Positions 1-64,000 of a stretch of DNA of 64,000 bases are shown piece after piece; position 1 is the stretch's first letter; each line of letters begins with the position of its first letter. Where the stretch lies: NCBI GenBank assembly GCA_002269645.1, contig NIVC01002777.1:77259-141258 (forward strand). The letters run 5' to 3'. Source of the stretch: Macrostomum lignano. Lineage: Eukaryota. Below the pieces are notes generated by a model. That model saw only the letters and a list, made by a program, of their open reading frames with translations, had not been told where the DNA came from and did no database searches. A program made the translations under genes and the position numbers.

Positions 1-857
1 AAATATCTTCTTGTTTCATTGACGCACCAGCAGTTTCGGTCCGAAGCGGCAGTTTTGTGTGTTGTTGTCTGTTTTTAAATTTGTTGCAAAATTATCCGAT
101 CGGAAATTTTTAGACGCACACGTCCGCAAAGAATTCAAGCATAGAGAGCCGATTTTTTCCTGAGTTTGCTCCTTTCCTCTGTTTTACTTACTAATCTCCT
201 GCTTTTTGAAAATGTTTCATTTCTACCAAATATCTTTGCTTGTGTAGCAGATTTGACTTTGTTTTAATCATTTGATTTGTCAAATGGCGGCAATTTTAAA
301 GTGCCGCCTGTGTCCTGCTCCTTGTGGGCCCCGTCCTCGGGCCTCTGTAATCATGTCTGTCTCTCTTACAAAAGCAGCTAATTTACATTTATTTAATCTT
401 GCATTGATGATATATATCTTACATTATAATTGTGTACATAAACTTGCACTTCAGTACAGTCACTTATCTGTTTGTCTGTGTACACCGTGCGCATTGTGTA
501 AGCCGCTTTAACGACTACACATTTAATATAACAAGTTAATAAATTGTTAATTATTATTACCTAATTACACTTATTGCGCAGTCAGCCCCACCCTCTGTGT
601 CAGCTTGGCCCAAATTAAGCTGGGGTGATTTCTTTGACAATTAGTACTTTTATATACAGTAGTATAAAACGTTTTGCTAGCTTAAAATGTGCGGTTTTTT
701 GTCTGTTCTGCATACTTTGCCGCTCTTAGTAGTTTGTTGAAGCAAACAAACTCTTTTTTTATTCTCTAAGCGCTCTAGTCTGAACCTGTAGTGACATCGC
801 TATGGATTATGCATATACGATCATCTTGTACGAATGATTCCCTACTAAAGTCTAGAT

Positions 858-1308
858 CAGGGGTCGGCGAACTTTTTTATCTAAAGGGTCAGATAGAAAA
901 CCTAGCGCATCACTGGGAGCCAGAGGAGAGGAGAGAGAAGAGAGATAGGAAACAAGAGAGGCAGGCAATAAGGGAGAGGCAAGGCGAGGCGAAAAGTGAT
1001 GAGACGAGAGGAGAGAAGAGATGAAATAGAAGAGGAGGGCGAGGAGAGGAAAAAAGAATAGAAAAGATGATGGCAGGGGAGAGGAGAGGAGAGGAGGGAA
1101 GAAGAGAGAAGAGAGGAGAGGAGAAGAAGAGAGGAAAGGAGAGGAGAAGAGAAAAGCGAGGAGAGGAAAGAAGAAGAGAGGAGAGGAAATTAGAGGAGAG
1201 AGCTGAGAAGAGACTCAAACCCTGAGCGGGCCGGATTGCTATTGTGATATTTCAAAAGACCCGAGGACCGGATAGAGAGGTTCTACGGTCCGGGTTTGCC
1301 GACCCCTG
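858..1308. mobile_element. hAT (Charlie/Buster-type) MITE with internal GA-rich low-complexity tract
   Basis: TIRs CAGGGGTCGGCGAAC (858) / GTTTGCCGACCCCTG (1308); flanks GTCTAGAT / ATCTAGCT (6/8 match, central TA). The interior ~920-1215 is purine-rich simple sequence. A related terminal fragment lies at ~45456. Confidence 0.75.
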
Positions 1309-2242
1309 ATCTAGCTCGTTGATTAACAAAAATAGTTCAGTAATGATAAAAATCTGCATAAATGCATGCAGTTGGTCGCATCCATTTTTAAATCTGAACC
1401 GATTGTGTCAGTTTTTCAATGTAAAACTACCTTACTATATTCAATATTCTGTAGTCTTAAAACATTCACTGCAATCTAAATATTGCTAGTGGTGTTAGTT
1501 ACGAACTGTAATCCACATGGCTATTATAATAAAAACCAATAATTTACATTTCTCAACGCGTATTTTAACCGCGTGGGCGTCCTTTTACAAAATAGTCAAG
1601 CTAAAAGTGCTATCTATGCGTTAGATGACATCGGAGTTCGGTCTTGAAACTTGGTTTGTTATTTTTCTTTTTCTGATTTTTGGGGGGTCAGTCGAAAGTT
1701 AGGGCCGCTGTACACTCCTGTGTGAGTGTGTGCCTGTGCGTATGACTGCGTACGTATCCGCGCGCTTGTGTGCCTGCTTAGGGGAGTCGGCGGAATGGGC
1801 AGTAATGCCTCTTACCGATTGTGACAATGTCGCTTAAAGTGCTCTACTAAGGTGCACACAGCTCCTCGCCTGTTATAAGACGTGTACCACCTGTTGTGCC
1901 AAGTTACTCTGGGGGCTGCTAAATTCAAATCTTAGAGGGTGTACACGCCTGAGGATGAGAAAGTCAGGGCTGCTGTGCACTCAGTGTGAGTGTGTACTTG
2001 TTGCGTATAGACTGCTTGCTCACTCCAGCTGCAAACAGACTTGACAGACAGAACTACATGTGGGCGTTTGCTAACATCTGCAGAAGACTCACTGACTGGA
2101 TTAGTCTATGGCTCTTAGAGCAAGAGACAGTCATCAGGAGCTTTTTACTCAGGCCACCCGACTTATCAGTCGAGTCAGAGAAGCAAGCGCTCGAGCTGGA
2201 ACTATTTAATAATACAAAAGAGAGTGCTCAGTACTGCTCAGC

Positions 2243-2653
2243 ATGACCGGACTCAAAACTTGCGGCGGCGGTGGCGGCGGATTCGCCAGCTGCGCAATGG
2301 GCAGCGCCACCGACTTAGCCACTGAGAGCCAGGAGACCTGCGGCAACAACAGCGGCGGCGGCAACTCTGGGGAGGAGCGCCGGCCTTCCATCGACTTAAG
2401 CGCGTTGGAGCGCAAAGCTGTGCGCGGCGGCATCACCCGGTTTCACTGCCGCTACTTCCTGCGCCAGAGACAGTCGGATATGAAAAAGCAGCAGATGCAG
2501 CTGCAGCACCAGAACGATGAGGACGAGCATCAGGACGACCAGCAGGCCAAGCAGCAGGATGAGCGGCCTGAGCAAGACAACCAGGCCGACACTGAGCAGC
2601 CGGAGCAGCAGAGCAACCGGTTCGGCTCGAAGCGCTCGCAGAAGAAGAAATGA
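2243..2653 (+). CDS. hypothetical 136-aa protein (Gly-rich N-terminus, Gln/acidic C-terminus); may be a terminal exon
   Basis: GC-rich ORF with C/G-ending codon bias like the real exons in this window, set in AT-rich flanks; no recognisable domain. Confidence 0.55.
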   Translation: MTGLKTCGGGGGGFASCAMGSATDLATESQETCGNNSGGGNSGEERRPSIDLSALERKAVRGGITRFHCRYFLRQRQSDMKKQQMQLQHQNDEDEHQDDQQAKQQDERPEQDNQADTEQPEQQSNRFGSKRSQKKK

Positions 2654-3681
2654 AAAAACATCAAATCCTTCGCTAACAGTTGAAAACAATTTAGAAAAAT
2701 GGTTTCAGTTGACTACCTGATCAAATTTTCACTTTTCACTTTCACTTCCGCCCGCCTGACGGCTTCCAATAAAGCTTATTTTTCTCCAGTCGGACCCAAT
2801 TTGACTGTCGAGTGTCGGCCGGTCGTCGCGCTTCAAGATTGTCGGCGCTTTGAATTGCTTTTGCTAATTTTTGCTGCAAGTGTTCATCTTGTATTTGCTT
2901 ATTTTGCTTGTCTACAGAGCAACTGAAATCGGGCCTAATACTAATACTAATACTTACTATTAATAGTATTAGTATTGATAATGAGTACAGGAGGGCCGTG
3001 GGCGCCCTGGCAACAACGCTTTCGGCGAAATTAATCCCCACAACCAGCGCTGACTCCTGAGTCATATACGATACATATCGTATACGAACCTTTTAAATAA
3101 TTTGACTGCGCGCCGCAGAATCGAACTTAGGAGACTTCCGAATCCCGAATATCTTGAGATCAACTCCGGTGTTGACCGGTTATTGTGCCTGTCGACTGAG
3201 TTAAAATCCCATTTGATTAATCGAAATTCTGAAAAACCTTTGAAAGTCATTAAAACAATCATCATTTTAAACAAAATTCAATTATATTGACAACGCTTCA
3301 ACATCTGATTTATTTCAGAATAATTTGAAAATACTCAATATTATTTTAGTAAAAAGTAATAGGTTAACTGTAAATTAGGAATACGGATTCTTTAGAACTC
3401 ATGCTCGGAGGAAAAAATAATGTCTCACAAGCGCGGAAGCTGACAATAAGACGCAGTGAAGCTGAAACTTACAAAAATAAAAAACACATTTTAAAGGTTT
3501 AAAAAATTGAGAAGTATTGATAGTGTCTACCGAAACTCAACCGTCGCTTATTAATTGGCCAGGCAAATTGGCTAATAAAGATTTTAAATTAAACAAAAGC
3601 CCAGTGAGTGCATCTGAAATTCTCTAACCTAGCCCAGCAATGATCCAAATGAACCGTCGGCCGGATGCTTTTGAGCAGGTC

Positions 3682-6595
3682 TCAACGCTGCGACCCGGTT
3701 TTGATGTAGGAGATCGTGGTTGGCAGGTGCAGCTCTTCGAATGTGCACAGGAATGCGTCTGCGCTCTGCGGAATTAATGAGATTTCTTGTTTGGGTCTTC
3801 TGATCCTACAGAACACGATCGAGCCACATGCATTACTCTAGCTGTCCTTAAATTGCCTGTAGTACCTTTAAAACACATGCAGGTATTTTTACTTAAGCTC
3901 CACTTAGGTAAAAATACCTGCATGTATAAGTGTCCTATACAGGAGAGGGGCAGTGGCGCTCCACCTCTCAGGACAGGAGAGAGACAGTGGCGCTCCACCT
4001 CACAGGACAGGAGGGGGCAGTGGCGCTCCACCGCACAGGACAGTAGAGGGGCAGTGGCGCTCCACCTCTCAGGACAGGAGAGAGACAGTGACGCTCCACC
4101 TCACAGGACAGGAGAGGGGCAGTGGCGCTCCAAATCAACAGGACAGTAGAGGGACAGTGGCGCTCCACCTCACAGGACAGTAGAGGGGCAGTGGCGCTCC
4201 ACCTCACAGGACAGTAGAGGGCCAGTGGCGCTCCACCTCACAGGACAGGAGAGGGGCAGTGGCGCTCCACCTCACAGGACAGGAGAGGGGCAGTGGCGCT
4301 CCAAATCAACAGGACAGTAGAGGGACAGTGGCGCTCCACCTCACAGGACAGTAGAGGGGCAGTGGCGCTCCACCTCACAGGACAGTAGAGGGCCAGTGGC
4401 GCTCCACCTCACAGGACAGGAGAGGGGCAGTGGCGCTCCACCTCACAGGACAGGAGAGGGGCAGTGGCGCTCCACCTCACAGGACAGGAGAGGGACAGTG
4501 GCGATCCACCTCACAGGACAGGAGAGGGGCAGTGGCGCTCCACCTCTCAGGACAGTAGAGGGACAGTGGCGCTCCACCTCACAGGACAGTAGAGAGGCAG
4601 TGGCGCTCCACCTCACAGGACGGGAGAGAGGCAGTGGCGCTCCACCTCACAGGACAGGAGAGGGGCAGTGGCGCTCCATCATGCACTATGGTTAAAACTG
4701 TCGCCTGGTTTCTGCTCACCTTCTCGTCTGGCAGGCAGGGTCCCAGCGCCTGCAACAGCAGCGGTTCCTCTGCCACCATGGCCTTGAATTGGGCATAGTC
4801 AATGACTCCCTTCTTCTGCGTGTCCTGCAGTAAGGGTTGTTTGGCCAGTGCTAAACTATAATAGTACATCTTTATTGGCGCGTAGGCTGTAGTCGCTAGC
4901 TTGTACTTACGAATTTTTTGAAGACAATTTCTACCAGATCGCGGACACCCTCGTCCGGGTCCTCCTCAACGGGTTGCTAAAATTTTGTGGCAAGTTGAAT
5001 GGATATTATATACAATTCTGGTGACCTCTTTGACCTTTGACCTGGAGTTCAATTACTAGCCAATTATCGTTTTCAGACATTAGTGCTTGCGTACTTTTAG
5101 ACGACAACTAAACTTTATTATCTCATACTTTTGGAGTGAAAGTCGAAGCTTTAATTCGCCTATTAAAAAGTACACGTCTTTAACAATAGTACAAATACGA
5201 CTGCGTGCATAAAAAAGTACAAGTGGAGGTGCCTATAGCCCAAACACACACAACAGTTTATATTATCATTACAATCCAAAAAGCTTTTTAAGACTGTCAA
5301 ACCAACCGACCTTAATAAGGGTGGCCTTCAACAGCTGGAAAATCTCCTCGCGGCTGATCACTCCATTCGAGTTCAAATCGTAGGCGCGGAAGGCGACTAA
5401 AATGTTTTGTAGTTTTTATTAATACAATCGCAAAAGTTGAAAAAATTAACTAATTAACTCCTTACACTGCGTCTTCTCGTCTAGGGTGCCCCTCAGAAAG
5501 GTGGACATTCCCTTCAGCCACTCCTCTTGGCTGATGCTGGAGTCAAAGTCGGTGTCGAATGCCCGAAAAACTGGTTGAAAAAAAACAGTTAATAATTGAA
5601 AGTGCTTAATTTGTTTGACAATGAATATTTAGACAAAATATCGAGCCCGATCGACCAGCCTCACCGTGGTCAATCATCATAGCGTCGGTCATGCCGAACG
5701 AACAGTGCAGGATGTCCTTAAACTTGCTCCTATCCAGCTTCACATCATCAGCTCCAGCCAGCTCCCGATACATATGCAGCAGATGCTCGCATTCCTTTTT
5801 AGTAACTTGGGTTGGAGGCGGAAATGACAGGTATTTAATTATTCAATTATTTATTATTTAGGTAAAATTAAATATATATATTAAGATAATTTACAATCAA
5901 ATTCGTACTGTGATTTTAAGTACAATATGTACAGCAGCAGCAGTTTTATAATACTTGAATTAATAAATAAATAAATTCATTAATTTGAATACCAAGAATA
6001 TAAAGAAATGAATAGACAGCTACTATATACTAAACACTAAAATGATATATTAATAAACTTAATTGATAAAAATCTGGTTTTAAAATAAAGATCAAAATAT
6101 TTCTAGACTTTTTTTAATAGTGAGCAATGAAAAGCAATATTTTTTGTGAAATTGTGAATTACTTACTTCAGGGTTCTTGATAACTAAGAAATCTAGTTTC
6201 ATAGGCTAATTCTTTCGCTTAGTTTAAAGGTTGTTAAACAAATATTAACCGGTTCATATTTAACTGACTGCTCTATTGTTGCTGTCATTTTTATTTAATT
6301 TGCTGTGCGAATGCGAATCTAATTATACGTTTTACTGAGTGAATGGTAAATGATTACTGCATAGGTAATCATAACATACAAGAAATATTAAGGTAATTGA
6401 GATAAAAATTATACGTGTTAACAGTGCTTCTGGAAAAGTACGAGTATACTACGTTTTCGAAAGCATAACTATAGAAATAACTGACTTACAGGCCCTACTT
6501 GTAATATGACTAGTGCAAAGGTAACACTTACAATTCGTTTGCTTGTGCAAAGACTCAGCTAACTTTGAGATAGCTGTCTTAGCTGAAACGTCCAT
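3682..6595 (-). CDS. EFCAB1: calaxin / EF-hand calcium-binding domain protein 1 (outer dynein arm docking complex), 7 exons, 216 aa
   Basis: Exons 6595-6532, 5805-5665, 5570-5466, 5396-5311, 4976-4911, 4824-4720, 3765-3682, all GT-AG and phase-consistent. Peptides [60 protein letters not shown] and [11 protein letters not shown] match the known EFCAB1 sequence pattern. Confidence 0.93.
3940..4680. repeat. 34-bp minisatellite in last calaxin intron
   Basis: About 21 tandem units of CAGTGGCGCTCCACCTCACAGGACAGGAGAGGGG. Confidence 0.95.
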
Positions 6596-8479
6596 GCTGA
6601 TATGCAATACAATAATTGGCTCAAGACTCAAGAGGAATTCAGAAAATCATAAAATTGTGAAATTTTGACATGTTAAAAAAATATTTGTATTGATCCTAGC
6701 GACCTGCAATTAGATTTCACAAGTTTAAACAAAATCTGGTAAATAAAATTAGTTTTATCACAATTATGTATCCCTAATGTTTAGAAAACAATAATAACTC
6801 AACAGTAAAAGATTTAAAGTGGAAAATAATTAAAATGAAATGATTATTTTCGAGCTTTAGTTATCTTTCGTCTTCAATACCGACAGGGGCTCGATGCGAT
6901 AAAGATTCGCTTCACTTCATGCTCAATATCTTCAAAGTTTCCTATTAATATTCATATATATAATGATAAAATTAATGGAATAAAATTAATTATAATTAAA
7001 ATAAAACAATTATAAAATTAATGAAATATATTCACGGATTTTGTGATCCTTGCAACATGCGTGGGCAAATAATCGCTAGTGTGTTATGTACAAGTACATA
7101 ATATGCGCTTGTACAAGTACATGTATGTAGCACGTAGTGTATACGTGTAAAACGGCCAATTGCACAGAACTTACTTCGCAAACGCAACCTTTTTCACATG
7201 TAACCCGGTTCAAACAAAAGTAATTGTGACCCAAAAAAACGACTCGTATTGTTATTTGTTAACACATTATTTGAAACAACGCTGAAGCTCGATCAGCTCA
7301 CGGTCGATTTGAATAACTAAGAGTACTATGGTTTTGAGTGTATTAGTGGATGGGTTTAATACATGGGCCTTATTGTCATAATCTTTTCTTGAGTGCGAGT
7401 CAGCTACATTCTGTTGTACTTCGCGGTCAAATATACATGTAAAAGCAAGTTCTATACCCAACAACATAGTAGTGTACTACATGTAATTTAAAGGAATTTA
7501 AAGGCTATCTCCAACATCTTTTTCTGAAAGAAATGAGCATTCACTGTCTTCATTTTGACTGCATGTAGCATGCATATGTATATATGCAGTTTCTTTTTGG
7601 GACACCCGCTACATGTACATGTACGAGCTAGATATGTATGTAATTGTTATGGTGCATACAGTATAAAATGCTGCCTTTGTCGGGCAAGTGGGAACAGTGA
7701 AAAAGCACGACTTATTTATCATACAGTTTTCCCACCCTGTTTAGTTGTTAGGTCTATCGAATATTCAAGCTGTCCAATGCGATGAAACACTAATAACTCG
7801 TAGTATACACTTTTTCCCTTGCTTTTACTATACTGAAATTAGAATAAAACTCGCGACTAATTTTGAGCAGGATTAATTTGTCTCAATTTTCGTTCGTTCT
7901 GTTGCAAATGCAAGCTACTCAACACGTGCCGTTTTCCCTGAGCAAGTCGGCTTATTCTGCATATTCTAAATTGTTAGAAGTGCAAAATTACTGTCTGCAT
8001 AGTGAACACTGATACTAGAATACTATCTTTATTAGATAGGCCACATCTTTAGTTCATTTCATAACTTTATTCGGGCGTAGCTGCAGTTTACAGTTATACA
8101 GTAACAATTTTGAATTTATTTTAATCATCCATGCGCTCAATAAAAAAAGATATATAAGAAATAACGCTTTCCCAATTCTGGAAAGATTTGCTTTTTTGAG
8201 CAATAAAAACTTTAGAGTCAAGACTTAGTAAACCCACTTGAGTTCGCGATTCATTTTATATTATTTCCAAAACGGCACGAGAAGAGCGGGATGGGGAAGC
8301 ACAATAATGGAAATTCTAAATGTGCGTACAAGATACGTAAATAATGGGAAGAGCCAGCGAGCCTGCATATAGGAAGAATGATGCAATATTTGACCATAAA
8401 ATAAATAGTACCTGCAAAATGTAATTAAAAATAGCAAAAATAGCTACACTACACAAGTAATTATTGTCGTTTTCATTGC

Positions 8480-8580
8480 CAGTCAAGAGAGAGGGGAGAA
8501 GAGAGAGGGGAGAAAAGAGAGAGGCGGGTAAAGAGAGGGGGAGAAGAGAGGGGAGACGGGAGAAGACAGCTGAGGAGACA
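8480..8580. repeat. GA-rich low-complexity tract
   Basis: GAGAGGGG-type simple sequence. Confidence 0.8.
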
Positions 8581-8946
8581 GGAAAACTTTAAGCGGATGG
8601 GAGTCATGCCGATCCCTGCTGTAATGCATACTATGGAGTATTAGGATTTGCATCTATTCATTTTTTCGGCAAAATTGAACATTAGTTTTAATACACCCTT
8701 ACCGAAACAAAATTGTTTTGTTGCAAGCAAATTTATTATAAATTACATGCAAAAAATAGAAGATTTGATTTTTTCACCAAGTGCTTGTTCAGAGCTTAAA
8801 TAATTAACTAACAGGGTTTCATTCAGTTTTTTTTCTGAGAGATCAAGCAACACTTGCAGTCTGAGAGCGTTTTGCATTCAAGGGTGCATTGCCCAGCTGT
8901 TAGAAAGGGGGGCATTTTTAAATCATTTTTAGTATATAGGACTAGC

Positions 8947-9273
8947 CAGTAGCCAGGAATTTCAATTGGGGGGAAGGCGGGTTGGCCTGGCTGGCCATGC
9001 CTTATGCCATTCCCACTTTTGGCGCCGCAGGCACTCATTTTGGCGCCGCAGGCACTCATTTTGGCGCCGCAGGCACTCATTTTGGCGCCGCAGGCACTTA
9101 TTTTGGCGCCGCAGGCACTCACTTTAGCGCCGCAGGCACTTATTTTAGCGCCGCAGGCGCTCATTTTGGCGCCGCAGGCACTCAATTGCCTCATGGTTTT
9201 TGGTACCCGCCGCGCCCAACCCCACCCCCCAGGCGATTGGGGGGCTGCGGCCCCCCACCTGGCTACGCCACTG
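8947..9273. mobile_element. hAT-type MITE with internal 21-bp tandem array
   Basis: Perfect 8-bp TSD GGACTAGC (8939-8946 / 9274-9281). Right TIR CCTGGCTACGCCACTG; left TIR CAGT-AGCCAGG has a small deletion. About 8 copies of TTTTGGCGCCGCAGGCACTCA inside. Confidence 0.8.
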
Positions 9274-10284
9274 GGACTAGCAATCAGCGCCCCTGCTGGG
9301 AAGCAAAAAAAAGAATAAAAAATTGAGTTAACTACTCGTCTCGTGTTTTAGTATCCTAACTAAAGAAACTAATGGTTTAAGCAACAAAGCATCAGTCTTG
9401 AAAGCCGGCTATCTGGCCCAAGATATCAGCATCCCCTGTGAGCTTTGGCATCAAAGCCTCCATTTGACCCATGGCTTAACTTAACCCTCCCTTTGATCGA
9501 TCAGCAACCGATCTCAGCAACCCCCATGAGCCACAATATTTCAGCAACCACCCTTGACATCTCAGCAATTCTCCCCGAGTCATAGAATTTCAGCAATCCC
9601 CCCCCCAAGCCTGACATCTCAGCGATTCCACCATGACATGAGCATTGTCATGTCAGCAACTCCACCCGTGAGCCCTGATACCTCATATCTCATATCTCAG
9701 AAAGAAACACATCTGATATACTTGTTAGAAGCTTAAATGTGCTGTCGAGAATTCTATATCTATTCGAATTCTAATCGTTAATCGGCGTGTATGACGAAAT
9801 ATTAAATTTATATATATATACTGTATAGTCGCAAGAGGGGTTTAAAACACATGGCGCAGTGAAATTAAGCATCTAAAAAATCAAAGCTACTAACATATTA
9901 GCACTTTTCAGGTCCAATTACGACTGTAAATTGCTGCAGTATTCGCAAAAAAATAATATGGGAAAAGAAAAATGGCAACGCGAGAAATAAAAATCGCATC
10001 GAGAAAAAGTTTTTTAACCGAGTTCACAAAGTATTGTGTTTAACAAACAAAACAAATGAATACCTAAGCCTTTACCAAAATTTGCACAGATAATTAATCA
10101 GTAGTAACCAAAATACACTAATAACCGTTACGATTTTGTTATTTCATCATTGTTAGCCAGATTAAGGACCATATCTGAAAGGAAAAATAGGTGAACATTT
10201 TTTTAAAGTTGAAAGCAAGGTTTTGTTAGCAAAAAGCTGTGTTGGAGCTATTTGTCTGGTAAGCTCTATGAAATCGATGTAGCG

Positions 10285-13200
10285 CTAAGCTAGTGCAAGA
10301 ATCAACAGGTGCAAAAAGACCAACCTGGGCCCACTGGGAGGCGGAAATCTGCCACCCATAAACGGATCCGTATAAAACGAGGACGGGGGCCGTGGTCCGA
10401 AAAATGCAGGATGCACCGGCGGTCCCAGGCCTCGACCAGGGATCGGTGGTGGATGCTGCTGGAAGCTCCATTGCTGCGGCTGCATCCGTGGCGCCGGCCT
10501 GCGACGTAGCGGCATCTCCTGCGGAGCTCCGGGCATGGAGATGAGCATTGAGTCGAGCTTGCAGCCGCACTGCCCGACAGTCAAGCTGGAGTCGCCGCGG
10601 CAAAACGCTTCCTCGAGCTTGTCGTTGAGGCCGGGCTCTGGAAGAATCTCAACGGAGCTCCAGGCGCCGTGGCTGCCAAGGAAGAACCAGCGCCAGTTGG
10701 TGGCCAGGGGCCGGTGGAGGCTGGCGCGGCTCTCCGTGCGGAGGCAGCGAAGGCCGCCGGGAGGCTTGAGGTGTCCCGAGACCGACCGAATCTCGAATCT
10801 ATCGGCCGAACCGGCAACGAACGACAGCGTCAGCTGACCGGGGAACTCGGAGCCGAGCTCGCCGCTGCCGACCGTCACTAAGTCGGAGCGGTCGGGCTGG
10901 CAGAAGGCCGCCTCCAGCTGCTCGTTCAGCGCGGCGTCCACGTCCTGCCAGCGGCTCGGCGGCCAGTGGGCGGCCCGCCACTGCCACAGATAAGGGACCT
11001 TGTGAGGGCAGTGCCGCCGAGGACAATTCTGGGAGAAGCATTCGTGCCGGAGGAACTCCTCGCACAGGGTTTCCTCGCTAGGAGCGGCACGAGACGCCTT
11101 TGGATTGGCGGCGGCTGAGGCAACGGGCGGCTTTTGCTGCGCTTTTGGGCTGCTGCAGAGTTTCAACTTTGCGATGTTTGGCACACTGCCTGCGGACAGC
11201 TTGTTTTGGCGCTTGCTTTGCAAGTCAGCCTTCTGCTGCTGTTCTGTCGATTGCTGATGACCTCGGAATTGGTGCTTGCCCGACTGGTGCAGCCCAATTG
11301 GCGGCCTGTTTGTACGAATGCCAGAGCGATCCAATTTAGTTCAAGTGCACATCGTTGAGAGAAAAGGGGTGGCGCCCCAGCCCCAACCAGGCCGATAAAC
11401 ATTTTCGGCCTCCCTCCTTACTGCTTTCTCATTGGCTGAGCTAGATTGGGCCTGTCCTCTAGGCTCTTTCCTTACTGCTCTCTCATTGGCTGAGCTAAAT
11501 TGGCCCTGCCCACTAAGCTGAGTTTCGTTTGTCTAACTGTGACCTCTCTCCTTACTGCTCTCTCATTGGCTGAGCTAGATTAGGCCTGCCCTCTAGGCTG
11601 AGTTTCGTCTGCCTTGGGTTCACTTGTGTAAATCGAATTAGTTGTCTGTTCATTCTTCACCCCCATATGCTCCCGAGGACGCAAACCCCGAGAAAAGAAA
11701 TTTTAAATGCCACAATAAACTCTAATGACACTTCGCCCAGACTAACTCATGTAAAAAGAGTATACGATCTACTTTTTCACAACAAAAATGTAGTGTCTGC
11801 CGTGTTAACTAATTAAGTCTTTCACAATTAGGGAGCCTTTAAAAAAGTTGTTTGAGTCGATCAGAGCGCCAAAACAAAAATGGCAGTTTGAAGGACTGGT
11901 AAAAAACAATCTTACCTAGGACCATGTTGCGGCTGTGGCATAAGCGGCGCAACATTTGACGATTGCTGTGGAGCATTGCTTCTAGGAGGCTGATTAACGT
12001 TAGCAAAAGCAGCGGGTACTGGATTCGAATTGGTGTTGGGCAGCGGGGCGGGAATCAGGAAAGACCTGAGCACGTGACCAGGCTCCATCTTGTCCATGTC
12101 GAAGGGGAACAGCTTCATCTTGGTCTGCTCATCCATGCTCAGCACGTGCTGCCTGCGGCAGCGGCACTTGCCGCACTGCTTGAACTTGACGTTGTTGCAC
12201 AGGTGAATGTCGGCACAGTCAGTTTGTTGACAGCCGGATTCTGAGTTGTAGGCTGAGCACACCTTCGGGTGGCTGGCCAGCAGCAGGTTGAGCACCTCCC
12301 GCTGTTTCAGGCCGTCTGCGATGCCCAAGGCGCTGCGAATTCGGTGGTTGCGGCCGCTGAGGTCGTGGCAGAGCCTGCAGTCCGCCTGAGCAATGCGGAA
12401 GGGCATTGGGGCATTTTTAATGAGGGACTTTGAGCTGTGGGATTCTGAGCTGTGGGATTCTCAACTGTGGGATTCTGAGCTGTAGGATTCTGAGCAGTGG
12501 GGCTGTGAGAGTCTGAGAAGTGGGGTTCTGAGCAGTGGGATTCTGAGCAGTGGGATTCTGAACTGTGGGATTCTGAGCTATGATATTCTGAGCTGTGGGA
12601 TTCTGAGCTGTGGGATTCTGAGCTATGGGATTCTGAGTTTTGGGATTCTGAGCAGTGGGATTCTGAGCTGTAGGATTCTGAGCTGAGTAATTAACAAGTT
12701 GCAGACTCAGTTGTGGGATGAGACTGATTGCAGGAAGGGGATATTGATCAAATCAAATTGCACAAGTCAAACGCATCTCCCCACCTTATCATGCACTTTG
12801 CCGTCGGGGTCGGCCAGAAACCACAGGCACAGGTGCAGCTGGTAGCAGTCCGCATTCTGGCAGGACTTCGGTGCCCCGTTGTGCATCGGGCAGATGCGGA
12901 AGCGGCGAAACACATTCACGCTGACCGGCTGTCTGCTCACAGCATCCTTGTAGATGTCAATCATGCTCTGCAGCGGCTTCATCAACCCGTCGATGTTGTC
13001 CCGCCACTGCTCCAGCGGGAAGCCGCTCGGCAGTTTCAGGTCGGCCAGCAGCTCCGACGGTGCGGCTCGGCCGCTGCGGCGAATCAGCGCGGCGTAGGCG
13101 GGGCGAAGGCCGAGGCCGAGGGCCGACACGTCGGGCAGCGGGGGCGGCAGGCTCGGGGCGGGCGCAGGGGCGGGCGCAGGGGCGGGCGCAGGTGCGGGCG

Positions 13201-16200
13201 CAAGGGCGGGTCCGGGGACACCGGCCATGGCAGGCAGGGAGTTCCGCAGCGCAGCGGGTACCAGGAAGGATCTGGCGAGGAAGTTCAGGTTGCTGTCGTC
13301 CAGGCCGAACCTGGCCAGCTTGGCCGCCGTCTCCGGGTCCTTAGCGGCAGGCTCCAGGACGTGCCGCCTATGACACGGGCACAGCTGCTTAGCCAGCTTG
13401 TTTTCCCTGTGCAGCGCGTTGTTGCAAATGTGAATGTCGGGGCAGCGGGCATCGGAACACCCGCTGTCTGTGTTGTACTTGGCGCACACAGTCGGGTGGC
13501 TCGCACGCAGCAGCTCGAAGACCTTCTGGATGCCGACTGCGCCGAGGCCAATGCGGGCAAGCAGCTGCGGGCGAGTGAATGATTAGATGATGGCTGTGAT
13601 GACGAGTACAGCTGAAGCTGCAGGTGACTGATTGGATGATGGCTGTGATGACGAGTACAGCTGAAGCTGCAGGTGACTGATTAGATGATGGCTGTGATGA
13701 CGAGTACAGCTGAAGCTGCAGGTGACTGATTGGATGATGGCTGTGATGACGAGTACAGCTGAAGCTGCAGGTGACTGATTGGATGATGGCTGTGATGACG
13801 AGTACAGCTGAAGCTGCAGGTGACTGATTGGATGATGGCTGTGATGACGAGTACAGCTGAAGCTGCAGGTGACTGATTGGATGATGGCTGTGATGACGAG
13901 TACAGCTGAAGCTGCAGGTGAATGATTGGATGATGGCTGTAATGACAAGCAGGTGAATGATTGGATGGCTGTGATGACAAGCAAGTGAATGATTGGATGG
14001 CTGTGATGACAAGCAGGTGAATGATTGGATGATGGCTGTGATGACAAGCAGGTGACTGATTCGATGATGGCTGTGATGACGAGTACAGCTGGAGCTGCAG
14101 GTTACTGATTGGATGATGGCTGTGATGACAAGCAGGTGACTGATTGGATGGCTGTGATGACAAGCAGGTGACTGATTGGATGGCTGTGATGATGAGCACA
14201 GCTGGAGCTGCAGGTGATAGTGGGAAATCGCAATGACAGCACAGAACAGCAGTTATTGACAGCATGAAACAGCACAAAACAGTAATAACTGACAGCATAA
14301 AACAGCAATTACTGACAGCATGAAGCAGCACAAAACAGCAATTACTGACAGCACAAAACAGCAATTACTGACAGCACAAAACAGCAGCTACTGACAGCAT
14401 GAAACAGCACAAAACATCAGTTACTGAAAGCACAAAACAGCAGTTATTGACATCAGGAAACAGCACAAAACAGCAATTACTGACAGCACAAAACCGCAAT
14501 TACTGACATCACAAACAGCAATTACTGACATCACAAACAGCAATTACTGACAGCATGAAGCAGCACAAAACAGCAATTACTGACAGCACAAAACAGCAAT
14601 TACTGACAGCATGAAGCAGCACAAAACATCAGTTACTGACAGCACAAAACAGCAGTTTACAGTTACAGACCTCCTTATTGCGCGCATCCCCCAGTCCGTG
14701 AACCAGACCGCACTGTCCATTGTGCACCCTTCCATCTGGGTCGCCCAGCCACCACAGACAGAAGTGCAGCCGCTTGCACTTCGGATTCGTGCAGCTGTCC
14801 TTGGCGCCATTGTAGAACTGGCAAATTCGAACACAAGGATAAGCATTGAGCCGCCCCTCACACAGAATGAGCTTCCCGCCTGGCTGATCCGACAGCCACT
14901 GATCCAGTGGGAAATTTGATTCCAATGCGAATCTCTCCAGGAATTCTGGCACCGTGGCGCTGCCGCCTGTAGTCAGCAGGAAGTTCAACACATTGTCCAG
15001 CGTCAGCAATGGCGCTGACTGAATGTGCCGAAACACATGGTCAAAGTTCAGAGCGTCCTTGTATAGGTCCTGCTTCTCTGGCCCAGCCTGTTAGTAAGGA
15101 AAACAAAGCTTTCAGTGACTATAGGGAGGCTTTTTACTGACTATAGGGGAGCTTTCACTGACTATAGGGGAGCTTTCACTGACTATAGGGTAGCTTTTAC
15201 CGAGTATAGGGGAGCTTTGACACAATCGGAAAGCAATCTATTGAATGCATTAGCTAAATGTCAATAGCTTTCATCGTTAAAAATGTGATCAATATTTCCT
15301 CAAATTCCTTACAATGTTTTCCGGCAAACTCTGTGGCGGTCCTAAATCTTTCAGATATTCCGCCTCTTCAATGTCGATTCCATCTGCCTTTTGACCGTCG
15401 TCCTCTTCTGTAACATCGACCAACAAATCGTCATCGACAAAGTCGCCATACGAAGCAACGTCCGATTCGTCAGCGTTGTCGTCGTCCAAGTCGCCGACGC
15501 TCGACTGGTTGTCGCCGACGCTGGACGCGGCTGAGGTTAACGACTCGGCTCGGCTGCTAATTCCAGCGTCGCCTGCGGCAGCTCCCTGCTGACTGCGACA
15601 GCGTCTGCAATGACAGGCGCGAGCTCTGCGCAGCTTGGCCTGGTCGTACGGGTCGCTCACCACAACGAATCGCCACGCCACCTGCAGTACACAATACACA
15701 CATTTCTGTATATTGTGCCGGTTCTCTACACGCGATGGCTACAAGCGAGGAGCGAACCTGCACTCAACACTCCTAGCCGCCTAGCTAGAGGGGGTGGGTG
15801 CACTAAGAATAATAATAATAATAATTGATTACACCTGCCCCAAATAGCAGATGCGCAACCGACAGCTCAGCCGCAGCTATTGCGCGGCGCATCTGAAGGC
15901 TGCGTACGGCTGTTCAGTCCAAGGACTGGGGGGGGGGGGGGGGTCACCGCACACAGCCTCAATTACCCCAGCTAATGCTGGCACCCATTTTACAGCTGGG
16001 TGAACTGAAGCAATGCAGAGTTGAGTGTCTTGCTCAAGGACACAAATTGTTCCAGTGGGATCGGGAATCGAACCCCCGACCTTCAAGTTGTAAGTCCGAC
16101 GCTCTAACCACTAGGCTACAACCCCTAAATAGTTGAGAGACTGAGATAATACCTTGACAATTCGATAGAACTGACTATTCTATATTTTAAAATATTTTGA

Positions 16201-16679
16201 ATACAGACCTGCACATCCACCCAGTCGGCAGGGATATGAATATTGCGCCGCGCAATAGCCTCTCGATCAAGCCGATGACTCAGTCGGCACTGCGCATCTC
16301 GTGGGCATTTCTTTCCTAGTGCAGTTGATGGACAGCAGTGCAAATTGGGACACTTGGCTGGTCCTAGACGACACTTTCCACGCCAATAGTGCGTGCAGGG
16401 TCGAACAAATGCTTGCCGAAGGATGTATCTGTGGCGCTGTGCCTCGCACTTTGGTGACAACTTTGGAAAATAGTGTTTCAATATATTCTCATTATGCATT
16501 GTCAGGGTTGAATGCGCCATTTTACAGTTGGACTCGGCTTTGCAATAGCCAGCCAGCCATCTTGAGCATATGTGGAGACTGCAGCACTGTTTATCCTTGC
16601 AAATTGCAGCATTCCTATACATTGAGCACAGTTGTAAATTTTTGGGAAAATGAGTGCCCTGTTGATGCTTAGGAGGCAT
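10285..16679 (-). CDS. ZAP (ZC3HAV1)/PARP12-like protein, copy A: three 4xCCCH zinc-finger modules + ZnF5-WWE-WWE, no PARP domain seen
   Basis: Exons 16679-16209, 15681-15313, 15087-14671, 13564-12785, 12385-11916, 11305-~10285 (possible donor near 10325) join in frame at GT-AG sites. CxxLHxC finger pairs, winged-helix-like leaders ([14 protein letters not shown]), LCEEFL..C..C..H.VPYLWQW..W and NWRWFF..GAW..LEEAF..RRRP follow the ZAP/PARP12 pattern. Confidence 0.85.
12430..12690. repeat. 15-bp minisatellite (CAGAATCCCACAGCT family) in intron of ZAP-like copy A
   Basis: About 17 units; same unit as 39236-40215, inverted. Confidence 0.95.
13575..14665. repeat. compound minisatellite intron (49-bp array 13575-14215; ~23-bp-family array 14230-14665)
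   Basis: Tandem GATGGCTGTGATGACGAGTACAGCTGAAGCTGCAGGTGACTGATTGGAT, then ACAGCACAAAACAGCAATTACTG-type units; fills the whole intron. Confidence 0.95.
15110..15220. repeat. ~21-bp intronic minisatellite
   Basis: About 5 units of GACTATAGGGGAGCTTTCACT. Confidence 0.8.
15808..16125 (-). mobile_element. tRNA-derived SINE with CORE/Deu-like central domain and (TTA)n tail
   Basis: Minus strand begins GGGGTTGTAGCCTAGTGGTTAGAGCG (A box) ... GGTTCGATTCC (B box), then GTGTCCTTGAGCAAGACACT...CACCCAGCTGTAAAATGGG, and ends in an (AAT)n run at 15808-15825. Confidence 0.85.
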
Positions 16680-18429
16680 TGCTATGTAGATTGTTTATGT
16701 TTATAACATGAAACATAAAGCAGTATTTATTATAATGGTGTAAAAGGTTAAGTAGTATTTTGCAAATGTGTTATTTAATTTAATCAGGCCAATCAAAAGA
16801 TTATTAAAAACAAAAATAAAAATGCATAGTTGAAAAAAAAAGTTCTTTGTTTAGTGTAGCATTTCATTTTGAATGTATAGAATACCACTGATTAAAATCA
16901 TGAAAAATGACAAATTGAAATATGCTAAGAATATATAAGTATAGCACTTAGCCAATAATTTAGCTAGGTAAAGAGGCTACTAGACAAGGTAAGTCATAAA
17001 GTTATTGTTTTATACATCCATATCTGTGATAGATTCCAGAAAATATGGCTCAATTCTTTTTAAAAGACTTGAACAATTTGACTTTTTTCCCATTATGGTA
17101 CACGTGTAAGGCTTCTGAACTAATCCCATCATTTCACAAGGCTACCAAGTTGTGATAGGGGTATAAGATGATCTTATTTCTGACCCAAAGTTGTTACAGT
17201 GGTCTACTACTCTTACTAGCCTACTTATATATCTTTTATGCATAAGTAGAACTTATTAGCAGAGCATGTAGTATCTACTATAGCATTTGTACTACTTGTA
17301 TTTACTGGCCTGAGTGGCTATATGGCACTGTCTATCCTATTCCTATGTTCTATGTACTCCTATGATTCTTCTTCCAATTTTAGGGTTCCTTGAAGGAATA
17401 AAAAGATGAATTTCAATTGAAAACTTTCTAAGTTATAAGTTAATAACTGAAAGGCTCACTAATCACAAGCAAGGTTTTTGCTCTCTCAGTTTTTGGTCTT
17501 CTATTTATACTGGTTAAAAATCACTTTAAAACAAATTTACTTGTAGAATATTATTTGGAAACACTATAGTTGAACAAAATTGGGGCAGGAATTTAAATAT
17601 AATTTCTAAGAAACTTTTCTAAGAAATTTTCCAAGGCAATTTTCTAAGAAACAGCAAATTAGAATTGTAGCAAAACAGTTTTATACTATAAAAAGAATAT
17701 AAAGAACATATTATATTGCATTTACTGTGAAAAATGCACTACTTCATTAGAAGAAATTGACAAAGAAAAAGGAGTTTGGAATTGATGTAAAAATACAAAA
17801 AGAAATGCTAGGACCCTCTTATCTTAACAAATAAGACTAGAAGTAATACATAAGATACATATACTAGGGCCTACTAAAACCACCTAGGCTAGAATACATT
17901 GCCAGAAATGCTACTAGAATGACCAAAACTGCTACCATAAATGTAACTATTAATAAGAACTAGAAAAAGTAGCCATATTCTAGAAATATAATTTGCTAAA
18001 CATGAATGCATACATTGAAGTATAGGCTTACCTAGACCTATGACAGCTTTAATGGCATTAGTAAAATATTTATAAAAAAGGGAAAGCCCTAAGACAACTT
18101 GGTATTGGTGGCAGCAAGGATGCTAACCAATTTGGCAATAGAGATTCACTATGGATAAATTCAGCAAAGTATTTAAAGTATAAAGTAGTATAAACTATTT
18201 ATCTAAGCATAAGTCTGAGTATTGGTCTAAAGATTATTCTGAGTATTAAATTCTCATAGGTAGCATTCTCACTGTTATTTTGGTAGCATTCTTACTGTTA
18301 TTCTAGTAGCTTTCTTATTATTTTCTGGCCTAAGCAGTTTAGGGTCTACCTAGTATAAAATGGTTAGCATGGTTGTAACACTCGAGGACACTCGCACTGT
18401 CATAGCCTTCCAAAAATGACATTAAATGA

Positions 18430-18880
18430 CACTTATCTCTACTGTCACCAGCACGACACTGACATGCGACACTGCCCTACGACACTGGCCTGGACTGTTG
18501 CCAGCATGACACTGCCCTACGATACTAGCCTGGACTGTCACCAGCACGACACTGATATGCAACACTGCCCTATGACACTGGCCTGGACTGTCAGTGGCAC
18601 GACACTGACATGCGACACTGCCCTATGACACTAGCCTAGACTACTACCAGTATAACACTGACATACAACACTGCCCTAAGACACTCATCTAATACTCATC
18701 CAACACTCATTTGACACTTATCCGACATTCATCCAACACTTATGACACTCATCAGACACTGCCTAACACTCATCCAACACTGCCCAATACTCATCCAACA
18801 CTGCCCGACACTCATCTGACACTGCCGAAATTTATCCAACATTGCCTGACACTCATCTGACACCCATCTGACACTCATAG
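18430..18880. repeat. subterminal-type tandem repeats, mirrored in inverted form at ~21085-21335
   Basis: CACTGCCCTA(C/T)GACACTGGCCTGGACTGT and CTCATCCAACACT units; the reverse complement of the latter family (AGTGTTGGATGAG) occurs at 21085-21335. Confidence 0.8.
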
Positions 18881-18889
18881 TCTGAAGGA

Positions 18890-20454
18890 AAAGTCAACAA
18901 CTAAAAGAAAGAATAAATCGGCTGATAACGATAAGGTCAGCAGTAAAAACACTGCCTACTGGATTGTCTATTTTCAAAATCCAAAATGGCAAGTGGCTTT
19001 GGTTAGCCACAGCCAGACCCAATTTTCAAACAGTTGTGGCACCAAGGGTCAGCAGGAATACTCTGTGAGAGATGAAGTACGAGTTTGAGTAGCCAAAGGT
19101 GGTAACTCAAAGGCAGCCCTGCACGAAGCCACAATTTTAAGGGCCTATACTCCACTAAGGGAACAATCGGAAGTTGCCTTACAGTGCTATAGGCAATAGC
19201 CACTAGTACCAACCATCAACTTGGCAAGTAGGTGCACTTGTTACCCCTCTTTGCAGCAAGACCTTTTGAGTTTGTGTGCCAAAATAGAGAAAAACATGCA
19301 GATGCACATACATGCGCAACAGTCGGCCGAGTCGGCCGATCCGGCCGACCGATTTGGCGGCCAACCAAAGAAGTCGCAAAAATGCCCACCTAAAAGAACA
19401 CTAAGTAGTAGTACTAAGTAGCTGACGAGGCATTTTGTTTTTATAAGACAGTCATAGTTACTCCTGCCGTTTACCCATAGTTGCGTTAATTTTGCTTTCG
19501 GGTTTTTTTACATGTAAGTCGCATTTTTGGCCAATAACTACGTCGCATTTTTGTTAAAACTAAGTCGCACGGCCGACCGAATTTTGGAGGTTGCGCATAT
19601 ATGCAGATGCATGACAAAAAGTGTCACACTAAACATAGTCTGACTGCAAGCTACAAAGCTGAGCCGGAGAAGACTGCAGAGATCTTGCAATTGCAAAAAC
19701 AACCTGAGAAGTTGCGCTTGTCGGCGGCCACCAACAGACAAAGCACAGAAAAGATACTAGACAAGTATAAATGGAGCATCGAGATGCTCAAGACTGAGTG
19801 TCGCATCCTAAAGAAGTATTCACTGATGCCGTACTGGACAACTTGAAATCTAAATGTTGTCAAAGATAGCAAAAAAGTCATGGCTACAATCTCTCAGTCG
19901 CAGTCCAGAGATAACACTACTAGATTGCATGAGGCTACAAAAGTGCTGGAGAGTGCAGCAGTCTGCAGCATCATCCCAAATAGCAATAGTGCTGCAAATG
20001 ATGTCATTGCTACAGAGCAGTGGTCTGTTTAAGTTGGCAAGGATCTTCAACCAAGGCTTGGGTCAGTTATGCTAACCTGAATGCAGATGTCAAAATTCTA
20101 GCCAGTAGCCTTGCCACGGCAAAAGGAGCTTTTCTAGGCAATTCCCAGAAAACAAACAAGAATGGAAAGAAGGGTCGACAGAAGTCTAATACCATAGCAT
20201 TGGACAGAGGTCTGCAAGTTCTCTTCTAGGCATGTTTCACACCCAAGGAAATGGCCAAAATGTCTTACCAAGGAAGAGCCATCAAAGACAGCACCAACAG
20301 ACTAGCTGCCAATTAACATCAAAGAACAGCCATAGAATCTTATCTAGATGCAATGGGACTGAGAAGCATTGGTCTACGCAGAATTCCATATCTGTACAGT
20401 CACATGTTGGAAGCTGTGAGAAAGAAGATGAACATTGGTGACAACAATCAGTGA
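18890..20454 (+). pseudogene. decayed ORF with C-terminal BEN-domain-like region, probably transposon-borne
   Basis: One dominant frame with scattered stops, rejoined in frame when the MITE at 19307-19603 is removed. The C-terminus LQVLF*ACFTPKEMAKMSYQG...L...TAIESY...AVRKK resembles the BEN motif (LF-x-EE-x-S-x-G...AI...RK). Confidence 0.5.
19307..19603. mobile_element. hAT-type MITE, copy 1
   Basis: TIR CATA(C/T)ATGCGCAAC; perfect 8-bp TSD CAGATGCA. Confidence 0.9.
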
Positions 20455-20769
20455 TGGCGGCGAGAAGGCAGGTGATGGCGGCGATAAGGCATGTGATGGC
20501 AGCGATGAGGAAGATGACACTAGCAACAAGGCTGACATGGAAACTTTATGAAGTTTTCTAAAATGCAGTGACAGTGTATTAAGTGACCTAAATGTCTATT
20601 TGTGACCCAACATCTTTTTGTAAGATACTTAGTGAATAAATCCACAATTTGCTTAATACATAGATTAAGCAACTTACTTCTTTGGATACAAAATTCATTT
20701 GCTACTTCTTGATTAGCTTTGCTACACGAGTTTCAGGCAGTGTTGGATGAGTGTTGGGCAATGTTGGAT

Positions 20770-21082
20770 CATACATGTGCAACAGTTGGTCGATCTGACT
20801 GACCGATTTGGCGGCCAACCAAGGAAGTCACAAAAATGCTAACCCAAAAAATACCTAAGTTGTAGTACTAAGTAGCTGATGAAGCATTTTGACTTAATAC
20901 GACAGTCATAGTTACTCTTGCCATTTACCTAAAGTTGTATTAATTTTGCATTAGGGTTTTTTTTACATTTAAGTTGCATTTTCGGCCAAAAAATATGTCG
21001 CATTTTTGGCCAAAAACTATGTTGCATTTTTGTTAAAACTAAGTCGCATGGCTGACCAAATTTTGGAGGTTGTGCATGTATG
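20770..21082. mobile_element. hAT-type MITE, copy 2 (CpG-decayed)
   Basis: Same family as 19307; perfect 8-bp TSD TGTTGGAT. Confidence 0.9.
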
Positions 21083-22143
21083 TGTTGGATGAGTGTTGGA
21101 TGAGTGTCAGGCAGTGTTGGATGAGTGTTAGACGAATGTGGGATGAGATGAGTGTCAGATCAGTGTCAGACAAGTGTCGGATGAGTGTCAGATAAGTGTC
21201 GGGCAGTGTCAGATGAGTGTTGGGCAATATTGGATAAGCATTAGACGAGTATTGGAGGAGTGTCGGGCAGTGTAGGATGAGTATAGGATAAGTATCAGAC
21301 AAGTGTCAGATGAGTGTCAGACAAGTGTTGGATGACTAGTATCATTAGGTGGTGTCATTAGGCAGTGTCATTTTAGCCAAAAGTGGCAGTGCTAACAACT
21401 GTCATATTTTAAGTGTCAGTCATTATTGGTTTGTAAATTAGAAAGAAAGTTGTACCTTAAGTGTAAAGTAGCTTGGACACTAATTTTTAAAGAAAATATT
21501 CTTTAAAAATTATAAGAGTTTCACTAAACTTTAAAGTAACTGTCTTTGCTAAAAACTATTATTCTTTTTTTTACTTTTGTTTAAAATTTTCCAGCGTAAA
21601 AACAACCTTTTGGACTATGAAAAGTAGAACTTGAGTGCGCATACACTACATGGCATATAACCATGTTAAATGCATGTAAAAGTCAAATCCTGTCTCTGAT
21701 TCTGCATTAAACAGCTTCTTTGCATACGCATACAATGGAGTGCGCACACACCTTCTTTAAGAGCACACAAGTAGGCTCCTTTTCAGTACACAAGTGCGCA
21801 CAAATTTGATAAGCGCATACAAACGCATAACAACTTTTGTGCAAGAATTCCATCCTGGCAAAGTCTATAATAAGGTAGATTGTTTAATTGCTTTCAAGAA
21901 ACATATTTTGAAATTTCAAGGTTTACTGATATTGTTTATACAATAAAAATTATTAGCACAAAATATGACTAATATTTGTGTGTTCTTTGTAAGCTTATCT
22001 TATAAAGTATAGATTTAAAATTAAATGAGAATCCAATACTAACTAGATAAGTAGGCTAGGCTAGCTAATAATAATTTTATTTTTAATATAACTAACCCAA
22101 CTATTCATTAATCATTCAATGAAGTATTTCGAACTAATCTGAT

Positions 22144-22437
22144 CATACATGCGCAACCTCCAAAATTCGGTCGGCCATGCAACTTAGGCCTAGTTTTAAC
22201 AAAAATGCAACATAGTTTTTGGCCAAAAATGCAACTTACATATAAAAAAACCCTAATGCAAAATTAACGCAACTTTGGATAAACGGCAGGAGTAACTATG
22301 ACTGTCTTATTAAGTCAAAATGCCTCATCAGCTACTTAGTATTACTACTTTGGTATTTTTTAGGTAGGCATTTTTGCGACTTCCTTGGTTGGCCACCAAA
22401 TTGGTCAGCCGGATTGGCCGACTGTTGCGCATGTATG
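22144..22437. mobile_element. hAT-type MITE, copy 3 (inverted)
   Basis: Same family, opposite orientation; perfect 8-bp TSD AATCTGAT. Confidence 0.9.
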
Positions 22438-25249
22438 AATCTGATATAGGCCATGTTTAGGCACCTAGCATACCTTTATATAGAGGCCTAATTTATAATA
22501 ATATGGTAAATGAAATTTTATTATACATTGATAGTCAAAGTGAACGAATTAAAACTTCAATGTCGATTTTCTAAGCATTCATTTAGATTTAAATTACTGA
22601 ATTTTTAACCAATTGTGTAAAGCAGTTTGTCATTTGAATTGTTTTTTGGGGCAAGGTTTAACTTTAAGGGCCTGATTTTAGAGAAATTTGCTAGCCCAAT
22701 GCCAGCCCTGCACTAGCCCACTCAAACAAAAATTAAAACGCCTGGGAAATGAAGCCAGTATGATTTAATGAGCTGAAATCTTTTGGGGCATAACTTTTGG
22801 ACCATAGGCCCTAATCTATAAGATTTTATTAAAGCTGCATCTGGGGCATAATTTTAAAATTTTGACGCGGCTGAGACGCGGCTAGCGACATGGAGGTAGA
22901 CAATACTGGGACAACAGACAACAGTAGAACATATGCCATACATAAATATTACAAATGAAGATATTCAGTTGATGTTTTCAGCACTGAGGACTGAGGTCAC
23001 TGAGGAGTTTGTTCAATTGCGCCAATAAAACAGTCGCACAGAAATTAAAATAGCTATAACGCACAGTTTGTATTCTTATGCCGTATCGGCTTGACATGCT
23101 CCATGTTTGCTCCCGCTTAAAAAATTGAAGCCGATTCCTGGTTAAAATCCTAGTTAAACTGAATATTCAGGGTTTATCTAGGAATGAGAATGATCGAGAG
23201 TTAAGATCGCGTCCAAGTTAAACTGACGTTTGAATTCTTTACACTTTAACAAAGCACGGTCAAAAAAGTTGAAAAATGACTGTTAAAGTAAGCTAACTGC
23301 AAATAAAGTTGTATTTAAAATATTAGACTGAGCTTCATTACACACATATATGAAACACAGCATGAAAAGTAATAGATTTGAATGTTATCGCGCGCTCAGA
23401 CGCATGTTAATTTAATTTTATTTTAGTTAATTTCAAAGCAAAACGAAAAATATTTAAATTTGCAGATCGTCTCTGCACAGTTAAACAACATGCTATGCTG
23501 CGAGTATATTAAAACATCTTTGTTTGGAGTCAAACATTTATGGACTGACTTTTTGTGAAAAGTCAGTTTTGTGAAAAAACTTTGTCTATTTTGTGAAAAA
23601 ATAAGTAAGTTTACAAAAGCATGGCGTAAAAGTGCAGTAGCACAAACGTTTCATTTTTCGGATCTAAAAAAGCAAGGAATTCATTCTTTTATTTTCTTAA
23701 TTTTAACTGCTTAAACCGGAGTCGTACAGAAAGTGGCAATTACTCTACGCTGTAAAACTGCATCTATACATACGGACGAGGGGTTCAAAAAGTTTTGTCG
23801 TTCGCCTTTTTTGAGCAGAAATTTGATAAAATTGTTTTTTAACATAGCCTACCTTCTGCCGATCAATTAATGCACTTAAAAATCGGTCGCAGCGCCTGAT
23901 GTCACCGGTGTACATGTGTACGTGTAGAAATCTGCCGGTTGATTCTCCAGCCACTGGTTGGCGAGGGTTTAAGGGGTTATAGAGACCTACTACTCTTCGT
24001 TAGACTCGAAATGGGGTCATGGGTGGAGCGGCCGCTTGTATCTGTACATATATATGTAATTTAAGTTGACAGAGCAGCATGTATAAAAATAGGAGGGTGC
24101 CAGATCTGATAAGAATTGGCTGGATGACGGAGAGGATCGAGGATTCACATAGTGGTTGAGCTGGGGGCATTTTGTCGTGAAGTAGCAGGGTGCCAGCAAT
24201 CCCCTTTCCACTCTTCCTGGACAACTGCAGCCTGACAAGCCGCGGCCCAACAAAACGCAGCCCGGTGCAAAGTCCTCGTTTCCAGAACTGACTATAGACT
24301 GTGTACGTCCTTGCATGCCTCTCGCATATACAGCTAAATCGGCCATTTCTAGTACAGTTAATAAAAATTCGTTTGCAGACTGATGGAGTCCCTTCTCGTT
24401 AGTGCATGGGAGTCTCCCGCGGGGGTACTCCTGTACAGGTGACTGAGTGAGATGACCTTTAAGCATGTACCTTTAAGCAACCCAGTCCGCTGTCTAGATA
24501 ATGGGATCTTGGCCGCAACGTCAGCTACCGCACCATGCAGGAGGCAGCTACAGTCAAGGGGACGAGGCCTGGCGGCTGACATTTCAGTGCCTGGAGCCCA
24601 GGGGTTGCACAGGTGTACGTTCTCATGCAGCCTGAATTTACGTCATCAAATAATTGCAGTAGTATATTTTTTAGTCTTTATATTCTCCATTTACATGTAA
24701 CGCTTCTCCGTCCAAAAAACGATCTGACGGATACTGTATCAGAGTTTGCTCTTGCATGTGTTGCCCCCCTCCTCAAACTTTAATAATTTTCTTCTTCCGC
24801 CACGCCTGCAGTTGTGGAGTACACAGACTTTATCACTATTCGATGCTGTTGGCTATTTTAAAGTATATAATATATATTAACGAGTGTTCAGTACATTGTA
24901 TTTCTACCATTTTGTAAAGAAATCCAGAAGTGCTTGAAATTTTTGCAAAAAGATTCATAGTTACGATCAGCGTAAATTACATTATAGAGACATGAAAAGA
25001 TTTGATCAGACACTTCCCTAATATTCCTTACAAAATGTACAAAAAATGAGTATACAATTAAAAGAATTCATGAATTCAACAGGCACATATTCTTTCTAAG
25101 ACGGAACATAAGACTAGAGAACCATCTGCATCTCAATAGAACAGCGCTCTCCAGGCATTTAATATCTATACACATAATTTAACGATCAACGATGTTATAT
25201 TTATATACATTTTGGTTAGATGTACAATAAATCAGCTCGATGGATTAAG

Positions 25250-25865
25250 CGTCGGCGAAAGTTTACGTCGGCAATGTATTTAAAATGGGAAAAGTTAGCA
25301 TCGGCAAAAGTTTACGTCGGCAATGTATCTAAATGGGAAAATTAAGTTTGCGTCGGCAAAAGTTTACGTCAGCAATGTATCTAAATGGGAAAATTAAGTT
25401 AGCGTCGGCAAAAGTTTACGTCGGCAATGTATCTAAATGGGAAAATTAAGTTAGCGTCGGCAAAAGTTTACGTCAGCAATGTATCTAAATGGGAAAATTA
25501 AGTTAGCGTCGGCAAAAGTTTACGTCAGCAATGTATCTAAATGGGAAAATTAAGTTAGCGTCGGCAAAAGTTTACGTCGGCAATGTATCTAAATGGGAAA
25601 ATTAAGTTAGCGTCGGCAAAAGTTTACGTCGGCAATGTATCTAAATGGGAAAATTAAGTTAGCGTCGGCAAAAATTAAGTTTTGGCGTCGGCAAAAGTTT
25701 ACGTCGGCAATGTATTTAAATGGGAAAAGTTATCATCGGCAAAAGTTTACGTCGGCAATGTATTTAAGTGGGAAATGTAGCGTCGGCAATGTACGAGCGT
25801 ATTTAATTAAATGGGAAAATTAAGTTAGCGCCGGCAAAAGTTTACGGCGGCAATGTATTTAAATG
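25250..25865. repeat. 52-bp minisatellite
   Basis: About 11 units of GCGTCGGCAAAAGTTTACGTCGGCAATGTATCTAAATGGGAAAATTAAGTTA with degenerate ends; no spacers. Confidence 0.95.
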
Positions 25866-27266
25866 GGAACAGTATGTTGGACAGAGACAGATCTAGGGAG
25901 TGTCGAGTGAGTCATCACTGCTGAATCACGCCATTTGCCTAATAGTTTGCCTTGCTTGATCATTTGGTAGGCGGCGCTTTGAGTGGCCTTGGGGATTCCC
26001 TGTCCGCCACCCCATTCCGTTTGTCGTCCAGTGTGCAGCCAACCCACGTCGGTTTAGCGTCGGTAAAAACCGATCGGCCAAAGTTATATACATTCCTGAA
26101 GACAAGAGAAAACATTTGTCATATTAGGGTTAGGGTAGGGTTAGGTTTTGTGAGTTCTGTGTCGAAGTTGTGAAATGTCGGAGCTGTGAAAGCACCTCTA
26201 TGTAGAATAAAAAATTAACATAGAATCCTAATTTTCTGAACGAAAAGCTTTATAAATATCGATAGAGCAATAAAAAAGGCACAACATATCAAAAGATGAA
26301 CACTGGATCTGCCTCCTATCAAACGCAATAACAATTTTTGTGCTGAAAAAATGAAAACTTCCTATCTCCGTAGTGTATTTTTTCGGGAAAAAGTGCCTTC
26401 AAAACTTTTCTAAGAAACGAGGTTTCCCGTCCTTCTACTTAAGTCGTCCTTGCTCTGGCTGTGTATGCGGAATGAAGCAAAACACCCTATGAGTCGCGTT
26501 CGCCCGTTGAAGAGCGTTGCCACTCAGTGTGCACAGGTTTTGCCAGCGGGGGGGGGGTCAAAGCAGCCACAAAGATTCGCGTACTCCATCTTGGAGCCCA
26601 TTCCAGCTTGAACTACGTGATAGTAATAGTGATCAATCATGAAGAGCTCATCATGAAATAATGTTTAAAATAGATCAGACTATATAAATTATAAGAAACA
26701 GCACTATAGAAGACGCTAATAGTTTAGCTGTACTGACTATAATCAATTAAGTGACTGGATCCCTGGCTGCATCCAAAGTATAGATCCGAAAACCCTAACC
26801 AGCCCCTAAGTTCTTAACTGTGGACTTGTCTGCTACAAGTAGCTTCTTATTTTATAATATTTTATAATATGACAATCAAGAAGCATACTAGATAATATGT
26901 GCTTACTGTAAGCAGTTTGAGTGCAGATCGCAGTGCATTTCTGCTGTCGTATACAACATGCAATAACAACATTGTTGGCTGGGAAAGTTGCTAAAGGCAT
27001 CGCAAGTAAATAGGGGGAGTAAATACATTCCAACAGGATGCGGAATATTTTTTTACCCCTCACCGACCAAAGATTGGTACTACTAAGGGTCTGGTTAATA
27101 ACCGTAGCACACGGGTGGCAACCCAGTATCTGGTTGGCACATAGCCATCGCCCATCTATTTTGAAAACTGCCCCATCTCAAAAGTAGCAAATAAGAAACA
27201 AATAGACTTAAAATGTCAATTAAATAGGAAACAGCTTATCTTAACAAATAAAAAAGGTAATATTAA

Positions 27267-30200
27267 GGGTGTGTATAAAAGCTGGCACTGGCACATTGGA
27301 CACATTGGACACCCCTTTTTATAACAAAATTAGATATGAAAATGCAAAATAAACTTGCAGAGCTACTTTTAAAAAATTTAAAAAAAATGATAATAATAGA
27401 AATGACATCCTTGCTTTTGTGATAAATGATTTGTTAAATATTCTTTGTATTATCGTTTTTTGTACATGTTTAATTTGGCATTCGATTTTTTAAAATAATC
27501 GCACATGCAAAAACTGTACAGCTTGCAATGCTATTACTCTGTGATTTTACTACCCCGAAGGTTCTGTACTACAGGCGTACCGATTTAATGCTAAATATGC
27601 CTGATATATGAAATGATCAAACTAATAGTCAGAACTCAATTCTCCATAAAATGATGAAGCATTCTGCTCTTATCAAAAAACCACAACTTATTTTGTTAGG
27701 ATTACTTCATGAAGAACGAACTTTGGATATTCCAAATTGCAAGTATTTCTATATTAAAAAAGTTAATACATTGGCAGATTATTTGATGAAAAAATTGCAC
27801 CCAAAAAGTTTTTTTTACTTTGAAAGATGATGAAAATATTAATAATTTCCAAGCTTCTTCTTTTATTAGTTCAATTACTTTTTGTATGATTTCAACCAAC
27901 AAAAAAGGAATAGCTACTCAGTGAAAGTTCAAATTACAGTCTCTTCTTTATATACAATCCTTTTAAGAAAACCTTTATTATTATGAATAATTTGCCAAGT
28001 CATGATATTTAAGAAATTGTGCTAATCATTTAAATTATGAGTTAAAAAATGCAAGCATATAAGTAAAAAATCTACCCTACAGACCAAGAAGTCTTTTTAC
28101 TGAAAAGTTATATGTGACGCTTTGAATAAACAACATATAAACCATCTTCACATAACATTAATTGTCATTTATTTCAGACCTAAATCCTTTAGCACATTAA
28201 ATATTCTGCACGTATGTTGCAGGGTATACTTCCTTCTTCTAAAATCCTACAAATGACACAAAGTTTTAATAGGCAAATTTATTAGTATTGTTTATATTAA
28301 TATTTCTATGTTTATGAGAAGTTTTCCAATAAGAACAAGTTCCCAATCATTAAAACACGATTTTTTAATTCTAATGTCTAAAATTATGGTGTTCTAAGGG
28401 ACCAAGTGATAGGTTTTAAGCTACTATTAGCACCTGCATGATTTATGTATTTAATACCTACACATTCCTTAATATCTATAGTTCGCCTAATTGCCTAATT
28501 GCTAACCCTAATTCTAGCCTTCTTGGCTTACAAGTTTGAGTCTTCACAGCATATTATTCAATGCAAGCCCTACTAATTTTATTAGCCTCTCTTAATTTTA
28601 TAAAATAATAATTTTCTTTAGTGTAACTGCTCCAAAAATTTCAACTTTAATTTAAGTGGTGTGCCGAAACACCACTTGCACCATTACAGCCCTGTCTATA
28701 ATTTTTTTGTGCTAATTGGTTGACCACTTTCAATAATTTTCTTGGGTCAAGAGTGTGATATCTGCATATCGCAGCATGAATTTTTTAAAGAATCCCTAAT
28801 TTTATACAAGGAATCATATATATTTATAGAAAGTTAGCTCTTAGAGTAGAGATAAAGTACATAAGACTATTAAAAGCAACTTTTCATACAATTGCTTATG
28901 GTAATGATTTCTATTGTTATAAAGTTACAAATAAATAAAAAGTTACATTGCATTTAAACTGTACTTTATGAGTTGTAAGCCTTTCAACTCAGAGTGCACT
29001 TCAATTGCTTTAATATACATTGCTAGATGTTATTTAGCATTTCTTTGTTATTTATCATTTAACTCATTGCATTGTTTAATTGCTAATTTCATTTGCTCAG
29101 CTGCAATATTTATTACTTTTTTATTAATGCCAATGTTTGTTATACTTTTTCTCCCAATTTTTAGTGTTTGTGGTATTCTTTTGTGAAATTTTAATTTTTC
29201 AGCTGTATCTATCTTTACAAAAAATTGTACCTGTAAACTTATGGTTTTTTGCTTACAATGGTACTGTACTAAATTATATTTTATTTCCTTGTTAGATTCT
29301 CTAAATTGAAAAAGTAATGCACTGCTTTATTATCATGCATATTGAATATTAAGGATAGTTAGTATTCCTTCCTTGAAAAAGATTCTAGAGTTGGATTCTA
29401 TTTGATAAGAGAATAAATAATTTATTGAGTTTAAATGTTTTTAAAACATTAATTAATTGCATTTTGATGGAAATCATAACTTAAAAAATTATTCGTTTTT
29501 TTATTTAAGACACGGGGGATTTCAAAAGTCCATATTAACAACAAATCAAACATTAAAATTATGGGAGAGAGAGAGAGAGAGAGAGAAGTATTAGATTCAC
29601 TTTCACCATTGCTGTTGATTTATGGAAAGGCAGTAAACAAGCCAGAGCAGCTGCAAATTGTCAAATATGCCATGTCCGGCTATAAAATTCTGCAACTAGT
29701 CTGCTGCTCACTTTTTCCAACGTTTATTGAGGACAAGAAACGGCATTTAATGTTTCTATGTTTTCTGTAAGTGCACAAACTAGGTAAATGAAAATGACGT
29801 ACCGAAAGTAGTTCGACAATAAAGCAAGATAAGAAATGAATTTAAATGTAGTATAAAACTTGTTGATACTACCAATCTCATGGTTGTTAGAAGTATATGA
29901 AAAATGCAATTATAAATAAATATTTACATTTTCATTCGAAAGCCAAAGTATATTTATTCAAGCAAAACAACGACCAAAACTCGATTTTTGTTAACATAAG
30001 GGGTGTCCAATGTGCCAATGGTGCCCTGCGGGTGTGTATAAAAGCTGGCACTGGCACATTGGACACATTGGACACCCCTTTTTATAACAAAATTAGATAT
30101 GAAAATGCAAAATAAACTTGCAGAGCTACTTTTAAAAAATTAAAAAAAATGATAATAATAGAAATGACATCCTTGCTTTTGTGATAGATGATTTGTTAAA

Positions 30201-32734
30201 TATTCTTTGTATTATCGTTTTTTGTACATGTTTAATTTGGCATTCGATTTTTTAAAATAATCGCACATGCAAAAACTGTACAGCTTGCAATGCTATTACT
30301 CTGTGATTTTACTACCCCGAAGGTTCTGTACTACAGGCGTACCGATTTAATGCTAAATATGCCTGATATATGAAATGATCAAACTAATAGTCAGAACTCA
30401 ATTCTCCATAAAATGATGAAGCATTCTGCTCTTATCAAAAAACCACAACTTATTTTGTTAGGATTACTTCATGAAGAACGAACTTTGGATATTCCAAATT
30501 GCAAGTATTTCTATATTAAAAAAGTTAATACATTGGCAGATTATTTGATGAAAAAATTGCACCCAAAAAGTTTTTTTTACTTTGAAAGATGATGAAAATA
30601 TTAATAATTTCCAAGCTTCTTCTTTTATTAGTTCAATTACTTTTTGTATGATTTCAACCAACAAAAAAGGAATAGTTACTCAAGAAATTGTGCTAATCAT
30701 TTAAATTATGAGTTAAAAAATGCAAGCATATAAGTAAAAAATCTACCCTACAGACCAAGAAGTCTTTTTACTGAAAAGTTATATGTGACGCTTTGAATAA
30801 ACAACATATAAACCATCTTCACATAACATTAATTGTCATTTATTTCAGACCTAAATCCTTTAGCACATTAAATATTCTGCACGTATGTTGCAGGGTATAC
30901 TTCCTTCTTCTAAAATCCTACAAATGACACAAAGTTTTAATAGGCAAATTTATTAGTATTGTTTATATTAATATTTCTATGTTTATGAGAAGTTTTCCAA
31001 TAAGAACAAGTTCCCAATCATTAAAACACGATTTTTTAATTCTAATGTCTAAAATTATGGTGTTCTAAGGGACCAAGTGATAGGTTTTAAGCTACTATTA
31101 GCACCTGCATGATTTATTTATTTAATACCTACACATTCCTTAATATCTATAGTTCGCCTAATTGCCTAATTGCTAACCCTAATTCTAGCCTTCTTGGCTT
31201 ACAAGTTTGAGTCTTCACAGCATATTATTCAATTCAAGCCCTACTAATTTTATTAGCCTCTCTTAATTTTATAAAATAATAATTTTCTTTAGTGTAACTG
31301 CTCCAAAAATTTAAATTTTAATTTAAGTAGTGTGCCGAAACACCACTTGCACCATTACAGCCCTGTCTATAATTTTTTTGTGCTAATTGGTTGACCACTT
31401 TCAATAATTTTCTTGGGTCAAGAGTGTGATATCTGCATATCGCAGCATGAATTTTTTAAAGAATCCCTAATTTTATACAAGGAATCATATATATTTATAG
31501 AAAGTTAGCTCTTAGAGTAGAGATAAAGTACATAAGACTATTAAAAGCAACTTTTCATACAATTGCTTATGGTAATGATTTCTATTGTTATAAAGTTACA
31601 AATAAATAAAAAGTTACATTGCATTTAAACTGTACTTTATGAGTTGTAAGCCTTTCAACTCAGAGTGCACTTCAATTGCTTTAATATACATTGCTAGATG
31701 TTATTTAGCATTTCTTTGTTATTTATCATTTAACTCATTGCATTGTTTAATTGCTAATTTCATTTGCTCAGCTGCAATATTTATTACTTTTTTATTAATG
31801 CCAATGTTTGTTATACTTTTTCTCCCAATTTTTAGTGTTTGTGGTATTCTTTTGTCAAATTTTAATTTTTCAGCTGTATCTATCTTTACAAAAAATTGTA
31901 CCTGTAAACTTATGGTTTTTTGCTTACAATGGTACTGTACTAAATTATATTTTATTTCCTTGTTAGATTCTCTAAATTGAAAAAGTAATGCACTGCTTTA
32001 TTATCATGCATATTGAATATTAAGGATAGTTAGTATTCCTTCCTTGAAAAAGATTCTAGAGTTTGATTCTTTTTGATAAGAGAATAAATAATTTATTGAG
32101 TTTAAATGTTTTTAAAACATTAATTAATTGCATTTTGATGGAAATCATAACTTAAAAAATTATTCGTTTTTTTATTTAAGACACGGGGGATTTCAAAAGT
32201 CCATATTAACAACAAATCAAACATTAAAATTATGGGAGAGAGAGAGAGAGAGAAGTATTAGATTCACTTTCACCATTGCTGTTGATTTATGGAAAGGCAG
32301 TAAACAAGCCAGAGCAGCTGCAAATTGTCAAATATGCCATGTCCGGCTATAAAATTCTGCAACTAGTCTGCTGCTCACTTTTTCCAACGTTTATTGAGGA
32401 CAAGAAACGGCATTTAATGTTTCTATGTTTTCTGTAAGTGCACAAACTAGGTAAATGAAAATGACGTACCGAAAGTAGTTCGACAATAAAGCAAGATAAG
32501 AAATGAATTTAAATGTAGTATAAAACTTGTTGATACTACCAATCTCATGGTTGTTAGAAGTATATGAAAAAGTGCAATTATAAATAAATATTTACATTTT
32601 CATTCGAAAGCCAAAGTATATTTATTCAAGCAAAACAACGACCAAAACTCGATTTTTGTTAACATAAGGGGTGTCCAATGTGCCAATGGTGCCCTGCTTT
32701 TATACATACCCGTGCCCTGCTTTTATACAGACCC
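27267..32734. mobile_element. Mutator(MULE)-like TIR element present as a head-to-tail dimer (27267-30029 + 30030-32734)
   Basis: 9-bp TSD TAATATTAA on both outer flanks; TIRs GGGTGTGTATAAAAGC...CATTGGACACCCCTT / AAGGGGTGTCCAATG...GCTTTTATACAGACCC. The two ~2.7-kb units are nearly identical (unit 2 lacks ~90 bp). The interior is AT-rich with only stop-riddled frames. Confidence 0.85.
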
Positions 32735-33939
32735 TAATATTAAAAGTAACAAAGCAGTAAAATTAACTAACAAAGTAGTCTTAATTACCACGAGGTAGTA
32801 GAAAATTCTCTTTTTGTATTGCAAGTTTATAAATTAATTATAATATGTGGGGCATTGTGTAATTAAAATTAAAAGTCCTCAAAAATGAATTCGCCGAAAC
32901 ATTGCAATACTTTGCCAAAACATTACTTCACCGAAAAATTACTTTGCCGAAATGTTGCGTAGCCCTTGGGATATATTTATCAGGGAAATCTCTAGAATGA
33001 AATGTTTAGTGCCCTACAGGCCTACACATGGTCAGAAACTTTAGAAAGTTTGCAAAGGTTTAGTACAAGGTCACTGTAGGTCTTACAAAATGACACAATT
33101 GATTTTTACCGAAATTGTACCGATTAGAAAGTTTGGCTTGCATGTAGGTAGGCCTATTGTAGTATATAAAATGAATAGAATTACTTATCTACTTACTTTA
33201 TTTATTGCTCAATGCTAAAAATATTTACCAATTACCATTTGATTAAATAATCTAAGTGAAGGTCTTATTTCAGTGACATTAATAGGCCTAGGCTGGCTTA
33301 GCCCTAATTTAATTTGATTTATGATTACATCATAATAGTGCCCAGTAAATCAATAATTTTATTTTATAGGCCAGAGAAAGAATACATGTTATAGGCCTAC
33401 TACAAGGAAATATTGCATATTATAATCATATATATAGCTAGGGCTAGGGTAGGCCTAGATATTAGGGGGAAGCTAAAAGGGCCATTCCCCCACTTCTTAG
33501 GTCTAGCCATTGCCAAAAAAATTTGAGCCATATTTTTATGATCTATAACTTTGCAAGGTCTATTTTCCAACATAGGGTTGTAATTGTTTAATATAGCTTG
33601 CCCCTTTAAAAAAATTCTAGATCTAGGCCTATCTTTATGTTTTATGCACAATTGGTAAACTAAACCCTAATATTAAAAATCTAACAAGAGAAGAAAGGAG
33701 GATATATATACATTTATATTTAAAGCTGAGTGGATTGGCCAGGTTTATTACATATATATATATGAAGCCAACTCTTCTATTGAAGGAAAAAAACTCACAT
33801 TGCTAAAAGTCTATTCCCTAAAATCCCATGACCTAAATCCCATTTTCCAAATCCTCTCCAACTTGTCTATAGACCCAGCTTAAAAACTCTCAAGTACCAT
33901 ATCTTGTTTTTTCTATTTGAAAAAATTGACCAGTTGCTA

Positions 33940-34290
33940 TCATCTAGATTGACTCTTTCTCTCTCCTCTTTCCTCTCTCCTTTCTTATTTCTAAACTTTC
34001 CTTTCCTCTTTGCTCTTATCTCTTATCTCATATTTACTCTCTTATCTATTATCTTTCTTTTCTCTTCTTTCTTTTTTCCTTTTTCATCTTGCTTCTCTTT
34101 TTCCTCTTTTCTTTTCCCTTTTCTTGCTTCTCTCTTTCTTCTTCTCTTATCTCCTATCTCTCCTCTCTCCTCTCTGTGCTCTTATTTCTATTCTTTTTTA
34201 CTTTGTCTATACTTTCTGTTCTCTACTTTCTTATCTCTCTTCTCATTTCTCTTATCTTTTCTCTCATTTCTCATCTCTATCTCTATCTTG
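33940..34290. repeat. CT-rich low-complexity tract
   Basis: Pyrimidine-only simple sequence. Confidence 0.85.
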
Positions 34291-34560
34291 TAATCCTATT
34301 TTAGGCATAAAGTATGTCTTAAAAATCATTAATGGCACTTTTTGAAAACATTTTGTGCCAAATGGCTTTGCATGAGGTCATTGCCAATAAAAAGTTAGGT
34401 GCTCACTATCCATAGAGTCTAAAAAAATTCGAATGTTCTTGCAAATCTTCAGATTTTATGGAAATGGTTCATAGGTTTGGAATATCTATATTCTATACAT
34501 TTCTATACCATATTTTTGTACACAAAAATCTGTATAATTTCTAACCATATTTCTTAACTG

Positions 34561-37500
34561 ATGGAGAAGCAGGAGCCATACAAGGACGCTCTGAACTTTG
34601 ACCATGTGTTTCGGCACATTCAGTCAGCGCCATTGCTGACGCTGGACAATGTGTTGAACTTCCTGCTGACTACAGGCGGCAGCGCCACGGTGCCAGAATT
34701 CCTGGAGAGATTCGCATTGGCATCAAATTTCCCACTGGATCAGTGGCTGTCGGATCAGCCAGGCGGGAAGCTCATTCTGTGTGAGGGGCGGCTCAATGCT
34801 TATCCTTGTGTTCGAATTTGCCAGTTCTACAATGGCGCCAAGGACAGCTGCACGAATCCGAAGTGCAAGCGGCTGCACTTCTGTCTGTGGTGGCTGGGCG
34901 ACCCAGATGGAAGGGTGCACAATGGACAGTGCGGTCTGGTTCACGGACTGGGAGATGCGCGCAATAAGGAGGTCTGTCAACTGCTGTTTTGTGCTGTCAG
35001 TAACTTATGTTTTGTGCTGCTTCATGCTGTCAGTAATTGCTGTTTTGTGCTGTCAGTAATTGCTGTTTTGTGCTGTCAGTAATTGCTGTTTTGTGTTGTC
35101 AGTTATTGCTGTTTTGTGCTGTTAATAACTGCTGTTTTGTGCTGTCGGTAACTGCTGTTTTGTGCTGTCAGTTATTGCTGTTTTGTGCTGTTAATAACTG
35201 CTGTTTTGTGCTGTCGGTAACTGCTGTTTTGTGCTGTCAGTTATTGCTGTTTTGTGCTGTTAATAACTGCTGTTTTGTGCTGTCGGTAACTGCTGTTTTG
35301 TGCTGTCAATAATTGCTGTTTTGTGCTGTCAATAACTGCTGTTTTTTGCTGTCAGTAACTGATGTTTTGTGCTGCTTCATGCTGTCAGTAGTGCTGTTTT
35401 ATGCTGTCAATAATAGCTGTTTTGTGCTGTTTCATGCTGTCAGTAATATCTGTTTTGTGCTGTTTCATGCTGTCAGTAGCTGCTGTTTTGTGCTGTCAGT
35501 AATTGCTGTTTCATGCTGTCAGTAGCTGCTGTTTTGTGCTGTCAGTAATTGCTGTTTTGTGCTGTTAATAACTGCTGTTTTTTGCTGTCAGTAATATCTG
35601 TTTTGTGCTGTTTCATTCTGTCAGTAGCTGCTGTTTTGTGCTGTTTTATGCTGTCAGTGACTCAGTATATTCTATTATGTGCTATGAGCAATTGCTGTCT
35701 TATGCTTTTAGTGATTGCTGATTGCTGTTTTAGGCTGTAACTAATGCTGTTTTGTGCTGTCATCACGATTTCCCTCTGTCACCTGCAGCTCCAGCTGTAC
35801 TTGTCATCACAGCCATCCAATCAGTCACCTGCTTGTCATCACAGCCATCATCCAATCAGTCACCTGCAGCTCCAGCTGTACTCGTCATCACAGCCATCAT
35901 CCAATCAGTCAGTCAGTCACCTGCAGCTCCAGCTGTACTCGTCATCACAGCCATCATCCAATCAGTCACCTGCAGCTTCAGCTGTACTCGTCATCACAGC
36001 CATCATCCAATCAGTCACCTGCAGCTTCAGCTGTACTCGTCATCACAGCCATCATCCAATCAGTCACCTGCAGCTCCAGCTGTACTCGTCATCACAGCCA
36101 TCATCTAATCATTCACCTGCAGCTTCAGCTGTACTCGTCATCACAGCCATCATCTAATCATTCACCCGCCCGCAGCTGCTTGCCCGCATTGGCCTCGGCG
36201 CAGTCGGCAGCCAGAAGGTCCTCGAGCTGCTGCGTGCGAGCCATCCAGCTGTGTGCGCCAAGTACAACACAGACAGCGGGTGTTCCGATGCCCGCTGCCC
36301 CGACATTCACATTTGCAACAACGCGCTGCACAGGGAAAACAAGCTGGCTAAGCAGCTGTGCCCCTGCCACAGGCGGCACGTCCTGGAGCCCGCCGCCAAG
36401 GACCCGGAGACGGCGGCCAAGCTGGCCAGGTTCGGCCTGGACGACAGCAACCTGAACTTCCTCGCCAGATCCTTCCTGGTACCCGCTGCGCTGCGAAACT
36501 CCCTGCCTACCATGGCCGGTGTCCCCGGACCCGCCCCTGCGCCCGCCCCTGCGCCCGAACCTGAGCCCACCCCGAGCCTGCCGCCCCCGCTGCCGGACGT
36601 GTCGGCCCTCGGCCTCGGCCTTCGCCCCGCCTACGCCGCGCTGATTCGCCGCAGCGGCCGAGCCGCACTGTCGGAGCTGCTGGCCGACCTGAAACTGCCG
36701 AGCGACTTCCCGCTGGAGCAGTGGCGGGACAGCATCGACGAGTTGATGAAGCCGCTGCAGAGCATGATTGACATCTACAAGGATGCTGTGAGCAGACAGC
36801 CGGTCAGCGTGAATGTGTTTCGCCGCTTCCGCATCTGCCCGATGCACAACGGGGCACCGAAGTCCTGCCAGAATGCGGACTGCTGCCAGCTGCACCTGTG
36901 CCTGTGGTTTCTGGCCGACCCCGACGGCAAAGTGCATGATAAGGTGGGTAGATGCACTTTAATTATGTGGATCAATATCCCCTTCCTGCAATCAGTCTCA
37001 TCCAAATAATGAAGTGGAAACAGCATGAAGACTGTTTTGCGACGTGACTAGTCAACAACTAACGAGTCTGGAAGAGGGTTCCTTCATAAATCTAGGAGCC
37101 CATTTTTTTTAAATATCAACGTACCCCGTCGGGAAATAATTGTCCCTTAACGGTGTCAAATGGCACACGAAAAAGGGAAAAAAATTTTAAAAAATTCTTG
37201 ATTCGTAACAAAAATTCGCAGTTTTAACTTTTCCACAACTGTGCAATGTGTTCCGTTTGGCACAGTAATATGCTGATTAGCATAACTGTGCCAATTGGAA
37301 TAGTAGTGCTTAGTTGGCAGAATTGCAGACTTTGCTGGGACAATTATTTCCCACCGGGGCCGTAGCGCATATTATTAAACAGACGCTGGCTCAGGGGTCA
37401 GCAAAGCACCCGTTGGTGGAAAACAGCTGAGTCAGAACTGAGGATAGAACTGTAAGAAATGTTTTGAATAATAAAAATATCGACGGCTATAGCTTTTTGC

Positions 37501-40500
37501 AGCCCATTTGGGCTTACGCTCATTGAATTTAATCCAATACGTTTGCCAATATAATGGAGCTTTTGTCTATGGTAGCAAGGCTGGCACAGTGGCATTCAAT
37601 TTGGTCCAAACGCTCGTGAGCCAGTCGGCCAAGCTCTTGAATTCTCGCAACCATCTGTGGGCTGTTGTGTACCGCTGGAATGTCAGCGTCTCTACCGACA
37701 ATTTTTAGTCGCTCTTCCAGATCTCTGCTCATAGTCGAGATCTGATAACCAACTGGAACTGTTCCTTCAACTTTTGTTGCATTTCGGCAACGTCAACAAG
37801 GGTTCGACTCAACTGCATCGAGTAGCAGTTGGACTTGAGGCTCTTGAGCAACTTGCCTTGGCGATTGCTATCCTTTTGCAGGCGAGCTCTGTCGGCAGTG
37901 GTTTTAACGCGCTGATTGATGCTGTAAACCATCTTTTCTTTTACATTAAGCAACCTTGTAATGTCATTTGGGTGTTCAATCAGAAGCCAATGGCATTCGT
38001 TCGAGTTCGAGACAGTCTAGCATATGGTCCACAATTCTGGGGCTGATCTTGCTCCTCGGAAACAGTTGCTACGGACCAAATTGATGCTTGTTGTTGGACC
38101 AAATTAAATGATGCTGTGCCACCCATTTGCTACCATAGACAAAAGCTCACTTTGGCAAACGTATCTCGGATTAGATTCAATAATATGTGTAGGCCCAAAT
38201 GCGCTGCGAAGAGTTTCTTTGTAACCACTAGCAAAATATAATTAATCTCCTATTAGGCAAAATGCCAGCTATGTCACGACCTATTCGGTCGGAACCATCG
38301 GATTCGACAGGCGCTGGGCATTGGTGTGAAGTACAAACAGGCCGATATTATTAGCCTGCTACGTGCATGTCATCCGAATGTCTGCTTAGACTACAACACT
38401 GAGCCGGGCTGCAGCCGACCCAGCTGTCCCTACATCCACGTGTGCAACAACGCTCTACGCTCCGGCCTGCAGGCTAGCATGGACAAGGCTAATAAAAAGC
38501 AGACACAGATCACTTGCGCCTGTCTTAGGCAGCACAAACTGGAGCAGGACAGCGTGGCAAAGCTGCAGGCCTACGGGCTGGCTGACGAGAAGCTCAGTCT
38601 TGTGTTTCGCTCCTATCTGGTGCCGGCTGCGCTACCGAGACGCGCTAAGGTCGATCCGCCAGCTAAGCCAGCTAAATTCGATAAGGCCAAGGCTAAAGAG
38701 GCCACAGAATCCAAACAGAAGGCTGCTAAAGCTGAGGAGAAACCAACTGCTAAAAAAGCCGCCCCGAGCCTGCCGCCCCCGCTGCCGGACGTGTCGGCCC
38801 TCGGCCTCGGCCTTCGCCCCGCCTACGCCGCGCTGATTCGCCGCAGCGGCCGAGCCGCACCGTCGGAGCTGCTGGCCGACCTGAAACTGCCGAGCGACTT
38901 CCCGCTGGAGCAGTGGCGGGACAGCATCGACGAGTTGATGAAGCCGCTGCAGAGCATGATTGACATCTACAAGGATGCTGTGAGCGGACAGGCGGTCAGC
39001 GTGAATGTGTTTCGCCGCTTCCGCATCTGTCCGATGCACAACGGGGCACCGAGGTCCTGCCAGAATGCGGACTGCTGCCAGCTGCACCTGTGCCTGTGGT
39101 TTCTGGCCGACCCCGACGGCAAAGTGCATGATAAGGTGGGAGATGCGTTTGACTTGTGCAATTTGATTTGATCAATATCCCCTTCCTGCAATCAGTCTCA
39201 TCCCGCAATTGAGTCTGCAACATGAAATTAACTCAGCTCAGAATCCCACAGTTCAGAAACCCACAGCTCAGAATCCCACAGCTCAGAATCCCACAGTTCA
39301 GAATCCCACTGCTCAGAATCCCACTGCTCAGAATCCCATAGCTCAGAATCCCACAGCTCAGAATCCCACAGCTCAGAATCCCACATCTTACAGCCCCACT
39401 GCTCAGAATCCCACAGCTCACAGCCCCACTGCTCAGAATCCCACAGCTCAGAATCCCACATCTTACAGCCCCACTGCTCAGAATCCCACAGCTCACAGCC
39501 CCACTGCTCAGAATCCCACAGCTCAGAATCCCACAGCTCAGAATCCCACAGCTCAGAATCCCACAGCTCAGAATCCCACAGCTCAGAATCCCACAGCTCA
39601 GAATCTCACAGCTCAGAATCCCACAGCTCAGAATCCCACAGCTCAGAATCCCACAGTTCAGAATCCCACAGTTCAGAAACCCACAGCTCAGAATCCCATA
39701 GCTCAGAATCCCACAGTTCAGAATCCCACAGCTCAGAATCCCACAGCTCAGAATCCCACATCTTACAGCCCCACTGCTCAGAATCCCACAGCTCACAGCC
39801 CCACTGCTCAGAGTCCCACAGCTCAGAATCCCACAGCTCAGAATCCCACATCTTACAGCCCCACTGCTCAGAATCCCACAGCTCACAGCCCCACTGCTCA
39901 GAGTCCCACAGCTCAGAATCCCACAGCTCAGTATCCCACAGCTCAGAATCCCACTGCTCAGAATCCCACTGCTCAGAATCCCACAGTTCAGAATCCCACA
40001 GTTCAGAAACCCACAGCTCAGAATCCCATAGCTCAGAATCCCACAGCTCAGAATCCCACAGCTCAGAATCCCACATCTTACAGCCCCACTGCTCAGAATC
40101 CCACAGCTCAGAATCCCACAGTTCAGAATCCCACAGCTCAGAATCCCACAGCTCAGAATCCCACAGTTGAGAATCTTACAGCTCAGAATCCCACAGCTCA
40201 GAATCCCACAGCTCAAAGTCCCTCATTAAAAATGCCCCAATGCCCTTCCGCATTCCTCAGGCGGACTGCAGGCTCTGCCACGACCTCAGCGGCCGCAACC
40301 ACCGAATTCGCAGCGCCTTGGGCATCGCAGACGGCCTGAAACAGCGGGAGGTGCTCAACCTGCTGCTAGCCAGCCACCCGAAGGTGTGCTCAGCCTACAA
40401 CTCAGAATCCGGCTGTCAACAAACTGACTGTGCCGACATTCACCTGTGCAACAACGTCAAGTTCAAGCAGTGCGGCAAGTGCCGCTGCCGCAGGCAGCAC

Positions 40501-41808
40501 GTGCTGAGCATGGATGAGCAGACCAAGATGAAGCTGAACCCCTTCGACATGGACAAGATGGAGCCTGGTCACGTGCTCAGGTCTTTCTTGATTCCCGCCC
40601 CGCTGCCCAACACCAACCCAAACGAAAAACCCGAGCCTCCAGCCGTGGCCTCTCAGCAAGAGTTATCGAAACCAAAGGATTTGGCCCCTTCCGAGCAGGC
40701 CAAGGGCAAAAAGGCCAAGCCAGAAGTGCCCAGCCTATTAAATATTAATGCCGCTCAAGGCGTCGGCTTAAAGCCGCAACTGCAGGAGCAGCAGCATCAG
40801 AAAAAGAAAAAGCAGAAGACTCCTTCTGTTGCTTCCGATTTATCCAGTGAACCTGACACTGCTGGGCTAAAAAAACAACAACAGCGGCAGCAGAAGGCTG
40901 ACTTGCAAAGCAAGCGCCAAAGCAAGCTGTCCGCAGGCAGTGTGCCAAACATTGCAAAGTTGAAACTCGGCAGCAGCCCAAAAGCTCAGCAAAAGCCGCC
41001 CGTTGCCTCAGCCGCCGCCAATCCAAAGGCGCCTCGTGCCGCTCCTAGCGAGGAAACCCTGTGCGAGGAGTTCCTCCGGCACGAATGCTTCTCCCAGAAT
41101 TGTCCTCGGCGGCACTGCCCTCACAAGGTCCCTTATCTGTGGCAGTGGCGGGCCGCCCACTGGCCGCCGGGCCGCTGGCAGGACGTGGACGCCGCGCTGA
41201 ACGAGCAGCTGGAGGCGGCCTTCTGCCAGCCCGACCGCTCCGACTTAGTGACGGTCGGCAGCGGCGAGCTCGGCTCCGAGTTCCCCGGTCAGCTGACGCT
41301 GTCGTTCGTTGCCGGTTCGGCCGATAGATTCGAGATTCGGTCGGTCTCGGGACACCTGAAGCCTCCCGGCGGCCTCCGCTGCCTCCGCACGGAGAGCCGC
41401 GCCAGCCTCCACCGGCCCCTGGCCACCAACTGGCGCTGGTTCTTCCTTGGCAGCCACGGCGCCTGGAGCTCCGTTGAGATTCTTCCAGAGCCCGGCCTCA
41501 ACGAAAAGCTCGAGGAAGCGTTTTGCCGCGGCGACTCCAGCTTGACTGTCGGGCAGTGCGGCTGCAAGCTCGACTCAATGCTCATCTCCATGCCCGGAGC
41601 TCCGCAGGAGATGCCGCTACGTCGCAGGCCGGCGCCACGGATGCAACCGGTGACCCATCCGCTCATGTCGGTGCAACAACCGGGTCTGTTCTATCCAGGC
41701 CAGAACCCTGTCATGGGCATCGGCCAGCCGTCCATGTATCCCACTATGCCAACCTACGGCTACTCGATGGGTCAGATGAGTGGCCAGCAGGGCCCGGTGC
41801 ATAGGTGA
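34561..41808 (+). CDS. ZAP (ZC3HAV1)/PARP12-like protein, copy B: three HTH+4xCCCH modules + ZnF5-WWE-WWE, no PARP domain seen
   Basis: Exons 34561-34971, 36176-36943, 38257-39135, 40261-41803/41808 (phase-0 GT-AG joins NKE|LLAR, HDK|AKC, HDK|ADC). Domains are near-identical to copy A. The 5' start and a possible extra 3' exon (41955-41990) are uncertain. Confidence 0.87.
34972..36170. repeat. compound minisatellite intron (~23-bp family, then 49-bp family)
   Basis: Inverted counterpart of 13575-14665. Confidence 0.95.
37124..37359. mobile_element. small MITE-like element
   Basis: ~23-bp TIRs CCCCGTCGGGAAATAATTGTCCC / GGGACAATTATTTCCCACCGGGG; no TSD evident. Confidence 0.6.
39236..40215. 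repeat. 15-bp minisatellite in intron of ZAP-like copy B
   Basis: About 65 units of CAGAATCCCACAGCT; produces the spurious NPTAQ ORF. Confidence 0.95.
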
Positions 41809-42369
41809 GCTCGTTTCCATGGAGTTAAACATCCAGTAGCTTGTGCTATTTTTTTTGTCGATATACTTTACCTTTAGGCTACATGCTATTTTCATATGAT
41901 TCTTCATTTAACAATGGAAACCATTGAGTTTTGCATTGTTTCCGCTATGTACAGAGCCGACCTACATGGAGTGCCACTATACCAATTCAGGTATTTCAGC
42001 AGGCACATTAACTTCATTTCTTATTTAGAGGTTTTTTGGATCCTTTTTTCCTTCATTCAATTTTGTGACTGAAACTGGGCATATGCGCCCCCCGTTGGGG
42101 AGGAAACAAACAAATTGAATAATCTGCATGTAGATTTTCAACTTGCAGTCACTTTTACTTTATTGAGGAAAATGGTGTTTAAAGTAAAAAAGCATCCCCA
42201 CCCTGACAGCCAGCTGTCTAGCCTAAGATATCAGCATCCCCTATGAGCTTTGGCTCAGACTCTCTGAGCAACTCCTCACAGCCACAGCATTTCAGAAATT
42301 ATCTCATGATGCGTCACATCTTAGCAATTCCCTCCATAAGCCACTGTCTTTCAGCAATACCACCCATGA

Positions 42370-43160
42370 GTCTTGAAAACTCGCCAATTCCCCCATGAGC
42401 CTTGACAACTCGCCAATTCCTCCATGAGCATTGACAACTCAGCCATTCCCCCCATGAGCCTTGACAACTCAGCTTCCCCCCCCCTCATGAGCCTTGACAA
42501 CTCAGCCATTCCCCCATGAGCATTGACAACTCAGCCATTCCCCCATGAGCCTTGACAACTCAGCCATTCCCCCATGAGCCTTGACAACTCAGCCATTCCC
42601 CCCATGAGCCTTGACAACTCAGCTTCCCCCCCCCCCCCAAGAGCCTTGACAACTCAGCCATTCCCCCATGAGCCTTGACAACTCAGCCATTCCCCCCATG
42701 AGCCTTGACAACTCAGCCATTCCCCATGAGCCTTGACAACTCAGCTTCCCCCCCCCATGAGCATTGACAACTCAGCCATTCCCCCCATGAGCCTTGACAA
42801 CTCAGCCATTCCCCCATGAGCCTTGACAACTCAGCTTCCCCCCCCCATGAGCATTGACAACTCAGCCATTCCCCCCATGAGCCTTGACAACTCAGCTTCC
42901 CCCCCCCCAAGAGCCTTGACAACTCAGCCATTCCCCCAAGAGCCTTGACAACTCAGCCATTTCCCCATGAGCCTTGACAGCTCAGCCATTCCCCCCAAGA
43001 GCCTTGACAACTCAGCCATTTCCCCATGAGCCTTGACAGCTCAGCCATTCCCCCCATGAGCCTTGATAAATCAGCCATTCCCCCATGAGCCTTGATAAAT
43101 CAGCCATTCCCCCCATGAGCCTTGATAAATCAGCCATTCCCCCATGAGCCTTGACATCTT
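42370..43160. repeat. ~29-bp minisatellite
   Basis: CCATGAGCCTTGACAACTCAGCCATTCC(C)n units; degenerate relatives at ~9390-9700 and (inverted) ~59800-60020. Confidence 0.93.
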
Positions 43161-43960
43161 AGTGATTCCCCCACGAGTCTTCTATGATTGACAGGACAAT
43201 TCTTTTTGGCTGAACCCTACCTTGACCTCATGAGCCACAGCAATTCAGCACTTTACCCCGTGTGCCTTTTTCTTTTTTTCTAGTATCTCACCAATTTTTT
43301 TAACATTAGTTTTTTATTAAAAACTATGTGACAATATTGAAATTCAATCATTTCAGACCTGGCGGACTTTAAATTGCGCAACGGACTGAATGATCTGAAG
43401 TGATAATTAATACACACTGCCTATATTGACTCTATTTACACATGGGTTGATATGGTGGATTTTATTACTTTTACACACAATCGCAAATTAACTTAGCAAT
43501 TCCATACAGCGTTTTTGTCTAGTTTATTTATCGTCATAGATTATACCATTATACAAGTAATGGTGTTCGCTTCCCCACTGGATATTTTCTGCAGCTACTA
43601 GTCTATCTCAAATACTTAAAAAATTAAGCGCTCATACTGATACTATAATAGCGTATAATACATGACTAGATTCTTCAAATAAAAATGCCAATGAAAATTA
43701 AAAAAAGATGGCTAAATTCGTCATTGTTGTTTTCGAACTTCTATTGTTAAAAACTCTGTAGAGTTTTGTACTCGTAAAATTCCATATTGAAGCCGATAGG
43801 ATTGCGTGTGTATTTGAAGGATTGATGGGATTGATTAGCAACAATTTAGAAGCTTGAGCAGATTAAAATGTTCAGAAATAATCGACACTTATTTACTGTT
43901 GTTAAGATTTAGAACAACTAGTAGGCAGTCAGTTGTAGAGCTTGGAGTACTTGAATGCCG

Positions 43961-46900
43961 TCACATGTACTGTTCGTCATCTTCATTGCCGTAGATGTAC
44001 TGAAACATGACCAGCTTTTCCAGCACTTCTTTATATGCTTCTTTCTCCTCTCGGCTGAGGAATTCTCCTTCGGGGTCGATCTCATCTCGTAGGATATAGC
44101 CGTCTGAAATGTTTTTCAATTTTATCTGAATCAATAAAGCTAAAATACTACCAACTTTTCGACTACCTTTCAGGATCTCTCACTTGTCAGTGTTGACCAC
44201 AGATGTTCCATGACCCGTTGGCCCTACGCACAGCAAACTCACACTTGTCAGTGTTGAGCACAGATGTTCCATGAGCCATTGACCCTACACACAGCAGACT
44301 CACACTTGTCAGTGTTGAGCACATATTTTCCATGAGCCATTGACCCTACACACAGCAGACTCACTTGTCAGTGTTGAACACAGCTGCTCCATGAGCCACA
44401 CACAGCAGACTCACACTTGTCAGTGTTGAACACAGCTGCTCCATGACCCACACACAGCAGACTCACACTTGTCAGTGTTGAGCCCAGCTGCTCCATGACC
44501 CATACACAGCAGACTCACACTTGTCAGTGTTGAGCACAGCTGCTCCATGACCCAAACACAGCAGACTCACACTTGTCAGTGTTGAGCACAGCTGCTCCAT
44601 GAGCCACACACAGCAGACTCACACTTGTCAGTGTTGAGCACAGCTGCTCCATGACCCACACACAGCAGACTCACACTTGTCAGTGCTGAGCACAGCTGCT
44701 CCATGACCCACACACAGCAGACTCGCACTTGTCAGTGCTGAGCACAGCTGCTCCATGACCCACACACAGCCAGTGCTGAGCACAGCTGCTCCATGACCCA
44801 CACACAGCAGACTCACACTTGTCAGTGTTGAGCACAGCTGCTCCATGACCCACACACAGCAGACTCACACTTGTCACTGTTGAGCACAGCTGCTCCATGA
44901 CCCACACACAGCAGACTCACACTTGTCACTGTTGAGCACAGCTGTTCCATGAGCCATTGACCCTACACACAGCAGACTCACACTTGTCAGTGCCGGGCAG
45001 CCTGCCCAGAGCTCTGTTGCACTCTCCATCGTCGCCAAAGTACTCCTTCCAGATCTCCACCTTCTCCCCGGCAGGCGGATCCAGCCAGACTGACCGGGAC
45101 TTGCCGTCGACCGTGTAGCGCTTATTCTTGCCGTTTTCTATTATCAAAGCTTTTTGCTTCTTAACAGCCGGTGTATTAACAGCATTTGAGGTGTAGACTG
45201 TGGCGATGAGACGGGTGCTCGGCATTATCTGCGATGGACAATAATCAATTTTGTCTAATTCCTTTCCTAACAACAAAGATAACAGGGCACACTGTCACAA
45301 AAGGTCTTGAAGGCGCCTCAAAACTTAAGAGATAGAATCCTTAAGCTAAAGGATGCCTGCAGCGTCAGCAGCAGCAGCACATCCTGTACGGGTTGTAGGT
45401 AGAAAGCCTCAGCGCGGATGATGTGGCCTATCAGATGTCGCTGACGTTTTATTAAAGGGGTCGGCAAACTCCGGACTGCGAACCACATGGCGGCTCGCAA
45501 AGCTTCTCTATCCGGCCTTCGAGTTTTATAACTTCACAATAGCAATTCTTCTCATTTTTATTCCCTCAAACCAATCTTCCTAATCCTAACAAAATCTGTC
45601 TATTTACTTCGCTATACTTTTCTTTGATTCGCCATAGCTACTTATTAGTAGAGCGTCTTGCATTTTAACAGTTCTTTGCATACTGACTGGTTCTCTCGCA
45701 TAGAATCCTTAGCTGTTGCTTTAATAATTTAATTCAAATATAGACCAGGCTTTTAACACATTAATCGCAAGGAAAATTGCTATGCACGTCAATTTGGTAA
45801 GCAAAGCTACACATTGCAAACATCGTTAAACTGTAAAGCGTAGCAGATTAGAGAGCTTGGAAAGCAGTAAACCGCTGCCAATTTGCGTAAATTTGTGCAA
45901 CCCAGTGAGGCTTATGATTGAAAAAATTCGACCGTAAATTTTCTTACACTGGCTCCGTTGGTAGCCAACTGGCCCAGTACCACTTCCTGTTTAGATGCTG
46001 AATCTTAAACTATCTATCCTATACTGTAATGTAAAGGCCATGTCACTGGCTTTTCCTTTCAATGCATATTGCTTCTTTTGGAGAAGCTTGAATGCGATAG
46101 AATTGAGGCCGTTGCAAAAGCTTTGTTTATTAACTAAATAAGAGAATTTACATGAAGTTCTTGACAAGAGAGGTGCGGTCATTTAAAAACCATCATCTCT
46201 AAGATTTGGCAAAGAAAATTGACTCACTTCGAAAAGAGATTTCACTTTTTCTGGCACGTCGTGCGGAAAATTCGATGTGCTTAGCAACTGATCAGTGCTT
46301 CCCTTCGATTTGTCCTTCTTCCGGTTGAGAAATGAGAGCGGTTTTCTGCAATTTCACATGGTGAATTCAGCGACCACAAGTGCACTTCATATAGTGATTG
46401 CATCAAGTTGAAAAAACGCGCACGCTTCTAGACTTATAACAAACCTTAATACGAGCTACGTGTACATGTAGATAAATCGAAAAATATGATCATACTCTGA
46501 TAGTAATTTAATCTTTCCTGTTGATTGCATGCATGGCCTTCCGTGAAAGACCTGCGAAAAAGCTCTTGTGCTCGTAAGCGACTTTGACTAAATTGAATGA
46601 ATTAAAATCATCTTAATTAGATTTCGAAGTGAACCCTGTAGATTGCTGCATGAATATCTGTAGATTGCTACATGTATATAAATATTTGTAGATTGTTCAA
46701 GGAATATCTGCAGATTGCCGTAGGAATACATGTATCTGTAGATTGTTTAGGAATATCTGTAGTCTGCTGTATATCTGTAGATTGCTGTTAGGAATATCTG
46801 TAGATTGCTGTTAGGAATATCTGTATATTGCTGTTAGGAATATCTGTAGATTGCTGTTAGGATTATCTGTTGATGCTGTTAGGAGTATCTATATATTGCT

Positions 46901-49485
46901 GTTAGGAGTATCTGTATATTGCTGTAGGAATATCTGTAGATTGTTGTTAGGAATATCTGTAGATTGTTGTTGGGATCATGTCTGTAGATTGCTATTAGGA
47001 ATATCTGTAGATTACTGTAGGAATATCTGTAGATTGTTGTTGGGATCATGTCTGTAGATTGCTATTAGGAATATCTGTAGATTACTGTAGGAGTATCTGT
47101 AGATTGTTGTTGGGATCATGTCTGTAGATTGCTATTAGGAATATCTGTAGATTACTGTAGGAATATCTGCAGATTACTGTAGGAATATCTGTAGATTGTT
47201 GGGGGGATTTATTAGTTTCTGCGTGGATTTTTTAGATTTCTGGCTCTTTATTAGGCAGCTGTATCTCTTCGGCACTTCACTCACTTGCTGATGGGTGGCT
47301 TCGGCTTCTCGCTGACTGGTGGCGGCGCGTCGTCCACAGTCGCCTCGCCTCCAGTTTCGCTGTCAACGGTGTTCGAAGCTGATGCTGCGGCGGCGGCGGA
47401 TGCTGCTGCTGCTGCAATTTCTGCAGCTGCCCTCGCCTTGCCCTCGTCGTGCGTTGGCACGCTGACTTCGCTGTCGGAGCTGCTGCTGCGGCGCGAGCCG
47501 TCGCCTCCATCCAGTCCAATTTCAACCGGCTGCTGCTGATCGCTGGGGGGGGGGGGGTTGGGTGCAATTTTAAAGCCTAAATTTGATGACGTTCTCCACC
47601 ATCAAACAAAACTAAAGCACGAGTAGTGAGTAGTGAGAGATCTCATAGCACGATTTCATAAAGATCTGTGCAGACTTCCAACTTACATCACTCCTCTGAA
47701 ACCTGTTTTAGTCTGCTAAACTATCCTTTTCACACCAGTCTGTCTTCGAATTCCATCGTCGAGCTGCTCCCTTACTACCAGTATTTTGATTTTCGTTATT
47801 TCTTGGACCGCGGAATCCCATACTGATTCCGCGGCATTTCCGCCCCTAGCCGCTCCCTACTATTCTGATTCCGCCCCTAGCCGCTCCCTACTATCCTGAT
47901 TCCGCCCCCTAGTCACTGCCTACTATCCTGATTCCGCCCCCTAGCCGCTCCCTACTATCCTGATTCCGCCCCTTATAGCCACTCTCTCCCACCCAGATTC
48001 TTCCTCTAGCGGCTCCCTACCATCCTGATTCCACTCTTAGCCGCTTCCTACCATCCTGATTCCTCCCCTAGCCGCTCCCTACCATCCTGATTCCACCCCT
48101 AGCCGCTTCCTACCATCCTGATTCCTCCCCTAGCCGCTCGATCCCTACCATCCTGATTCCTCCCCTAGCCGCTCCCTAGCATCCTGATTCCTCCCCTAGC
48201 CGCTCCCTAGCATCCCGATTCCGCCCCCTAGCCGCTCCCTACTATCTTGATTCCGCCCTAGCCGCTCCCTAGCATCCTGATTCCGCCCCTTATAGCCACT
48301 CTTTCACACCCTGATTCCTCCCCTAGCAGCTCCCTAGCATCCTGATTCCACCCCTAGCCGCTCCCTACCATCCTGATTCCTCCCCTAGCCGCTCGATCCC
48401 TACCATCCTGATTCCTCCCCTAGCCGCTTCCTACCATCCTGATTCCACCCCTAGCCGCTCCCTACTATTCTGATTCCGCCCCCTAGCCGCTCCCTACTAT
48501 CCTGAATCCGCCCCTAGCCGCTCCCTACCATCCTGATTCCACCCCTAGCCGCTCCCTACCATCCTGAATCCGCCCCTAGCCGCTCCCTACCATCCTGAAT
48601 ACGCCCCTAGCCGCTCCCTACCATCCTGATCACGTACAATTCTCTTGGCACTCTCTCCCATCCTGAAATCCGGCACTCACGGCGGATGCAGCTGCCGATT
48701 CGAGGTTGTCAGTTTCCCGCCTCCGGCTGATCCGTCGGCGCTCGAACCCGAGACCGTCCTCCCCCCGCGGGTTGCGCCGGCCGCCTTCTTGTCAGATGAA
48801 TCGCGCTTGGGCGACTTTTTTCTTTTAATGATTTTGTAGAGCCTGAAAAGAAAGACAAAAGCTTTTTATGCAGTCATGCAGCTCAATGTCAGAATTATTA
48901 CTCATTCAATTATTGTATTGGTTTTCAATATTTTACTGTTTTTTTTATTGCACAATAATGGAGTTAATTTAATTGATCCCTCGCGATGAGCATGCAATTA
49001 ACTTAAAATAACTTCCGTACATTGACTCCTGAAAGGGTGAAAGATAATTTAATGCGTAACGTAATCAATTATGAGCTTTTGCATAAGTACATCTGTGCAT
49101 TCTGATAAGCATTGAAATCACTGTACATGTATCTGTGCAGTGGAGCTGCTTCTGGGTTCCAGCTCACCTTCTTCTTAATTTTCTTATCACTGACAGGCTG
49201 CTGCTCAGCACTATGGCTGTCCCCATCCGCTGTCGTGACGTTGACCTCCACCTCCGCCTGCTTGACCACCGGTTTCAGCTCCAGGCCGCTGATCTTGACG
49301 CTGATCGTTCGGATTTGCACCGTTTCGTTGTTGATGACGAGGCACAAGCCGGGCAGATTGGCGCAGCCGTCTGCTTGCTTTGGCGAGTCAGTCGATTCTT
49401 CCAGCGTCTGGAGTTTCGAGTCCAGCGAACAGCGCGACTCGACCTCCTGATCCACTTCTTTGTCGCGGCCGAGCGTGGCTGACAT
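43961..49485 (-). CDS. uncharacterised 417-aa protein, paralog 1 (disordered N-terminal half + globular C-terminal domain), 7 exons
   Basis: Exons 49485-49168, 49028-49021, 48842-48681, 47542-47285, 46345-46228, 45228-44982, 44103-43961 sum to 1254 nt (418 codons), all GT-AG and phase-consistent; the same exon pattern occurs in the paralog at 58883. Confidence 0.75.
44180..44981. repeat. 52-bp minisatellite in last intron of paralog 1
   Basis: Reverse complement of the unit at 61164-62430. Confidence 0.95.
46640..47200. repeat. 22-23-bp intronic minisatellite
   Basis: GTAGATTGCTGTTAGGAATATCT units. Confidence 0.9.
47845..48630. repeat. ~31-bp intronic minisatellite
   Basis: CCCTAGCCGCTCCCTACCATCCTGATTCCTC units. 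Confidence 0.93.
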
Positions 49486-50501
49486 TTCCTATTTTGTACG
49501 TTTGTTAAATGTGAATCGCAGCCCAAAAAATGAATATACGCTCTTAGCTAGCTAATGGTCGCCTACGGAATCGAACCTTTGTTCGTTGCGCTATTTTTGT
49601 AACTATTTTTGTAACTAAATGTATATAAATCTACCTGCATGATTATAACAAGAACATTAGATTAAAGAAATGAATTAAAAAGTATAGAAATCGATCATAT
49701 TGGCTTTTTTACAGATAAAAGCTACAGACAGTTGTAGTAATAAAGCTAAAATATGAGCGAGCAATTGGAATTTTTAGAAAAAAAACATGACAAAGTAAAA
49801 ACAGTAGACCATGGAATTCAACCTCGGTTAGTAATTCCCCTTAATAGGTTATAAAAAAGAAATTTATAGTAGATCTTTTCTATATGAGCGTGTTTTAATT
49901 GAAAACTATAAACGGGAATAGCAGTTCTTTTGAGCATGTTCAAAAGCTAGCTAATCTTCTATTAAATATATTATAACTTATAGGAACTCAGAGAACAAAT
50001 TGTTTTTCTAAGAGAACACAATTTTGTCCGTATATTTTCTTGACAAAAATCTTCCTGAACTCTTAGAGCTAACTAATAAATATATAGAAATCCACATACC
50101 TTTGGAGCAAACAGTAAAGCGCCGGTATTATTAAAGCAAAAGTGTAGCAATTTCAAATGGATTCCAACTGTGTGGATGAAGTTCATTTGAAATTTAAACA
50201 ATCTGCCCCGTTATATTTAATTCTACATAGAACTAGTTATAACAAAGCATATCTTTTTTTCGTTCATGAACTTTATTCTATGCAGAAGTTTGCATGCTGC
50301 CAACGTAAATTTTTAAGAGAATTTTCGGTGAAATTTATTTAAAATTCTAAGCTAAGAGCTAGAAGTCGTAATCCGAGTAATTCAGTTAATAATTTATTTT
50401 TTAATTTTTCTTACTGTATGTAAGTTACTGTATTAACAGTAGAACTACCAAGAGGGGGGATCCCCCTGACAATTTTTTTTGCTGCGCCGGAACGGAGCAA
50501 C

Positions 50502-51137
50502 GCAGGCACACGAATTTCAAGAACACGGGCTAATTTTTTGTTGCGCACCTTCTCAAACAAGAATCAAGTCGCCAGCCCTCCGGATCGTCGAGATATTCGA
50601 CGATTCTACCAGAAGGTCGGATTTTTCCCATAAGCGCCAGTGTATTCAGTACACCCCTGTGCGCCAATCAGCACTGCGCCTCAGTGCAGCCTTGCCAAGT
50701 CTCCGAATTTCATCAGCACGTCGAACACATGTGTCTGCATCAGCTCTGACTTCGTTGATCACTGGCCTTCACCCAGGCGGAGCTTCTGGACCTTCAGCAG
50801 GTGGCACCAGGTGACACCCTGATGCGGATTTCTCTAGTTTCGCCGATCAAGGCTCGACTGCTGGACTCAATTGCAACTGCTGGACTCACAGCAGAGCTGA
50901 TGCAGACACATGTGGTGACGTGCTGATGAAATTTGGAGGCTTGGCAATGCAGCACTGAGGCGCAGTGCTGATTGGCGCACAGGGGTGTACTGAATGCACT
51001 GGCGCTTATGGGAAAAATCCGACCTTCTGGCAGAATCGTCGAATATCTCGACGGTCCGGAGGGCTGGCGACTTGATTCTTGTTTGAGAAGGTGCGCAACA
51101 AAAAGTTGGCCCGTGTTCTTGAATTTCGTGTGCCTGC
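50502..51137. repeat. long inverted repeat / foldback element
   Basis: Arms 50502-50748 and 50892-51137 are near-perfect reverse complements around a ~140-bp spacer. Confidence 0.9.
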
Positions 51138-52552
51138 TTGGTATTCCTACTGTTAAGTTAGTTTATTGAAAAACATTTTTTACTTTACCTTGCAGTGTAG
51201 CAAGTGCATTAATACAATTCAATTAATTGAAATCACATTTTTCGCTTCCGAATCTCTCATAACCAATGAAATCACGTTTATTAAACAAGAAATAATCAAC
51301 ATATTCAGGCGATATTCCCATTCACCATAAATCTATAAGCTTATAAATAAGCGAGTCAGCTTATTTATAAGCGAGGCATTGAAACAAAAAAAGTAGCGAG
51401 CCTTTTTCAAAAAGAAAAATATAAGCAACATCTATAAATAAAGACTTCTATACAGTATATAGTCGGAGTCGATTGTAGAATGATATCAATATAAGGGTTT
51501 TTGCTTTGGGGCTTTGTCGAGGTATAAGCTAAAATAAACAGTAACATATATATTGGCATATGCATACACGTAGGAATTTAAGTAAGATGTAGCTGATTAT
51601 TATAACGATTAAATTAAACATGATTATGTGATGAAAGTTAACGCACCACTGCGAAAGCGACATATTAAAGGATTAATTTATGGCTCTAATGCATCACTGA
51701 GGCTATTTATGAAACTTATGGCATTAAAAGGCTATGCAGTTTAAGAACAGGCCCGAATTGCAAGCGCACTTAAATTATAAAAATAGGTACAATTTAGTAG
51801 GGAACTAAAAATTTTTTTCCCATGGACCACACTCAAACACCAACTGAACCGAATTTGAGAAACAAATCTCTCGTATGAGCTGGTGACTGATGGCCTTGAT
51901 AGGGATGCGTCTTAGGGTTTATAATATTTGATGCAAAAATATATTTAAAACTAATCAGTTTCAGATTCGTCTGCAGGCCTTCTCTGGCTCACCTGTAAAC
52001 TTTTAGTCATGTAATTTAGTTCTCTGCAATAACTAAACGCTCTTAGCTCGTATCTCACATGTTATCTTGATGCCTTCTGATTGGTTATCACCTCGTGCCC
52101 TCTGGCTTCTATCCTTTACCCTAAGGTCTTACTTATGCGTGTTCTTCTCCCTTCCTCTCGCTGCCTTCTGATTGGTTATCATTATCAACACATCATCCCC
52201 TCTGGCTTCTATCTCTTACCCTAGAGTATCACACAATGTCAACCAAGTTTTTAGTGAGCTAAGATTCTTGCATCAAAAATCAAATTGAAAAAAATCAACC
52301 ATTTTAAATCATTAGCCACTCTAACGAGCTAAAAAAGATCCCAATTTTAGGTTGACTATTAAATTTGTTTTTTTCTCAATACCGAGTCCTTAAGTGTTAC
52401 GTGAAATAATAGAAACTGTGTATGCGTTGCAGATGATTTTATAACTTCTTTAGTATCGCATTTATGAGATTTACCGGCTTGTTGAATAGTTAAGTATGGG
52501 AATATAAGTTTTTATGAATGCAGACTGCCTGGAATAAACCGAGATGCACGCG

Positions 52553-55500
52553 CTACCCGGCACTCTCGCCAGCCTCCCCGCCTTCAACTGCACCAGCTGA
52601 AGGCTCAGACTGCTGCTCACCAGGTGGTGCCGACTTCTCAATCAGTCCGGCTGACTCGCTGCTCTCAGCCCACGGCTGCAGCTCGCCAGAAGAGCAGAAC
52701 AGATAGAATAGCGAGGTGGCCACGTGGACCAGGGCTGCGATGAAGAACACCAGCTGCCACTCGCCGGCTGTGCCGTGTCGAGTCACTGCGCTGGCCACGA
52801 TGGGAGACAGGACGCCTGTGCGGTTTCAGGGTGGGGGGTTATAGCGGCTGAGTTGATCAGGCTGCGTATGCTCTATACGGATTATTCCTTTTGCACACAT
52901 CAGATTGCTAATTAAGGACTTCTTAGAAGATAACGCAGGGGAGGGGCTACGGCTCTTTTAAAGAAGACGCTCCAGTACATGCATTTAGCCTCTTGGGCAG
53001 GACATCTGCCTACCTACCAAAAGAGACAGGTGCGCCCACCTATACATGTAAATCCGTGCATCCGACGTCAGACGTTCCCGACATCGTGCGACGTCCATTG
53101 CAAATTTTTATTTTTATACCTTACACAGACGTTCACCCGACGTTAGTAAAAAGTATTTAGGACGGCAGGAATAACAAAAAATAATCAGAAGTACTCGATT
53201 GGTCATCGTAGGATGATGGATACACCTGTCAATCAGTGGAACATGTATAGCTACGAGCTACATGTAAAGCGCGATCAAGTAGAGCTCGGGACCAAACCCG
53301 AGACACTTTATCCAAGTCCCTCTCTTGTAGGGTTTTCAGCCGACTTTTCCGACAATTTATCGATTGCATTCAGTAGCCCTCCCTCTGTTTCATTTGCCAA
53401 CCAACAAAGTTCGACAGTCTGGCGCTCACCTGACACGGTGCCAACACCATTGGAGATGCCCATCAGGAATCCAGCGAATCTGGGCGCAATGTCCAAATGG
53501 TTGACGCCGTAGCCGGACATGCCAATCCCCGTGAAGCCCAAGCCTATGGTCAGGAAGGCTGTGGACAGGTAGAGATTGCGCGAGATGCCCACAACAACTA
53601 GGCAGGCCGCCATTACGCCGAACCCGACAGTGTTGAATAGACGACGCGTCGCCGTGGTGGACAGGAACTTGCGACGAACGCAGTCGGCAAGGGTGCCACC
53701 TGCAATTTTCAGGGAGAGTTTAAGATCCATTTAGCATACTTGCGGGAGTATTTTTATAGTATTTTTCTAGGATTGTTACGAAAGACGCTAATTTAGGTTG
53801 GGTTTAGTTTGCTTAATAGAGGAAAGGCAGACTCAAGGATGAGGGAACGGAGAGACTGACTCAAGGATGAGGGAACGGAGAGACTGACTCAAGGATGAGG
53901 GAACGGAGAGACTGACTCAAGGATGAGGGAACGGAGAGACTGACTCAAGGATGAGGGAACGGGGAGGCTGACTCAAGGATGAGGGAACGGAGAGACTGAC
54001 TCAAGGATGAGGGAACGGAGAGACTGACTCAAGGATGAGGGAACGGAGAGACTGACTCAAGGATGAGGGAACGGAGAGACTGACTCAAAGATGAGGGAAC
54101 GGAGAGGCTGACTCAATGATGAGGGAACGGAGAGGCTGACTCAAGGATGAGGGAACGGGGAGGCTGACTCAAGTATGAAGGAAAAGAGAGGCTGACTCAA
54201 AGATGAGAGAACGGGGAGGCTGACTCAAGTATGAAGGAACAGAGAGGCAGACTCAAGGATGATTAATCTAATTGCCTCGCAATATTGTTATCGATTTGTT
54301 CTTAGTGAGTGAGTTATATTCTAACATAAATGTACATCTTGGTTTGCATAATTCATGTACATCGTATTGTTCACTTTTAGAACCTCAAATATATAATCGC
54401 TAACTTGGCCAGTTTGGGCCTCACGTTTTTTCTCGCTCAGCTTAAACCGCAGTCTTCAGACTTTACAATGAAGGAAGACTCAAGGATGATAAAGGAACGG
54501 AGAAGCAGACTTAAGGATGAGGGAACGGAGAGGCTGACTCATGGATGAGGGAACGGGGAGAGGCTGACTCAAGGATGAGGGAACGGGGAGGCTGACTCAA
54601 GGATGAGGGAACGGGGAGGCTGACTCAAGGATGAGGGAACGGAGAGGCTGACTCATGGATGAGGGAACGGAGAGGCTGACTCAATGATGAGGGAACGGGG
54701 AGAGGCTGACTCAAGGATGAGGGAACGGGGAGGCTGACTCAAGGATGAGGGAACGGAGAGGCTGACTCATGGATGAGGGAACGGAGAGGCTGACTCAAGG
54801 ATGAGGGAACGGGGAGGCTGACTCAAGGATGAGGGAACGGAGAGGCTGACTCAAGGATGAGGTAACGGAGAGGCAGAATCAAGGGCTGAGCTGGAGAGCG
54901 AGTTAAGAAGCAAATTTTAGAAAGGTTGAAAACTTATTATAATAGTATATCTAAAAGCAATTGAAAAGCTTGAATAAAATGGACAGAACTGAAAGCAGAC
55001 TTTGAACTGGGCATTTCTTGAAAAGCTTTAAAAAGAACGCACCAACTGGCGTGAGCCCGGCCATGAGCAGGAACGGAATCATTAAATAAATTCCAACCTC
55101 CTCGCTATTCAAATCGAACACTCGCGAGAAATAGGCCGGCAGGCCGATCATGCTGAACTGGAAGCTCCAGTTGCGCCCGACGTTGGCAAATACGATGGCC
55201 CATACGGGCAGCGACCTGACCATCGCTGCGCAAGGCACCTGGCCTGTAGCTGTGGCTGGCACGCTGCTGCTCTCAATGTAGGCCAGCTCCTCCGGGCTGA
55301 TGTAGGGATCGGTTGCCGGCCTAGAGTGCACGATGAGGAACCAGGCAACCGCCCAGGCGCAGCCGAGCGCCCCAAAGATGTAAAAATTCACTGGCCAGCC
55401 CAGATTGGTGGTGACGGCGCCGCAGAGCGGCAGGCCAACAATGGGCCCGAGGGCCATGCCGAAGAAGGAAATCGTCACTAGTTTGGATCGCTCCATCTCG

Positions 55501-56129
55501 GGCGCCCAGAATCGCCAGATGCCGTGAACGGAAGGATAGAGGCAGCCCTCGGCCATGCCCTGCAGCAGCCGGATGGTGAGGGTGACGCCGAATGCGGCGG
55601 ACGGCACCTCCAGATGAGCGGCCGTCGGCACGGCAATGTTCAATAGGCAGGTGATCAGCACGGAGCTTCCCAAGAGCATGTTTGGCTCCAGGTAGGACGA
55701 CATGAAGCCAGCCGGTATGCTGAACAAAGCGTAGCCGATAAAAAATGAAGCCTCAATGATGCCAATGTCCAGGTGATCCCAGGCCACCTCCTGAACCAGC
55801 TCGATTTTGTAGTAGGTGTGATTCCGAGCGGTCATCTCCACCTTCTCCGGTTGCTTTTTGGTCATCTTGATAATGGCGATGCCCATCTCTGAGCGCATCG
55901 CCAGCACCACCATGAGGCCGAGGCAGCTGAGCCACGCCACTACGTAGCGCTTCCAGCCGGGGCCGGTGCAGCGGCCTTCAGCTATGCCGACGCCCGCCGA
56001 TTTGCCCGACATTTGTCTTCGTTTTTCGCTTCCGCTCCGTCCAAGGCCGATGCCGCTGCCTCCTCTGCTGTCCCAGATGACGTCGGAGTCGTCTGCGTCG
56101 CTATTGTCGCTAGAGCCGGTTGAAGGCAC
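52553..56129 (-). CDS. SLC17-family (VGLUT/sialin-like) MFS anion transporter
   Basis: Exons ~56129(56204)-55043, 53699-53430, 52815-52553 with phase-1 GT-AG joins. Motifs C..KRYVVAWLSCLG...MRSEMGIAI, W..IGII.ASFF.GY...IPAG, RLLQGMAEG..YP..HGIW..WAP..ERSKL, NHLDIAPRFAG.LMGISNG.GT.SG, W..VF and SGELQPWA are diagnostic. The 5' end is uncertain (first in-frame ATG 56012). Confidence 0.92.
53830..54880. repeat. 28-bp minisatellite, two arrays (53830-54260, 54480-54880), in SLC17 intron
   Basis: TGACTCAAGGATGAGGGAACGGAGAGAC units. Confidence 0.95.
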
Positions 56130-57205
56130 CGGTTGGTGAGTCGCTGCTGTCGCTGCCGCCGCCGCCGCTGCGGGAGTGCCTCTACGATGGCTGATCGTCT
56201 TGCTCTACGCGGTCGGGAGTTCTTCCGTCTGGAATTTTCTGCGCTCTAACGAATCTGTAGATTCAGTGCAACAGTTTCCAGTGAGGCCAATATATGCCTG
56301 AATTTAGTACGGAAATAGAAAGAGACCGACAGTGGGAAGAAAAATCAAGCAACCCGCGTGTGCAATTCCTTACAATTCTGACAGTGAGAGATCAAGTTAT
56401 AGGGAAGGAAATTGCAGGGTTAGTGGTCTCTTAGACTTGCGTTGGAAATATTTGCGCTTGAATTTTTTATGTAGGCGTACGTCTCAACGCTGAACCGGAC
56501 GAGTGGGTAGGAAAGATCGGTTTCGGTGTAGAGCTGGCCGGGTATTGCAGCAGGAATTGGAGCACTATAAAGCTCAACTGAGCGAGTTCTGTATAGGGGC
56601 TTGAGCAACAACGGATTAGAAGCACGGATGTACAGTTCTTCCACTCCATTCAACTGGAGTTTGTCGCCTCGGTGTGCCATTTTAAGGGAGAGGGGGAGAG
56701 AAATACTAGGAAAAGAAAAGAGAAAAGTATACCAAACTTCTCGATCCCCATTGACTCTAACATTTTGCAAGGAGGCCCATATATGAAGGCGAATTGATTT
56801 GGGTTAAATTCTATACAGACGAAAAATTATATAAAGCTCCTGCTGCTACGGAAGGACAAAATTTTACAGAGCGGCATGGCGACTGACGATTGTGGCAACA
56901 GCTGGCAGCTGTTGCTCGCAGAGGGGCGCGTGTATAACAAGGTACATGTATTAATAATGTCCGTATATGTACACTATATATACCTCAATGCTCAAAAGGC
57001 AAATTACACTCTAATCATACACAAGTGTATTGTACATGTCGTAGCTTTAAATTCCTGCGCTGAGCACTCAAATCAAGGATTTGTCATTACTTTGCTCAAT
57101 AAATGCGTGTAGCTACGAACGTGCGTACGTACTTACTGTCTTTGTTTACCGAAATTCCCAGTTTTTGTTTTTTTGCGCACACTCGGACGGAAATTAATTA
57201 TTGAA

Positions 57206-57440
57206 GGGTCTGTATAAAAGCGTATTGGACACTGGACACATTGGAACCCCTTATTTTAACATTATTTATATATATACTTTGTCTTTATAAAAACGTGTAA
57301 ATATTTTTTATTATTACAATTTTGCATACGCTTTTTGCAATCTTTGAATTATTAGTATCAACAAGTTACGACTTTTGTTTAAAAAAAGGGGTGTCCAATG
57401 TGTCCAGTGTGTCCAATGTGTCCAGCTTTTATACAGACTC
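57206..57440. mobile_element. ~235-bp MITE sharing TIRs with the Mutator-like element at 27267
   Basis: GGGTCTGTATAAAAGC...CATTGGAACCCCTT / AAGGGGTGTCCAATG...GCTTTTATACAGACTC; imperfect flanking duplication ATTATTGAA / ATTATATTGAA. Confidence 0.75.
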
Positions 57441-58882
57441 ATTATATTGAACATTTAAACACAAATGGCCAGAAAATTAAAACCAGTACGGAAGTTTTTT
57501 AAAATTATAATTAATTTAGAATAAGAATTATTTATTCAGAATTAAAATATACACAAATTATGCCGTTTTGCACTCGTAAACACAAATTGAGAAAATTAAG
57601 TTCAAGCAACGGTAAAGCGCCACATATTGGCGGAAAGGTGCGCCGTTAAATACGCGCGGAAATGGCGAGCACCAATAATGCAAAATGGGACCAAGGTGAT
57701 AAATACAGCAGCATTTTGCCGTTAATTTGCCACCTTCTTGTCGGCAAACTTTAAAGTGGTTCCTTTACTAATGGTAGATGATCAGTCTATAACAAAGAAA
57801 ACAAAACTTGACTATAAGAAGATGACCATTCGATCGAACTATATTCAAATTATCGCGATTTTTATGCCGTTAAAATGAAATGTTTTCATCTTCGTAGAGT
57901 ATTGTTGCGCAAATTTGTTTGTTGCAGACAAGATTTATCGTAGAGTGGTGTTCACAAAAAACGATCCGAGTATGTAATTAAAGACAGGAAATAAAAGTGA
58001 CTAGTGTTGCTATATAATGAATCATGCAACTAAACAAGTTACAAAAATTCAAATTAAATTCATTAAAATTCGATGAATGGCAGTAAAACTTTGTTATTTT
58101 AATGGAAAATTGTAAATTTAAAATATGTATCAGTTATCGTGTTTCAAATTGTAGAATTTTATGGCTAGAGGAATTCAAGAAAACTGTTATAGAAACGAAA
58201 GCGTACCCTTCTGAAAATTCTTGTTGAGAAAGTACACCTTGGTAAGACTGATATCAATAAAACTATATTTTCTCGTTTCTCGTCCTTTAACACAATGAAA
58301 CTTCTGCTATCAAAAGAGCACTTCTAGTTAAAAAGAAACTTCCCATAATTTCTAATGTAAAGTAGTGGTCGTGGATATGGAGAATTTATTTTTATTTTTG
58401 TTTTTACTGTGTTGGAATAGAGACTAAAAACATTTATAAAACTTTACACTAAATTTTATCATTAGTTCTTACTTTAGTACCTCATATATCACAACGTACA
58501 TTAAGACAGCAAAAAATACAGCACGTCATCGATCTCAAAGCCAGCGCATTCAGTTTAAAATACAATATTTACTGGTATCTAAGCTATAACAAATGCTAAT
58601 AATTTTTCATGTAATTTTAAGTTTTATTTAGACTTGTACTTAATTGTTTTAAGTGTTTCAACTTGTATATCAGTTGTTTAAACCCATTGCAATACTAATT
58701 ATATGACCAAAAGTGCATGTATAGATCGCGAATATTAATTTCTACCTTGACTATTGACAATAATTGAAAAAACTATTCACTTCATTGCAAAGCAAATTTA
58801 AGTTATATTCATTTTTTCCTTGTTCCTGACAAAAACCATTTCGTATAGGCGCTTCCAGCCACGTGGCTACAGCTATCAAGCA

Positions 58883-59857
58883 ATGAACGAAAGGCCATCG
58901 CGAGATCCGGCAGTGGACCCAAAGAACGTCAGCGTTCAGCTGCCGGTTCCAGGCGGCGGCAGCAGTCCGAGGAACCTCACGATCACCCTGGCAATCAGCG
59001 TGCAGGTGACGGAGATTCCGGGCGTCACAATCGGGCTGGCCGGCGTGGATTTGAAGCATGCCGGTCCGGTGATCCCGGATGTGTCCACCGTTCCGGCGAG
59101 CACGATGCAACAGCAGCCTGCAACACGATGCGGCACGGACGAAGCATCTTCTATCAACAAGGAAAAGAAGGTAGGTAACCAATCAAATTTTTATCATGAC
59201 TAGAGGATTTCTGTGACAGAAGACTTGATATTGGTGACTCTGTCGAATTTTTTCCCATTTCAGAAGTCGAATTTGTAAGCAAGATATTTGTTGAAGCTCA
59301 AGGAGCTGCGATGCTGCCGACCTGTTTAAATAACCTGTCAAACGTAAAATGAACGTTTGTCTTTTTTCAGCTTTTCCCGGAAGAAGAAAACCCAGAATTC
59401 GCAGATACTTCAACAGCAGCAGCAGTTGGCAGGACCAGGCGAACCAGCGACCTCTGAAGCTCAGATGCCCCCTGAGCCTGTGAACAGCGCTCTTCCCGTC
59501 GCTCCGCAGGGCAAACCTTTGCCACCGACTTCTAGCGGCACCCTTGAACTGCCTACGCAGTCGTCGCTGCCTCTGCCCTCGGCCAGTTCAGCTAGAGCAG
59601 GCAAAAAGTACGGCTATGCGAGCATTGCTAGTCCGTCTGCTTTTTTAAATCAGAAGATAAAAAACCCATGGCAAGGGAGTCGGCGAAGGCGGGGATAGGA
59701 GGGACCTGCCTCCTTGCCTCACCTTAGACTTGTGGAGAAATAAAGAAGCGCTAGCAGTAACCAATGAAACAAAGTGTACTTGCTTTTGAGAATCATATGA
59801 TGCTGTAGTGCTATAATGACTCTTGGGGAGAATTACTGAAATGTCAATGCTTTAGGG

Positions 59858-59893
<36 letters not shown>

Positions 59894-62676
59894 CTAGGGT
59901 TAGAAAGTAGACAGATTTTTTAAGATTTCAAGGCTTATGGGGGCATCGCTGAGATGTCAAGGGGGAGTTGAAATGTTAAGGCTTGTGGGGAATTACTGAC
60001 ATGTCAAGGCTTACAAGGGACTGCTGGGGTAAAATTCAAAGAGACGCTACATGTAGTTTATTAAAACAACTTGTACTGCATTTTTGGCTCCCCAACGGGG
60101 GCGCTGATTGCTAGTTATGGACTAAAAATGGAGCCATAATTCTGGACTTCTGCGGCGCCAAAATAAGTCCCATGGGCGCCAAGACAGGTGCCAAAAAACT
60201 GCTGTTACTGTCCACCCCACCAACCTGACAAAGAAGACGCTGTAAATAGATATAAATAGACGCTCGTACAGCTAGTAAAACAAAATAGCAGAAATGCTTT
60301 AACCTTAGTATAACAAAACATATTTTGAGTTGCTAAAAACCCCTATGAAAGGCCAAACAAAGGCGGAAAAACTGATGAAAACAAAACTGAAAACGGCGAC
60401 GACAGCTCGGACGACGAAATCGACATGACGAAGGCGGCGGCGGCGGCGGATCTGGGCGGCAGGAACACGGTGGAAAGCGAGATTGGCGACAATGGGGAGA
60501 ACACTTGCGGCTCAGGCGGCGCTGGCAAGGCGGGGGCCTCTGGCAGCAGCAAGTAAGCAGCTATTTGGTCTTCGATCTACGAGTATTACAATAGTTAGCT
60601 AGTGCGCAGAGGGCTCTAGGCTATCTCTGTAACCCGAGCACACATAGTACATCTTTACATATTCAGACTTCGATGATTGCCATATTAAAACTACAGGCAA
60701 CAATTAAAATAAATTTCCCCATCTTTTTAGAAAGTTTCAACTCTTTGGCAGAAGCAAAAAAGACAAACCCAAGGGCAATGCAGATTCAGGAACGTTCAAC
60801 TTCCCGCAAGATTTGCCAGACAATGCCAAGACGCTGTTTCAGGTAGGCTTCGGTGGCAATACCTATGCAATGGCGCAGCTGCAGAATCTCAGCAATCCAA
60901 CCCGCCTCTGCACTTCTAGATCATGTCTGACAGCCGCCTCATCGCCACAGTCTACGCTTCTAACGCCGGTCGCACTCCGGCCGTGAAAAAACAGAAAGCC
61001 CTGCTGACAGAGAGCGCCGAGAAGCGCTTCACGGTCGACGGCAAGTCCCGGTCAGTCTGGCTGGATCCGCCTGCCGGGGAGAAGGTGGAGATTTGGAAGG
61101 AGTACTTTGGCGACGATGGAGAGTGCAACAGAGCTCTGGGCAGGCTGCCCGGCACTGACAAGTGTGAGTCTGCTGTGTGCAGGGTCAATGGGTCATGGAG
61201 CAGCTGTGCTCAACACTGACAAGTGTGAGTCTGCTGTGTGTGGGTCATGGAGCAGCTGTGCTCAGCACTGACAAGTGTGAGTCTGCTGTGTGTGGGTCAT
61301 GGAACAGCTGTGCTCAACACTGACAAGTGTGAGTCTGCTGTGTGTGGGTCATGGAACAGCTGTGCTCAACACTGACAAGTGTGAGTCTGCTGTGTGTGGG
61401 TCATGGAGCAGCTGTGCTCAGCACTGACAAGTGTGAGTCTGCTGTGTGTGGGTCATGGAACAGCTGTGCTCAACACTGACAAGTGTGAGTCTGCTGTGTG
61501 TGGGTCATGGAGCAGCTGTGCTCAGCACTGACAAGTGTGAGTCTATTGTGTGTGGGTCATGGAGCAGCTGTGCTCAGCACTGACAAGTGCGAGTCTGCTG
61601 TGTGTAGGGCCAACGGGTCATGGAACATCTGTGCTCAACACTGACAAGTGTGAGTCTATTGTGTGTGGGTCATGGAGCAGCTGTGCTCAACAGTGACAAG
61701 TGTGAGTCTGCTGTGTGTGGGTCATGGAGCAGCTGTGCTCAACACTGACAAGTGTGAGTCTGCTGTGTGTGGGTCATGGAGCAGCTGTGCTCAACACTGA
61801 CAAGTGTGAGTCTGCTGTGTGTGGGTCATGGAGCAGCTGTGCTCAACACTGACAAGTGTGAGTCTGCTGTGTGTGGGTCATGGAGCAGCTGTGCTCAACA
61901 CTGACAAGTGTGAGTCTGCTGTGTGTGGGTCATGGAGCAGCTGTGCTCAGCACTGACAAGTGTGAGTCTGCTGTGTGTGGGTCATGGAGCAGCTGTGCTC
62001 AGCACTGACAAGTGTGAGTCTATTGTGTGTGGCATCATGTGAGCACTGACAAGTGCGAGTCTGCTGTGTGTAGGGCCAACGGGTCATGGAACATCTGTGC
62101 TCAACACTGACAAGTGTGAGTCTATTGTGTGTGGGTCATGGAGCAGCTGTGCTCAACAGTGACAAGTGTGAGTCTGCTGTGTGTGGGTCATGGAGCAGCT
62201 GTGCTCAACACTGACAAGTGTGAGTCTGCTGTGTGTGGGTCATGGAGCAGCTGTGCTCAACACTGACAAGTGTGAGTCTGCTGTGTGTGGGTCATGGAGC
62301 AGCTGTGCTCAACACTGACAAGTGTGAGTCTGTTGTGTGTGGGTCATGGAGCAGCTGTGCTCAACACTGACAAGTGCGAGTCTGCTGTGTGTAGGGTCAA
62401 TGGCTCATGGAACAGCTGTGCTCAGTATTGACAACATGACAACTGAATTTGCTGCGTGCTGGGTCTTAGCGGAGCCAAGATTGAATGTTATTTGTCCCCA
62501 TTAAACTAGAGTTTGCTGAGGAACAATCTTTTTCAACTATCTTTCAACTCAGACGGCTACATCCTGAGAGACGAGATCGATGAAGAAGGCCAGTTTGCGC
62601 CAAGGAGGAGCAGGAAGCCTACAATGACAGCCTCCAATTGCTGACCATGTTCATGGACATCTACGGCAACGATTGA
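58883..62676 (+). CDS. uncharacterised protein, paralog 2, 7 exons; 1-nt frameshift in last exon
   Basis: Exons 58883-59170, 59264-59274, 59371-59607, 60352-60552, 60731-60842, 60920-61163, 62553-62676. Homologous to 43961-49485 (NFPQDLPDNAKTLFQIMSDSRLIATVY vs NFPHDVPEKVKSLFEIMPSTRLIATVY; GYILRDEID). The acceptor at 60352 is weak. Confidence 0.7.
59852..59903 (+). repeat. interstitial telomeric (TTAGGG)n
   Basis: About 8 near-perfect TTAGGG units; a shorter run lies at ~26127-26150. Confidence 0.85.
61164..62430. repeat. 52-bp minisatellite in last intron of paralog 2
   Basis: About 23 units of ACTGACAAGTGTGAGTCTGCTGTGTGTGGGTCATGGAGCAGCTGTGCTCAAC. Confidence 0.95.
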
Positions 62677-63509
62677 GCAGCAGACTTTACTAGTATATTG
62701 CTTCTTTTTCATTAGGCTCATATGAGTCAACAAACAGAGCACGGGGTTACAAAGACTCCGATAATCTTAACTATTTCAGACCCCAGGTGTCGGAATAGAA
62801 CCCTCACTAGGGAGCCATCAGACGCATTCTACTCTCGAAATTCGACTGATTTAATCTTAGTCGCCACTTCACTACCTGCTTCCGTTACCTGTTAAGCTTT
62901 GAAGCAATATATCATTAAAGCACACATAATTATTCATATCGACAGTTTCAAACCACAGTTACTATCTTTACGACTGCATGCCAAATGTTTAGAACTAAGC
63001 TCGACTTAGAAGCGCATGAAAATAAAGTCTAAATTTTGTATTCCCGCAAAGCTTCATCGAACACATTTGAAATCGAGGCATTAAGAGGTTGTGCCTAGTA
63101 GTTAATAGATCGAATATCATCTGATAAGTAGCCAATTGTCTGGCTGGCTGACTGAATCATTTGGTTTGCTCCTGGCAGATCTGCCTGCTAAATTAGTCCT
63201 GTCTAACCTATTTTGGATCAATTAGGGTTTTGAACAGCAAATGCAAGCGGCAGGATGTTTGCATTCTACGCATCTCTGATGGTGAAGGCTGTTCTGAAAG
63301 TAGACAGTCCCACAGAGGAAATGTTCAATGGACATCTACTTCCGCGTACACGGCTTGCAGAGTGGTATTCAAACCGGAAATTTCAAGTCACTGGAAATTA
63401 CAAAGGTCTAGCAAAAATCCGTCACTGTACAATCATGCACGCAACTAAGACATAAACTGGATCATTTTACACACACCCAGTTCTCTGTATAGTACAAGAC
63501 ACATGAATC

Positions 63510-63980
63510 ACTGTACATTCAACCAAGGCCTCACTAATGTGGCATCAGACACACACATCGGGTCACTGTGCATTCAACCAAAGGCCTCACTAAAGTGGCA
63601 CCAGACACACACATCGGATCACTGTGCATTCAACCAAAGGCCTCACTAAAGTGGCACAGACACACACATCGGTCACTGTAATTCACCCAAGGCCTCACTA
63701 AAGTGGCACCGAGACAACACACATAGGGTCATTCACCCAAGGCCTCACTAAAGTGGCACCAGACACACACATAGGGTCATTCACCCAAGGCCTCACTAAA
63801 GTGGCACCAGACACACACATAGGGTCATTCACCAAGGCCTCACTAAAGTGGCACCAAGACACACCACATCGGTCACTGTACATTCACCCAAGGCCTCACT
63901 AAAGTGGCACCAGACACACACATAGGGTCATCACCCAAGGCCTCACTAAGGTGGCACCAGACACACATCGGGTCACGATG
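63510..63980. repeat. ~48-bp minisatellite
   Basis: GGTCATTCACCCAAGGCCTCACTAAAGTGGCACCAGACACACACATAG units with indels. Confidence 0.9.
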
Positions 63981-64000
63981 CGAGTGTACGTGCTCCTGAT

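Follow-up and report, generated by a model that had tools for sequence, protein, structure and literature searches.

How a gene came to carry an extra RNA-binding module, one half of which is nearly identical to its neighbour and the other half strongly diverged, is the question raised by the end of contig NIVC01002777.1 of Macrostomum lignano. The window, that is the whole stretch of DNA analysed (64,000 nt), is this contig end, and it contains the neighbouring inverted pair of PARP12/ZAP-like genes A and B. Both genes encode tandem winged-helix and CCCH modules followed by a WWE region, without a PARP domain. A has two modules plus the WWE region and no equivalent of exon 3 of B, and B has two modules, or three with exon 3. 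The core of A that is homologous to B is located on the minus strand at 10288-15087 (exons 15087-14671, 13564-12785, 12385-11916 and 11305 to about 10288). Two further 5' exons (15313-16679, minus strand) are specific to A and have no counterpart in B; exon 16679-16209 contains the ATG and a PARP12-type module made of ZnFs only, while exon 15681-15313 encodes an acidic region. The database proteins P0014, P0165 and P0175 also have A-type 5' exons joined to module exons. At least four closely related copies exist, namely A, its homeolog A' (L003, P0165), B and the B-like P0164. A, A' and B are mutually equidistant, and the homeologous contig repeats the large-scale order from A to an MFS gene.

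Gene B is located on the plus strand. Exon 1 (34561-34971; ATG at 34561, GT donor, phase 0) covers module 1 from the winged-helix-like region through ZnF1 into the beginning of ZnF2. Relative to the module, its donor is placed about 15 codons more 3' than those of exons 2 and 3, and the annotated product PAA55276.1 begins at codon 7 of this exon. Exon 2 (36176-36943; 768 nt, phase 0-0; part of the annotated product P0163) contains the remaining zinc fingers of module 1 (C1), a Pro/Ala linker and the HTH-ZnF1 half of module 2 (R1). Intron 2 (36944-38256, 1313 nt) holds two MITE-like inverted-repeat elements, one at 37124-37359 and another at 37493-38213 that stops 42 nt before the exon 3 acceptor. 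Past its first 60 nt, this intron is absent in A, and nothing homologous to it was found in the rest of the window, in L001 or in L003. Exon 3 (38257-39135; 879 nt = 293 codons, phase 0-0, canonical AG/GT) is the extra module. Its 5' half (38257-38758) encodes C2, a diverged ZnF2b-ZnF3-ZnF4 half-module, together with a Lys/Ala-rich linker, and its 3' half belongs to the second repeat copy, R2. Intron 3 contains a minisatellite with a 15-nt unit in about 65 copies (39234-40215), homologous to an array of about 17 copies in A (12431-12685). Exon 4 (40261-41804) encodes C3, a linker and the WWE region, and is joined by a phase-2 donor (41804/41805) to the last coding exon (43357-43372), where the coding sequence stops after 16 nt as ...R-PGGL-stop, matching both the annotated end of the gene and the P0163 C-terminus. 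The module junctions of exons 1-4 are all canonical and phase 0. Each RNA-binding module (winged helix plus four CCCH fingers) is split by such an intron within the ZnF1-ZnF2 tandem, so that an internal exon opens with the back half of one module, continues through a linker and closes with the front half of the following module, and gain or removal of an exon keeps the reading frame and every finger intact. The PF25261 match runs across the KVHDK|ADC exon junction.

The assignment of the modules to the ZAP/PARP12 family was based on several comparisons. Residues 27-210 of a module (R plus C half, 243 aa) align to residues 21-200 of ZAP, from the HTH to ZnF4, with matches to the ZAP RNA-binding domain structures 3u9g (E = 8.6e-6), 6l1w (E = 6.2e-5) and 6uei (E = 7.2e-5). 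The N-terminal ZnF-only module of A passes PF25261 (PARP12-like CCCH zinc finger tandem) with 27.9 bits at a gathering cut-off of 27; tandem modules 3 and 2 stay below this threshold (20.7 and 15.3 bits, respectively), and identity to ZAP is low. The whole proteins gave no PF25261 match at E <= 0.01, and a profile built from the five window modules gave no matches, which was put down to the shallow, gappy profile. An AlphaFold2 model of the module from a 5-sequence alignment was poor (mean pLDDT 48.6). In the four modules, C2 included, and in the ZnF-only copy, 13 Cys/His columns show no variation (in first-sequence numbering C89, C99, C104, H108, C110, C127, H131, C167, C181, H185, C187, C198, C200 and H204). 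The WWE region downstream of the fingers scores marginally for PF02825 (21.7-22.5 bits, cut-off 21.1), and UniRef names P0013 'WWE domain-containing protein'. No PF00644 match was obtained in B or P0165 and no PARP domain was detected in A, while the Branchiostoma homolog P0018 has PF00644. B is thus comparable to the short isoforms of ZAP or to ZAP-like genes rather than to a catalytic PARP.

The N-terminal domain of vertebrate ZAP (ZC3HAV1) likewise has a winged-helix region and four CCCH fingers with one or more WWE regions downstream, but ZAP has one such domain, whereas B has two or three in tandem and A-type genes add a ZnF-only copy. ZAP binds RNA with CpG specificity and is antiviral; the M. 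lignano modules are ZAP-like in sequence, and any such activity in them is putative. ZAP proper belongs to the tetrapod lineage (PMC8102003), and the best named homologs here are PARP12-like proteins of Branchiostoma and Pomacea, which combine PF25261 CCCH tandems with WWE domains. Invertebrate ancestors of ZAP/PARP12 are known, a few of them without a PARP domain, and one gene copy is typical (PMC8102003), in contrast to the at least four close copies in the neopolyploid M. lignano. The database proteins P0015 and P0023 have 8-10 PF25261 matches each, or about 4-5 tandem modules if each module gives two matches as in A and B, so variable module number is a trait of the wider family. These two proteins share just 28-32% identity with B and give no evidence on recent gain, loss or conversion.

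In the self-BLAST, 36567-37003 and 38759-39203 were 95.07% identical over 446 columns, which agrees with the preliminary description of a segment occurring twice in B and once in A, its starts (36571 and 38763) being off by 1-4 nt. R1 (36567-37003) comprises 377 nt of exon (36567-36943) and 60 nt of intron, and R2 (38759-39203) comprises 377 nt of exon (38759-39135) and 68 nt of intron 3. The exonic parts are 98.4-98.7% identical, with differences at 6 of 375 sites (a codon alignment gives 5 of 372). The intronic parts end with a 34-nt block (36970-37003 and 39170-39203) that is identical in B1, B2 and A, for which 0 chance matches are expected. Between the donor and this block, B1 has 25 diverged nt (7 mismatches and a 9-nt gap), so the R tract is not continuous, which counts against the history favoured below. 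The intron starts of R1 and R2 are clearly unlike, and some residual similarity extends about 30 nt past the 3' edge.

Exon 3 is a mosaic: nucleotide identity to exon 2 is 56.4% in the 5' half (35% at third codon positions) and 98.7% in the 3' half (99.2%), a contrast with Fisher p = 3e-51, in line with the earlier view of a diverged half fused to a near-identical one. Amino-acid identity shifts likewise from 49% to 97% (96.8% between R1 and R2). The further suggestion that the extra module was made by a near-identical internal duplication fails, since C2 is as old as the split of C1 and C3 (pairwise amino-acid identity of the three 43-49%) and only the R half is recent. C2 keeps every invariant Cys/His in an open 167-codon frame. 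Its GC3 is 0.65 and that of its linker 0.43, versus 0.81-0.86 for C1, C3 and R. The sequence is unique, its nearest relatives being C3 (68% nt, 40% aa) and C1 (45% aa); neither the window nor the 51 kb covered of the homeologous contig contained a second C2-like sequence, and an exhaustive search of 1.84 billion representatives, M. lignano proteomes included, found no protein more than about 40% identical to it. The identity shift within the homologous exon 2/3 units is abrupt and includes silent sites, as expected of gene conversion or concerted evolution, and 98.7% identity adjoining 56% within one exon needs a conversion-like event. The near-identity island amid saturated paralogous units, covering silent sites and the intron start, is like known exon conversion; particular to B is that the homogenised half is one side of a zinc-finger tandem built across an exon junction. 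The 5' edge of R sits in the linker, where exons 2 and 3 have no detectable homology, which is awkward for one simple conversion but fits long-term concerted evolution limited to R, or non-homologous duplication of a patch. Amino-acid changes are in excess in R (N:S 11:2 vs 20:25 elsewhere, p = 0.013).

Gene A has a single R copy (12716-13161, minus strand; exon part to 12785, then a B2-type intron start). On the upstream side A aligns with the B1 flank (A 13949-12716 to B 35800-37003; 94.1% identity between A 13569-12716 and B 36171-37003), and on the downstream side with the B2 flank (A 13161-12424 to B 38759-39502; 97.7% identity of A 13161-12719 to the B2 copy), as had been read before. 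The layout is X-R1-Y-C2-R2-W in B and X-R-W in A, the outcome expected of recombination between two direct repeats. At the A-type junction a single repeat is bordered on the left by the sequence flanking R1 and on the right by the sequence flanking R2, which is the mark of a deletion by NAHR between the two islands. A' has the A-type structure too, with two modules and the same junction, and no remnant of Y or C2 was found in A or A'. The structure is therefore in keeping with the unequal crossover, gain or loss, envisaged initially. Synonymous divergence (pS) between R1 and R2 (0.011) is much the same as that between A and B (0.011-0.028), which supports the timing of conversion proposed below.

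The preliminary description also argued for recent conversion within B from SDF, DSIDE and DCC, shared by B1 and B2, versus SGF, DNIDG and DCY in A. These residues were confirmed, and a conversion-like event is indeed needed, but the residues are no evidence for it: A' carries SDF, DSIDE and DCC, so SGF/DNIDG/DCY are private substitutions of A and were rejected as a conversion signal, and with three sequences and no outgroup such sites are uninformative in any case. At 36794 and 36800 the pairs are A-B1 and A'-B2, and at 36595 A pairs with A', a reticulate pattern of two linked sites versus one in SNPs that are unreliable in a polished polyploid assembly. Since A and A' differ at two linked R1/R2-diagnostic sites, a single ancestral deletion requires later conversion too.

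We consider it probable, with reservations, that an old third module had its HTH-ZnF1 half homogenised with that of exon 2, and that A-type genes then lost the exon by recombination between the repeats. The ancestor would already have had three modules, with C2 old. R (about 440 bp, starting at the linker/HTH boundary and reaching 60-68 nt into the intron) would have been kept or made near-identical by gene conversion at about the time when A, A' and B separated. Direct repeats 98-99% identical and 2.2 kb apart could then undergo unequal (non-allelic homologous) recombination, which would remove Y, C2, the linker and one R from the A-type gene and give exactly the junction of A, in which the upstream flank is of the R1 side and the downstream intron of the R2 side. 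On parsimony only, a loss from the A lineage is preferred to a gain in B.

Gain in B from a two-module ancestor, with Y, C2 and the linker (with or without R2) acquired by ectopic recombination or conversion from a PARP12/ZAP-like member elsewhere in the genome, seems doubtful to us, though worth serious attention. Two modules are present in each of the A-type copies seen, A and A'; B looks like a derived, 5'-truncated duplicate because it is without the two 5' exons of A; the composition of C2 and its linker is unlike the neighbouring coding sequence; and the equidistance of A, A' and B leaves little time for separate loss. Against such a donor stand the failure to find a second C2-like sequence in the window and homeologous contig, or a closer protein in the exhaustive search, and the donor would need an R-Y-C2-R layout or an in-frame non-homologous join within the linker. 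We regard as unlikely a recent patch duplication, in which replication-based, non-homologous copying placed about 440 bp of R into an older exon 3 in place of its original front half. The sharp 5' edge, with 2-3 nt shared, in a linker where exons 2 and 3 are unalignable, and the composition jump at this edge would suit it; the replacement, however, is exactly in register and in frame and includes the donor site and intron start, as homology-guided exchange predicts, similarity persists past the 3' edge, and the mixed site patterns in A, A', B1 and B2 suggest repeated exchange.

An artefact, arising where subgenome haplotypes were wrongly joined or where Pilon homogenised multi-mapped paralogs, is very improbable, even though Mlig_3_7 was assembled with Canu from a neopolyploid that has three subgenomes, chimeric scaffolds make up 36% of assembly length with copies often wrongly expanded or collapsed (PMC10733133), polishing reads cannot separate 97-99% identical paralogs (PMC5730564), and exon 3 is in no deposited protein. 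The 1755 bp between the R copies are unique and contain an intact, splice-flanked, in-frame exon half with conserved Zn ligands, which is not the product of haplotype-switch stutter; R is only 440 bp while PacBio reads are far longer, the intron starts of R1 and R2 differ clearly, and the order from A to the MFS gene recurs on the homeologous contig. Under an artefact, the true locus would have one R, or two more diverged R copies. Polishing with Pilon drew on RNA-seq as well as Illumina reads (PMC5730564), and in M. lignano 93% of read pairs multi-map (PMC10733133), so SNP-level patterns are fragile, and SNP-level 'conversion' signals in a polished neopolyploid assembly should be confirmed from reads.

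PAA55276.1 equals exactly the exon-3-skipped model, and the mRNA model deposited for B has exon 2 joined to exon 4; this form is also deposited as UniRef A0A1I8GJV3, and the protein search found no deposited protein containing exon 3/C2. Both forms are open (1205 aa with inclusion, 912 aa with skipping), and exon 3 has the symmetric phase, canonical splice sites and frame conservation of a cassette exon. Because R1 and R2 have the same final 82 nt, short reads spanning a junction are ambiguous. Exon 3 may now be spliced in only rarely, as a cassette exon, or may have been silenced recently. It is a rather long shot that it is a regulated cassette exon through which a single gene yields isoforms having either two RNA-binding modules or three, together with the selection and recurrent loss that would follow. 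If so, since the ZnF1-ZnF2 tandem is put together over each exon junction, R1 must suit both C2 and C3 and R2 must suit C3, and selection for interchangeability would hold R1, R2 and the donor-proximal intron identical via conversion. That identity would make the array prone to repeated deletion, A and A' could have dropped the exon separately at different crossover points, and the amino-acid excess in R would reflect diversifying selection on an immune-type RNA sensor.

The case of B exon 3 is ordinary exon gain or loss plus gene conversion, with no new kind of mechanism. It offers a small clean example of a repeated RNA-binding domain array changing length: introns inside the domain give an exon with two half-domains, and a half kept identical between neighbours would then drive loss of the unit in a paralog. 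Tandem ZAP/PARP12-type modules without a PARP domain are hereby documented in a flatworm, a phylum unmentioned in the study of ZAP origin ('flatworm' 0 times; PMC8102003). In practical terms, an intact exon omitted by the M. lignano annotation is flagged.

Self-comparison of the window resolved an inverted pair of paralogous PARP12/ZAP-like genes, A (~15078-10477, minus strand) and B (34564-41649, plus strand). The plus-strand exons of gene B were placed at 34561-34971, 36176-36943, 38257-39135 and 40261-41804 with canonical junctions in phase 0, and the last coding exon (43357-43372, plus strand) is reached by a phase-2 donor. The product has 1205 aa with exon 3 and 912 aa without it. Each module has ~240 aa and matches ZAP/ZC3HAV1 in its N-terminal RNA-binding domain, from the winged-helix region to the fourth CCCH finger (3u9g, E = 8.6e-6); this match was obtained with a single module sequence, while a profile of the five window modules gave no match against PDB. 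The AlphaFold2 model of module 3 had a pLDDT of 48.6. In the C-terminal part of B a WWE match was marginal, and no PARP catalytic domain was found in B. The exhaustive HMMER search returned 223 relatives. Those with names are PARP12-like and come from Branchiostoma and Pomacea, and among the unnamed ones some have 8-10 PF25261 matches, corresponding to ~4-5 modules. With the word-indexed protein search, a module query returned nothing, and a whole-protein query missed the near-identical proteins P0013 and P0163 (the latter the B product), which are in the collection. The word index is therefore incomplete for this family, so that exhaustive search is needed and negatives from the index are not trustworthy here.

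The PF25261 match crosses the KVHDK|ADC junction, which places the introns after "KVHDK" inside the PARP12-type CCCH tandem. An internal exon thus starts with a module's back zinc-finger half (C), which a linker connects to the HTH-ZnF1 front half of the module that follows (R). Intron 1 of B lies ~15 codons further 3' in its module. Exon 3, composed of C2, linker and the second R copy (R2), had been described as an extra module made by near-identical duplication, which holds for its R2 half and fails for its C2 half. The 3' halves of exons 2 and 3 share 98.7% of nucleotides (third codon positions 99.2%) versus 56.4% for the 5' halves, where third positions agree at 35% and are saturated (Fisher p = 3e-51). 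The back halves C1, C2 and C3 of B are 43–49% identical to one another, and the front half of module 1 is ~40% identical to R1 and R2, versus 96.8% between R1 and R2. The extra module is therefore a recent copy in one half only; its other half has the same age as the module array. C2 keeps all invariant Cys/His residues in an open frame; its GC3 is 0.65 versus 0.81–0.86 in C1, C3 and R, with composition shifting abruptly at the R2 edge.

The duplicated segment was reported in the preliminary description as occurring twice in B and once in A, which self-comparison reproduced to within a few nucleotides. R1 (36567-37003) and R2 (38759-39203) are 95% identical over 446 columns, the exonic part of 375–377 nt differs at only 5–6 sites, and the single copy in A lies at 13161-12716. 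The repeat is closed by a 34-nt intronic block that is identical in R1, R2 and A and occurs nowhere else in the window. As had been claimed, A combines the flanks of both copies: its sequence upstream of R aligns with that upstream of R1, and its downstream intron with that downstream of R2. The 1755 bp between R1 and R2 (37004-38758) have no counterpart in A, and neither A nor its homeolog A' retains any remnant of C2 or of the inter-repeat intron DNA. In R1 alone, 7 substitutions and a 9-nt gap fall within ~25 nt (36956-36969, compared with 39148-39169 in R2, and with A). This stretch separates the exon 2 donor from the 34-nt block and has identical sequence on either side; its changes may have arisen as a cluster or through a separate micro-conversion. 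A role of the 34-nt block as a docking/selector-type pairing element was considered and dropped, as shuffled versions of it pair with introns 1–3 no less well: a fraction of 0.05–0.27 of them reach or undercut the energy of its best duplexes.

We consider it fairly probable that an old three-module gene, in which exons 2 and 3 would have had their R parts kept or made identical via gene conversion, later lost the exon in the A-type lineage. The deletion would have arisen by recombination between the direct repeats R1 and R2, 2.2 kb apart, an event that would leave exactly the hybrid flanks observed in A. Gain of the exon in B from an unseen family member appears unlikely, since no donor was found by the exhaustive protein search or in the window and 51 kb of the homeologous contig. 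Non-homologous patch duplication in place of conversion would fit the sharp 5' edge of the repeat within an unalignable linker; we judge it improbable. An assembly or polishing artefact is very improbable, because a unique, intact, ligand-conserving half-exon stands between the repeats. Positions 42553-64000 of the window agree at 100% with the end of contig NIVC01002777.1 of Mlig_3_7 (GCA_002269645.1). The Mlig_3_7 assembly is redundant and in part chimeric (PMC10733133) and was polished by Pilon with Illumina and RNA-seq reads (PMC5730564).

The earlier reading, unequal crossover with recent conversion within B, was partly right, and the observation behind it is real. Gain or loss of an exon together with conversion is a mechanism of a familiar kind, and the locus is of modest value, mainly as a neat illustration and for the annotation of M. 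lignano. The residues SDF, DSIDE and DCC, which differ from SGF, DNIDG and DCY in A, do not indicate conversion within B: A' carries the B-type residues in R, so those of A are private substitutions. Informative sites in R are few, with 36595 grouping A with A' and the linked pair 36794 and 36800 grouping A with B1 (R1) and A' with B2 (R2); such patterns hint that copies have exchanged sequence, or that A and A' had independent crossover points, but the reading concerns three SNPs, which in this assembly can be polishing artefacts.

M. lignano is a neopolyploid whose three subgenome copies are ~1.1% apart in coding sequence (PMC10733133). In the exons that they share, A, A' and B are all equally far apart (~1.6–1.8%). 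Synonymous divergence (pS) is 0.011 between R1 and R2 and 0.011–0.028 between A and B, with the C1 part at 0.094. It thus looks as if R was homogenised, A and B arose by duplication and the subgenomes split at about equally recent times. In exon 2, the C1 part (36176-36566 versus A 13564-13162) has a synonymous A-B divergence three to eight times that of the other exons; A-B homogenisation may have acted on those exons and spared this part. Amino-acid changes are enriched in R (N:S 11:2, against 20:25 elsewhere in the gene; p = 0.013). On these small counts, selection on the HTH-ZnF1 half is relaxed or diversifying.

The only isoform deposited for gene B, PAA55276.1 (annotated at this locus from a genome-guided transcriptome), equals residues 7–912 of exactly the model with exon 3 skipped, and UniRef A0A1I8GJV3 is the same form starting from Met328. 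No protein containing C2 was found in the database protein searches. R1 and R2 do not differ in their last 82 nt, and short junction reads cannot separate R1 joined to exon 4 from R2 joined to exon 4. The exon 3 acceptor lies 42 nt downstream of the end of a MITE-like inverted-repeat element (37493-38213), which might weaken it. Either exon 3 is a cassette exon of minor use, or it was silenced recently and survives as a relic that has yet to decay.

Gene A' (L003; PAA76514.1, P0165) lies in the homeologous region on contig NIVC01000815.1 (sequences L001 and L003) and is also without exon 3. Homology of A and B starts exactly at a module exon, with the ATG in B (34561) and a splice acceptor in A (15088). 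Gene A has two additional 5' exons, encoding a ZnF-only module and an acidic stretch, both joined to the module exons in deposited proteins. The first module of A (16209-16679, minus strand) is a separate ZnF-only PARP12-type module of 157 aa with no winged helix; it scores 27.9 bits, is the sole module here passing PF25261, and has no counterpart in B. The linker and tail of A differ from those of B. A' keeps a 235-bp B-type linker segment (L003 15612-15847; B 40616-40850) bounded by a repeated 'PLPNTN' coding motif. A has lost this segment (12030-12047), so that the gene shows a further small deletion, the second, with short direct repeats on its two sides. An intronic 15-mer minisatellite has ~65 copies in B (39234-40215) and ~17 in A (12431-12685), and the intron 1 arrays of 23/49-mers are also unlike between B (35025-36166) and A (13575-14654). 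Such arrays and indels account for most of the 89–93% A-B identity reported by BLAST; the exons are only 0.5–4% apart.

Since A, A' and B are equidistant, one reading considered was that B represents the third subgenome copy of A, inverted through a mis-join. This was rejected because the exon 1 boundary and 41649/10477 are the limits of A-B homology, with unrelated flanks beyond them, and because the order of A and the MFS-transporter ORF (54954-56204, minus strand, matching an M. lignano protein) is the same on the homeologous contig. In the AT-rich spacer separating A and B, a 2.7-kb direct tandem duplication was found (27267-30029 and 30030-32697, 99.4–99.5% identity). The Rfam scan of the whole window had a single match, a tRNA-like element that lies in a gene A intron and outside the feature (16056-16125, minus strand; RF00005, 37.8 bits); ARAGORN calls no tRNA there, a poly-C run follows, and the element is probably a tRNA-derived SINE or a pseudo-tRNA. 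Large inverted arrays of a 52-nt minisatellite (44177-45230 and 60918-62434, 16 kb apart) lie on either side of the MFS-transporter region and are present on the homeologous contig also.
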